Positions 1 to 36,616 of a stretch of DNA of 36,616 nucleotides are shown here, one piece after another; position 1 is the first letter of the stretch; the number at the start of each line of letters is the position of its first letter. Source of the DNA: Eggerthellaceae bacterium (GTDB lineage Bacteria; Actinomycetota; Coriobacteriia; Coriobacteriales; Eggerthellaceae). The stretch spans positions 1 to 36,616 of the forward strand of contig JAFYTB010000078.1 in NCBI GenBank assembly GCA_017559045.1. The letters run 5' to 3'. Under the pieces are notes generated by a model that had not been told where the DNA came from, did not search any database, and saw nothing but the letters and a program-made list of their open reading frames with translations. Position numbers and translations under genes: made by a program.

Positions 1-834
1 CTGCAGGCCGTGCACAAGGAGCGCGCGACCGCCCTCTACGGCGTGCCGACCATGTACATCGCCGAGCTCAACCACCCCGACTTCGAGAGCTACGACCTCT
101 CGAGCCTGCGCACCGGCATCATGGCCGGCGCCTCCTGCCCGCCCGACCTCATGCGCGAGGTCATGGAGAGGATGAACATGCGCGAGATCACGATCTGCTA
201 CGGCCTCACCGAGGCCAGCCCCGTGTTCACGCAGACCTCCGTCGACGACGACGTCGAGCACAAGTGCGAGACGGTGGGCCGCAGGCACCCGCCCGTGGAC
301 GTGCGCGTGGTCTCGCCCGACGACGGCCACATCTGCGCCCCCGGCGAGCACGGCGAGCTGTGCGTCAGGGGCTACAACGTCATGAAGGGCTACTACAAGA
401 TGCCCGAGGAGACGGCGCGCGCCATCGACGAGGACGGCTACCTGCACTCCGGGGACCTCGGCACGGTCGACGAGGACGGCTACTACCGCGTCACCGGCCG
501 CATCAAGGACATGATCATCCGCGGCGGCGAGAACATCTACCCGCTGGAGCTGGAGAACTTCCTCATGGGCATGCCCGAGATCCTCGACGCCCAGGTCGTG
601 GGCGCCCCGGACGAGAGGTACGGCGAGATCGTGGTCGCGTTCGTGCGCGTCCACCCCGGCCACGAGGACCTCACCGAGGACGACGTGCGCGAGTGGGCCA
701 TCCCGCGCATCGCGCGCTACAAGGTGCCCAAGCGCGTCTTCATCGTCGACGACTTCCCGATGACGCCGTCCATGAAGATCCAGAAGTTCAAGCTGCGCCA
801 GATGGCGGACGAGCTGGTCAACGGGTCCAAATAG
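1..834 (+). CDS. AMP-dependent acyl-CoA synthetase/ligase, C-terminal part (5' end lies outside the window)
   Basis: Frame 1 is open from nt 1 (ORF track 10..834). The translation has ANL-superfamily C-terminal hallmarks: [40 protein letters not shown], and [19 protein letters not shown] hand count of a sampled 60-nt line gives about 67% G+C, well above the DNA downstream of the stop. Confidence 0.85.
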
Positions 835-850
835 GGATTCGCTCTCCAAT

Positions 851-871
851 TTGTGTACAAATTGTGTACAA
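851..871. repeat. Two direct copies of TTGTGTACAA (851-860 and 862-871), 11-bp phase, each with the palindromic core TGTACA
   Basis: Read directly from the sequence: ttgtgtacaa a ttgtgtacaa. It lies 17 nt after the ligase stop codon. Confidence 0.6.
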
Positions 872-885
872 TCACTTTTCAAGTT

Positions 886-920
886 ACCCCACTGTGCAGT
901 GTTGCGGGTGGGGTTTTCTT
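886..920 (+). terminator. Possible intrinsic terminator of the upstream ligase gene
   Basis: accccac (886-892) pairs with gtggggt (908-914), followed by tttcttgg. The 15-nt loop is long, so the call is weak. Confidence 0.4.
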
Positions 921-987
921 GGATAGCTTGGGGCTCCCTCGCTATCGAAGGACTTAAGTTGTCGTAAAGAATGAGAAAGGGAAGGGT

Positions 988-2271
988 ATGTCTGAAGAAC
1001 TGCTCGCTACCGAAGAGCAAGCCTCTGGTAATACTCCGAAGCCTTGGTATAAGCGTTTCTCGCTTACCACCTGGATCTTCATTGCCTTGGTGCTCGGAGT
1101 TGTCGCAGGCTTGGCCTTGCAGGGTACGCCTGAGATCGCTGATACGTACATCAAGCCTCTCGGCACCATCTTCATGAACCTCATCAAGATGATCGTCGTT
1201 CCGCTGGTTATCTTCTCCATCATTGCGGGCGTTATTTCGCTCGAGGATGTTAAGAAGGTTGGCACCATCGGCGGCAAGACCATCGTGTTCTATCTTGCTA
1301 CCACTGCATTTGCTGTCACGCTCGGTATTCTCTTCGCCAATATCATGAATGTTGGCGCCAACTACGTGCTTCCTTCTAGCGCGCTTGAGTACGAAGCTGC
1401 TGCGGCTCCGTCCTTCATTGAGACCATCGTTAACATCTTCCCGTCGAACTTCGTCCAGCCCATGGCTAGCGCCACGATGCTTCAGGTTATCGTCATCGCT
1501 CTGTTCTTTGGCTTCGGTATCATCGGCGTTGGCAAGAAGGCTAAGCCCGTTGCCGACTTCGTGAACTCCATGTCCGACGTCTGCATCAAGATCATGCAGT
1601 ACATCATCGCCATCGCTCCGTTTGGCGTTTTCGGCCTCATCACTCCTGTTGTCGCCAACAATGGTCCGGACGTGCTTCTTCCGCTTCTGTGGCTCATCGT
1701 TGTCGCTTACGTCGCGATGATCATCCACATGGCGCTTGTCTACTCTGGCCTTATTAAGCTTGTTGCTCGTAAGAGCGTTCTCGGCTTCTTTAAGTCCATC
1801 GCTCCCGTTATGGGCTTCTCTTACGCATCTGCTTCTTCGGTTGGTACGCTTCCGCTGAACATGAACTGCACCGAGAAGAATGGCGTCTCCCGCGAGGTCA
1901 CTTCCTTCGTTCTTCCGCTCGGCGCTACCATCAACATGGACGGCACTGCAATCTATCAGGGTGTTTGCGCCATCTTTATTGCTCAGGTCTTCGGTATCGA
2001 CCTCACCATCGGCCAGCAGGTCACCATCGTCCTCACCGCTGTTCTCGCTTCTATCGGTACCGCTGGTGTTCCGGGTTCTGGCATGATCATGCTTGCCATG
2101 GTTCTCCAGTCCGTCGGTCTTCCGGTTGAGGGCATCGCACTCGTCGCTGGCGTCGACCGTATCCTCGACATGATGCGCACCGTCGTTAACGTGACTGGTG
2201 ACTCTTGCGTCGCAAACTGCGTTGATGCAGTCGAGAAGCGCAAGGAGATCAAGAAGGCTGCCGCTGCTTAA
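988..2271 (+). CDS. Dicarboxylate/amino acid:cation symporter (DAACS/SDF family, GltP/SstT-like)
   Basis: A 427-aa polytopic protein with DAACS-like segments (SSVGTLP, GATINMDGTA, AGVPGSG, DRILDMMRTVVNVTGD). An SD-like gggaaggg precedes the ATG. Confidence 0.85.
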   Translation: MSEELLATEEQASGNTPKPWYKRFSLTTWIFIALVLGVVAGLALQGTPEIADTYIKPLGTIFMNLIKMIVVPLVIFSIIAGVISLEDVKKVGTIGGKTIVFYLATTAFAVTLGILFANIMNVGANYVLPSSALEYEAAAAPSFIETIVNIFPSNFVQPMASATMLQVIVIALFFGFGIIGVGKKAKPVADFVNSMSDVCIKIMQYIIAIAPFGVFGLITPVVANNGPDVLLPLLWLIVVAYVAMIIHMALVYSGLIKLVARKSVLGFFKSIAPVMGFSYASASSVGTLPLNMNCTEKNGVSREVTSFVLPLGATINMDGTAIYQGVCAIFIAQVFGIDLTIGQQVTIVLTAVLASIGTAGVPGSGMIMLAMVLQSVGLPVEGIALVAGVDRILDMMRTVVNVTGDSCVANCVDAVEKRKEIKKAAAA

Positions 2272-2295
2272 GCGTCACTCTTTATGATTCCATTG

Positions 2296-2326
2296 GTTGG
2301 GCCCCTTTTGGGGCCCAACTTTTTTG
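2296..2326 (+). terminator. Rho-independent terminator after the symporter gene
   Basis: Perfect 10-bp GC-rich stem gttgggcccc (2296-2305) / ggggcccaac (2310-2319), tttt loop, then a tttttt tail. Confidence 0.8.
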
Positions 2327-2454
2327 GTTTGATCAGGGTTTTGTGGATGGATGTTTACGAAATCTCCACCATTGGAGCTCTGGTAATGCGTTCGCTTACG
2401 TGCTAAAATCTTTTCATCGTGTGCTTCGGCGCGCTCTATACTTTCGCATTTGAG

Positions 2455-2483
2455 GAAAGTGGGCTTAGTCCCGCTTTCTTTTT
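2455..2483 (+). promoter_or_regulatory. Terminator-like hairpin in the rimP-nusA-infB leader (candidate attenuator)
   Basis: gaaagtggg (2455-2463) pairs with cccgctttc (2470-2478) with one G-U pair, a 6-nt loop, then ttttt. It lies about 58 nt upstream of the rimP start. Confidence 0.45.
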
Positions 2484-2540
2484 ATGTTTGGGCAAAAACG
2501 CTTTCGAAGTACATAGTCGGCAGGATATTAAGGAGGATAT

Positions 2541-3011
2541 GTGCTCTCTGCCAAAGAACAGCAGCTGCTCGAAGCACTCGAGCCGCGCGCTTCCGAAGAG
2601 GGAGTGGAGATTGTCACCATCGAAGTGGTTGGCGCCAAGAAGGCTCCTACCATTCGTGTGTACATCGACACCGTCGAGGGTGTGAGCTTCGATGAGCTGT
2701 CTGCAGCTCAGTCTTGGATCAACGACATCATGGATGAACTCGATCCTTTCCCTGGAGCTTACATGCTCGAAGTTTCCTCTCCGGGCATCGATCGCCCGCT
2801 GCGTACGCTCGAGCATTTTGCTCAGTACGAAGGAGACACTGCGGTCATTAAGATGTCCTCCTCCGACACCGGTAGGAGCAATTGGACCGGAACCTTGGCA
2901 GGTGTTGACGGCGAGTCCGTTCTGCTTATGGTCGACGGACAGATCGAAACCCTGCCCATTAACAAGATCAAGCGTGCCCACATCAAGGGCGTAATCGATT
3001 TCAACGCATAG
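2541..3011 (+). CDS. rimP: Ribosome maturation factor RimP
   Basis: 156 aa with a GTG start 4 nt after aggagg. RimP-like sequence (VEIVTIEVVGAKKAPTIRVYID, LEVSSPGIDRPL) and the conserved position directly upstream of nusA. Confidence 0.85.
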   Translation: MLSAKEQQLLEALEPRASEEGVEIVTIEVVGAKKAPTIRVYIDTVEGVSFDELSAAQSWINDIMDELDPFPGAYMLEVSSPGIDRPLRTLEHFAQYEGDTAVIKMSSSDTGRSNWTGTLAGVDGESVLLMVDGQIETLPINKIKRAHIKGVIDFNA

Positions 3012-3026
3012 GAAAGGAAAGAAGAC

Positions 3027-4238
3027 GTGGCAACTTCTGAACTGATTGAGGCTTTGCAGCAGCTTGCGCATGAGCGTAAGGTTGACGAGTTCTATCTTAT
3101 CGAGCGCCTGGAGGCTTCTCTCGCTCGCAGCTATCAGCATATTCTTGACCTCGAGTGGGACGCACGCGTTACCATCGATCGTCAGACTGGTCATATCTAT
3201 GTTTACGAGCTCGTTCCGGTGGGTGAGCCCGATCCCGAGACCGGTGAGTACACTGAGTTTGAGGAGCGTGACGTTACCCCCGCTGACGTGAGCCGTATTG
3301 CTGCTCAGAATGCAAAGGGCGTTATCGCTAGCATCGTTCGCGAGGCTGGCCGTCAGTCCATTTACGAGGAGTTCAGCGGTCGTGTCGGCGACCTTGTGAC
3401 CGGCACCGTTCTTCAGGGCACCTCTGATTTCACCATCATCAAGATTCGCGAGGGCGTTGAGGCCGAGCTTCCTCACTACGACGTGAAGCGCACCGCTACC
3501 GAGCGTAACGAGCGCCCCGCAAACGAGCACTATCGCCACAACCAGCGCCTCAAGGTGCTGATCATCGAGGTTCGCGACCCCAACTCCGACGCACCTCGTA
3601 TGCGCGGTGAGCAGGCACGTCCTTCCATCGTTGTTTCCCGTACTCATCCTGATCTCATCCGTCGACTCTTCGAGATCGAGGTTCCCGAGATCTATGACGG
3701 CATGGTTGATATTAAGTCCATTGCTCGTGAGCCTGGCGCACGTTCCAAGGTTGCCGTTGCTTCCCGCGAGGCAAATCTGGATCCCGTGGGCGCATGCGTT
3801 GGCCCGAAGGGCTCTCGTGTCCGCATGGTCGTCGAGGAGCTTCGCAACGAGCGCGTCGATGTCATTCAGTGGGATGAGAACCCGGCGGTCTATGTCGCCA
3901 ATGCTCTCTCCCCGGCTAAGGTTTCCCATGTTCTCATCGACGAGGCAAATCACTATGCAACCGTCGTTGTTCCCGACGATCAGCTCTCCCTCGCCATTGG
4001 CAAGGAAGGCCAGAACGCACGTCTTGCTGCACGCCTCACTGGCTGGCACATCGACATCAAGAGCGCGAGCTTCGCAGGTTCCGCTGCTGCTCCGAAGAAT
4101 GTTCTCATCGACGAGGAAGAGGATTTCGATGACGATTTCGGCTTCTGCGTCTATGAGGGCGATGACGGCAACCGCTGCCGCAACCATGCACGTCCCGGCA
4201 GCCGTTACTGCGGCATTCATGCCGACTTCGAGGACTAA
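3027..4238 (+). CDS. nusA: Transcription termination/antitermination factor NusA, with an extra acidic linker and Cys/His tail
   Basis: 403 aa with an N-terminal NusA domain, an S1-like segment (GDLVTGTV) and two KH GxxG motifs (GPKGSRV, GKEGQNARLA). Conserved rimP-nusA-ylxR-infB context. Confidence 0.92.
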   Translation: MATSELIEALQQLAHERKVDEFYLIERLEASLARSYQHILDLEWDARVTIDRQTGHIYVYELVPVGEPDPETGEYTEFEERDVTPADVSRIAAQNAKGVIASIVREAGRQSIYEEFSGRVGDLVTGTVLQGTSDFTIIKIREGVEAELPHYDVKRTATERNERPANEHYRHNQRLKVLIIEVRDPNSDAPRMRGEQARPSIVVSRTHPDLIRRLFEIEVPEIYDGMVDIKSIAREPGARSKVAVASREANLDPVGACVGPKGSRVRMVVEELRNERVDVIQWDENPAVYVANALSPAKVSHVLIDEANHYATVVVPDDQLSLAIGKEGQNARLAARLTGWHIDIKSASFAGSAAAPKNVLIDEEEDFDDDFGFCVYEGDDGNRCRNHARPGSRYCGIHADFED

Positions 4239-4261
4239 ATCGTATTAGGCAGGTTCGTCAA

Positions 4262-4546
4262 TTGACGCAGGAAAGAAACATACGTCAGAGGAGCTGCATC
4301 GGATGCGGCTTGCATGAGGCGAAGGATCAGCTTCACCGCATTGTGCGCGATCCTCGGGGGTCGGTTTCCTTTGACGGAACTGGTCGAAAGGCTGGGCGTG
4401 GCGCCTATGTGTGCTCCGCCGCATGCCTCGCTAAGGCCGGTAAGACCAAGAAGCTCGACCGTGCGCTTCGCACGCGTGTGAGCAGTGAAGATTTTGAACG
4501 TATTGCGGGCGAGATCGCCTGCGTCAACGACGCGACCGATCGTTAA
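4262..4546 (+). CDS. ylxR: YlxR/RnpM (DUF448) family RNA-binding protein
   Basis: 94 aa with RSCIGCG...L.R and GRGAYVC motifs typical of YlxR, in the canonical position between nusA and infB. The inferred TTG start is uncertain. Confidence 0.8.
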   Translation: MTQERNIRQRSCIGCGLHEAKDQLHRIVRDPRGSVSFDGTGRKAGRGAYVCSAACLAKAGKTKKLDRALRTRVSSEDFERIAGEIACVNDATDR

Positions 4547-4561
4547 TAGAAGGAGCGGTGT

Positions 4562-7387
4562 ATGGGTAGCATGCGCGTACAGGAGCTAGCAAAAGAATTC
4601 AATATGTCGAGCAAGGATCTGCTCGATCGTATTCGTGATATGAAGATCCCGGCAAAGTCTCATGCAAGCATTCTCTCTGATGCTCATGTAGACGCCATTC
4701 GTAAGAACCTCGAGCCTGCTATTAAGCAGCGCGCAGGTCGGCTTGAGGCTGAGGAGGCAGCCGCTCTTGCTGCTGAGCAGGAGAAGGCTGAGCAGGAGAA
4801 GGCTGAGGCAGAGGCTGCACGTCGTGCTGCCGTTGAGAAGGAGCTCGCTGAGCGTGAGGCAGCTCGTGCCGCACGCGGTGGCGACCGTGTTGAGGCTGTG
4901 GCTGCTGAGCCCGAGGCTAAGCCTGCTGTTAAGAAGGCACCTGTGAGCAGTTCTTTCGAGAGCCTTGCTAACCAGATTGAGGCTGAGAAGCAGCGCGTTG
5001 AGCGTGAGCGCGCTGAGGCTCAGGCACGCAAGCGCGCCGAGAAGGCCGCTGCTGAGGTTGCTAAGAAGCAGGCTGTCGAAGAGGCTCTTCGCAGCAGGGG
5101 CGGCAAGAAGGCTGCTCCCGCAGCTCAGGCAGAGAAGCCTGCAGCAAACAAGGGCGCTGCTCCTGTGAGCACTGCTCGTAAGGCTTCCAACTTCAGCTCT
5201 CTGCTTTCCCAGATCGAGTCCGAGAAGCAGCGCATGGAAGCTCAGCGCAATGCTTCTGCTGCAGAGCCCGCACAGGCAAAGAAGGCTCCTGCTGGTCAGG
5301 GCGATGCACGTCCCGCAAAGAAGGGTCGTAATCAGCAGCAGGCTCAGCAGCCTCAGGCTCAGGGCGGCAAGAAGGGCAAGAAGAACGCTGTTCAGTATGT
5401 TCCCGAGCTCGAGATCCAGACTGAGGTCGAAGAGGATCGCTATGCTCAGATGGCCGTTCAGGCTGAGAAGCTTCAGCGCGACAAGGTTCTCGCAGAGGCT
5501 CGTGCTGCTGTTGCAGCTGCAAGCAATCACGAGGGCGAGGGTCGTCGTAAGAAGCGCAAGGAGAAGCGTGAGGCAGAGGCTCGCGAGCGTGCCGAGCTCG
5601 AGGCTATTGAGAAGGGTCTCGACCCGAGCCTCGTTCTCGATGACTCTGTTGTCGAGATTCCCCAGGGCGCTACGGTTGCTAAGTTCGCTGAGATTCTCGG
5701 CGTTCAGCCTAACGACGTCATCAAGCGTCTCTTCATGCTTGGCCAGATTATGACCCTGACTCAGTCTATGGCTGACGACATGATTGAGCTTATCGCTGAC
5801 GATATGGGCCGCAAGGTGCGCGTCGTTTCCCCCGAGGAAGAGTACGCTGTCGTCTACAACGACTCTGAGGACGATCTTAAGCCCCGTCCTCCGGTAGTTA
5901 CCGTCATGGGTCATGTTGACCACGGTAAGACTTCGCTTCTTGACGCTATTCGTCATACCGGCGTTGCTTCTACCGAGGCCGGCGGCATTACCCAGCATAT
6001 CGGTGCATCTGTCGTCAACATCGATGGCCGTCAGATCACCTTCATCGATACCCCTGGTCACGAGGCATTTACCGCAATGCGCGCTCGTGGTGCACAGGTT
6101 ACCGACGTTATCGTTCTCGTTGTCGCTGCTGACGACGGCGTTATGCCCCAGACCGTTGAGGCTATCAACCATGCTAAGGCTGCTAACGTGCCGATCGTCG
6201 TTGCGGTGAACAAGATCGATAAGGCTGGCGCTAACCCGGATCGTGTCCGTCAGGAGCTCGTCGAGCATGGCGTTATCCCCGAGGAGTGGGGCGGCCAGAA
6301 CATGTTCGTCGAGGTTTCCGCTAAGAAGAGGCTCTATATTGAGGACCTCATGGAGACCATCCTCCTGCAGGCTGACGTGCTCGAGCTTAAGGCTAACCCC
6401 GATGCGCTTGCCTCCGGCTTCGTTATCGAGTCTAACCTTGACAAGGGTCGTGGCCCTGTTGCCACCGTCCTCGTTCAGCGCGGCACCCTGAAGACCGGCG
6501 ACGTTCTGGTTGCTGGTACCTCTTATGGTCGCGTTCGTGCGCTCGTTAACCCGCGCGGTGAGCATGTCTCCACTGCTTATCCGGCAGATCCGGTTGAGAT
6601 CCTCGGCCTCTCCTCCGTCCCGACTGCAGGCGACGAGTTCCGCGTCTTCGAGGACGAGCGCGATGCTCGTAAGCTCGCAGAAGAGCGTGCGCTTCGTGCT
6701 CGCCTGGCAGAGCAGGAGACCAAGTCTCATATGAGCCTTGACGACCTGTTCAGCCGTATCGAGGAGGGCAAGCAGACCGACCTGAACCTCATCGTTAAGG
6801 CTGACGTTCAGGGCTCCATCGAGGCTCTGCGTGACGCCTTCAGCAAGATGGATCAGTCTGAGGTTCGCATCAACATCGTTCATGCTGCTGTTGGTGGCAT
6901 TACCGAGACTGACGTTACCCTCGCAGCCGCATCTGACGCTATCATCATCGGCTTCAATGTCCGCCCGACTGGTAAGTCCAAGCAGCAGGCAGAGAAGGAA
7001 AAGGTCGACCTTCGTCTGTATCGCATCATCTACCAGGCAATCGAGGAGATTAACGCCGCTCGTATCGGCCTTCTGTCTCCCGATATCGTCGAGGTTGACA
7101 CCGGTATCGCTGAGGTTCGTGAGACCTTTAAGGTTCCGAAGGTTGGCACCATTGCTGGTTGCTACATCATCGAGGGTGAGATTCACCGCGACGACAAGGT
7201 CCGCATCGTTCGCGATGGTAAGGTCATCTTCGAGGGCTCCATGGCATCCCTGCGTCGCTTCAAGGACGACGTCAAGCTTGTCAAGCAGGGTTACGAGTGT
7301 GGTATCGGCATCGAGAAGTTCCAGGACCTCAAGATTGGTGACACCATCGAGGGCTACACCATTAAGGAAATTGAAAGGACTGCCTAG
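4562..7387 (+). CDS. infB: Translation initiation factor IF-2
   Basis: 941 aa. The N-terminal region is low-complexity and rich in Ala/Glu/Lys. The GTPase core is present ([28 protein letters not shown]), followed by C-terminal IF-2 domains. aggag lies 7 nt before the ATG. Confidence 0.96.
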
Positions 7388-7767
7388 TGAAGCAGACTTC
7401 CGCAAATAGAAGAGTTAACGAGCAGGCGCGCGAGGTTATCGCAAGCATTCTTCTCTTCGAGATTTCTGATCCGCGACTGAACCTGGTTACCATCACCGGT
7501 TGCGAGGTCAGCTTCGATCGCGCTGCTTGTAACGTGTACTACAGCACCGAGCCCGAGCGCTATGCCGAAGTTGAGGCTGCGTTCAAGAAGGCATCTGGTC
7601 GAATCCGTTCGCTTATGGCACGCCAGCTCTCCTGGCGTGTCGCACCCGAGCTGCGCTTCCACCTTGATCGCTCGGTTGATGTTGCCGAGGGTATCGCGAG
7701 CGCTCTTGTTCGCGATCGTGATCGCAACCTCGATTCCATGGCCAAGAACGTCGATTTCGAGGCATAA
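7387..7767 (+). CDS. rbfA: Ribosome-binding factor A
   Basis: 126 aa. The GTG start overlaps the infB stop by 1 nt. RbfA-like sequence (RVNEQAREVIASIL..DPRL..VTITGCEVS.D...A.VYY). Confidence 0.9.
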   Translation: MKQTSANRRVNEQAREVIASILLFEISDPRLNLVTITGCEVSFDRAACNVYYSTEPERYAEVEAAFKKASGRIRSLMARQLSWRVAPELRFHLDRSVDVAEGIASALVRDRDRNLDSMAKNVDFEA

Positions 7768-7769
7768 AT

Positions 7770-8768
7770 ATGGCGGTAACCGCTCATACAAATACCAACT
7801 TGCATGAGATAGCTGCGCTGCTCAAGGAGCCGCGCAGCTTCGCCATTTGCGGTCATATCGGTCCTGATGGTGATTGTCTGGGTTCCGAGCTTGCGCTTGC
7901 TGAGGCGCTGCGCCTTCTGGGCAAAGAGGTGTATACCCTTATTCCCAGGGATGAGCAGCTTGATCCTGCATTTGCCTTCATGAAGGGATTCGATCAACTG
8001 ATCCCTGCTTCTCATTTCGAGAGCTCGGTCGATTCATTCATTACGGTTGATGTTCCTTCTCGTGAGCGTATGGCTGATGCTGTACGCGTGCTTGATTCCG
8101 CTGATCTCACCATCACTATCGACCATCATTCTGCATTCGATCGTGTTGGCGAATATACCTATGCAGATCCTGGTGTTGCTTCTACCACTATGCTGATCTG
8201 GAGTTTGATTTCCGAGCTCGGGGTTGAGCCTACGTCGGATATCGCTACGTGCTGCTATGCCGGTCTTATGACCGATACCGGCCGTTTCCAGTATCAGAAT
8301 GCCGATGCGGCTGCATTTTCTGCTGCTGCGCAAATGGTTGAGGCTGGTGCTCGAGCTGACGAGATTTCCAAGGCTGTGTATCAGCGCAGGTCATTGGCTT
8401 CTGTCTTGCTTGAGGCTCGCGCCATCGATCATCTTGTTCTCTCCGATGAAGGCACCTGGGCGCTGACCTATCTTACGAAGGCTGACTTCTCTGATTGCGG
8501 TGCCGTGAAAGCCGATGGAGAACCCATCATCGATATCATTCGCTCGGTTGAGGGACTGCGTGTTGCTTGCGTCTTGCGAGAGCAAGACGACATTATTCGA
8601 GGCAGCTTCCGTGCTAAGGACGATACCGATGTCGCTGCTATCGCTCGTGATTATGAGGGCGGCGGCCATAAGGCTGCGGCAGGTTTCACCTTTCATTGCG
8701 GTATGCAGGAGGCGATTTCCCTTATCACCGATCGCCTGAATTCAGAATTGGCGGTGCATCATGGCTAA
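7770..8768 (+). CDS. nrnA: DHH/DHHA1 phosphoesterase (NrnA/CnpB-like nanoRNase / pAp phosphatase)
   Basis: 332 aa with DHH-family motifs (GHIGPDGDCLGS, TIDHH, DTGRF) and the DHHA1 GGGH motif (YEGGGHKAAAGF). Sits after rbfA, as in actinobacteria. Confidence 0.82.
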   Translation: MAVTAHTNTNLHEIAALLKEPRSFAICGHIGPDGDCLGSELALAEALRLLGKEVYTLIPRDEQLDPAFAFMKGFDQLIPASHFESSVDSFITVDVPSRERMADAVRVLDSADLTITIDHHSAFDRVGEYTYADPGVASTTMLIWSLISELGVEPTSDIATCCYAGLMTDTGRFQYQNADAAAFSAAAQMVEAGARADEISKAVYQRRSLASVLLEARAIDHLVLSDEGTWALTYLTKADFSDCGAVKADGEPIIDIIRSVEGLRVACVLREQDDIIRGSFRAKDDTDVAAIARDYEGGGHKAAAGFTFHCGMQEAISLITDRLNSELAVHHG

Positions 8769-9777
8769 GAAGAGGGGAGAGTCGGGGCTTTGCCTCGTAC
8801 TTGCCGTCGACAAGCCCAGCGGTATGTCATCTCACGATGTCGTGAATCGTTGCCGCAGGATCTTCGGTGAGCGTCGTGTTGGTCATACGGGTACTCTGGA
8901 TCCTCTTGCATCGGGTGTTCTTCCTATTTGCGTAGGGCCGGCAACGAGACTCGATGCGTATATGACTGGCCACGATAAGCACTACGTTGTTGATGTTGCT
9001 TTTGGCTCAGCGACCGATACGGATGATTCGGAAGGCGAGGTCATCAAGACCGGTTCGATTCCTGCTGAAATCTACGATCTTGAATTTGCAGAGCGCTATG
9101 TCTCTGGTCTTGTTGGCGAGCATCGGCAGATGCCGCCCGTGTACTCCGCAATTAAGGTGAATGGTCAAAAGGCTTGCGATGCAGCTAGGAAGGGCAACAT
9201 CATTGCTCTTGAGCCGCGCGATATCGAGGTTTATTCCGCGAGCTTGAAAGCTGTTGAAGGTGAGTTCGGTTCTGGTGAAGCAGTTTGGCGTATCGCCTTC
9301 CATGTTTCCAAGGGTACCTACATTCGATCCCTTGCACGCGATCTTGGAGTTTCGCTTGGCTGCCCGGCTCACATGAGTGCGTTGAGGCGCAATCAGGCAG
9401 GTGCGATCTCGCTCGAGGATTGCGTTTCGCTTGATACGCTTGAAGAAATCTCTCTTCGTGCCGCTTTGGATCCTGTTCAGCTTTTGGGATACCGCTTTGC
9501 TTACCTTGACGAGGCTGCCTTCAAGGCTGTTTCTTGCGGAAATGCTCTCAAGGCAGAGAGAATTAAGCTTTGCGAGAAGCGCAAGCCTGAATTTTCCAAT
9601 GCGCTTTGCGCATGTTCCTCGGGGGTGAGGGAAAGCTGTGAGCCTCCGGTAGAGGGGGAGCTTGTTTCCCTGATTTTCGACAACAAGCTTGTCTCTTTGT
9701 ACGAATACGATGCATCGGGCGTGTTTAAGTGCAGGTGCAACTTCCAGATAGGGGTTATCCGTGGCGCAGATCTATAG
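8761..9777 (+). CDS. truB: tRNA pseudouridine(55) synthase TruB
   Basis: 338 aa with the catalytic motif GHTGTLDPLASGVL. The ATG overlaps the nrnA stop by 8 nt. Confidence 0.9.
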   Translation: MAKKRGESGLCLVLAVDKPSGMSSHDVVNRCRRIFGERRVGHTGTLDPLASGVLPICVGPATRLDAYMTGHDKHYVVDVAFGSATDTDDSEGEVIKTGSIPAEIYDLEFAERYVSGLVGEHRQMPPVYSAIKVNGQKACDAARKGNIIALEPRDIEVYSASLKAVEGEFGSGEAVWRIAFHVSKGTYIRSLARDLGVSLGCPAHMSALRRNQAGAISLEDCVSLDTLEEISLRAALDPVQLLGYRFAYLDEAAFKAVSCGNALKAERIKLCEKRKPEFSNALCACSSGVRESCEPPVEGELVSLIFDNKLVSLYEYDASGVFKCRCNFQIGVIRGADL

Positions 9778-10681
9778 TGCAGATGAGGCCATTGCGCTTG
9801 GCCTTATACATGGGAGCGCATGTTCTTTTGGCGTGTTTGATGGCGTGCATGAAGGTCACCGATTCATCATCGATTTCGCCCGCAAGGCTGCCGAGGAAGC
9901 TGGTGGCAAGAGCATTGTCATAACCTTCAGCATCGATCCTGACGAGATGTTTAGGGCCGACAGCCTCAAGAAGCTTATGAGCAACGAGGATCGAATCGCT
10001 GAGCTCGCTAAGCTCGATGTCGACGCAATCGTCGTTTTGCCTTTCTCCCGAGAGTTTGCTGCTCAGCCGCCCCATGAGTTCCTCGAGGCCACTTTTGGCG
10101 GCAATGTGCCCTCAAGCCTTCATGTTGGCTATGACTTTAGATTTGGCTGCAAGGCCTCTGGCAATGTTTCCATACTTTCCGACTGGGGTTCCGAGCGAGG
10201 AATGAAGGTGTTCGGTCATGAGCTCCTCGTGAAAGATGGTGCGCCGGTCACCTCGACTCGTATTCGTGGTTTGCTGGGGGAGGGCAAGATCGAAGAGGCA
10301 TGCGAGCTTCTTGGTCATCCCTATGCAGTTTACGGCGCTGTTGAAGCTGGTCGAGGCGAGGGTCGCGACATGGGCTTTAAGACTGCTAACATTCATGTTC
10401 CCGACATGATGAAGGTTCTTGGCGATGGCGTATACGCTGCTTACGCTACGGTGGATGGCAAGCGCTACAAGGCTGCGGTTTCCGTCGGCGTAGCACCTTC
10501 TTTTGAGGAGGCGAGAGCCAACACGGAGGCCCATATTCTTGATTTTGATGGCGATATCTACGGTTCCGTCATCAAGCTTGAGTTCACTAACTGGCTTCGT
10601 CCGATGATGAAGTTCCCTAGCCTCGAGGTTCTCATTGAGACTGTGATGGGGAATATCGATTGGGTTAGAAGGAATCTCTAG
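9761..10681 (+). CDS. ribF: Bifunctional riboflavin kinase / FMN adenylyltransferase
   Basis: 306 aa with GVFDGVHEGH (nucleotidyltransferase) and a C-terminal riboflavin kinase segment (GRGEGRDMGFKTANI, E.HILDFDGDIYG). The GTG start overlaps truB by 17 nt. Confidence 0.9.
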   Translation: MAQIYSADEAIALGLIHGSACSFGVFDGVHEGHRFIIDFARKAAEEAGGKSIVITFSIDPDEMFRADSLKKLMSNEDRIAELAKLDVDAIVVLPFSREFAAQPPHEFLEATFGGNVPSSLHVGYDFRFGCKASGNVSILSDWGSERGMKVFGHELLVKDGAPVTSTRIRGLLGEGKIEEACELLGHPYAVYGAVEAGRGEGRDMGFKTANIHVPDMMKVLGDGVYAAYATVDGKRYKAAVSVGVAPSFEEARANTEAHILDFDGDIYGSVIKLEFTNWLRPMMKFPSLEVLIETVMGNIDWVRRNL

Positions 10682-10800
10682 TTGAATCCTTGTGTTTAAG
10701 TTGATGGTCGCACCGTTTGTAGATGCCATTAACCTGTTAGATACACTATCTGTGGATTTTTCTTCATATTTCCTACAACTCTTATACAATTAGGCAGTTA

Positions 10801-10836
10801 CTGTCTTCCGGCTGTTAATGCCCAGTTGGAAGACAG
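10801..10836 (+). promoter_or_regulatory. Stable hairpin in the pyrophosphatase 5' leader
   Basis: Perfect 9-bp stem ctgtcttcc (10801-10809) / ggaagacag (10828-10836) with an 18-nt loop. There is no T-tract after it. It ends about 40 nt upstream of the start codon. Confidence 0.3.
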
Positions 10837-10875
10837 CAACACGATAGATTTATTGGAAGTTCAAGGAGGATTGAC

Positions 10876-12990
10876 GTGTCTGTTACCGTCGCTTGGCTTG
10901 CTCCCATTTGCGCTGCTATCGGCATCGCTATGGCGGGCTACCTCGGCTCCTGGGTCCTGAAGCAGGAGCCGGGTCCGGACAAGATGAACAGCATCTCTCT
11001 CAAGATCCAGCAGGGCGCGAAGGCCTTCCTGCTGGCTGAGTACAAGCTGCTCATCATCTTCATGGCTGTCGTTGCCATCATCATGGCCGTGGCCCTTTCG
11101 CCCATCACCGCTCTCGCATTCATCACTGGTGGCGTGCTCTCCGCAGCTGCTGGTTATGTGGGCATGCATGTGGCAACTCGCGCAAACACTCGTACCGCTT
11201 ATGCTGCTACCGAGTCTGTCGCTAAGGCACTCAATGTCAGCTTCAAGTCTGGTCTCACCATGGGTCTTTGCGTTGCTTCCTTCGCTCTCATGGGTCTTTC
11301 CCTTTGGCTCATCCTGCTCGTCTTCGGTGTTGACACCTACGAGCTCATGCACGAGCACATCGGCATGGTTGAGGGCTTCGCAACCGGCGCATCCGCAGTT
11401 GCACTCTTCGCTCGTGTTGGCGGCAGTATCTACACCAAGGCTGCTGACGTGGGTGCTGACCTCGTCGGTAAGGTTGAGGCTGGTATTCCCGAGGACGACC
11501 CGCGTAACCCTGCTACCATCGCTGACAATGTTGGCGACAACGTCGGCGACGTTGCTGGCATGGGCGCTGACCTCTTCGAGTCCTACACTGGCGCAATCCT
11601 TGCTCCGACCATCCTTGCTGTCACCTTCGCTTCTCTCGGTGGCTACTTCTCCGAGGGCGATGTCATCTGGGCTATCTGCGTTCCGGTTATCATCGCTGCT
11701 TGCGGCATCATCACCTCCATTATCGGTCTGTTCGCAGTCCGCACCAAGGAAGGTGCTGACCTTCACAAGGCTCTTAATGCTGGTACCTACCTGGCAGCTG
11801 GCATCGAGATCTGCATCATCTTTGCAATCTTCTTCCTCTGGAGCCAGAACACCGAAGTTGCTCAGCCGCTGTTCCTCTTTGGTTCCGTTATCTGCGGCCT
11901 GGTAGCTGGCCTCGCTATCGGTAAGATCACCGAGTACTTCTGCTCCGACCACAACAAGCCGGTTCACAAGATTGCTGAGTCTGCTGAGACTGGTCCTGCA
12001 ACCGTCATCATCGAGGGTATCGGCACTGGTATGCTGTCCACCATTGCTCCGATCTGCCTCGTTGCTCTCGCTATCATCGGCGCTTACACCTTCGGCAACC
12101 TCGCATTCCCGAATGCTGACGCTGCTGGTGGCATCGCTGTTGGCCTCTTCGGCGTTGGTCTTGCTGCTACCGGTATGCTTTCCAACACCGCTATCACCAT
12201 TGGCGTTGACGCTTATGGTCCTGTTGCTGACAACGCTGGCGGCATCGCTGAGATGTCCGGCCTGCCCGAGGAGGTTCGTGAGCGTACCGACTCCCTCGAC
12301 GCAGTTGGCAACACCACCGCTGCTATTGCTAAGGGCTTTGCAATTTCTTCCGCTGGCCTCGCCGCAATCTCCCTCTTCGTTTCCTATCAGGCAACCATGC
12401 ATCATGCACTGCCCGAGTTCGAGCTCTCCCTCACCGATCCGATGATCGTTGCAGGTATCTTCATCGGCGCTATGATGCCCTTCATGTTCGCAGCTCTTAC
12501 CATGGGTGCTGTTTCCCGCGCTGCTCATGCAATGGTTGAAGAGGTTCGTCGTCAGTTCCGCGAGATCAAGGGCATCATGGAGTACGAGGCTGAGCCTGAG
12601 TACGACAAGTGTGTTGCTATCTCCACCAGCTCCGCTCTTAAGGAAATGATGACTCCTGGTATCCTCGCCATCATCGTTCCGGTTGCTATCGGCTGCTTCA
12701 ACCCCGCTATGCTCGGCGGCTTCCTCGCTGGCGCAGTTTCCACCGGTATGCTTCTCGCTATCTTCATGTCCAACGCAGGTGGCGCATGGGATAACGCTAA
12801 GAAGTACATCGAGCAGGGCTACCATGGCGGCAAGGGCTCTGAGGCTCACAAGGCTGCTGTCGTTGGCGACACCGTCGGTGACCCCTTCAAGGACACCTCT
12901 GGTCCTTCCATGAACATTCTCATCAATCTGATGACCATCGTCTCGCTGACCTTCAGCCCGCTGTTCATCGCGATTCAGTGCATGTTCTAA
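10876..12990 (+). CDS. hppA: Membrane-integral cation-translocating pyrophosphatase (K+-dependent subtype by signature)
   Basis: 704-aa polytopic protein with GGIYTKAADVGADLVGKVE, DNVGDNVGD and GNTTAAIAKGFAI motifs. The GTG start lies 7 nt after aaggagg. Confidence 0.93.
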   Translation: MSVTVAWLAPICAAIGIAMAGYLGSWVLKQEPGPDKMNSISLKIQQGAKAFLLAEYKLLIIFMAVVAIIMAVALSPITALAFITGGVLSAAAGYVGMHVATRANTRTAYAATESVAKALNVSFKSGLTMGLCVASFALMGLSLWLILLVFGVDTYELMHEHIGMVEGFATGASAVALFARVGGSIYTKAADVGADLVGKVEAGIPEDDPRNPATIADNVGDNVGDVAGMGADLFESYTGAILAPTILAVTFASLGGYFSEGDVIWAICVPVIIAACGIITSIIGLFAVRTKEGADLHKALNAGTYLAAGIEICIIFAIFFLWSQNTEVAQPLFLFGSVICGLVAGLAIGKITEYFCSDHNKPVHKIAESAETGPATVIIEGIGTGMLSTIAPICLVALAIIGAYTFGNLAFPNADAAGGIAVGLFGVGLAATGMLSNTAITIGVDAYGPVADNAGGIAEMSGLPEEVRERTDSLDAVGNTTAAIAKGFAISSAGLAAISLFVSYQATMHHALPEFELSLTDPMIVAGIFIGAMMPFMFAALTMGAVSRAAHAMVEEVRRQFREIKGIMEYEAEPEYDKCVAISTSSALKEMMTPGILAIIVPVAIGCFNPAMLGGFLAGAVSTGMLLAIFMSNAGGAWDNAKKYIEQGYHGGKGSEAHKAAVVGDTVGDPFKDTSGPSMNILINLMTIVSLTFSPLFIAIQCMF

Positions 12991-13030
12991 TTTGCTGTAA
13001 TCCGCTTTTTGCATACAGCTAGGCATTGTG

Positions 13031-13064
13031 AACGGCCGCTCCTTTTGGGGCGGCCGTTTTGCGT
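13031..13064 (+). terminator. Rho-independent terminator after the pyrophosphatase gene
   Basis: 12-bp stem aacggccgctcc (13031-13042) / ggggcggccgtt (13047-13058) with one G-U pair, tttt loop and a T-rich tail. Confidence 0.75.
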
Positions 13065-13301
13065 TTTGCCATGAGCCTGCGTGGTGATTAGGTTGAAAAC
13101 CGAGCTAATCTTTTGATGCTTGAGTCTGATGGCGTTTATTACGACTCAAGTAATAGACTCGCATATGAGCAGGTCAGAGGCTTGTGTGACAAAATAATCA
13201 GTTTGCGTGATAGACGAAATACCTGTTTTGCGGCAATATTTTCCGCATCGTGATTGAAAAAGTCGCCGCATAGGGCGGCGCGAAAGAATAGGGGTACTTC
13301 C

Positions 13302-13583
13302 ATGAAGATTCTTGGTCTCGGCGTTCCGGAGCTTGTGATCATCCTGATCGTTGTTCTTCTCATTTTTGGCCCGAAGAACCTTCCCAAACTCGGCAATGCA
13401 ATTGGTAAGGGCATCAAGGGACTCCGTGATGGCATGGAGAAGAACATGCCCGAAGACGAAGTTGAGGAAGAGGAGGTTGTCGAGAAGAAGCCGGTCGCTA
13501 AGCTTGAGAGCGTGGAGACCGTCGAAGAGGCAACCGAGTCTGCTCCTAAGAAGAAGGTCGTCAAGAAGGTTGTTAAGAAGTAG
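13302..13583 (+). CDS. tatA: Twin-arginine translocase subunit TatA/E
   Basis: The N-terminus MKILGLGVPELVIILIVVLLIFGPKNLPKLG is a TatA TM helix plus FG hinge plus amphipathic helix. The tail is acidic and Lys-rich. I prefer the ATG at 13302 over the upstream TTG at 13254. Confidence 0.85.
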   Translation: MKILGLGVPELVIILIVVLLIFGPKNLPKLGNAIGKGIKGLRDGMEKNMPEDEVEEEEVVEKKPVAKLESVETVEEATESAPKKKVVKKVVKK

Positions 13584-13630
13584 CTTCTCTTCTTCGCTCA
13601 CCTTACCTAAACAGTTATTCCTTCCCTCTA

Positions 13631-13668
13631 AACCAGGCGTCCGCTCAGTCGGGCGCCTGGTTGCTTTC
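13631..13668 (+). terminator. Probable terminator after tatA
   Basis: 13-bp stem aaccaggcgtccg (13631-13643) / cgggcgcctggtt (13650-13662) with one G-U pair. The tail gctttcgg is only a weak T-tract. Confidence 0.55.
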
Positions 13669-13731
13669 GGCTAAAATACTTAGACGCAACATTTAGCTAG
13701 ATGTTTGGGATGAACTTGGGAGGTGCTCATC

Positions 13732-15168
13732 ATGCAAGTTGCTGATCGCGACATTCGCAAGGCGTGGGCATCTATTGGTGGCTTTGCGTGCAATCAGGGC
13801 TTCCTCTTCGCTGTCCTGTATTTAGGCTCTGGGCAGTCTTTGACGTTGGGAAGCGGCTCGATAGTTCGTATTGAGTTGGTCGGTCTTCTTGTTTGCATGT
13901 GCTTGGCGCTCATTGCAATTTGTCGTGCTTCTGAAAAGGTTCGCAATATCGCGCTCTCGACTCGATTTCTCTGGGGCTATGCCGCATTGCTTCTGATCTG
14001 CTCTGTTGTTCCGGATCTTGTACCAGGTGCTTTCATACTGCCGTTAACGTTCAAGTCTATTTTCGTTGGCATTCCTCTAGCATTCCTGATATGTGCGTGG
14101 GGTCGAGCGCTGGGTGCTATGCCTATCGAGCGAGCTGTGCCTACAGTGTTTATAGCCACTGCCGCTGCCGCTGCTGTGTGTCTTTTGGTGGTTTCCCTGC
14201 CCGTTGATTGGGCGTACTTGATTCTGTATCTCTTGCCTTTGGGGTCGGCTTCCTTTCTACGCGAGGTATCTCGAGAGGCCGACTTGCATTCCTCGACTCC
14301 CGTCTCCGCTTCTTCTGGCGACGAGTCCGGAGAGCGCATATCGGGAAAGGTGATTCTTGGCACGGTTTGCTACGGACTAGCAACTGGTCTTATGGAAACC
14401 CTTGTCACCACGTCAACCGTTCGGGTTTCGATGGGCTTTACTGTCACTTTTTTCCTTTTGGTTGCTTTTTGTCTTTCGAGCTTGCAGCTCTTTCGAGGCG
14501 TGAAAATCGCTCGCGTTCGCGAGTTCTTCGGAGATGTGAGCGCAGGTCCGCTTGATAGCGTGTACCGTTTGGCTTTCATGGTGATGCTGGCTGGATTCTT
14601 GTTTGTTCCTGCGTTGAACTCGTTTGGCATGCTCGGCGAATCGGTGGTCTTAGCCGGTTACCTTAGCATGCTGACTGTTCTCATGTCTGTGTTTGTTATT
14701 GTCTCTCGACTTCGTGGACATGATGCTGTTTTGTTCTTCGCAAAGGGCTTCGCCGCTTTGTTTGCCGGAGAGCTTCTCGGTCTTGTTGCAGGAAATGCAT
14801 GTCGATATATTCCTGTCGCAAGCGAGTCTTTAATTGCGATAGCTATAGCGGGTTTGGTAGTCCTGTATTCGTATTTGTTTCTCTTTACCGATCGCGATGT
14901 TCGTGAGCTCACGGTGGTTGTTGCTGAAGCAGATTTCTTTGAAGAGGCATGTCTTCGTATTGTCGAAACCTTTGGCCTCTCGAAACGCGAAGCCGAGATC
15001 CTGCCTTTAGCGCTACGTGGACGCACGGGTGAGCGTATCGGGCAAGAGCTATTCATTAGCAAAAACACGGTTGATACGCACCTGCGTCGTATATACGGCA
15101 AATGCAATGTAGGTTCTCGTCAAGAATTGATTGACCTTGGAGAAAAGATTCAGGAGGAGATGCGATGA
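13732..15168 (+). CDS. Membrane-embedded LuxR-family transcriptional regulator (polytopic N-terminal domain plus C-terminal HTH)
   Basis: About 400 aa of repeated hydrophobic helices, then the LuxR/GerE HTH ([45 protein letters not shown]). I prefer the ATG at 13732, 9 nt after gggagg, over the GTG at 13723. Confidence 0.78.
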
Positions 15169-15653
15169 GCAATTTATCTTCGGTGATCATCTACTCTGAC
15201 GGATCTTCTCGTGGTAATCCTGGACCTGGTGGCTATGGAAGCGTGCTTCACTTCAGGGATTCCTCTGGGCAACTGCATGTAAAGGAGCTGTCGGGGGGTT
15301 ACGCGAATACCACCAATAACCGTATGGAGCTTATGGGCGTCATTGCCGCTCTCGAGGCTTTGAAGAGACCTTGCAATATCAAGGTAGTATCTGACTCGCA
15401 GTATGTCGTAAATGCATTCAACCAAGATTGGATCTCTGGTTGGCTTAAGCGTGGGTGGAAAAACGCTCAAAAGCAGCCCGTTAAGAACGTTGACCTTTGG
15501 CAGCGTTTGCTTTCTGCTGCTGAACCGCATCAGATCACCTGGGTTTGGGTTAAGGGCCATGCGGGTCATCCGGAGAATGAACGCTGCGACGAGTTGGCAA
15601 CCGCTGCTGCGGATGGTAGTAATTTGCAGATCGACAAGGGCTTCGAAGCGTAA
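15165..15653 (+). CDS. rnhA: Ribonuclease HI
   Basis: 162 aa with [22 protein letters not shown] and [17 protein letters not shown]. The start forms an ATGA overlap with the LuxR stop codon. Confidence 0.9.
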
Positions 15654-15690
15654 GTCAGCGGTATCGAACGTTGCCTAATTTCGATTGGCA

Positions 15691-16923
15691 TTAACCTTGC
15701 TTTGAATAGCCTCTAAGCTGAATTGCGCTCATGCGCTCGGGGAAGAAGCGTTTGTGCAGCTCGACAAAATAGGTATCTGTCATAGAGGCAAGATAGTCGA
15801 CCACTATTTGGTTGGGATCTTCCTGCAGATACTCTTCTTCGCTAATACTGCGAGATATTTCGATAAGCTTTTTGATGTGGTGGCGGAAAACGGGGGATTC
15901 CCTGCGTTCGTTTAAAAGATCATCGAGAATCTTTTCGTAGAGCTCCTCGAACATTTCCTCAACGATGTTGTGAGCTCCTCCGACCATGCCTTCTTTCGAG
16001 TAAATATACTCGTAGTTTTGGCGCTTCGCCTTTCGAAGATCCTGAAATACCTCGGGGCTCATCGCGATACGATCGCTTCGATAACTGTTGTTAACGATAT
16101 CAACAGTGAGGTTATTAATTATGCGAGAGTTATCTCGGCCGATGATCTCGCTATCAAAAATATCAAGCGAATCGATAGCGCCCATCTCAAGAGCGTCATG
16201 GCGGTCTTTTCCGAGGTAGGCGATCATATCGCTGACACGTACAACGCATCCCTCTAGGGTCGAGGGACGCAAGCTGGAAATGATTTGCTCATCGACGCAG
16301 CACTCTTCGACGCGTTGGTCGAGGTCCTCAAAGCTTTCGATATTTCCGAGCTTTAGTACTTGCTGTTCGAACTCTCCGTTGTGGCAGAGTACGCCGTCGA
16401 GAGTCTGTAAGGAAATGTTTCTGCGGTATAGCTGATCCAGTACGCGTACTGAGTGGACGTTGTGGTTAAAGTAACGGCCGGTTCGTCTGTTGTAGCAATC
16501 GGAAAGAAACTTTTCGCCCGCATGGCCAAACGGCGTATGCCCGAGGTCATGGCCAAGAGCAATCGCCTCGATGAGGTCGCAATTGAGGCCGAGCAGTGAG
16601 CCAATGCCGCGTGCGATGCGGCTAACCAGCTGAACATGAAGTCCGCGTCTTGTGATGTCGTCATTTCGAACGAAGGAAAACACCTGCGTTTTATCGGTAT
16701 AACGAGAGTACGCAGGAATGTTGATGATCTTCTCGATATCGCGCGAGAAAGCGGGGCGCGTGAGGGTTGCCACGTCGTGCTGTTTGAACTCTCGTCGCGT
16801 TACGTTTGCGTCGTCGAATTTCAGCGGATTAACCCAACCGGTAGATCTGTCTTCGCGAATAGTCCTTTCAACTTCGGGTCGAAGTTCGAGGTAGGGGATT
16901 TCGCTGTTGAAGGAACGCTTCAT
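15691..16923 (-). CDS. dgt: dGTPase-like HD-domain deoxynucleoside triphosphate triphosphohydrolase
   Basis: The only supported minus-strand gene. HD motif region HVQLVSRIARGIG..ALGHDLGHTPFGHAGE. I prefer the ATG (MKRSF) at 16923. The open frame extends to a GTG at 16953. Confidence 0.8.
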   Translation of the reverse strand: MKRSFNSEIPYLELRPEVERTIREDRSTGWVNPLKFDDANVTRREFKQHDVATLTRPAFSRDIEKIINIPAYSRYTDKTQVFSFVRNDDITRRGLHVQLVSRIARGIGSLLGLNCDLIEAIALGHDLGHTPFGHAGEKFLSDCYNRRTGRYFNHNVHSVRVLDQLYRRNISLQTLDGVLCHNGEFEQQVLKLGNIESFEDLDQRVEECCVDEQIISSLRPSTLEGCVVRVSDMIAYLGKDRHDALEMGAIDSLDIFDSEIIGRDNSRIINNLTVDIVNNSYRSDRIAMSPEVFQDLRKAKRQNYEYIYSKEGMVGGAHNIVEEMFEELYEKILDDLLNERRESPVFRHHIKKLIEISRSISEEEYLQEDPNQIVVDYLASMTDTYFVELHKRFFPERMSAIQLRGYSKQG

Positions 16924-16981
16924 CGACACGCTGCTTTCCAAAAGGGATCTCACGGATAGTCATTATAGTATTTCGCAGATA

Positions 16982-17803
16982 ATGAAGCCTGCTCAACCGC
17001 CTTCTTGGCAGTTCGCAATGAATGGTCATTTCATGCGCTGTCTTTCGGTGGTGTCTGCTGATTTCGCGAGTGGTATGATGGTCGAGCTAGCTTTTGAAAG
17101 GCCAATATCCTTGGGGTTCACCATATTTGCATGCATTGTCGTAGCCGCTGCTCTTGCCGGTTTTCTTTTTACTAAGAACGGTGAGCTCGCCGGCCTTGGC
17201 CGCGTTACCAAACGCGGTGGTTTTCGTGCGCCTCATGGTCGTCTTATTCGTACGAAAAGGCTTGACCAAACTGAAGAGACTTCGTTTGGTTCCCGATTCG
17301 TCATTCTGTTTGCGTTTGTTCTTGTGGCGACAGTTGTTCTCTGTGGCCTCCATCTGATTGGTCTGCTTTCATCGGGTGTATTCGTCACGATCCATTTTGC
17401 TGTGTGCGTTGCCTTGTGCTTCGGTGTTGCACATTCTGATTCCGGGGTGTGGCGACCTTTTGCGTATGCCCTCTTTGGATATCTTCTCTTTGCTGCCATC
17501 CCTTCTTTGCTTTGGGCGCTCTCTCTGTTTGGCTTCTCTTCTCTTGACGTTGAGAGCGTGAATTTGGTTACCGCTGTATTCGGTGCGCTAGGTTGCGCGC
17601 TCTCGGTCGCATATCTTCCCGCGGTCTTTTCTTATGCACGTGAGTTCGAAGATGGCTATGTGAATGCAATTCAGGTCTCTTCGCGATCCGTCGCCCGCAA
17701 AGCTTACGATGCGCTTATTGACAATTCCTGGCGTCCGCCCGCGGATCGTATCGAGCACTTTCGTGCTGTGGAGGATATCCGTTCGTTCATGGAGAAGAGG
17801 TGA
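16982..17803 (+). CDS. Hypothetical polytopic membrane protein upstream of dnaG
   Basis: The open frame runs 16907..17803. It has about five hydrophobic helices and no motif I recognise. The stop TGA (17801-17803) lies 5 nt before the dnaG ATG. The start is uncertain; ATG 16982 was chosen to avoid overlap with the divergent dgt. Confidence 0.5.
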   Translation: MKPAQPPSWQFAMNGHFMRCLSVVSADFASGMMVELAFERPISLGFTIFACIVVAAALAGFLFTKNGELAGLGRVTKRGGFRAPHGRLIRTKRLDQTEETSFGSRFVILFAFVLVATVVLCGLHLIGLLSSGVFVTIHFAVCVALCFGVAHSDSGVWRPFAYALFGYLLFAAIPSLLWALSLFGFSSLDVESVNLVTAVFGALGCALSVAYLPAVFSYAREFEDGYVNAIQVSSRSVARKAYDALIDNSWRPPADRIEHFRAVEDIRSFMEKR

Positions 17804-17808
17804 TACGT

Positions 17809-19686
17809 ATGGCTTTCATTAGCGATGAAGATATTCAGAAGGTTCGCGATGCGAGCGATATCGTATCCATCATTGGCGAACGTTCTCCGGTAAAGCAGCG
17901 CGGTCGTGATTTTTGGTGCTGTTGCCCCATCCATAATGAGAAGACTCCTTCTCTCAAGATTGATCCCGCTGCTCAGCTATGGCATTGCTTTGGCTGCGGC
18001 GCTGGTGGCGATGTCTTCGGATACATCATGAAAACCGAGGATATGACGTTTCCGGAGGCGGTGCGTAAGCTGGCCGAACGTGCCCATATTGATATTGTTG
18101 ACGTTGATGGTCAGAAGGGCTCGAGTTCCAGTAAAAAAGCTCGACTTAAAGAAGTCTGCAAGGAAGTTGCCGATTTCTATCATCTTCAGCTGATGCGCAA
18201 TCCTTCGCAGGAAGCCGGAGCTGCGCGTTCGTATCTTGGCTCTCGAGGTCTCGGAGGATCTGTTCCTAAAACTTGGAAGCTTGGCTTTGCGCCCGGTCGA
18301 GGTTCTTTGGTCCGTTATCTTTCTTCGAAGGGCTTCAAGGCTGACGAGATGATTGAAGCTAATGTTGCCACGAAGGGGCAAGATGGTAAGCTTCGCGATC
18401 GTTTCTACAATCGCATCATGTTCCCGATCTTCGACGTTGCTGGCGAGTGTATTGCTTTCGGTGGCCGCGTTGTTGGTAAGGGCGAGCCCAAGTATCTGAA
18501 CTCCCAGGAAACGCCTGTTTTCCATAAGTCGGAGGTTCTTTACGGCCTTGATAAGGCTAAGTCTGTTATGGCTTCCACCGGTGTTGCAATTGTTGTTGAG
18601 GGCTACACGGATGTCATCATGCTTCACGAGCGTGGTGTTGGCAACGCGGTCGCTACGCTCGGCACGGCGCTTACCATGAAGCATATCAGGACGCTTGGAA
18701 GGCATGCTCAAAAAAAGATTGTCTACCTGTTCGACGGCGATGCCGCTGGTCAGAGAGCTGCGGACCGCGCCCTTGCCTTCATCGACGACTCCATGACTCC
18801 CGAGGCTGGTAAATCTAAGGTTGAGTTGTGCGCTGTAACCCTGCCCGATAATCTTGATCCGGCTGATTTCGTCGTGCAGCGTGGTCCGGAGGCCCTTAAG
18901 GCATTGATCGCGGATGCTCAACCTCTGCTTCAGTACGGTATCGACCGACGTATTTCTGCGCATGACCTAAGCCGTCCCGAAGGGCGCATCCGCGCTCTTT
19001 CTGAGGCGCTTGCTGTTCTTGCGCCCATCAAAGATTCTTTGCTTGCGAAGGATTACGCCGTTCATATTGCCGGTCGCGTTCGCGCTCGCGAAGAAGATGT
19101 TCTTGCGCAGTTGGCCCAGCTTCAAGTGCCTCAGTCTAGCTGGGATTCTGCGAGTAGAACCGCGGACCCCGTAGGGGATACTGCTCAGCCTCAAGTCAGT
19201 CGTGTTCAGGAGCTTTCCCAGTCCGAGAAGAATCGCCATCGTTTCGAGCGCGAATTCCTCGGTTTGCTTGCTCAGAATCCCCTGATCGCGCTTATACATG
19301 CCGACTCTCTTGCGCAGATTCAATGGCATGATGAGTTGCATTCTCTCATCGCGCAAAGCTTGCTCGATACTCTTATCGAGGATCCTGCGGCTTCTTCAGG
19401 AGCGCTTGTTACTAACGCTACACGCCTTTCGCCTCTTGCTGCAGATGTTTTGACTTCCGCTAGTGTTGGTGAAGGCTACTCTCCCGATATTGTGGCTGAG
19501 TATCTTGCCGAAGAGCTGTCTTTGGGGGATGTAGAGGAAGCCCTGGAGATGTTAAAGGCCCAGTTGTCTGATCCGCGGGGCATTCCTCTTGAAGAGCAAG
19601 AGCTGCTGTTTGAAAGTGTCGTCGGAATGCAGATGGACCTGACTCACCGTCGTCTTGCGCATAAACCCTTAGCTCCTCCTGGATAA
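17809..19686 (+). CDS. dnaG: DNA primase
   Basis: CHC2 zinc finger (CCCPIHNEKTPS...HCFGCGAGGD) and TOPRIM segment (VVEGYTDVI, LFDGDAAGQRAA). ATG at 17809 after ggagaagagg. A GTG at 17800 is the alternative start. Confidence 0.92.
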   Translation: MAFISDEDIQKVRDASDIVSIIGERSPVKQRGRDFWCCCPIHNEKTPSLKIDPAAQLWHCFGCGAGGDVFGYIMKTEDMTFPEAVRKLAERAHIDIVDVDGQKGSSSSKKARLKEVCKEVADFYHLQLMRNPSQEAGAARSYLGSRGLGGSVPKTWKLGFAPGRGSLVRYLSSKGFKADEMIEANVATKGQDGKLRDRFYNRIMFPIFDVAGECIAFGGRVVGKGEPKYLNSQETPVFHKSEVLYGLDKAKSVMASTGVAIVVEGYTDVIMLHERGVGNAVATLGTALTMKHIRTLGRHAQKKIVYLFDGDAAGQRAADRALAFIDDSMTPEAGKSKVELCAVTLPDNLDPADFVVQRGPEALKALIADAQPLLQYGIDRRISAHDLSRPEGRIRALSEALAVLAPIKDSLLAKDYAVHIAGRVRAREEDVLAQLAQLQVPQSSWDSASRTADPVGDTAQPQVSRVQELSQSEKNRHRFEREFLGLLAQNPLIALIHADSLAQIQWHDELHSLIAQSLLDTLIEDPAASSGALVTNATRLSPLAADVLTSASVGEGYSPDIVAEYLAEELSLGDVEEALEMLKAQLSDPRGIPLEEQELLFESVVGMQMDLTHRRLAHKPLAPPG

Positions 19687-19772
19687 TTCGGTGATTCTTC
19701 CTGAGGAAGCGGGAGTAGCTGTAAGTATTTGTTATATACGAATTAGTTCGTTCAAGAATAGATAGGATTGAA

Positions 19773-20309
19773 ATGCTGAAAATCGTAACCGCACCCAACC
19801 CTGTGCTGGCAACTGTTTGCGAGCCCTGCACGCCCGGCGACGAAAGCCTTCGCAGCTTGGCTGAGCAGATGGCTGAAGCCATGTACGCTAACAACGGATG
19901 CGGTATCGCCGCTCCTCAGGTTGGCGTTCTGAAGAGACTGGTCGTCATCGATACCGACTGGGATGACGAGTATCGTGATCCGATTTACATGGTCAATCCT
20001 GAGATTGTGGAACTTCGCGGTGAGCCCGAAAGCACCGGCGAAGGCTGCCTTTCTTGCCCTGGCGTTACCGTGCCGATTTCCCGTCAGCCTTGGGCTAAGG
20101 CTCGCTACTATGATCTCGACGGCAAGCTTTGGCAGATTGAGGGCGATGGCCTTCTCGGTCGTTGCATTCAGCACGAGATCGATCACCTCAATGGCAAGAC
20201 CCTGTTCGAGAGCTGTGATCCCGTAGCTCGCATTGCTGCTCTTCGCGCTTATGACGAGGCTAAAAAGGCTGGCGCACGTCCTGGCGACGTGGACATTGAG
20301 GTGCGCTAG
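19773..20309 (+). CDS. def: Peptide deformylase
   Basis: 178 aa with the three deformylase motifs GCGIAAPQVG, EGCLS and HEIDHLNG. Confidence 0.93.
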   Translation: MLKIVTAPNPVLATVCEPCTPGDESLRSLAEQMAEAMYANNGCGIAAPQVGVLKRLVVIDTDWDDEYRDPIYMVNPEIVELRGEPESTGEGCLSCPGVTVPISRQPWAKARYYDLDGKLWQIEGDGLLGRCIQHEIDHLNGKTLFESCDPVARIAALRAYDEAKKAGARPGDVDIEVR

Positions 20310-20311
20310 GC

Positions 20312-21268
20312 ATGCGTGTTGTATTTATGGGCACACCGAGTTTCTCGGCGTCCATCTTGGAAGACCTCATCGAGCATCATGAGGTAGTCGCGGTATACAC
20401 GCGACCCGATGCTGTTCGTGGTAGAGGCGGTTCGCTTGTTGCCTCTCCCGTCAAGCAGCTTGCGATGAGCGTTGGCATTCCCGTCCATACTCCTAAAACG
20501 CTTCGTTCGGATGAGGAATTCGCTGTACTTTCCGAATACAAGCCGGATGTTATTTGTGTTGCGGCTTACGGCATGCTTCTTCCAAAGCCTGTGCTTGATT
20601 TGCCGCAGTTCGGATGCCTGAATGTCCATGCGTCTCTCTTGCCTCGCTGGCGAGGTGCCGCTCCTATTGAGCGTGCGATTCTTTCTGGCGATGAGCAGGC
20701 TGGCGTCTGCATTATGCGCATGGAAGAGGGCATGGATACTGGTGACTATTGCATTTGCCGTGCAACTGATGTTGCCGATAAGTCTTCCGCCTATTTGACC
20801 GATGAGCTTTCTCTTCTCGGTTCCCGTGCATTGTTGACCGCGCTTGAGTTGGCAGCGGAGGATGCGTTGTCTTGGGTTCCGCAGGATGAAGCGTTCGTAA
20901 CGCTCGCTCCGAAGATTGCTAAGGGTGAACTTAATCTTGACCCCGATAAGTCTTCTGTGCAGAACGCTCGTTGCGTGCAGGCGTCCGGGGAAGCTCATCC
21001 TTCCCGCTGCTGCATCGGAGGAAAGACTGTTACGGTTCTTTTGGCCCGCCCGGCTTCTAATGAAGACCTTGATATTGAGGAAGTGCGTATTCTCCCGAAG
21101 GGTGAGGCTCGTATGATCCGCAAGAGGCTCTTCCTTGGTTGTGCGGAAGGCTGTTTGGAAATACTAGAAGTTAAGCCTGATGGTAAGAAGGCTATGGATG
21201 CAAAGGCTTTTGCTGCGGGTCTTCAGCAGTTGAAGTCGGGTCTTGAATGGAGTGGATCTAATGTCTGA
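20312..21268 (+). CDS. fmt: Methionyl-tRNA formyltransferase
   Basis: 318 aa with MRVVFMGTP and NVHASLLPRWRGAAPIERAI. Canonical def-fmt pairing with a 2-nt gap. Confidence 0.93.
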   Translation: MRVVFMGTPSFSASILEDLIEHHEVVAVYTRPDAVRGRGGSLVASPVKQLAMSVGIPVHTPKTLRSDEEFAVLSEYKPDVICVAAYGMLLPKPVLDLPQFGCLNVHASLLPRWRGAAPIERAILSGDEQAGVCIMRMEEGMDTGDYCICRATDVADKSSAYLTDELSLLGSRALLTALELAAEDALSWVPQDEAFVTLAPKIAKGELNLDPDKSSVQNARCVQASGEAHPSRCCIGGKTVTVLLARPASNEDLDIEEVRILPKGEARMIRKRLFLGCAEGCLEILEVKPDGKKAMDAKAFAAGLQQLKSGLEWSGSNV

Positions 21269-23543
21269 CAACAACGAATTCCGAGATAACTCCAATAGGG
21301 GAGGAAGACCCTCGGGCAATAAGCCTTCGGGTGGATCGGGTCGCGGTGGCTATCAGAAGGATCGTTCTTACGGTGACCGTAAGAACGGTGGTCGTTCTGG
21401 TGGCTTTGATAAGAAGCCTTATCGTAAGGATGGCGATCGTAAGTTCAATCGCGAAGACTCTGAAAAGAAGTTCGACCGCGGAGATCGTCCTCGCCGTTTT
21501 GACGACGACAAGAAGTTCGATAAGGGCGACCGTCCCCGTCGATTTGATGACGATAAGAAGTTCGACCGCGGAGACCGCCCGCGCCGCTTTGACAATGAGA
21601 AGAAGTTCGACCGCGAGGATCGTCCCCGTCGTTTCGATGACGAGAAGAAATCCGATCGTCCTTATGGTGATCGCAAAGGCGGCGGTCGTTCCTTCGATCG
21701 CAATAATGGCGATCGCAAGCCCTTCCGTAAGGACGGCGAGCGTAAGCCCTATCGCGAGGATGGGGATCGCAAGCCTTATCGCGATGGCGAGAAGCGCGAT
21801 TTCGCAGACAATCGTCGCGATGGCGGTGAAGGTGGCCGCAAGTTCGAGCGTCGAGATAACGAGAGAAGTTTCGAGCGCCGCGACTTCGGCGGTAAGTCTG
21901 AAGGCCGTGGCGGCGTAGGCCGTGATCGTAAATTCGATCATTATGATGGTGAGCGCAGGCCTCCTCGTCGCGAGGATTCGAAGGGCTTCGATCGTAAGGA
22001 CGGAGATCGCGGCTTCGATCGTAACCGCAACGAGCGTAAGTTTGAGGATGGAGAGAAGCGTTTCGAGCGCAGGGAGTCTTCTGCTCCTCGCGATGGCGAG
22101 CGTAGGGGAGGCGATCCTAAGTTCGCTTCCACTCCCAAGGATCAGGCTCGCAAGGGTTACCAGGGTCGCAAGGGCCGCGCCGATGGTCATTGCGCCTCTC
22201 CGGCTCGTCAGGCTGCTCTTACGGTCGTTTCCCAGCTTCGTCGTCGTGATGCCTTTGCCCAGGATCTTATCTCCAAATATATCGACAGATCGACTATGTC
22301 TCCCGAGGATCGCGCCTTTGCAACGAGGCTTGTTCTCGGCGTTGTCACTACTCGTGGCACCCTTGATGACATCCTCAATCGTTGCATGAACTCTCCCGAG
22401 GACGTCTCTCCCGAGGTTCGCGACGCCCTTCATATCAGCGCATACGAGATCATGTTCCTCGATAAGGAGGCGCATGCTGCCGTTGATCAGGGCGTAGAGC
22501 TTGTTCGCAGCGTTGCTCCTAAGGCCTCTGGAGTTGGCAATGCTGTTTTGAGGAAGCTTGTCACCATCAAGGACCAGTTCCCCTTCGGCGATCCGCAGCG
22601 TGAGCTTTCTGCATACGCACGCCAGCATGCTTTCCCCGAGTGGCTTGCAAAGGAGCTCGTTGAGACTTTCGGTCCTGACGGCGCTCATGCCTTCATGGAG
22701 GCTTGCAATGACCCCGCTCCGGTTTTTGTTGGCATTAACGCTGCGAAGGAAGGCGAGGAAGAGGTTTACCAGACCCTTGTCTCTGCAAAGGGCGAGCCGG
22801 AGTCTGCTACCGTTGACGGTCGTGTCATTCCTGGTTGCTTCAAGATCAATTCTGGTCAGCTCTTGACCGATGGTCGTATCAAGCGTCTTATCAATAATGG
22901 CAATATGCTTGTTTCCGACCTTGCATCTCAGGCTGTTGCAGATCTCGTTCTGCCCGAGCAGAAGCCTGCAAGCATGCTTGAGATTGGCGCAGGACGTGCT
23001 ACCAAGACCGTTCTCGTTCAGAGCAACAGCGTTCGTCGTTGGGGTAGCCAAATCGAGGAATACATCACCCTCGACAACCATGAGTTTAAGACCAAGCTGC
23101 TTCAGGAGCGCGCTGAGCAGTACGGCATTAACGTAACCGAGGCTGTGACGGGCGACGCAACCGATCTTGATGCAAGTCTTGAGGGTCGCATGTTCGATGT
23201 TATTTTCATCGATGCTCCTTGCACTGGCCTTGGTACTCTGCGTCGCCATCCCGAGATTCGTTGGCGCCTGAAGCCCGAGACCATTGATGAGTACTCTGAG
23301 CTCGGCCTCGCTATGCTTAAGCAGGCTGCTTCTCACGTGAATCCTGGTGGTACGCTGGTTTACGCAACCTGCACGGTTACGCGTAAGGAAAACTCCGGTG
23401 TTATCAAGGCGTTCCTTGAGAGCACCGAGGGTGCAGATTTCCGCCTCGTTCCTGTTGAGGGTAAGGCAGCGTTTGTTAGCGAGCTTACGCCTGGTGGTAG
23501 CGACGCTCATTTTGCTGCAAAGATGGTCAAGGTAGCCGAATAA
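21261..23543 (+). CDS. rsmB: 16S rRNA (cytosine-C5)-methyltransferase RsmB/Sun with a long N-terminal low-complexity extension
   Basis: The C-terminal 440 aa or so carry a NusB-like domain (ARQAALTVVSQLRRRDAFAQDLI) and a SAM-dependent m5C methyltransferase core (DAPCTGLGTLRRHPEIRW, YATCT). The first 310 aa or so are Arg/Asp/Lys/Gly/Phe-rich repeats. The ATG at 21261 overlaps the fmt stop. Confidence 0.85.
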   Translation: MSDNNEFRDNSNRGGRPSGNKPSGGSGRGGYQKDRSYGDRKNGGRSGGFDKKPYRKDGDRKFNREDSEKKFDRGDRPRRFDDDKKFDKGDRPRRFDDDKKFDRGDRPRRFDNEKKFDREDRPRRFDDEKKSDRPYGDRKGGGRSFDRNNGDRKPFRKDGERKPYREDGDRKPYRDGEKRDFADNRRDGGEGGRKFERRDNERSFERRDFGGKSEGRGGVGRDRKFDHYDGERRPPRREDSKGFDRKDGDRGFDRNRNERKFEDGEKRFERRESSAPRDGERRGGDPKFASTPKDQARKGYQGRKGRADGHCASPARQAALTVVSQLRRRDAFAQDLISKYIDRSTMSPEDRAFATRLVLGVVTTRGTLDDILNRCMNSPEDVSPEVRDALHISAYEIMFLDKEAHAAVDQGVELVRSVAPKASGVGNAVLRKLVTIKDQFPFGDPQRELSAYARQHAFPEWLAKELVETFGPDGAHAFMEACNDPAPVFVGINAAKEGEEEVYQTLVSAKGEPESATVDGRVIPGCFKINSGQLLTDGRIKRLINNGNMLVSDLASQAVADLVLPEQKPASMLEIGAGRATKTVLVQSNSVRRWGSQIEEYITLDNHEFKTKLLQERAEQYGINVTEAVTGDATDLDASLEGRMFDVIFIDAPCTGLGTLRRHPEIRWRLKPETIDEYSELGLAMLKQAASHVNPGGTLVYATCTVTRKENSGVIKAFLESTEGADFRLVPVEGKAAFVSELTPGGSDAHFAAKMVKVAE
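21465..21644 (+). repeat. In-frame tandem repeat, 4 x 45 nt, encoding KKFD(R/K)(G/E)DRPRRFD(D/N)(D/E)
   Basis: Copies start at 21465, 21510, 21555 and 21600, each beginning aagaagttcga. A degenerate fifth copy begins at 21645. Looser related repeats continue to about 22100. Confidence 0.85.
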
Positions 23544-23576
23544 GGCTTATCGGGCCTCAAGTCTACTAAATGTTTC

Positions 23577-23613
23577 AGTGAGGGTGCGTATATTCGCACC
23601 CTCACTTTGTTTG
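23577..23613 (+). terminator. Rho-independent terminator after rsmB
   Basis: Perfect 12-bp stem agtgagggtgcg (23577-23588) / cgcaccctcact (23595-23606), then ttgtttg. Confidence 0.8.
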
Positions 23614-23784
23614 TAGCCAGGTGCTAAACCACTCGGGAGTTTCTCGATTTCGATGCCGTATATGAATCTATAGATGAGGGTATTTAAAGTATTATTACGT
23701 GATTAACAAAATTGCTTGCCTTGATGCATCCGCATGAGCAAAGCTTTCGAATTTTAGCTATGTACGAAATCGGAGGTAGTACCA

Positions 23785-24369
23785 ATGGAGCCTAATATCA
23801 AAGAGGTTGCCGGTCGAATCCTTGCGTTGCGCGAAGACCTCGAGCTCACTATGCAGGAGATGGCCGATGCAACTGGCCTGACCGTTGCCGAGTATGCTGC
23901 GCAAGAGTCTGGCGAAAACGATCTGTCTTTTACCTTCCTGTACAGGTGCGCTAATCGTTTTGGCGTTGACGTCATCGAGCTCCTTACTGGCGAGAACCCG
24001 CATCTCACGGGATATTCTCTTACTCGTGCAGCTGATGGTCTCTCCATCAAGCGTCGCGCCGGTTTTGAGTATCTTCATAAGGCACCGCACTTCCGCCATA
24101 AGCTTGCTGAGCCTTTCCTCGTTACCGCGCCTTATCTTGAGGATGAACAGGATAAGCCCATTCACCTGTCGTCTCATAAGGGCCAGGAACTTGACTTTGT
24201 CATTTCTGGCAAGCTCCGTTTTTCCTACGAGAACCATGTTGAGGAGCTCGAGGCTGGCGACCTTGTCATGTATGACTCTGGTCGTGGCCACGGCATGATC
24301 GCTATCGGCGGCGAGCCTTGTAAGTTCCTCGCTATCGTTCTTCGCGACCCGGAAGAGAAGATTATCTAG
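23785..24369 (+). CDS. XRE-family HTH regulator with C-terminal cupin domain (copy 1)
   Basis: 194 aa. N-terminal HTH (RILALREDLELTMQEMADATGLTVAEYAAQESG), then a C-terminal cupin-like beta-barrel segment (HKGQELDFVISGKLRF..LEAGDLVMYDSGRGHGM). cggagg precedes the ATG. Confidence 0.8.
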   Translation: MEPNIKEVAGRILALREDLELTMQEMADATGLTVAEYAAQESGENDLSFTFLYRCANRFGVDVIELLTGENPHLTGYSLTRAADGLSIKRRAGFEYLHKAPHFRHKLAEPFLVTAPYLEDEQDKPIHLSSHKGQELDFVISGKLRFSYENHVEELEAGDLVMYDSGRGHGMIAIGGEPCKFLAIVLRDPEEKII

Positions 24370-24483
24370 GCGTTGTCGCTTGAGCCTGCGATTTTTTCGC
24401 ATGGAGCGGCTGCGCCTAAAACGATTTTCTGCCGTTATTCTGCGGTGCTCTGTTGTGCCGCCTTCTGTTCTGGGAAAGAGATT

Positions 24484-26247
24484 ATGAGAAACATCAATTT
24501 GCGCTTCGTTGAGGAGGCTTACAACGACAAGGGCCTCCTTACTGATTTCCGTGTAGTTGCACCCGAAACTTTTAACTTTGGCTACGACGTCGTTGACGAC
24601 ATCGCCGTCAATGATCCCGATCGCATGGCCATGGTTTGGTGCAATCCCGAAGGGGAGGAGCATCGCTTCACCTTTGCTGATATGAAGAAGTGGTCTGACA
24701 AGACTGCAAACTTCCTTTCCGCACAGGGAATCGGCAAGGGCGATTACGTTATGGTTATCCTCCGTCGCCATTATCAGTTCTGGTTTGTTGCTACCGCACT
24801 GGCGAAGCTCGGTGCTGTTATGGTCCCCGCAACCTTCATGCTGAAGGAGCATGACCTTGAGTACCGCCTCAATGGCGCTTCTATCAAATCTGTCATCTGC
24901 ACTTCTGCAGGCGATATTGCCGATGTTGTTGATAAGACCGTGGCGCATTGTCCGAGTGTTGAAAGCCTTATCCTCGTTAACTCTCCGGGTGCTGGCTTGA
25001 CTCAGCCTGATGAGGACGGCTCCTACCGATTTGAAGATGGTCAGCTTATTGGCCCTGCGCTGTCTGGCGAAGCTGGCATTTGCCTGCCCACCATCGAGCG
25101 AGAGGGATGGCTTGACTTCAACGCCTGCGTTCGTGAGGCATCTGAGCAATTTGAACGCAGGGAAACCAACATTGCCGATCCTATGCTCATGTATTTCAGC
25201 TCGGGTACGTCCGGCAATCCGAAGATGGTTCTTCATGATTCTCGTTATGCCGTCGCACATCTTATGACTGCCAAGCATTGGCACAATGTCCTTCCTGACG
25301 GCATTCACTTTACGATCGCTGACACTGGCTGGGGTAAGGCTGTTTGGGGTAAGTACTATGGCCAGTGGCTCATGGAGGCATGCGTTTTCACGTATGACTT
25401 CGACCGCTATCAGCCGACCGAGATCCTTTCCATGATCGGAAAGTATGGCATTACGACACTCTGCTGCCCGCCGACCATGTATCGACTCATGATGCAGGCC
25501 GATGTTGACTCTTTCGATCTCAGCTCTCTTGTTTATTGCACGACGGCTGGTGAGGCGCTTAACCCTGATCTCTTTGATTTCTGGAAAGAGCACACCGGTC
25601 TTACCATCTTTGAGGGCTTTGGACAGACCGAGACGCCGCTCACCATCGCAAATCTCACCAATTCCACCCCTAGACCTGGTTCGATGGGTAAGCCTGTTCC
25701 GATGTATGACGTTCAGGTGCTGCGTGAAGATGGCACGCGCTGCAACACCGGCGAGACCGGCGAGATTTGCATTGCCTGTGATCCCCATCCCGCTGGCATC
25801 ATGATGGAGTACTTCCGCAATCCTGAGAAAACTCAGGAGGCAATGCATGATGGTTGGTATCACACCGGCGACACCGCATGGCGTGATGAGGATGGCTATC
25901 TCTGGTATGTTGGCCGCAATGACGATGTCATCAAGTCGAGTGGCTACCGTATCGGCCCCTTTGAGATCGAGAGCGTTATGCTTGAGCATGATGCCGTTCG
26001 AGAGGTCGCTGTCACCGGCGTGCCCGATCCTGTTCGTGGAAAGGCCGTTAAGGCAACCGTAGTACTTGCTGATGGCTTTAAGCCCTCCGAGGAGCTGACG
26101 CGAGAGCTTCAGCGTTGGGTTAAGAACCAGACTGCTCCCTATAAGTATCCGCGCGTTGTCGAGTATGTTGACGCTTTGCCTCGTACGGTTAACGGAAAGA
26201 TCCGTCGTGTTGCGATTCGTCAGGCTGACGAAGCCGCCAATGCGTAA
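24484..26247 (+). CDS. AMP-forming acyl-CoA synthetase, medium-chain (ACSM/MACS-like) type, paralog 1
   Basis: 587 aa from the ATG at 24484 (gggaaagag SD). N-terminal FNFGYDVVDD, then YFSSGTSGNPK, TAGEALN, EGFGQTE, YHTGDTA, GRNDDVIKSSGYRIGPFEIES and PRTVNGKIRR. The upstream in-frame extension to 24373 is rejected. Confidence 0.86.
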   Translation: MRNINLRFVEEAYNDKGLLTDFRVVAPETFNFGYDVVDDIAVNDPDRMAMVWCNPEGEEHRFTFADMKKWSDKTANFLSAQGIGKGDYVMVILRRHYQFWFVATALAKLGAVMVPATFMLKEHDLEYRLNGASIKSVICTSAGDIADVVDKTVAHCPSVESLILVNSPGAGLTQPDEDGSYRFEDGQLIGPALSGEAGICLPTIEREGWLDFNACVREASEQFERRETNIADPMLMYFSSGTSGNPKMVLHDSRYAVAHLMTAKHWHNVLPDGIHFTIADTGWGKAVWGKYYGQWLMEACVFTYDFDRYQPTEILSMIGKYGITTLCCPPTMYRLMMQADVDSFDLSSLVYCTTAGEALNPDLFDFWKEHTGLTIFEGFGQTETPLTIANLTNSTPRPGSMGKPVPMYDVQVLREDGTRCNTGETGEICIACDPHPAGIMMEYFRNPEKTQEAMHDGWYHTGDTAWRDEDGYLWYVGRNDDVIKSSGYRIGPFEIESVMLEHDAVREVAVTGVPDPVRGKAVKATVVLADGFKPSEELTRELQRWVKNQTAPYKYPRVVEYVDALPRTVNGKIRRVAIRQADEAANA

Positions 26248-26268
26248 TTAAGCGAAGTGCGAACTTAG

Positions 26269-26997
26269 ATGAATCTTCCCGAATTGCTTTCCCCTGTAAC
26301 CGTAATTTGCGGCCATTATGGGGTTGGAAAAACGAATTTCGCCTTGAATCTTGCTTTGGATGCATCTAAGGCAGGGTTCAAGGTCACCCTTATCGATCTC
26401 GATATAGTCAACCCCTATTTCAGGTCGAGTGAATATCGAGTTCTTCTTGATGATTCGGGCGTTTCGCTGGTATCCCCGGTGTTTGCCCAAGCTGGAACCA
26501 GCTTGGATGTCCCTTCTCTGACGGGCGCCATTATTCCTGCAATAAATCGTGCGTACTTCGATCATGCCAAGGGTTCGTCCCTTGAGCGTGTCATCATCGA
26601 TGTAGGCGGTGACGATGCGGGTGCTACGGCTCTTGCTCGTTACACGCGTGAGATTTCTGCCGGACCGCATGATTTGCTCTACGTCGTGAACAAATTCAGG
26701 AACCTAACCCAGAATCCGGAGGATGCTGTTGAGGTTCTTCAAGAGATTCAAGAACGTAGCGGACTGAGGGCTACTGGCTTGGTCAGCAATGCTCACCTCA
26801 AGTCTGAAACCTCTCTATCCGAGGTGTTTGAGGGTGCTCGCTTCGCTTACGTCATTAGTGATATGACGAGTATTGAAGCTAAGTGCATTACTCTGCCTAT
26901 TTCGCTCGTTCAGCAGGTAGGGGAGGATGGCGAGGCTATCGTGCCCGTAGATAAAAGGTATCCTGTGCGGATACTCGTAAAATCCCCCTGGGAGTAA
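26269..26997 (+). CDS. Orphan P-loop NTPase, SIMIBI (MinD/ParA/CooC-like) fold
   Basis: 242 aa. Walker A GHYGVGKT sits immediately after a beta-strand (VTVIC), followed by KVTLIDLD and a Walker B-like VIIDVGGDD. There is no CxxC motif and no MinD-type KGG signature lysine. Confidence 0.65.
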   Translation: MNLPELLSPVTVICGHYGVGKTNFALNLALDASKAGFKVTLIDLDIVNPYFRSSEYRVLLDDSGVSLVSPVFAQAGTSLDVPSLTGAIIPAINRAYFDHAKGSSLERVIIDVGGDDAGATALARYTREISAGPHDLLYVVNKFRNLTQNPEDAVEVLQEIQERSGLRATGLVSNAHLKSETSLSEVFEGARFAYVISDMTSIEAKCITLPISLVQQVGEDGEAIVPVDKRYPVRILVKSPWE

Positions 26998-27046
26998 TTT
27001 CCCTGCTTTTAGCAGGTTGGATTAGATTTCAAGAAAGAGGTGCTCT

Positions 27047-27253
27047 ATGGCCAGAATCGCTGTCGATGAGGGCTTCTGCAAGGGCTGCGGCCTTTGCGTT
27101 GACGCCTGCCCTCGAAGCATCATAGAACTCGATCCTGATCGCATCACGCCGAAGGGATACCATCCCGCGCACTGCATCGACGACTCCCGTTGCACGGGCT
27201 GCGCCAACTGCGCTCTGATGTGCCCCGACGTCGCCATCACGGTTTGGAGGTAG
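27047..27253 (+). CDS. 2x[4Fe-4S] ferredoxin-type delta subunit of 2-oxoacid:ferredoxin oxidoreductase
   Basis: 68 aa with two cluster motifs, CKGCGLCVDACP and CTGCANCALMCP. The stop lies 2 nt before the alpha subunit ATG. Confidence 0.87.
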   Translation: MARIAVDEGFCKGCGLCVDACPRSIIELDPDRITPKGYHPAHCIDDSRCTGCANCALMCPDVAITVWR

Positions 27254-27255
27254 AC

Positions 27256-28326
27256 ATGGCAGAGAAAGTTCTCATGAAGGGCAACGAGGCCCTCGCTGAG
27301 GCCGCGCTGCGCGCCGGCTGCCGCTTCTTCTTCGGCTATCCCATCACGCCGCAGACCGAGGTCGCGGCGTACATGTCCAAGCGCCTTCCGCAGGTCGGCG
27401 GCACCTACCTGCAGGCCGAGTCCGAGGTCGCGGCCATCAACATGGTCTACGGCGCCTCCGCCGCGGGTGCGCGCGTCATGACGTCCTCCTCCTCCCCGGG
27501 CATCTCCCTGAAGAGCGAGGGCATCTCCTACATGGCCGGCGCCGACCTCCCCGGCGTCATCATCAACATCCAGCGCGGCGGCCCGGGCCTCGGCGGCATC
27601 CAGCCGTCCCAGTCCGACTACTGGCAGGCCACCCGCGCAACCGGCCACGGCGACTTCCAGATCTTCGTCTTCGCGCCCTCCACGGTCCAGGAGATGGCCG
27701 ACTGCGCCTACGAGGCGTTCGACATCGCCGACAGGTACCGCATCCCCGTCATGATCCTCGGAGACGGCCTCCTCGGCCAGATGATGGAGCCCGTCGCCCT
27801 GCCCGAGCAGCGCGATCTCTCCAGCCTCCCCGAGAAGCCCTGGGCGACCAGCGGCCACAGGGGCGAGAGGGCGCACAACGTCGCCAACTCCCTCTACCTC
27901 ACCGCAGAAGAGCTCGAGCGCCTCAACATCGAGCGCTACGAGCGCTACCAGGCCATCAAGGACGCCGAGCAGCGCTGCGAGGAGTACCTCGTCGACGACG
28001 CCGACATCGTCATCGTCGCGTTCGGCGCCTCGGCCCGCGTCGCGCGCAGCGCCGTCAACGCCGCCCGCGAGCAGGGCATCAGGGCCGGCCTTCTCCGCCC
28101 CGTCACCCTGTGGCCCTTCCCCGAGTCCGCCGTCTCCGCCGCGGCCGACTCCGCGAAGGCGCTCCTTGCCGTGGAGATGAACATGGGCCAGATGGTCGAC
28201 GACGTGCGCCTCGTCGCGAACGGCCGCGTCCCCGTGGAGTTCTTCGGCCGCACCGGCGGCGTCATCCCCACGCCCGCCGAGGTGCTCGCGAAGATCGTCG
28301 AGATCAATGAGAGGAGCGGTGAGTAG
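27256..28326 (+). CDS. 2-oxoacid:ferredoxin oxidoreductase alpha subunit (VorB/PorA-like)
   Basis: 356 aa from the ATG at 27256. LMKGNEALAEAALRAGCRFFFGYPITPQTE is typical of OFOR alpha subunits. About 72% G+C in sampled lines. Confidence 0.88.
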   Translation: MAEKVLMKGNEALAEAALRAGCRFFFGYPITPQTEVAAYMSKRLPQVGGTYLQAESEVAAINMVYGASAAGARVMTSSSSPGISLKSEGISYMAGADLPGVIINIQRGGPGLGGIQPSQSDYWQATRATGHGDFQIFVFAPSTVQEMADCAYEAFDIADRYRIPVMILGDGLLGQMMEPVALPEQRDLSSLPEKPWATSGHRGERAHNVANSLYLTAEELERLNIERYERYQAIKDAEQRCEEYLVDDADIVIVAFGASARVARSAVNAAREQGIRAGLLRPVTLWPFPESAVSAAADSAKALLAVEMNMGQMVDDVRLVANGRVPVEFFGRTGGVIPTPAEVLAKIVEINERSGE

Positions 28327-28327
28327 C

Positions 28328-29164
28328 ATGAGCGAAGCAACCGCCGAGAAGCTCGTCTACGAGCGCCCCCACGCGCTTCTGCCCGTGGTCACCAACTACT
28401 GCCCCGGATGCCCGCACGGCATCGTCATCCGCCTCGTGGCCGAGGTCCTCGACGAGCTCGGGGTCGAGGGCGAAGCCGTCGGCGTCGCGCCCGTCGGCTG
28501 CGCCGTCATGGCCTACGACTTCTTCGGATGCGACATGATCGAGGCCGCGCACGGCCGCGCCCCGGCTGTCGCCACCGGCGTGAAGCGCGTCCATCCCGGC
28601 AACGTGGTCTTCGCCTACCAGGGCGACGGCGACCTCGCCTCCATCGGCATGGCCGAGACCGTCCACGCCGCCACCCGCGGCGAGAACATCACCGTCATCT
28701 TCATCAACAACGCGATCTACGGCATGACGGGCGGCCAGATGGCCCCCACCTCGCTTCCGAACCAGGTCACCCAGACCTCGCCCTACGGCCGCGACGTCGA
28801 CACCGCCGGCTACCCGGTGCGCGTCGCCGAGCTCCTCTCGAGCCTCGACGGCGTCGCCTACATCGAGCGCGTCACCGTCGACAAGCCCGCAAGCGTCCGC
28901 AAGGCCAAGAAGGCCATCAGGAAGGCCTTCGAGACCCAGATCGCCGGCCGCGGCTACTCCATGGTCGAGGTGGTCTCCACCTGCCCGACCAACTGGGGCA
29001 TGACCCCGCAGGACTCCTTCGAGTGGATGCGCGAGAACATGCTTCCCTATTATCCGCTCGGCGTTAAGAAGGACGTCGTGGCCGACGGCTTCGAGAACGC
29101 GGCGGAGGCCGCCCTCGCCCGCGCGGCCGGCTGCCCCATCGCGCAGCCCAAGGGCGCAGAGTAG
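28328..29164 (+). CDS. 2-oxoacid:ferredoxin oxidoreductase beta subunit (thiamine-diphosphate binding)
   Basis: 278 aa from the ATG at 28328. CPGCPHG, TPP motif GDGDL...NNAIYGMTGGQ, and a 1-nt gap after the alpha stop. Confidence 0.88.
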   Translation: MSEATAEKLVYERPHALLPVVTNYCPGCPHGIVIRLVAEVLDELGVEGEAVGVAPVGCAVMAYDFFGCDMIEAAHGRAPAVATGVKRVHPGNVVFAYQGDGDLASIGMAETVHAATRGENITVIFINNAIYGMTGGQMAPTSLPNQVTQTSPYGRDVDTAGYPVRVAELLSSLDGVAYIERVTVDKPASVRKAKKAIRKAFETQIAGRGYSMVEVVSTCPTNWGMTPQDSFEWMRENMLPYYPLGVKKDVVADGFENAAEAALARAAGCPIAQPKGAE

Positions 29165-29179
29165 GAAAGGGGATACAAC

Positions 29180-29716
29180 ATGAGCAAGGATATGCAGGCG
29201 GTGTTCGCCGGCTTCGGCGGCCAGGGCACCCTCTTCTCCGGCAAGGTCGTCGCCTACGCGGGCCTCATCGAGGGCCGCGAGGTCTCGTGGTTCCCGTCCT
29301 ACGGCCCCGAGATGCGCGGCGGCACCGCCAACTGCTCCGTCACCGTCTCGGACTCCCTCATCGGCAGCCCCCTGGTGACCGAGCCCGACGCGGTAATCGC
29401 CATGAACCAGCCCTCGTTCGACAAGTTCCTCCCCATGGTCAAGAAGGGCGGCATCGTCGTCGCCGACACCTCCATGGTCGCGGACCTCGCCCAGCGCGAG
29501 GGCGTACGCGTCATCGGCATCCCCGCGACCAAGATCGCGGAGGAGGCCGGTCTCAAGGGTCTTGCCAACATCGTGCTTCTCGGACGCCTCTTCGCGGAGG
29601 AGCCCTTCTGCTCTCCCGAGAGCCTCGATGCCGCTCTTGTTAAGTGCATTCCGCCGAAAAAGGCGGCTATGCTCGACAAGAACCGTGTTGCCGTCAAGCT
29701 TGGAATGGAGTCGTAA
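29180..29716 (+). CDS. 2-oxoacid:ferredoxin oxidoreductase gamma subunit
   Basis: 178 aa. FAGFGGQGTLFSGKV...SYGPEMRGGTANCSV is typical of OFOR gamma domains. Confidence 0.88.
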   Translation: MSKDMQAVFAGFGGQGTLFSGKVVAYAGLIEGREVSWFPSYGPEMRGGTANCSVTVSDSLIGSPLVTEPDAVIAMNQPSFDKFLPMVKKGGIVVADTSMVADLAQREGVRVIGIPATKIAEEAGLKGLANIVLLGRLFAEEPFCSPESLDAALVKCIPPKKAAMLDKNRVAVKLGMES

Positions 29717-30264
29717 TGGACGCTATGAGGGAAATCGGCCTCCGTATTGAGGGCCTCCGTGAGGCTTGCGACGTAACCCAGGAGGAAATGGCACGCGAGC
29801 TTAGCGTTGATCTTGAAACGTATCAGAGGTGGGAGCAGACGGGTGCGGATGTGCCTATCTCCGCTATCTACCATATGGCTAAGACCTTTGGCGTTGAGTT
29901 TACTGAGATCCTCACGGGTACTGCCGCGAAGCTTGACACGTATCAGGTAGTCCGTGCTGGTGAGGGTAAGGAAGTTGATCGTTACCCTGGTTATTACTAC
30001 GAGGATCTCGCCTGGCGTTATCAGGGAAAGATCATGCAGCCTTTGCTTGTTGTCCTTGATCCTTCCGATGAGCCTGCGAAGCTTGTTTCCCATACGGGTC
30101 AAGAGTTCAACGTGGTAATTGAGGGTACTGTTATCGTTCAGTTTGAGGACAAGGAATTTGCCCTGAATCCTGGCGATAGCATTTACTTCAACCCCATGTA
30201 TCCGCATGGTCAGCGCTGTGGCGGCAACGCTACTGCGAAATTCATCACCATCATTGCTGAATAA
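29716..30264 (+). CDS. XRE-family HTH regulator with C-terminal cupin domain (copy 2)
   Basis: 182 aa from the ATG at 29716, which forms a TAATG overlap with the gamma stop. HTH (RIEGLREACDVTQEEMARELSVDLETYQRWEQTG) plus cupin-like segment (HTGQEFNVVIEGTVIV..LNPGDSIYFNPMYPHG). Same architecture as copy 1 but visibly divergent. Confidence 0.78.
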   Translation: MDAMREIGLRIEGLREACDVTQEEMARELSVDLETYQRWEQTGADVPISAIYHMAKTFGVEFTEILTGTAAKLDTYQVVRAGEGKEVDRYPGYYYEDLAWRYQGKIMQPLLVVLDPSDEPAKLVSHTGQEFNVVIEGTVIVQFEDKEFALNPGDSIYFNPMYPHGQRCGGNATAKFITIIAE

Positions 30265-30283
30265 CGAAAGACATTAATCATCC

Positions 30284-31957
30284 ATGGATCACATTCTGAA
30301 AAAGTACTGCCCTCGTATTGAATTCGACTCTTACGAAGATTTCTTTGAGAATTTCTCCATTGAAGTACCTGAGGATTTTAACTTCGGCTATGACGTCGTT
30401 GACGAGTGGGCGAGGGTGGAGCCTGAGAAGCGTGCGCTGGTTTGGTGCGACGATGCCGGCAACGAGCGCATCTTCGCGTTCTCGGATGTTTCCCGTATTT
30501 CCAATAAGGTAGCCAATGCCTTCTACAAGCGCGGTATTCGCAAGGGCGACGTTGTCATGTGCATCCTTCGTCGCCGTTGGGAGTATTGGATGATTGCGTC
30601 TGCCTTGTGCAAGATTGGTGCAACCGTCATTCCCGCATCTTTGCAGCTCACTAAGAAGGACATTGTCTATCGAGCAAATGGCGCAAACGTCAAGATGATG
30701 GTTTGCGTAAGCGATCCTTACGTTCTTGAGCAGGTCGAGCTTGCAAGGCCCGATGCCCCGTCTATCGCTGACATCGTCATCGTCGACGGCGAGCGTGAGG
30801 GCTGGCTGACCTTTGATGATCTGATCGCTGATGAGCCTGAGACCTGGACCCGCCCCGAGGGTTCCGAGCGTACGTGCTCTAGCGATACTATGCTCATTTA
30901 TTTCACCAGCGGCACTACGGGCAACGCTAAGGCTGTTTGCCATAATTTTGCCCATCCGTTGGGTCATATCCTTACCGCTCGTTATTGGCAGCAGGTTAAG
31001 GAAAATTGCCTTCATATGAGCGTTACGGACTCCGGTTGGGCAAAGTTCGGCTGGGGAAAGATCTACGGCCAGTGGATTTGCGGTGCCACCATCTTTGCGT
31101 ATGACATGGAGAAGTTCGTTCCCCTGAAGCTTCTTCAGAAGATTCAGGATTACAAGCTCACCACTTTCTGCGCGCCTCCGACCATGTATCGCTTCATGCT
31201 TCAGGAAGACGTTTCGCAGTTTGATCTCTCTAGCGTTCAGAATTTCGCCACTGCTGGTGAGCCCTTGAATGCTGAAGTTACGCTTGTATGGGAGCGCTTG
31301 ACCGGTAAGAAGATTCGTGAGGGTTTTGGTCAGACCGAGGGCCCTGTTCTTCTTGCAACCTTTGAGTGGGTTGAACCGCGACCCGGCTCCATGGGCAAGC
31401 CTTCTCCGCTTCTCAACATTAAGCTTCTTGATGATGACGGCGCTCAGGTTCCTGATGGCGAAGAGGGTGCAATTTGCGTTACCGGCCTCAAGGAGGCTTA
31501 CCCGCCTGGCCTTTTCGTGGGTTATTACCAGGATGAGGAGCGCACGCGCGAGGCGGTTGGTGGAGAGTATTACAACCTTCACGACATGGCCTGGCGCGAC
31601 TCTGACGGTTATTGCTTCTTCGTTGGCCGCAACGATGACGTTATTAAGTGCTCTGGCTACCGCATCGGCCCCTTTGAGGTCGAGAGCGCTCTGATCGAGC
31701 ATCCTGCTGTTGTCGAATGCGCTGTTACCGCAGCACCCGATCCCATTCGTGGCATGGTGGTTAAGGCTACCGTTGTTCTTGCGAGAGGCTACGAGCCTTC
31801 CGATGAGCTTATCAAGGAGCTGCAGACTCACGTCAAGAAGACCACGGCACCTTATAAGTATCCTCGTATTGTCGAGTTTGTCGACGAGCTGCCTAAGACC
31901 ATCGGCGGCAAGATTAAGCGCAAGCTGATTCGTACGCAGGACGGAATTAAGGATTAG
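30284..31957 (+). CDS. AMP-forming acyl-CoA synthetase, medium-chain (ACSM/MACS-like) type, paralog 2
   Basis: 557 aa with the same motif set as paralog 1: FNFGYDVVDE, YFTSGTTGNAK, TAGEPLN, EGFGQTE, GRNDDVIKCSGYRIGPFEVES and PKTIGGKIKR. It lacks a roughly 30-aa insertion present in paralog 1. Confidence 0.86.
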   Translation: MDHILKKYCPRIEFDSYEDFFENFSIEVPEDFNFGYDVVDEWARVEPEKRALVWCDDAGNERIFAFSDVSRISNKVANAFYKRGIRKGDVVMCILRRRWEYWMIASALCKIGATVIPASLQLTKKDIVYRANGANVKMMVCVSDPYVLEQVELARPDAPSIADIVIVDGEREGWLTFDDLIADEPETWTRPEGSERTCSSDTMLIYFTSGTTGNAKAVCHNFAHPLGHILTARYWQQVKENCLHMSVTDSGWAKFGWGKIYGQWICGATIFAYDMEKFVPLKLLQKIQDYKLTTFCAPPTMYRFMLQEDVSQFDLSSVQNFATAGEPLNAEVTLVWERLTGKKIREGFGQTEGPVLLATFEWVEPRPGSMGKPSPLLNIKLLDDDGAQVPDGEEGAICVTGLKEAYPPGLFVGYYQDEERTREAVGGEYYNLHDMAWRDSDGYCFFVGRNDDVIKCSGYRIGPFEVESALIEHPAVVECAVTAAPDPIRGMVVKATVVLARGYEPSDELIKELQTHVKKTTAPYKYPRIVEFVDELPKTIGGKIKRKLIRTQDGIKD

Positions 31958-32002
31958 CCAATAGGTATCCGCTCTGCTATTTAGGGACTATAAACATTTG
32001 AT

Positions 32003-32035
32003 AAACGGGATGCATTTGCGTCCCGTTTATGTTTG
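32003..32035 (+). terminator. Rho-independent terminator closing the ligase/OFOR operon
   Basis: 11-bp stem aaacgggatgc (32003-32013) / gcgtcccgttt (32018-32028) with one G-U pair, attt loop, then atgtttg. Confidence 0.7.
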
Positions 32036-32096
32036 TAAGGGGCATCAGGACTGCTTTGATATACTTTTCTGAACATAAATCTCAGAAGGGCTCTTC

Positions 32097-32954
32097 ATGT
32101 TTCAGTTCAATCGTAAGTATATGTTCATGGCAACCGGCGCAGGCCTGGTTGTCACCGCTGTTGTGCAAACCATCTACTCGATGATTACTCACCAGGCCAT
32201 GTCTGCAACCCTGCCTGGGTTGGTTCTGTCTCTTGGTTTGTTCGTTGTTGTTACTGCTTTTGCGGCCGTGCACTTCTCCAAGAGGGCCACTGAGGATGCG
32301 GATGCCTTCATCTCGCTGTATGACGATCTGTGCGACCCGCAGTCCTTTGTAGATCAGGGGAAGCTGCTTGCAAGTGGCATGACCGTCCCTTATACGGCTT
32401 CTAGCTCGTGGTTCATGTCTTATTACGCGCAAGCTTTGCTCGATGTTGGCGTCACCCAGAATGCTCGTGAAATCGAGCGTGCTATGTATGACAGCATTGC
32501 GGAAACTAGCAAGACCGAGGAGCAAGCGCAGATCATCACCAATTTGGTCCCGCTGTCGCTGAAGGTGCTTGGCCCCGAAGAGACCCTTCCCATTATCGAA
32601 ACGGGTATTGACCTGCTTAAACAGGGTCCTCAGCTGAAGCTTGCGCCTGTGATTGCCTACCTTGAGAATCAGCGCATTATCGTTGATGCTCGCATTTTTG
32701 GTAAAGCCGATAAGTTGCTTCCTTTCTATGCCAGCGTTAGAGCCGATAGCAGTGTGCCTTTACGCGTTCGCGTAGAGCATACGTGGGATGAGGCGCGTTT
32801 GCATTACCAGTTAGGAAATGTTCCTGCAGAAAAGGAATGCCTTGAGTACGTGACACGTTTTGGCAATAGACTTGCGCTTGTTAAGGCCGCCAGAGAGCGC
32901 CTTGCGGTGATCCATTCCTCTTCTGAAGCCGTATCTGCTCAAGAATCCGTCTAG
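32097..32954 (+). CDS. Hypothetical protein with two N-terminal TM helices and a helical soluble domain
   Basis: 285-aa ORF with agaaggg before the ATG. No motif I recognise. It is bounded by the operon terminator upstream and the pyr leader downstream. Confidence 0.5.
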   Translation: MFQFNRKYMFMATGAGLVVTAVVQTIYSMITHQAMSATLPGLVLSLGLFVVVTAFAAVHFSKRATEDADAFISLYDDLCDPQSFVDQGKLLASGMTVPYTASSSWFMSYYAQALLDVGVTQNAREIERAMYDSIAETSKTEEQAQIITNLVPLSLKVLGPEETLPIIETGIDLLKQGPQLKLAPVIAYLENQRIIVDARIFGKADKLLPFYASVRADSSVPLRVRVEHTWDEARLHYQLGNVPAEKECLEYVTRFGNRLALVKAARERLAVIHSSSEAVSAQESV

Positions 32955-33059
32955 GTATTTTCTGCAACCACCATAGCTAAGGTTCATTCACCACGTTTCC
33001 AATATGAAACGTTACCTTCGTAGGCCTTACGAAGCGGCTTCGTATGCGTTACACTCTTC

Positions 33060-33170
33060 TCGTCCTTTAAATGCGGTACAGAGAGACCGACAAGGCGACA
33101 TATCTGCCGATATCGTAGGTAGCGACTATCGGCATAGCGTGGGCCTTTGTCAGTCGCAAAGGCTATTTTT
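33060..33170 (+). promoter_or_regulatory. PyrR-dependent transcription attenuator (binding loop, antiterminator, terminator)
   Basis: 33060-33098, tcgtcctttaaatgcggtacagagagaccgacaaggcga, matches the PyrR binding-loop pattern: a lower stem tcg(t)cctt/aaggcga, a UUUAAAU internal loop, an upper stem cggt/accg and an ACAGAGAG loop. A hairpin tgccgata/tatcggca follows at 33105-33134. The terminator stem gcctttg (33143-33149) / caaaggc (33157-33163) is followed by tattttta. Confidence 0.65.
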
Positions 33171-33252
33171 ATGCACTGTTCCCGTTGCTAGATGGCTGAT
33201 TTGCGGTTGACGGTTTCACCTGTACGCACTCAACTTTTGGAAGGGAGTGTGT

Positions 33253-33849
33253 ATGACGGAAACGAACATGGTTAAGAGCGTCTGTATGAGCGAAGACGAG
33301 ATCGAGCGATCTCTGACTCGCATTGCGCATCAGATTCTCGAGGCCAACAAAGGTGCAGATTCCATTGCGCTGGTCGGCATTGTGACCCGCGGTGATCTGC
33401 TTGCCAAGATGCTGGTTGACAAGATTGAGCAGATCGAGGGGGTGAGGGTCCCCTTGGGTAAGCTTGACATCAGCTTCTATCGAGATGACTACCTGACCTA
33501 TCTTTCCCCTGAGGTTCACTCTACCGATATCCCCTTTGCGCTTGAGGGTAAGACTATCGTCCTCGTCGATGACGTTCTTTACTCCGGACGCACCATCAGA
33601 GCTGCTCTGGACGCTCTTATGGATTTCGGACGCCCTGACGCCGTTCAGCTCGCGGTTCTGATTGATCGAGGCCATAGGAAGCTTCCTATTAGGGCTGATT
33701 TTGTCGGAAAGAACGTACCTTCGTCCTCCAACGAAAACGTCCGTCTTTTTATTGAGCCCATCGATGAATTCACTGCAGTCGAGATTCTTGAACTCGGTGA
33801 TGGCGATCGTATCGGATCGGCTCCCATCGCCAAGCGCGGAGGTGAGTAG
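33253..33849 (+). CDS. pyrR: Bifunctional pyr-mRNA-binding attenuation protein / uracil phosphoribosyltransferase PyrR
   Basis: PRPP-binding motif IVLVDDVLYSGRTIRAALDAL and a PyrR-like N-terminus. ATG at 33253 after ggaaggga. A GTG at 33247 is the alternative start. Confidence 0.88.
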   Translation: MTETNMVKSVCMSEDEIERSLTRIAHQILEANKGADSIALVGIVTRGDLLAKMLVDKIEQIEGVRVPLGKLDISFYRDDYLTYLSPEVHSTDIPFALEGKTIVLVDDVLYSGRTIRAALDALMDFGRPDAVQLAVLIDRGHRKLPIRADFVGKNVPSSSNENVRLFIEPIDEFTAVEILELGDGDRIGSAPIAKRGGE

Positions 33850-33850
33850 A

Positions 33851-34795
33851 GTGGGTTTCCCTCATAAGCATCTTATTGACATTCGCGAATATTCCCGCGA
33901 AGACATCATGACCATTCTTGAGACGGCTAAGACCTTCAAGCAGATCAACGAGCGTCGTATTAAGAAGGTTCCTACCCTTAAGGGTTTTACCGTTGTAAAT
34001 ATGTTCAACGAGCCTTCTACTCGTACTCGCTCTTCTTTTGAAATTGCCGAGAAGCGTCTTTCCGCCGATACGCTCAACTTCGGTGGATCCGGCACTTCCA
34101 CCGTGAAGGGTGAGAGCCTTACCGATACGGTTAAGACCCTGTGCTCTTATAAGGTCGACTGCATCGTCGTGCGCGATAAGCATGCAGGCGTTCCTCGCAA
34201 GATTGCCGATATTTCCGGAGTTCATGTCATCGATGCAGGCGATGGCAAGCATCAGCATCCGACCCAGGCGCTTCTTGACTTGTATACGATTTGGGAGGCC
34301 AAGGGTTCGTTTGAGGGCCTGCATGTCGGCATTGTTGGCGACATTGGCCATTCTCGCGTATGCGGCTCTTTGATTCCCGCTCTGAAGACTATGGGCTGCA
34401 AGGTGACTCTTGTTGCGCCGCAGACCCTTCTTCCCGCTCGTCCGGATGTTCTTGGTGCTGATGGTGTGACCACCGATTTTAACGGCATCCTTCCCGAGCT
34501 CGACGTTGTTTATATGCTCCGTATTCAGCGCGAACGTTTCGAGGGCGCTCCTTACCCCAGCCTTCGTGAATACAACATGCTGTACGGTCTTACCCAGGAT
34601 CGCGAGCAGTACATGAAGCCCGATGCTGTGATTTGCCACCCGGGTCCCATTAATCGTGGTGTCGAACTTGATAGCTACATGGCAGATCATCCGACTCGCT
34701 CCTTGATCCTTGATCAGGTTTACGCCGGCGTTCTCGTCCGTATGGCCGTCCTTTATCTGCTTTTGGGAGGTTCTGATAATGGCGCTGATTCTTAG
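33851..34795 (+). CDS. pyrB: Aspartate carbamoyltransferase catalytic subunit
   Basis: The GTG at 33851 is in frame with ORF 33662..34795 and lies 1 nt after the pyrR stop. Motifs STRTR, HPTQ and HPGP are present. Confidence 0.9.
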   Translation: MGFPHKHLIDIREYSREDIMTILETAKTFKQINERRIKKVPTLKGFTVVNMFNEPSTRTRSSFEIAEKRLSADTLNFGGSGTSTVKGESLTDTVKTLCSYKVDCIVVRDKHAGVPRKIADISGVHVIDAGDGKHQHPTQALLDLYTIWEAKGSFEGLHVGIVGDIGHSRVCGSLIPALKTMGCKVTLVAPQTLLPARPDVLGADGVTTDFNGILPELDVVYMLRIQRERFEGAPYPSLREYNMLYGLTQDREQYMKPDAVICHPGPINRGVELDSYMADHPTRSLILDQVYAGVLVRMAVLYLLLGGSDNGADS

Positions 34796-36071
34796 AAATG
34801 CTCGTCTGATCGATCCTCAGGTCGGTCTTGATGAGGTCGCTGATCTCTTGATCAGAGATGGTCGAATTGTTGAGGTTGGTCACGATTTGACCGCCAAAAC
34901 TTACGTGGAACGCGACCTTTCTGGCAAGATCCTCGTTCCGGGACTGGTTGACATCCATGTTCATCTGCGTGAGCATGGCTTTGAGCTGAAGGAAGACATC
35001 GCAAGCGGCACTCGTTCGGCTGCTCATGGTGGATTCACTGCCGTTTGCGCCATGCCGAATACTACCCCTATTACCGACAATGCGCTTGCCGTTGAGTATG
35101 TTAAGGCTCGTGCAGCTGAGGTAGGGAAGTGCAGGGTCCTTGTATCCGGCGCTTGCACCAAGGGCCTTGGCGGTGAGACGCTCGCAGAGATGGGTGATAT
35201 GGTCGCTCATGGATGCTGTGCCTTCACCGATGACGGTAGGGGCATCAAGGACACCGGAATGATGCGCAGGGTTCTTGATTATGCAGCTCAGTTTGATCGT
35301 GTTGTCATGCCGCATTGTCAGGACGATGAACTTGTTGGTAAGGGCCAGGTTAATGAGGGCGTTGCCAGCACGAGACTCGGTCTCGAGGGTTGGCCTGCAG
35401 AGGGTGAAGAGCTCGAGATCATGCGCGATATCGCTCTTTGCCGCCTGACTGGTTGCCCGCTTCATATTCAGCACCTCACGACGAAGCGCGCTCTAGATTT
35501 GGTTCGCGCAGCGAAGGCCGAGGGCCTGCCCGTTACGTGCGAAGTCACCCCGCATCACCTTGTTCTGACCGAGGACCATATCGGCGATGACTATCCCACG
35601 TCTCTTAAGGTGAATCCGCCTCTGCGTACTGCCGAGGACGCTGCGGGTCTCATTGAGGGCGTTGTTGACGGCTCGGTTGACGTTATTGTTACTGACCATG
35701 CTCCGCATGCAGAATGGGAGAAGGATCGTGAGTTTGAGCTTGCTCCTTTCGGCATGATCGGCCTTGAAACCTCTCTTTCTCTGATTCTTACGTACCTCGT
35801 CGATAAGGGCATCATTGATTACAACCGTATGGTTGAGCTTATGGCTATTCGTCCGAGGGAGATCCTTCGCCAGGAGCGTGTTGCTCTTGAGGCGGGAAGC
35901 GTTGCAGACCTTACGGTTTTCGATCCGAACATCGAATGGACGGTTCAGGCTTCTGACTTCCTTTCGAAGGCAAAGAACTCCGGCTTCATTGGTTATGAGC
36001 TTAAGGGTCGAGCCACGGATGTGTATGTTGGCGGATACGCCACTATGGAGAATGGCGTCGTAGTCGAATAG
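34779..36071 (+). CDS. pyrC: Dihydroorotase
   Basis: ATG at 34779, 8 nt after gggagg, overlapping the pyrB end by 17 nt. Amidohydrolase motifs DIHVHLRE and TDHAPH. Confidence 0.9.
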   Translation: MALILRNARLIDPQVGLDEVADLLIRDGRIVEVGHDLTAKTYVERDLSGKILVPGLVDIHVHLREHGFELKEDIASGTRSAAHGGFTAVCAMPNTTPITDNALAVEYVKARAAEVGKCRVLVSGACTKGLGGETLAEMGDMVAHGCCAFTDDGRGIKDTGMMRRVLDYAAQFDRVVMPHCQDDELVGKGQVNEGVASTRLGLEGWPAEGEELEIMRDIALCRLTGCPLHIQHLTTKRALDLVRAAKAEGLPVTCEVTPHHLVLTEDHIGDDYPTSLKVNPPLRTAEDAAGLIEGVVDGSVDVIVTDHAPHAEWEKDREFELAPFGMIGLETSLSLILTYLVDKGIIDYNRMVELMAIRPREILRQERVALEAGSVADLTVFDPNIEWTVQASDFLSKAKNSGFIGYELKGRATDVYVGGYATMENGVVVE

Positions 36072-36080
36072 CTGCCGTAT

Positions 36081-36115
36081 CGTGCGCAAATGGTCTCTTG
36101 GGCCGTTTGCGCACG
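36081..36115 (+). terminator. Strong hairpin between pyrC and pyrK (terminator or processing/attenuation element)
   Basis: Perfect 10-bp stem cgtgcgcaaa (36081-36090) / tttgcgcacg (36106-36115) with a 15-nt loop. The tail gtttcatctg is only a weak T-tract. Confidence 0.4.
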
Positions 36116-36216
36116 GTTTCATCTGCTATTTTGTATTGACAGCTAACGGCAATGTGCTGGTGAAGACCAGAAGTATTGCCATAATGCCAACTCATGTTGA
36201 AAGGACTTTAAGTTCT

Positions 36217-36616
36217 ATGTTGGTTAATGAACAAGCTCGAATTGTGAGCAACGAACAGGTTGGACCGCGTCTTCATATCATGAAGCTGCATGCACCTGAG
36301 ATCGCTGAGCGTATCGCTCCCGGTCAGTTTGTCCATATGAAGGTTCCGCGCATGGAAGACCACATTCTGCGTAGGCCTTTTTCTGTGTATTACGCCGATG
36401 TTGAAACCGGCGTTATCGAGGTTCTCTATCAGGTTGTCGGCTATGGCAGCGACCATATGACTCGTCTCGATAATGGTCTTGTGTGCGAGCTTATTGGCCC
36501 TGTCGGAACCGGCTGGGAGGCTCCCGAGGGCACGAAGCGTGCTCTCGTTGTTGCTGGCGGCGTTGGTGCTGCCCCGCTGTACATGATGGCCGAGAAGCTG
36601 GTCAATGACGGCGTTC
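36217..36616 (+). CDS. pyrK: Dihydroorotate dehydrogenase electron-transfer subunit PyrK, N-terminal part (3' end lies outside the window)
   Basis: My own translation from the ATG at 36217 stays open to the window end: MLVNEQARIVSNEQVGPRLHIMKLHAPEIAERIAPGQFVHMKV...LRRPFSVYY...ALVVAGGVGAAPLY. The RRPFS FAD-binding motif, the GGxG motif and the position after pyrC fit PyrK. This ORF is not in the supplied track because it has no stop. Confidence 0.8.
   Translation, partial: MLVNEQARIVSNEQVGPRLHIMKLHAPEIAERIAPGQFVHMKVPRMEDHILRRPFSVYYADVETGVIEVLYQVVGYGSDHMTRLDNGLVCELIGPVGTGWEAPEGTKRALVVAGGVGAAPLYMMAEKLVNDGV

Follow-up and report, generated by a model that had tools for sequence, protein, structure and literature searches.

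The window analysed here, a 36,616-nucleotide stretch of Eggerthellaceae DNA, contains a nine-gene operon whose most likely function, judged from homology and gene context, is to convert branched short-chain acids taken up from outside to valine, isoleucine and leucine. The operon also carries an island of GC3-saturated codons over the genes of its 2-oxoacid:ferredoxin oxidoreductase (OFOR), for which homologous recombination is the most likely cause. The joint explanation, namely a branched-acid salvage operon that has also recombined with a GC-richer congener, is the one we favor with moderate confidence. According to this model, the operon would be chromosomal and vertically inherited and would salvage isobutyrate, 2-methylbutyrate and isovalerate. 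Two Macs-type ligases would activate the exogenous acids to acyl-CoAs, as their likeness to MacsMa suggests, the four-subunit OFOR would reductively carboxylate these to branched 2-oxoacids, and a transaminase presumably encoded elsewhere in the genome would yield valine, isoleucine or leucine. Each ligase gene is preceded by one for its own XRE-cupin regulator, which probably acts locally as a ligand-sensing repressor.

Table 1. Features of the operon and its surroundings, in window coordinates
Feature	Position	Strand	Domains and remarks
Left hairpin with T-run, intrinsic-terminator-like	23577..23613	+	Closes off the preceding rsmB gene; left border of the operon
Candidate promoter and 5′ leader region	23614..23784	+	Candidate -10 TATTAT, 23690-23695; RBS GGAGGTAGT
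reg1, XRE-type HTH and cupin regulator, 194 aa	23785..24369	+	Pfam HTH_3 7e-8, Cupin_2 4e-12
lig1, AMP-forming acyl-CoA ligase, Macs/MbcS type, 587 aa	24484..26247	+	Pfam AMP-binding, AMP-binding_C
P-loop NTPase, Cys-less SIMIBI class, 242 aa	26269..26997	+	Pfam CbiA 3e-8; CbiA/ParA matches
OFOR delta, 68 aa	27047..27253	+	Pfam Fer4, Fer4_7; CxxCxxCxxxCP twice (two 4Fe-4S motifs)
GC3-saturated island	27166..29548		3′ part of delta, alpha, beta, most of gamma
OFOR alpha, 356 aa	27256..28326	+	POR_N, PFOR_II; NF005507 VorB subfamily
OFOR beta, TPP-binding, 278 aa	28328..29164	+	TPP_enzyme_C 4e-22
OFOR gamma, 178 aa	29180..29716	+	Pfam POR 2.5e-37
reg2, second XRE-cupin regulator, 182 aa	29716..30264	+	Cupin_2 2e-13, HTH_31, HTH_3
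lig2, second Macs-type AMP-forming ligase, 557 aa	30284..31957	+	AMP-binding domains; deviant motif III YYNLHD
Right hairpin with T-rich tail	32001..32035	+	Bounds the operon on the right

The nine plus-strand genes (23785-31957) follow the order reg1, lig1, NTPase, OFOR delta, alpha, beta and gamma, reg2 and lig2, with successive spacings of 114, 21, 49, 2, 1 and 15 nt, a 1-nt overlap and 19 nt. The gamma stop and the reg2 start share the sequence TAATG at 29714-29718, and the tight same-strand packing described in the sequence-only reading was confirmed in its coordinates, spacings and overlap. The lig1 ORF opens at TTG 24373, with the ATG start at 24484. Of the strong hairpins reported to flank the operon, both fold stably (23577-23606, -23.9 kcal/mol, z -6.2, with 12 pairs of which 8 are G-C; ~32001-32030, -21 kcal/mol, z -4.4), but a simple terminator consensus scan accepted the left one and returned no match for the right one. 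We infer a candidate promoter between the left hairpin and reg1; a TAnnAT-like hexamer (AGTACAATA / AGTATTATT) is repeated 5′ of reg1 in relatives. The two regulator-ligase pairs are divergent paralogs, as had been noted from the DNA (44-47% identity between lig1 and lig2, 31% between reg1 and reg2), and at these identities both paralogies are real but old. reg1 shares 95% identity with its counterpart in the sister species L100 and 40-49% with the Clostridia regulators that precede ligases.

The cluster is widespread and conserved in gut anaerobes and is not peculiar to the window. All nine genes are arranged identically in the cultured Eggerthellaceae Paraeggerthella hominis, Adlercreutzia equolifaciens and A. 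muris, as well as in syntenic sister species, and regulator-ligase pairs were present in 24 of the 48 loci with enough flanking sequence. Since the gene order recurs across many genomes, it reflects more than chance. In 64 of the 74 related loci, which span several phyla, the NTPase gene directly precedes delta, and because of this co-occurrence we read the protein as an OFOR partner; it is probably an accessory dedicated to OFORs of this kind, possibly acting in assembly or activation. Its AF2 model (pLDDT 86) gave FtsY/Ffh, FlhF and ATPase-type HypB as best Foldseek matches (TM ~0.5). The family alignment conserves the motifs GHxGxGKT, DxDxxNPYxR, DxGGD and NxxR, and no conserved Cys was found in it.

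Sequence and pocket comparison assigned both ligases to the Macs type. Against PDB 3ETC, lig1 gave E 2e-190 (50% identity to MacsMa) and lig2 gave E 3.5e-195 (53% identity), and both retain the Trp259 equivalent and the Gly of EGFGQTE. lig1 carries the canonical YHTGD motif and an insertion of ~37 aa compared with Macs. The lig2 orthologs have YNLHD instead of YHTGD in Eggerthellaceae and in most of the other Coriobacteriia examined, four orthologs in the Coriobacteriia examined having other non-canonical variants or NLGD. MbcS was the best NCBIfam match for both ligases, each scoring below the equivalog cut-off (453 bits against 850 for lig1).

The direction of the pathway is indicated by homologous clusters in Clostridia, in which T-box leaders, detected with Rfam, as sub-threshold full-length matches and with an nhmmer profile, lie 5′ of regulator-ligase units or of the whole array. 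The specifiers are Ile AUC or Val GUA/GUC ahead of regulator-ligase units and Leu CUC ahead of leuA-like-ligase-ilvE-NTPase-OFOR arrays, and all 34 readable specifiers are Ile, Val or Leu codons. ilvE, whose product scores above the IlvE equivalog cut-off, adjoins 17-18 of 80 loci, and a leuA-like gene, co-oriented in the same arrays, is found in 12 of the 80. The leaders and the embedded ilvE and leuA-like genes therefore indicate that the Clostridia module is switched on by branched-chain amino-acid starvation, and a module that responds to uncharged tRNA is suited to supplying amino acids, not to breaking them down. The window itself gave no gathering-level Rfam match and no nhmmer T-box match, and it contains neither ilvE nor leuA; likewise, Rfam and nhmmer found T-boxes in none of the Coriobacteriia loci. 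With no T-box in the window, the direction here thus rests on homology (only 60-65% for alpha and 32-40% for the NTPase). The route from acid through acyl-CoA to 2-oxoacid, in which each substrate class would have a regulator-ligase unit of its own, as first proposed from the DNA, gains support from the Clostridia T-boxes, the ilvE and leuA context and the Macs-like ligases.

Three other functions were weighed against this context. OFORs are reversible, and a two-way role of the enzyme is therefore possible. Amino-acid fermenters run OFORs of this type in the oxidative direction, and an AMP-forming acetyl-CoA synthetase is reportedly used in reverse in Syntrophus, so that branched-chain amino acids could in principle be degraded through the OFOR to acyl-CoA, with the ligases converting acyl-CoA, AMP and PPi to acid and ATP. 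We consider this catabolic route very improbable: no result obtained here favors it for the window, the T-box, ilvE and leuA context is biosynthetic, and neither ptb/buk nor an ADP-forming synthetase or CoA-transferase was found among the recurrent neighbor families.

An unlikely, though less remote, alternative is that an oxidative OFOR and the ligases fill one acyl-CoA pool that primes branched-chain fatty-acid synthesis. Both anteiso and iso fatty acids are known from Eggerthellaceae, a FakA gene lies 5′ of the NTPase in L045, and the reversibility of OFORs would permit the oxidative direction. The family that tops the NCBIfam matches of both ligases, MbcS, accepts 2-methylbutyrate and isobutyrate and serves to prime branched fatty acids (PMC10026030). 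However, T-boxes for tRNA-Ile, -Val and -Leu would drive 2-oxoacid consumption exactly during amino-acid scarcity, the leuA-like gene co-oriented in the same arrays is biosynthetic, and lipid supply accounts for the ligases but not for co-induction of the OFOR.

It is more doubtful still that the operon handles aryl acids (phenylacetate, indoleacetate) or straight-chain or dicarboxylic 2-oxoacids. VorB designates no more than a subfamily, the nearest alpha subunits of solved structure belong to a Pyrococcus 2-keto-acid enzyme and to 2-oxoglutarate synthases, and motif III of lig2 is unusual; moreover, Clostridial ligase clades track an Ile or Val T-box, and the window ligases are placed outside both clades. 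Against this stand the uniformly branched-chain specifiers, the identity of the embedded transaminase as IlvE, and the Trp259 pocket that both ligases share with the enzyme preferring 2-methylbutyrate. Nothing points to aryl acids, such as the phenylacetate that had been listed among the candidate substrates.

Change-point analysis delimited the compositional island, with a GC3 of 0.953 inside (786 codons) against 0.579 outside, a log-likelihood gain of 217 and boundary support at 27142-27282 and 29536-29557. GC3 is 0.96 in alpha and 0.95 in beta, and 0.49-0.65 in all other genes of the window. The left edge lies within or at the end of delta, where GC3 rises from ~0.5-0.8 to 0.93 inside the gene, and the right edge lies in gamma, ~56 codons before the stop, where values of at least 0.93 fall to 0.6-0.8 after ~29540. 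This island was overlooked in the sequence-only reading. OFOR and flank GC3 are equal in every relative examined, and six sister species, uniform in GC3, lack the island. Its codon usage correlates with that of high-GC rumen Coriobacteriales (r 0.94 and 0.90) more closely than with that of its own flanks (r 0.46).

A chimeric metagenome assembly is scarcely credible as the source of the island. The window does come from a metagenome-assembled genome, and the contigs of most samples stop within 27600-29430; nevertheless, contigs from nine independent samples, assembled with three or more pipelines, span both junctions at 99.4-100% identity with sample-specific SNPs, and contigs L001 and L011, from separate samples, overlap over the entire beta gene. 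In addition, alleles with GC3 of 0.55 and 0.95 would have almost no common k-mers to mislead an assembler.

We propose instead that ~2.4 kb of the OFOR genes were replaced through homologous recombination with a so far unsampled member of the same genus-level clade that is much richer in GC, and such an exchange would leave the delta and gamma genes chimeric. Within-species SNP density is 0.13% inside the island and 0.50% outside, and this lower diversity suggests a recent arrival. The island proteins are exactly as far from relatives as the flank proteins and are phylogenetically congruent with them, L105 being nearest for both the native NTPase and alpha, and synonymous codon identity to L100 shows an equal small excess inside and outside. 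Any donor would therefore need to be a very close relative of very different GC content. A search of about 15 billion proteins yielded no donor; the best alpha other than the window's own has 92% identity and a GC3 of 0.77. The same congruence, equal synonymous excess and missing donor would also suit an origin in place, to which we give a minor but appreciable chance; here the native OFOR genes would have been recoded by selection at synonymous sites (expression, mRNA stability) or by repeated rounds of GC-biased gene conversion with congeners. Such an origin is at odds with the sharp boundaries inside genes, the GC3 of 0.93-1.0 all along the island, set against uniform values in six sister species, and the reduced diversity within the species. 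No bacterial process is known to us that would push 2.4 kb to near-complete GC3 against an opposite genome drift.

Compared with known systems, the VOR-type label given earlier to the OFOR stands at the level of the VorB subfamily, whose cut-off alpha passes (NF005507, 547 bits against 399 in NCBIfam), and of genomic context, but it does not extend to orthology with the archaeal VOR that has been characterised (alpha scores 93 bits, the cut-off being 646). The lipid-supply alternative is modelled on Bkd and MbcS of S. aureus. The ligases resemble Methanosarcina Macs, with 50-53% identity and common Trp259 and Gly pocket features, and this enzyme prefers 2-methylbutyrate (PMC10455477). Conversion of 2-methylbutyrate to isoleucine by reductive carboxylation, the type of route that we favor for the operon, has been proposed for M. 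ruminantium (PMC2812497).

All nine genes were recovered at the positions proposed in the sequence-only reading, and Pfam and NCBIfam searches identified their products as two XRE-HTH/cupin regulators (reg1 and reg2), two ANL ligases (lig1 and lig2), a CbiA/ParA-like P-loop protein (hereafter the NTPase) and the four subunits of a 2-oxoacid:ferredoxin oxidoreductase (OFOR). With lig1 starting at its most likely ATG, the genes along the operon are separated by 114, 21, 49, 2, 1 and 15 nt, a 1-nt overlap and 19 nt. The two hairpins proposed to bound the operon were confirmed by folding energies of -23.9 kcal/mol upstream and -21 kcal/mol downstream (z = -6.2 and -4.4), and the upstream one alone matches a simple terminator consensus. 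Strong hairpins occur only at these two ends, and every intergenic gap is 114 nt or shorter. A further hairpin in the reg1-lig1 spacer, with a T-rich tract after it, is weak, and its folding energy is not significant (z = -1.5). The operon is set among housekeeping genes, with infB, truB, ribF, dnaG, def, fmt and rsmB upstream and pyr genes downstream. At its N terminus, the rsmB product has a long extension built from charged tandem repeats (45/90-nt and 27-nt units, DRPRRFDD-KKFD-like); this extension is shorter in the syntenic sister species L100 (694-aa protein) and missing in the second one, L106 (485 aa). The product of the gene just after the operon (285 aa) has two hydrophobic helices near its N terminus and gave no Pfam match; proteins of similar size follow the operon in L100 (272 aa) and L106 (274 aa).

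Positions of the features discussed, in the window and in related loci
Locus	Feature	Position	Strand
Window	rsmB	21243-23543	
Window	Charged tandem repeats in rsmB	21465-21784	
Window	Nine-gene operon	~23785-31957	+
Window	Weak hairpin, reg1-lig1 spacer	24442-24461	
Window	Most likely lig1 start (ATG)	24484	+
Window	lig1 insertion (residues ~170-207)	~24990-25110	+
Window	NTPase gene	26269-26997	+
Window	435-aa antisense ORF	27022-28329	-
Window	Support for left island boundary	27142-27282	
Window	GC3-saturated island	27166-29548	
Window	Range in which same-species contigs stop	27600-29430	
Window	Support for right island boundary	29536-29557	
Window	Vicinity of the 1-nt deletion in L011	near 31550	
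Window	lig2 motif III	31568-31585	+
Window	Gene for 285-aa protein	32097-32954	
L103	NTPase gene with reversed GC3 pattern	343-1071	
L068	Sites of the leader-clade mismatch	3456-3695, 6321-6559	
L078	Double T-box match	3691-3897, 4054-4154	
L091	Double T-box match	2876-3092, 3283-3392	
L087	Third ligase	6403-7980	

The arrangement, which had been put forward as possibly undescribed, is not a one-off. A scan with the alpha subunit, using one genome per species, yielded 80 loci that were annotated by tblastn searches with the nine proteins of the window operon, and these represent a conserved cluster that extends to cultured Eggerthellaceae. The full nine-gene order is also present in Paraeggerthella hominis, Adlercreutzia equolifaciens, A. 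muris and several Eggerthellaceae MAGs. In A. equolifaciens the operon again lies downstream of rsmB, and the full def-fmt-rsmB ... pyr setting is kept in L100 and L106. Given this shared gene order and neighbourhood, the operon probably goes back to the ancestor of the family. Of the 74 loci with enough upstream DNA, 64 have the NTPase gene immediately before delta; these include loci from Clostridia, Spirochaetales and one Verrucomicrobia MAG. Among the 48 loci with long flanks, 11 carry two regulator-ligase pairs, 13 carry one and 24 none, and a regulator and its ligase always travel as one unit. Seven Clostridial loci (L043, L044, L046, L048, L050, L062 and L085) have a gene of the RseC/MucC family (~136 aa) just upstream of the NTPase-OFOR core.

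Both regulators combine an N-terminal XRE helix-turn-helix with a C-terminal cupin domain in Pfam and thus have the XRE-cupin architecture. An operator search returned no operator and a single inverted repeat, located inside reg1; alignments of upstream regions contained nothing beyond a -10-like hexamer and a ribosome-binding site, and a PDB sequence search with reg1 gave no solved relative.

Both ligases have the ANL fold, with N- and C-terminal AMP-binding domains (Pfam), and both matched PDB 3ETC, the Macs of Methanosarcina acetivorans (MacsMa; lig1, E = 2e-190 and 50% identity; lig2, E = 3.5e-195 and 53%, full length). MacsMa prefers 2-methylbutyrate and has Trp259 in an alternative acyl pocket, with a Gly at the position of the acetate-limiting Trp in Acs (PMC10455477). 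Alignment to MacsMa revealed that the Trp259 equivalent and the Gly of EGFGQTE are retained in both window ligases. Unlike MacsMa, the window ligases are encoded in an operon with an OFOR and a private regulator each, and their substrates are predicted from sequence. An insertion of ~37 residues in lig1 is absent from both MacsMa and lig2. In motif III (signature YxxGD; ANL consensus Y-x-[STA]-G-D), lig1 reads YHTGD, as does every Clostridial copy, whereas lig2 reads YYNLHD, that is, YNLHD for the YHTGD of MacsMa. The lig2 orthologs in L021, L023, L026, L100 and L106 read likewise, and YYNLHD is kept in the Eggerthellaceae and most other Coriobacteriia orthologs, with four deviating (ETKD, NLND, NLGD and FYNLHD). 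In the same-species contig L011, a 1-nt deletion (GATGAGGAGCGC to GATGAGAGCGC) cuts lig2 to 469 aa, reflecting either strain variation or an assembly error; an apparent truncation of lig2 in L012 proved to be a split gene caused by a scaffold N-gap.

The best NCBIfam family of both ligases is MbcS (NF047394), although their scores of 453 and 455 bits are about half of the equivalog cut-off of 850 and place them outside the equivalog. MbcS of Staphylococcus aureus activates extracellular 2-methylbutyrate and isobutyrate (PMC10026030). It differs from the window enzymes in supplying lipid synthesis, and the literature consulted on MbcS names no oxidoreductase partner.

Domain searches confirmed a four-subunit OFOR: alpha contains POR_N and PFOR core domain II (Pfam, 4e-54 and 9e-26), beta matched TPP_enzyme_C, gamma POR and delta Fer4, the last with two CxxCxxCxxxCP motifs. 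The alpha subunit scores above the NCBIfam cut-off for the VorB subfamily (NF005507, PRK07119; 547.2 vs 399 bits) and far below that for the archaeal Pyrococcus-type VOR alpha equivalog (NF006232; 92.9 vs 646 bits), to which it does not belong. Its closest relatives of solved structure are a Pyrococcus 2-keto-acid enzyme and 2-oxoglutarate synthases. Context is therefore needed to back the name "VOR", and the literature searched offered no bacterial VorB-subfamily member with measured substrates. That context, namely the adjacency of IlvE and the Ile, Val and Leu T-boxes in the homologous clusters described below, suggests a branched-chain preference for the window enzyme.

The NTPase was modelled with a pLDDT of 86, and Foldseek aligned the model to SRP GTPases, FlhF and ATPase-type HypB (E ~1e-6, TM ~0.5). 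This likeness places the predicted structure in the SIMIBI class in the broad sense. The P-loop reads CGHYGVGKT, and GHxGxGKT is conserved across 61 homologs; the signature lysine of KGGxGK[ST] is missing, which removes the protein from the MinD/ParA/Mrp deviant-Walker-A group. Members of the family (~1950 representatives at E <1e-10) are named "ParA family protein" at NCBI. In the homolog alignment no column reaches 30% Cys and no Cys is invariant, and a metal-cluster role like that of Mrp, CooC or NifH therefore appears unlikely from the sequences. The NTPase is a candidate new accessory factor of 2-oxoacid:ferredoxin oxidoreductases.

The direction in which the pathway runs was addressed through the homologous clusters, whose neighbouring ORFs were clustered and scanned by cluster representative. 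A bona fide IlvE (467 vs 307 bits) immediately adjoins the NTPase-OFOR core in 17-18 loci, and a LeuA-like gene occurs in 12, often co-oriented and heading the array. Rfam T-box leaders were detected at gathering level in 16 places, with more full-length matches at 67-88 bits, and a profile built from them identified 36 sites, all in Clostridial loci. Specifier positions were taken from the cmscan and profile alignments, and their reading presumes the consensus T-box architecture of the glyQS leader. Read in this way, the tandem regulator-ligase units of eight loci would have the first unit after an AUC (Ile) T-box and the second after a GUA or GUC (Val) T-box. Lone units appear to be preceded by Ile or Val T-boxes, and arrays of the order leuA-like gene, third ligase, ilvE, NTPase, OFOR, regulator and ligase by putative CUC (Leu) T-boxes. 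The Clostridial ligases form two clades that match the Ile or Val leader, with L068 as the one exception: both of its ligases fall in the "Ile T-box" clade and its second unit has a GUA (Val) leader, a mismatch that may stem from a recent duplication and a later change of specifier. In L078 and L091 the Leu T-box that precedes the leuA-like gene is followed by another, partial T-box-like match, which may represent a tandem leader. The third ligase of the Leu-T-box arrays, encoded between ilvE and the leuA-like gene in L087 and ~13 other Clostridial loci, is PRK12583-like with ~25% identity to lig1 and may act on isovalerate.

A T-box switches its genes on when the cognate tRNA is uncharged, and the T-box-bearing Clostridial clusters are therefore predicted to be built for the supply of branched-chain amino acids, with one ligase per amino acid. 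A route that turns acids into acyl-CoA, then 2-oxoacids and finally amino acids fits this control, and a purely oxidative OFOR fits it poorly. The salvage direction proposed for the window operon thus gains from the T-boxes, ilvE and leuA-like genes of its homologs, and this gain reaches the window indirectly: no T-box was detected in the window at Rfam gathering level, and the nhmmer profile found none in the window or in any Coriobacteriia locus. An attempt to assign the window ligases a substrate by orthology to the Ile or Val T-box clade also failed, as they lie outside both. In the main rival reading, OFOR and ligases converge on a pool of branched acyl-CoA that serves lipid synthesis; this agrees with the resemblance of the ligases to MbcS and is hard to reconcile with T-box control. 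Catabolic use of the module and use for a different substrate class both find little support.

A feature overlooked in the sequence-only reading is the base composition of the OFOR genes, which have ~69% GC vs ~51-54% in the rest of the window. GC at third codon positions (GC3) is 0.75 in delta, 0.96 in alpha, 0.95 in beta and 0.88 in gamma, vs 0.50-0.61 in the other five genes of the operon and 0.49-0.65 in every non-operon gene of the window. A two-change-point fit delimited an island with a GC3 of 0.953 (786 codons) vs 0.579 outside, and the fitted positions place its left boundary within delta or at the end of that gene, and its right boundary within gamma. A chimeric assembly was rejected, as contigs from nine samples and several assemblers contain the junctions at 99.4-100% identity. 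Same-species contigs from most samples stop within the island and few assemblies cross it, which points to poor coverage of high-GC DNA or to tangles in the assembly graph. A 435-aa antisense ORF and further long ORFs overlap the island and resemble the spurious ORFs that high-GC DNA typically gives; an antisense ORF of this kind was chosen by the gene caller in L009.

In all relatives examined, including six of the same genus-level clade (L100/L102, L103, L104, L105 and L106), OFOR GC3 equals that of the flanks. A reversed pattern was seen in L103, where the NTPase gene has a GC3 of 0.59 vs ~0.77 in the adjacent ligase, delta and alpha genes, hinting at further mosaicism of the operon within the clade. 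Codon usage of the island correlates with that of high-GC rumen Coriobacteriales (r = 0.94 and 0.90) and far less with its own flanks (r = 0.46). Within the species, SNP density is 0.13% inside vs 0.50% outside, a roughly fourfold reduction from a pseudo-replicated count. Protein phylogenies of island and flanks showed no discordance: identity to L100 is 88-93% for island proteins and 89-95% for flanking ones, distance ratios to outgroups are equal, and L105 is the nearest relative for both the native NTPase and alpha. Synonymous divergence is likewise equal inside and outside, and is uninformative at this near-saturated level. Exact-protein look-ups (alpha, gamma, reg2 and NTPase), members of the 90% clusters and the contigs of the closest alpha proteins revealed no donor. 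The protein collection contained nothing closer than 92% to the island, the close entries having GC3 of 0.66-0.8; P0002, P0003, P0004, P0006, P0136 and P0008 were discarded as donors, being congeners with uniform GC3 in that range. Translational selection as the sole cause was also set aside, since no other window gene exceeds a GC3 of 0.65 and the sister species lack the OFOR excess. We prefer replacement by homologous recombination with a congener that is unsampled and much richer in GC, and consider recoding in place, for example by biased gene conversion, less probable. With proteins that are phylogenetically "native", the island is a clean natural case of an operon's catalytic core being replaced or recoded in place, and it bears on the relation between recombination and base composition among close relatives of very different GC content.

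Since the 1960s, isobutyrate, isovalerate and 2-methylbutyrate have been recognised as acids that anaerobes of the rumen and gut require or use, and branched-acid feeding is of practical interest in dairy nutrition. The literature searched describes the individual enzymes and the physiology, and no defined gene cluster for the branched-acid route, its T-box control or its NTPase partner. The conserved ligase-NTPase-OFOR cluster, often with ilvE and predicted to be induced by uncharged tRNA-Ile, -Val or -Leu, offers a concrete locus for this route, and cultured carriers are at hand in Adlercreutzia and Paraeggerthella. As a broader conjecture, doubtful when all its parts are taken together, the conserved, Cys-less NTPase would be an obligate functional partner of bacterial OFORs of this class; it might, for instance, hydrolyse nucleotides to drive the assembly or activation that carboxylation requires. 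The NTPase and the ligases under T-box and XRE-cupin control would then be the genes, long looked for, that underlie the need of rumen and gut anaerobes for branched acids. The island, separately, would reflect an allelic sweep within the genus or synonymous recoding in place, and not ordinary foreign DNA.

The window OFOR shares with the 2-ketoisovalerate:ferredoxin oxidoreductase (VOR) of Pyrococcus, Thermococcus and Methanothermobacter the alpha/beta/gamma/delta composition, TPP, three 4Fe-4S clusters and the reversible interconversion of 2-oxoacid and acyl-CoA plus CO2. It differs in having an alpha of the bacterial PRK07119 "VorB" subfamily and in being accompanied by a SIMIBI NTPase and AMP-forming ligases. 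Like the T-box ilv-leu operons of Bacillota, the homologous Clostridial clusters have full-length leaders with Leu, Ile and Val specifiers, whereas the T-box-controlled genes serve salvage (ligase and OFOR) instead of de novo synthesis, and the window and Coriobacteriia loci are without T-boxes. Reductive carboxylation of branched and aryl acids is classical physiology in rumen bacteria and methanogens, and the aryl-acid route of Methanococcus reportedly uses IOR and an aryl-CoA ligase. For M. ruminantium, synthesis of Ile from 2-methylbutyrate by the same type of reaction has been proposed (PMC2812497). The chemistry predicted for the present operon, from acid to acyl-CoA, 2-oxoacid and amino acid, is that of the classical route; unlike there, the steps are gathered in one conserved bacterial cluster, with XRE-cupin regulators (and T-boxes in Clostridia) and an additional NTPase.

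Follow-up and report, generated by a model that had tools for sequence, protein, structure and literature searches.

Mosaic genes can arise by homologous recombination between species, and the penicillin-binding-protein genes of Streptococcus and Neisseria are an example. What the locus described here would share with them is the replacement of an orthologous segment in place, with intragenic breaks at conserved stretches, reading frames that are kept and flanks that stay native. The work of Lawrence and Ochman concerns the amelioration of 'alien' genes, whose composition is atypical of their host; there, as here, GC content by codon position departs from that of the host, and the departure is taken to mark a foreign origin and to fade with time. 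A third point of comparison is bacterial GC-biased gene conversion (gBGC), for which Lassalle and colleagues, in PLoS Genet in 2015, are said to have described recombining bacterial genes with raised GC content at third codon positions (GC3), the effect being a few points genome-wide. Common to that process and to our case is AT-to-GC change at the synonymous positions of a segment where recombination is likely, a change that does not come from translational selection. At the protein level, the VorDABC/PorDABG architecture comprises a ferredoxin delta, a POR_N plus PFOR_II alpha, a TPP-binding beta and a POR gamma subunit in one coupled operon, and this too is found at the present locus.

The operon lies in a window of 36,616 nt, which is the whole stretch of DNA that was analysed (contig JAFYTB010000078.1 of the Eggerthellaceae assembly GCA_017559045.1). 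By domain content, it is predicted to encode a four-subunit VOR-type 2-oxoacid:ferredoxin oxidoreductase; all Pfam matches (Fer4, POR_N and PFOR_II, TPP_enzyme_C, POR) score above the curated cut-offs, and homologues of the alpha subunit carry the NCBI name VorB. The features of the locus, with the flanking genes assigned from domain and GC3 data, are as follows.

24373–26247, + strand: left flank, AMP-binding acyl-CoA ligase (AMP1), GC3 0.575
26269–26997, + strand: left flank, CbiA/ParA-like P-loop ATPase, GC3 0.50
27047–27253, + strand: delta subunit, 68 aa, 2x[4Fe-4S] ferredoxin-like (Pfam Fer4 families), GC3 0.75
27142–27282, + strand: left breakpoint interval (2-logL support), delta 3' third and first alpha codons
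27166–29548, + strand: GC3-saturated tract (maximum-likelihood two-breakpoint fit, third positions)
27256–28326, + strand: alpha subunit, VorB-type, POR_N + PFOR_II (Pfam), 356 aa, GC3 0.955
28307–29164, + strand: beta subunit, TPP-binding (Pfam TPP_enzyme_C), 285 aa, GC3 0.937
29180–29716, + strand: gamma subunit, POR domain (Pfam POR), 178 aa, GC3 0.888
29539–29557, + strand: right breakpoint (likelihood fit), inside gamma at the conserved AGLKGLANIV motif
29716–30264, + strand: right flank, XRE-HTH/cupin regulator, GC3 0.555
30284–31957, + strand: right flank, AMP-binding acyl-CoA ligase (AMP2), GC3 0.605

A GC3-saturated tract with intragenic boundaries

The two-breakpoint fit to third positions (log-likelihood gain 220) delimits a 2.4-kb tract that runs from the 3' end of delta through alpha and beta to codon 123 of gamma. 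GC3 is 0.953 within it (787 codons) as against 0.577 outside, its overall G+C is 0.689, and GC in sliding 300-nt windows rises along the locus from 0.50 to a peak of 0.71 before returning to 0.50. Such a step had been proposed in a sequence-only reading from hand counts of 60-nt lines, and those counts proved exact: 71.7% G+C in each of the lines at 27301, 27421 and 29461, and in the flanks 43.3% (26401), 46.7% (27001), 53–55% (29641–29821) and 36.7% (30301). The switch in synonymous codons that it described is likewise evident from codon counts, with alanine encoded by GCC (0.60) or GCG (0.32) and leucine by CTC (0.72) in the tract, and with GCT (0.37), GCA (0.21) and CTT (0.42) in the flanks. 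Among 5616 equal-length windows of the 1.79-Mb Eggerthellaceae metagenome-assembled genome (MAG), the tract is the top GC outlier (0.687 in this ranking vs a mean of 0.565 with SD 0.027, i.e. more than 4 SD).

Both breaks fall within coding sequence, in agreement with the earlier claim of a rise across delta and the start of alpha and a fall in the last third of gamma. Profiles show GC3 moving in delta from 0.55–0.75 in the 5' part to 0.8–0.9 in the 3' part, and in gamma from 0.95–1.00 up to about codon 123 to 0.65–0.75 beyond it, the latter being visible also in the string of third bases. In the likelihood fit the left break is the looser one, while the right break is sharp (~10 nt); a GC3 step of ~0.38 that breaks within ~10 nt inside gamma is an intragenic edge that gene-level selection does not predict. 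Every reading frame is intact and, as the same reading had held, translational coupling is preserved, with the TAG of delta followed after 2 nt by the ATG of alpha, alpha and beta overlapping by 20 nt and the gamma stop overlapping the start of the HTH-cupin gene (TAATG). In a codon alignment with 6–7 congeners, the 3' end of delta (ATC ACG GTT TGG AGG) has the same nucleotides in all of them, and the block AAGGGnCTnGCCAACATCGT, which adjoins the right break in gamma, is near-identical. Both edges of the tract thus coincide with nucleotide-conserved blocks, where homologous crossovers are expected, and we count this coincidence in favour of recombination.

Gene order and gene lengths are the same in 19 species representatives of the family, and eight metagenome loci are also colinear. 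A GC3 contrast between operon and flanks was absent from these 27 loci or amounted to a few GC3 points at most, and no extra genes, repeats or mobility genes were found at the operon. The view that the mosaic is of the in-place replacement type, as opposed to an inserted island, is borne out by this conserved order. High GC3 is also seen in many segments elsewhere in the MAG, some of them with transposases and phage genes, indicating that uptake of GC-richer DNA occurs. A genome-wide scan for other intragenic tracts returned only C237 and C153, a count that is unreliable as the crude ORF caller mis-frames high-GC genes.

Protein affinity and the search for a donor

The proteins encoded by the tract are 88–92% identical to those of same-genus genomes, similar to the flanking proteins, and only 63–84% identical overall to those of high-GC genera; the CbiA/ParA-like ATPase next to them evolves fast (61–63% amino acid identity to congeners). 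In trees all segments nest within the organism's own genus, and the tract proteins sit there on short branches and with 100/99 support. Separate trees had been suggested as a way to reveal discordant neighbours for the parts of the operon. Among the congeners the tract takes a weakly supported position (46/28), and a test with its data does not exclude the topology of the flanks (p-AU 0.28). In the right-flank tree, this genome joins the lineage of genome G001 (100/99; alternative rejected, p-AU 0.003), a grouping absent from the left flank and from the tract, and this may be counted as a sign of recombination at the locus.

The sequence-only reading had further traced the allele to a relative of much higher GC, for which we found no match. 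Among 339 Eggerthellaceae species genomes, a DNA search gave as its best matches the same-genus genomes G001 and G002 (82–83% nt identity), and in a search of 5.8 billion proteins the best alpha match was 90% identical and the best gamma match 96%, the DNA of the latter being just 85% identical and having a GC3 of 0.81. The best protein matches to the alpha, gamma and HTH-cupin queries were all on contigs with a uniform GC3 of 0.62–0.83. A run index search with the tract alone gave nothing closer than the congeners, a scan of metagenome contigs with gamma reached 69% at best, and the best match in a scan of genome contigs was a goat-rectum MAG (G001) at 88%. In the collections searched, no lineage was closer than 83% nt or 90% alpha identity. 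A paralogous VOR operon on C99 was considered as a source for conversion and rejected, having a GC3 of 0.51–0.58, 72% nt identity and a position outside the genus in trees. PstAB on C238, a second core-gene tract, likewise gave no donor, with same-genus sequences at 78–82% as its best matches. The earlier interpretation is accordingly supported in part: the shape of the mosaic and the positions of its breaks resemble allelic replacement, as judged from the sequence, with no donor found and with discordance that is not significant.

Our tentative preference, to which we give a little less than an even chance, is homologous recombination from an unsampled congener of very high GC3; we infer both the mechanism and the existence of this donor. 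The core of the VOR operon, from the 3' end of delta through alpha and beta to codon 123 of gamma, would have been overwritten by an allele from a close relative within this genus-level, uncultured clade of gut Eggerthellaceae, one in which synonymous sites were almost all G or C, and the donor would not be one of the known high-GC genera. The left crossover would have taken place in the conserved block formed by the C-terminal cluster motif of delta and the start of alpha, and the right one in the block of the AGLKGLANIV motif of gamma. Because the crossovers would have fallen in near-identical blocks, frames, subunit boundaries and coupling could have remained intact. The points we count against recombination are the missing donor, a protein history that is not unusual, native-like codons and little decay in the sister lineages.

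Age of the mosaic and alternative explanations

Diverged sister lineages, recovered in other studies from bovine and other gut metagenomes, also carry a high-GC core between low-GC flanks, and the mosaic is therefore neither private to this genome nor recent. They differ from this genome by 7–8% in the tract and by 13–18% in the flanks, and retain a tract GC3 of ~0.9–0.95. The event would accordingly have preceded the divergence of these lineages, or have spread by further recombination during it. By our rough estimate, a donor GC3 near 1.0 is compatible with the present tract provided that coalescence in the tract lies at about half the divergence of the flanks. If the import predates the split, the GC3 of the sister-lineage tracts would seem to exceed what simple neutral decay leaves, the rough prediction being ~0.86.

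When third positions are compared with the congener consensus, the tract and its flanks have taken opposite compositional paths. The ratio of AT-to-GC to GC-to-AT changes is 31:102, 7:34 and 31:116 in the flanks (sum 69:252), whereas it is 22:6, 28:6 and 15:10 in the tract (sum 65:22), in which T has become C at 34 of the 47 sites where congeners have T. At positions 1 and 2 of the tract the ratio is 23:16, which is not significant, and the spacers offer too little sequence for a comparison. Four-fold degenerate sites are T 0.03, C 0.77, A 0.03 and G 0.18 in the tract vs T 0.41, C 0.35, A 0.09 and G 0.15 in the flanks, so that T and C together make up 0.80 and 0.76, respectively. Codon usage in the tract corresponds to the native, pyrimidine-ending usage once T is replaced by C, and differs from that of high-GC genera; G at four-fold sites (0.18) compares with 0.33–0.46 in high-GC relatives, and the C-skew exceeds that of all 20 relatives compared. 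The tract avoids CGG and uses AGG, as does the rest of the genus, and G-ending codons have been lost at an equal rate in tract and flanks. Such native-looking usage fits long residence in the lineage as well as a very close donor.

These findings bear on the strongest alternative, namely that the DNA is native and that its synonymous sites were pushed to G or C, and held there, by a local force other than translation. We regard this as unlikely, though deserving of serious attention. The concrete candidate for such a force is gBGC in what would be the repeatedly recombining, most conserved part of the locus, and selection on a property of the mRNA or DNA of the core is a further option. It would account for a four-fold composition that approximates that of the flanks after T-to-C and A-to-G change, for a C-skew beyond that of any relative, for a shift that is essentially synonymous, for proteins on short branches within the genus and for the absence of a donor from the collections searched. 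The persistence of a GC3 of ~0.9–0.95 in lineages whose flanks have diverged by 13–18% also speaks for it, as do the C-to-G or G-to-C swaps that make up 8 of the 24 listed differences in one sister-lineage contig, a pattern expected if sites change while G or C is kept. However, the right edge is intragenic and sharp to ~10 nt, where repeated conversion should have left a blurred one; the 19 species representatives and eight metagenome loci lack the elevation despite equal conservation of the operon; and the reported effects of gBGC in bacteria are a few GC3 points, where here there are ~38. A fuller version, which strikes us as rather doubtful, is that gBGC, or another strand-independent AT-to-GC drive, has long had a hotspot in the tract, with repeated interspecies exchange across the most conserved 2.4 kb of the locus saturating its synonymous sites with G or C and keeping them so through speciation, against an AT-drifting genome.

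Translational selection, by which a very highly expressed operon would have been optimised towards C-ending codons, is in our judgement very improbable. Highly expressed genes are indeed somewhat richer in GC3 than average (ribosomal genes 0.65–0.79, EF-Tu 0.68–0.78 and GroEL 0.74, with a genome mean of ~0.63), they prefer NNC over NNT for Ile and Thr, and the high-GC3 state is conserved in the sister lineages. We reject the explanation on codon preference: EF-Tu, GroEL and ribosomal genes favour GCT (0.43–0.92), GTT (0.42–1.0) and CGT (0.2–0.56) and all but shun GCG (0–0.08), while the tract shows the reverse (GCT 0.02, GTT 0.03, CGT 0.00 and GCG 0.32). The enrichment, moreover, starts inside delta and stops inside gamma and not at gene ends, and the VOR orthologues of the 27 related loci are without it or show it to the extent of a few GC3 points.

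Origin in a known high-GC genus, or arrival as a discrete mobile island, has a negligible chance of being correct: a GC3 of 0.95 does match Adlercreutzia, Gordonibacter and Raoultibacter at the operon, and transposases and phage genes do reside in other high-GC3 segments of the MAG, but trees and synteny contradict this source, as alpha, beta and gamma are 79–84%, 74–84% and 56–70% identical to those genera vs 88–90% to congeners, the tract falls within the genus (100/99), its G-ending codons are half as frequent as theirs, and it brings no extra genes, repeats or mobility genes into an order kept from the relatives.

Finally, the contig could be a chimera in which low-GC and high-GC organisms were fused through conserved OFOR sequence, a prospect lent some colour by the fragmented MAG (308 contigs, N50 8 kb, estimated contamination 4.4%) and by the other GC3-saturated block on the contig (1–831), which ends where the assembly graph branches and depth changes in a step; it is nonetheless scarcely credible, since per-run contigs from three samples cross the left junction (26248–27598, 26791–28519 and 25863–27912) and the right junction (29313–31500, 29313–30552 and 29430–31429) with 0–5 differences and with equal depth inside and outside (5–7x, ~6x), which excludes a chimera at the level of contigs as distinct from raw reads, where a residual doubt attaches. 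A fourth sample contains both flanks and a piece of the tract, the source samples yielded no second tract-like allele or co-resident donor at 85% identity or more, and contigs from another study (X5, 1117 nt and 952 nt) also join the high-GC core to a low-GC flank.

Implications and comparison with described systems

If the tract is indeed a recombination patch, homologous exchange would be able to move operon cores between congeners that lie ~40 synonymous GC points apart with their proteins almost unchanged, and this uncultured clade of gut Eggerthellaceae would include a very GC-rich member that is still unsampled. If the composition has been maintained in place, the locus could serve as a test case of whether gBGC or non-translational selection can dominate bacterial codon usage, and a hotspot of the kind outlined above would exceed by a wide margin any local gBGC-like effect so far observed in bacteria. 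In practice, calling DNA foreign from composition alone can mislead, as the proteins here are native-like and the feature is common to several species.

Set against VorDABC/PorDABG systems, the proteins of this operon are ordinary, and the oddity lies in the composition of the DNA. From bacterial gBGC the locus differs in magnitude, ~38 GC3 points as against a few points genome-wide, and in form, being a single tract with a sharp edge. Unlike 'alien' genes, which are additions, the tract is a part of a native operon that would have been replaced with no genes added, and its GC3 still stands at 0.9–0.95 where, on our rough estimate, simple decay predicts ~0.86. The mosaic penicillin-binding-protein genes are the counterpart for the recombination that we tentatively favour. 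In comparison with them, the donor is not among the genomes searched and the protein trees show no significant discordance; the contrast is synonymous (GC3 0.95 vs 0.58) and not one of amino acids, and the present mosaic is common to diverged sister lineages.

The GC-saturated tract and its edges

The window with the VOR-type oxidoreductase operon is contig C18 from end to end, the longest of the 308 contigs of the source MAG (1.79 Mb, N50 8 kb, GC 0.567, completeness 97%, contamination 4.4%). It is assigned to Eggerthellaceae from named homologues and relatives, a goat-rectum MAG is nearest to it among species genomes, and the runs containing the window sequence are gut metagenomes. The locus comprises:

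24373-26247, + strand, AMP-binding ligase (AMP1)
26269-26997, + strand, CbiA/ParA-like ATPase
27047-27253, + strand, delta (ferredoxin-like)
27256-28326, + strand, alpha (POR_N + PFOR_II, VorB-type)
28307-29164, + strand, beta (TPP-binding)
29180-29716, + strand, gamma (POR)
29716-30264, + strand, XRE-HTH/cupin regulator
30284-31957, + strand, second AMP-binding ligase (AMP2)

GC in 300-nt windows climbs from 0.50 to 0.71 and comes back down, and the G+C counts of 60-nt lines in the sequence-only reading proved exact on recount. At third codon positions GC (GC3) ranges over 0.50-0.60 for the four genes of the flanks and stands at 0.75, 0.955, 0.937 and 0.888 in delta, alpha, beta and gamma. 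A two-breakpoint likelihood fit to third positions (log-likelihood gain 220) delimits a tract at 27166-29548 with GC3 of 0.953 inside versus 0.577 outside, the top GC outlier among all equal-length windows of the genome at >4 SD above the mean. The right breakpoint is sharp (29539-29557, within gamma) and the left interval wider (27142-27282, delta 3' end to first alpha codons); each boundary lies in a block of near-identical nucleotide sequence across congeners, namely the 3' end of delta and AAGGGnCTnGCCAACATCGT of gamma. The patch is a genuine feature of composition with sharp edges inside genes, and the fit bears out the earlier placement of its boundaries inside coding sequence.

Chimeric assembly, previously offered as the alternative, is contradicted by contigs from three samples of one study (X1, X2 and X3), each assembled separately. 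These span the left junction (26248-27598, 26791-28519 and 25863-27912, respectively) and the right (29313-31500, 29313-30552 and 29430-31429), show 0-5 differences from the window, and are equally deep (5-7x) within the tract and beyond it. Where the tract is less conserved, the source samples yielded a single allele even at an 85% threshold and no rival version, whether high- or low-GC, and a related strain in a fourth sample has both flanks and one patch piece. Spanning contigs at even depth and the single allele rule out misassembly, with the small doubt that attaches to contigs as opposed to reads.

Placement within the genus and sister lineages

The same gene order occurs in 19 species representatives of the family, and in 19/19 operon GC3 is in line with flank GC3, both in GC-rich species (0.93-0.97) and in others (0.57-0.70); eight more metagenome loci from genus-level relatives are likewise uniform (0.62-0.83). 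The mosaic is of the replacement type and specific to one clade. The much higher-GC relative formerly proposed as its source did not turn up. Proteins of the patch share 88-92% identity with those of the two genomes in the same genus, and so do the flanking proteins, the three species being about equidistant; with GC-rich genera alpha shares only 79-84% and gamma 56-70%. In single-gene and concatenated trees all segments fall inside the genus on short terminal branches (patch support 100/99); the patch takes no well-supported position within the genus, and its data are compatible with the flank topology (p-AU 0.28). A search of 339 genomes of the family found nothing closer than same-genus sequence, at most 83% identical in nucleotides, nor did metagenome and genome contig scans, and no protein among 5.8 billion was closer (best alpha 90%; best gamma 96%, its DNA 85% identical with GC3 0.81).

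The right flank (HTH-cupin and AMP2, 29716-31957) groups with the lineage of one congener, G001 (100/99; alternative rejected, p-AU 0.003), whereas the left-flank ligase (24373-26247) shows no such grouping (p 0.05). The history of the locus is therefore reticulate, without a statistical tie to the GC tract, which suggests recombination among congeners independent of it.

In runs of other studies (bovine gut, faeces, gut) we found sister lineages with an operon core ~90-96% identical to the tract and only slightly less GC-rich; one 414-nt core contig differs by 8 C<->G, 10 GC-to-AT and 6 AT-to-GC changes. On the right-flank side, the 3' end of gamma, HTH-cupin and AMP2 match the window at 82-87% identity. 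In run X5 a contig of 1117 nt crosses the left boundary and one of 952 nt the right, and core and flank pieces agree in depth. GC is as low in the sister flanks as in those of the window (net +22 GC over ~1.1 kb in run X8, -3 in X5). Since these lineages carry a high-GC core in GC-poor flanks, the saturated core predates them or has moved among them.

The ATPase gene evolves far faster (61-63% aa identity between congeners versus 87-92% in adjoining genes) and is <80% identical in nucleotides to sister lineages, including a 176-nt unalignable segment; conservation of 90-96% is seen over its last ~130-180 nt and over the intergenic region.

Codon usage and the origin of the tract

At four-fold sites the patch has T 0.03, C 0.77, A 0.03 and G 0.18, the flanks T 0.41, C 0.35, A 0.09 and G 0.15, and GC-rich genera C 0.48-0.61 and G 0.33-0.45. 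Pyrimidine- and purine-ending shares are alike in patch and flanks; the patch resembles native codon usage in which C has taken the place of T and G that of A. Its C-skew exceeds that of all 20 relatives, and it shares the genus pattern of avoiding CGG and using AGG. Against the congener consensus, G-ending codons were lost to C in 16/31 cases in the patch and to T or C in 60/95 in the flanks, an equally frequent loss that is a lineage trait common to both. Third-position AT->GC versus GC->AT changes number 69:252 in the flanks and 65:22 in the patch, with positions 1+2 balanced (49:50 and 23:16). The flanks (24373-26997, 29716-31957) have thus moved ~3.7:1 towards AT, from G-ending to T-ending codons, and their GC3 is the lowest of the genus-level clade (others 0.62-0.83); the source lineage appears to be losing GC.

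Our leading explanation, held tentatively and at somewhat less than an even chance, is that the tract was imported by recombination. The donor would be a very GC3-rich species of the same clade that has yet to be sampled, and the event would be old enough for sister lineages to share the tract. Homologous crossovers would have fallen in the delta 3' end and in AAGGGnCTnGCCAACATCGT of gamma, near-identical blocks being the expected sites for them; a gene-level or diffuse process would not leave so sharp a right edge, and this together with the conserved boundary blocks favours import. The replacement proposed by the sequence-only reading survives as the best mechanism, with a donor that is not a distant high-GC relative and an event that is not recent. 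A locally maintained AT-to-GC drive acting in place, which we rate as somewhat less likely, fits the same data almost as well: codon architecture is native-like, no donor was found in the collections searched, patch proteins are concordant with the genus and saturation persists across species. By a rough decay estimate, inferred and not a fitted model, a saturated import older than the sister split would show GC3 of ~0.86; 0.95 (tract) and ~0.9 were observed, and either a younger coalescence of the tract or an ongoing force would close the gap. Divergence from sister lineages is 7-8% in the tract versus 13-18% in the flanks. Translational selection is rejected on account of edges that ignore gene boundaries and of the preferences of highly expressed genes: EF-Tu, GroEL and 17 ribosomal protein genes reach GC3 of just 0.65-0.79 and favour GCT (0.43-0.92), GTT and CGT with GCG essentially unused, against patch fractions of 0.02, 0.03, 0.00 and 0.32.

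Other GC-rich DNA and a second operon

A second delta-alpha-beta-gamma-HTH-cupin operon (C99:6313-9171, locus L037 of source MAG G000) has GC3 of 0.51-0.58 and proteins 75-79% identical to the window's. The same three samples contain it too, at a depth that matches, so it is probably part of the same genome; trees place it outside the genus and close to another (g4), and its upstream context differs.

Across the MAG, ~112 stretches with GC3 >=0.88 (75 kb, 4%; e.g. C2:2847-4970, C57, C271, C238:9625-11665, C12, C164, C55, C160, C256) include several DMSO-reductase-family molybdoenzymes with their Fe-S subunits, IS-type transposases, PstA/PstB, and phage capsid and portal-like genes. Many are on short contigs or contig ends, and they may be accessory DNA of GC-richer relatives or bin contamination. 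No donor was found for the PstAB tract (best match same-genus, 78-82%).

Window 1-834 is a partial AMP-binding ligase gene ending at TAG, with GC3 0.996 (277 codons) and four-fold C 0.68 and G 0.32. Congener orthologues have GC3 of 0.79-0.87, and sister lineages carry an orthologue (89-92% identity, clearly lower GC3) beside the same flank. Its depth is 1.4-1.7x that of the flank in the three source runs; a chimeric end of the contig might explain this piece, as might a gene that a co-resident genome also carries. Unlike the VOR tract, with both junctions spanned, this piece has an unspanned junction, with a branch in the assembly graph of each source run at 812-841.
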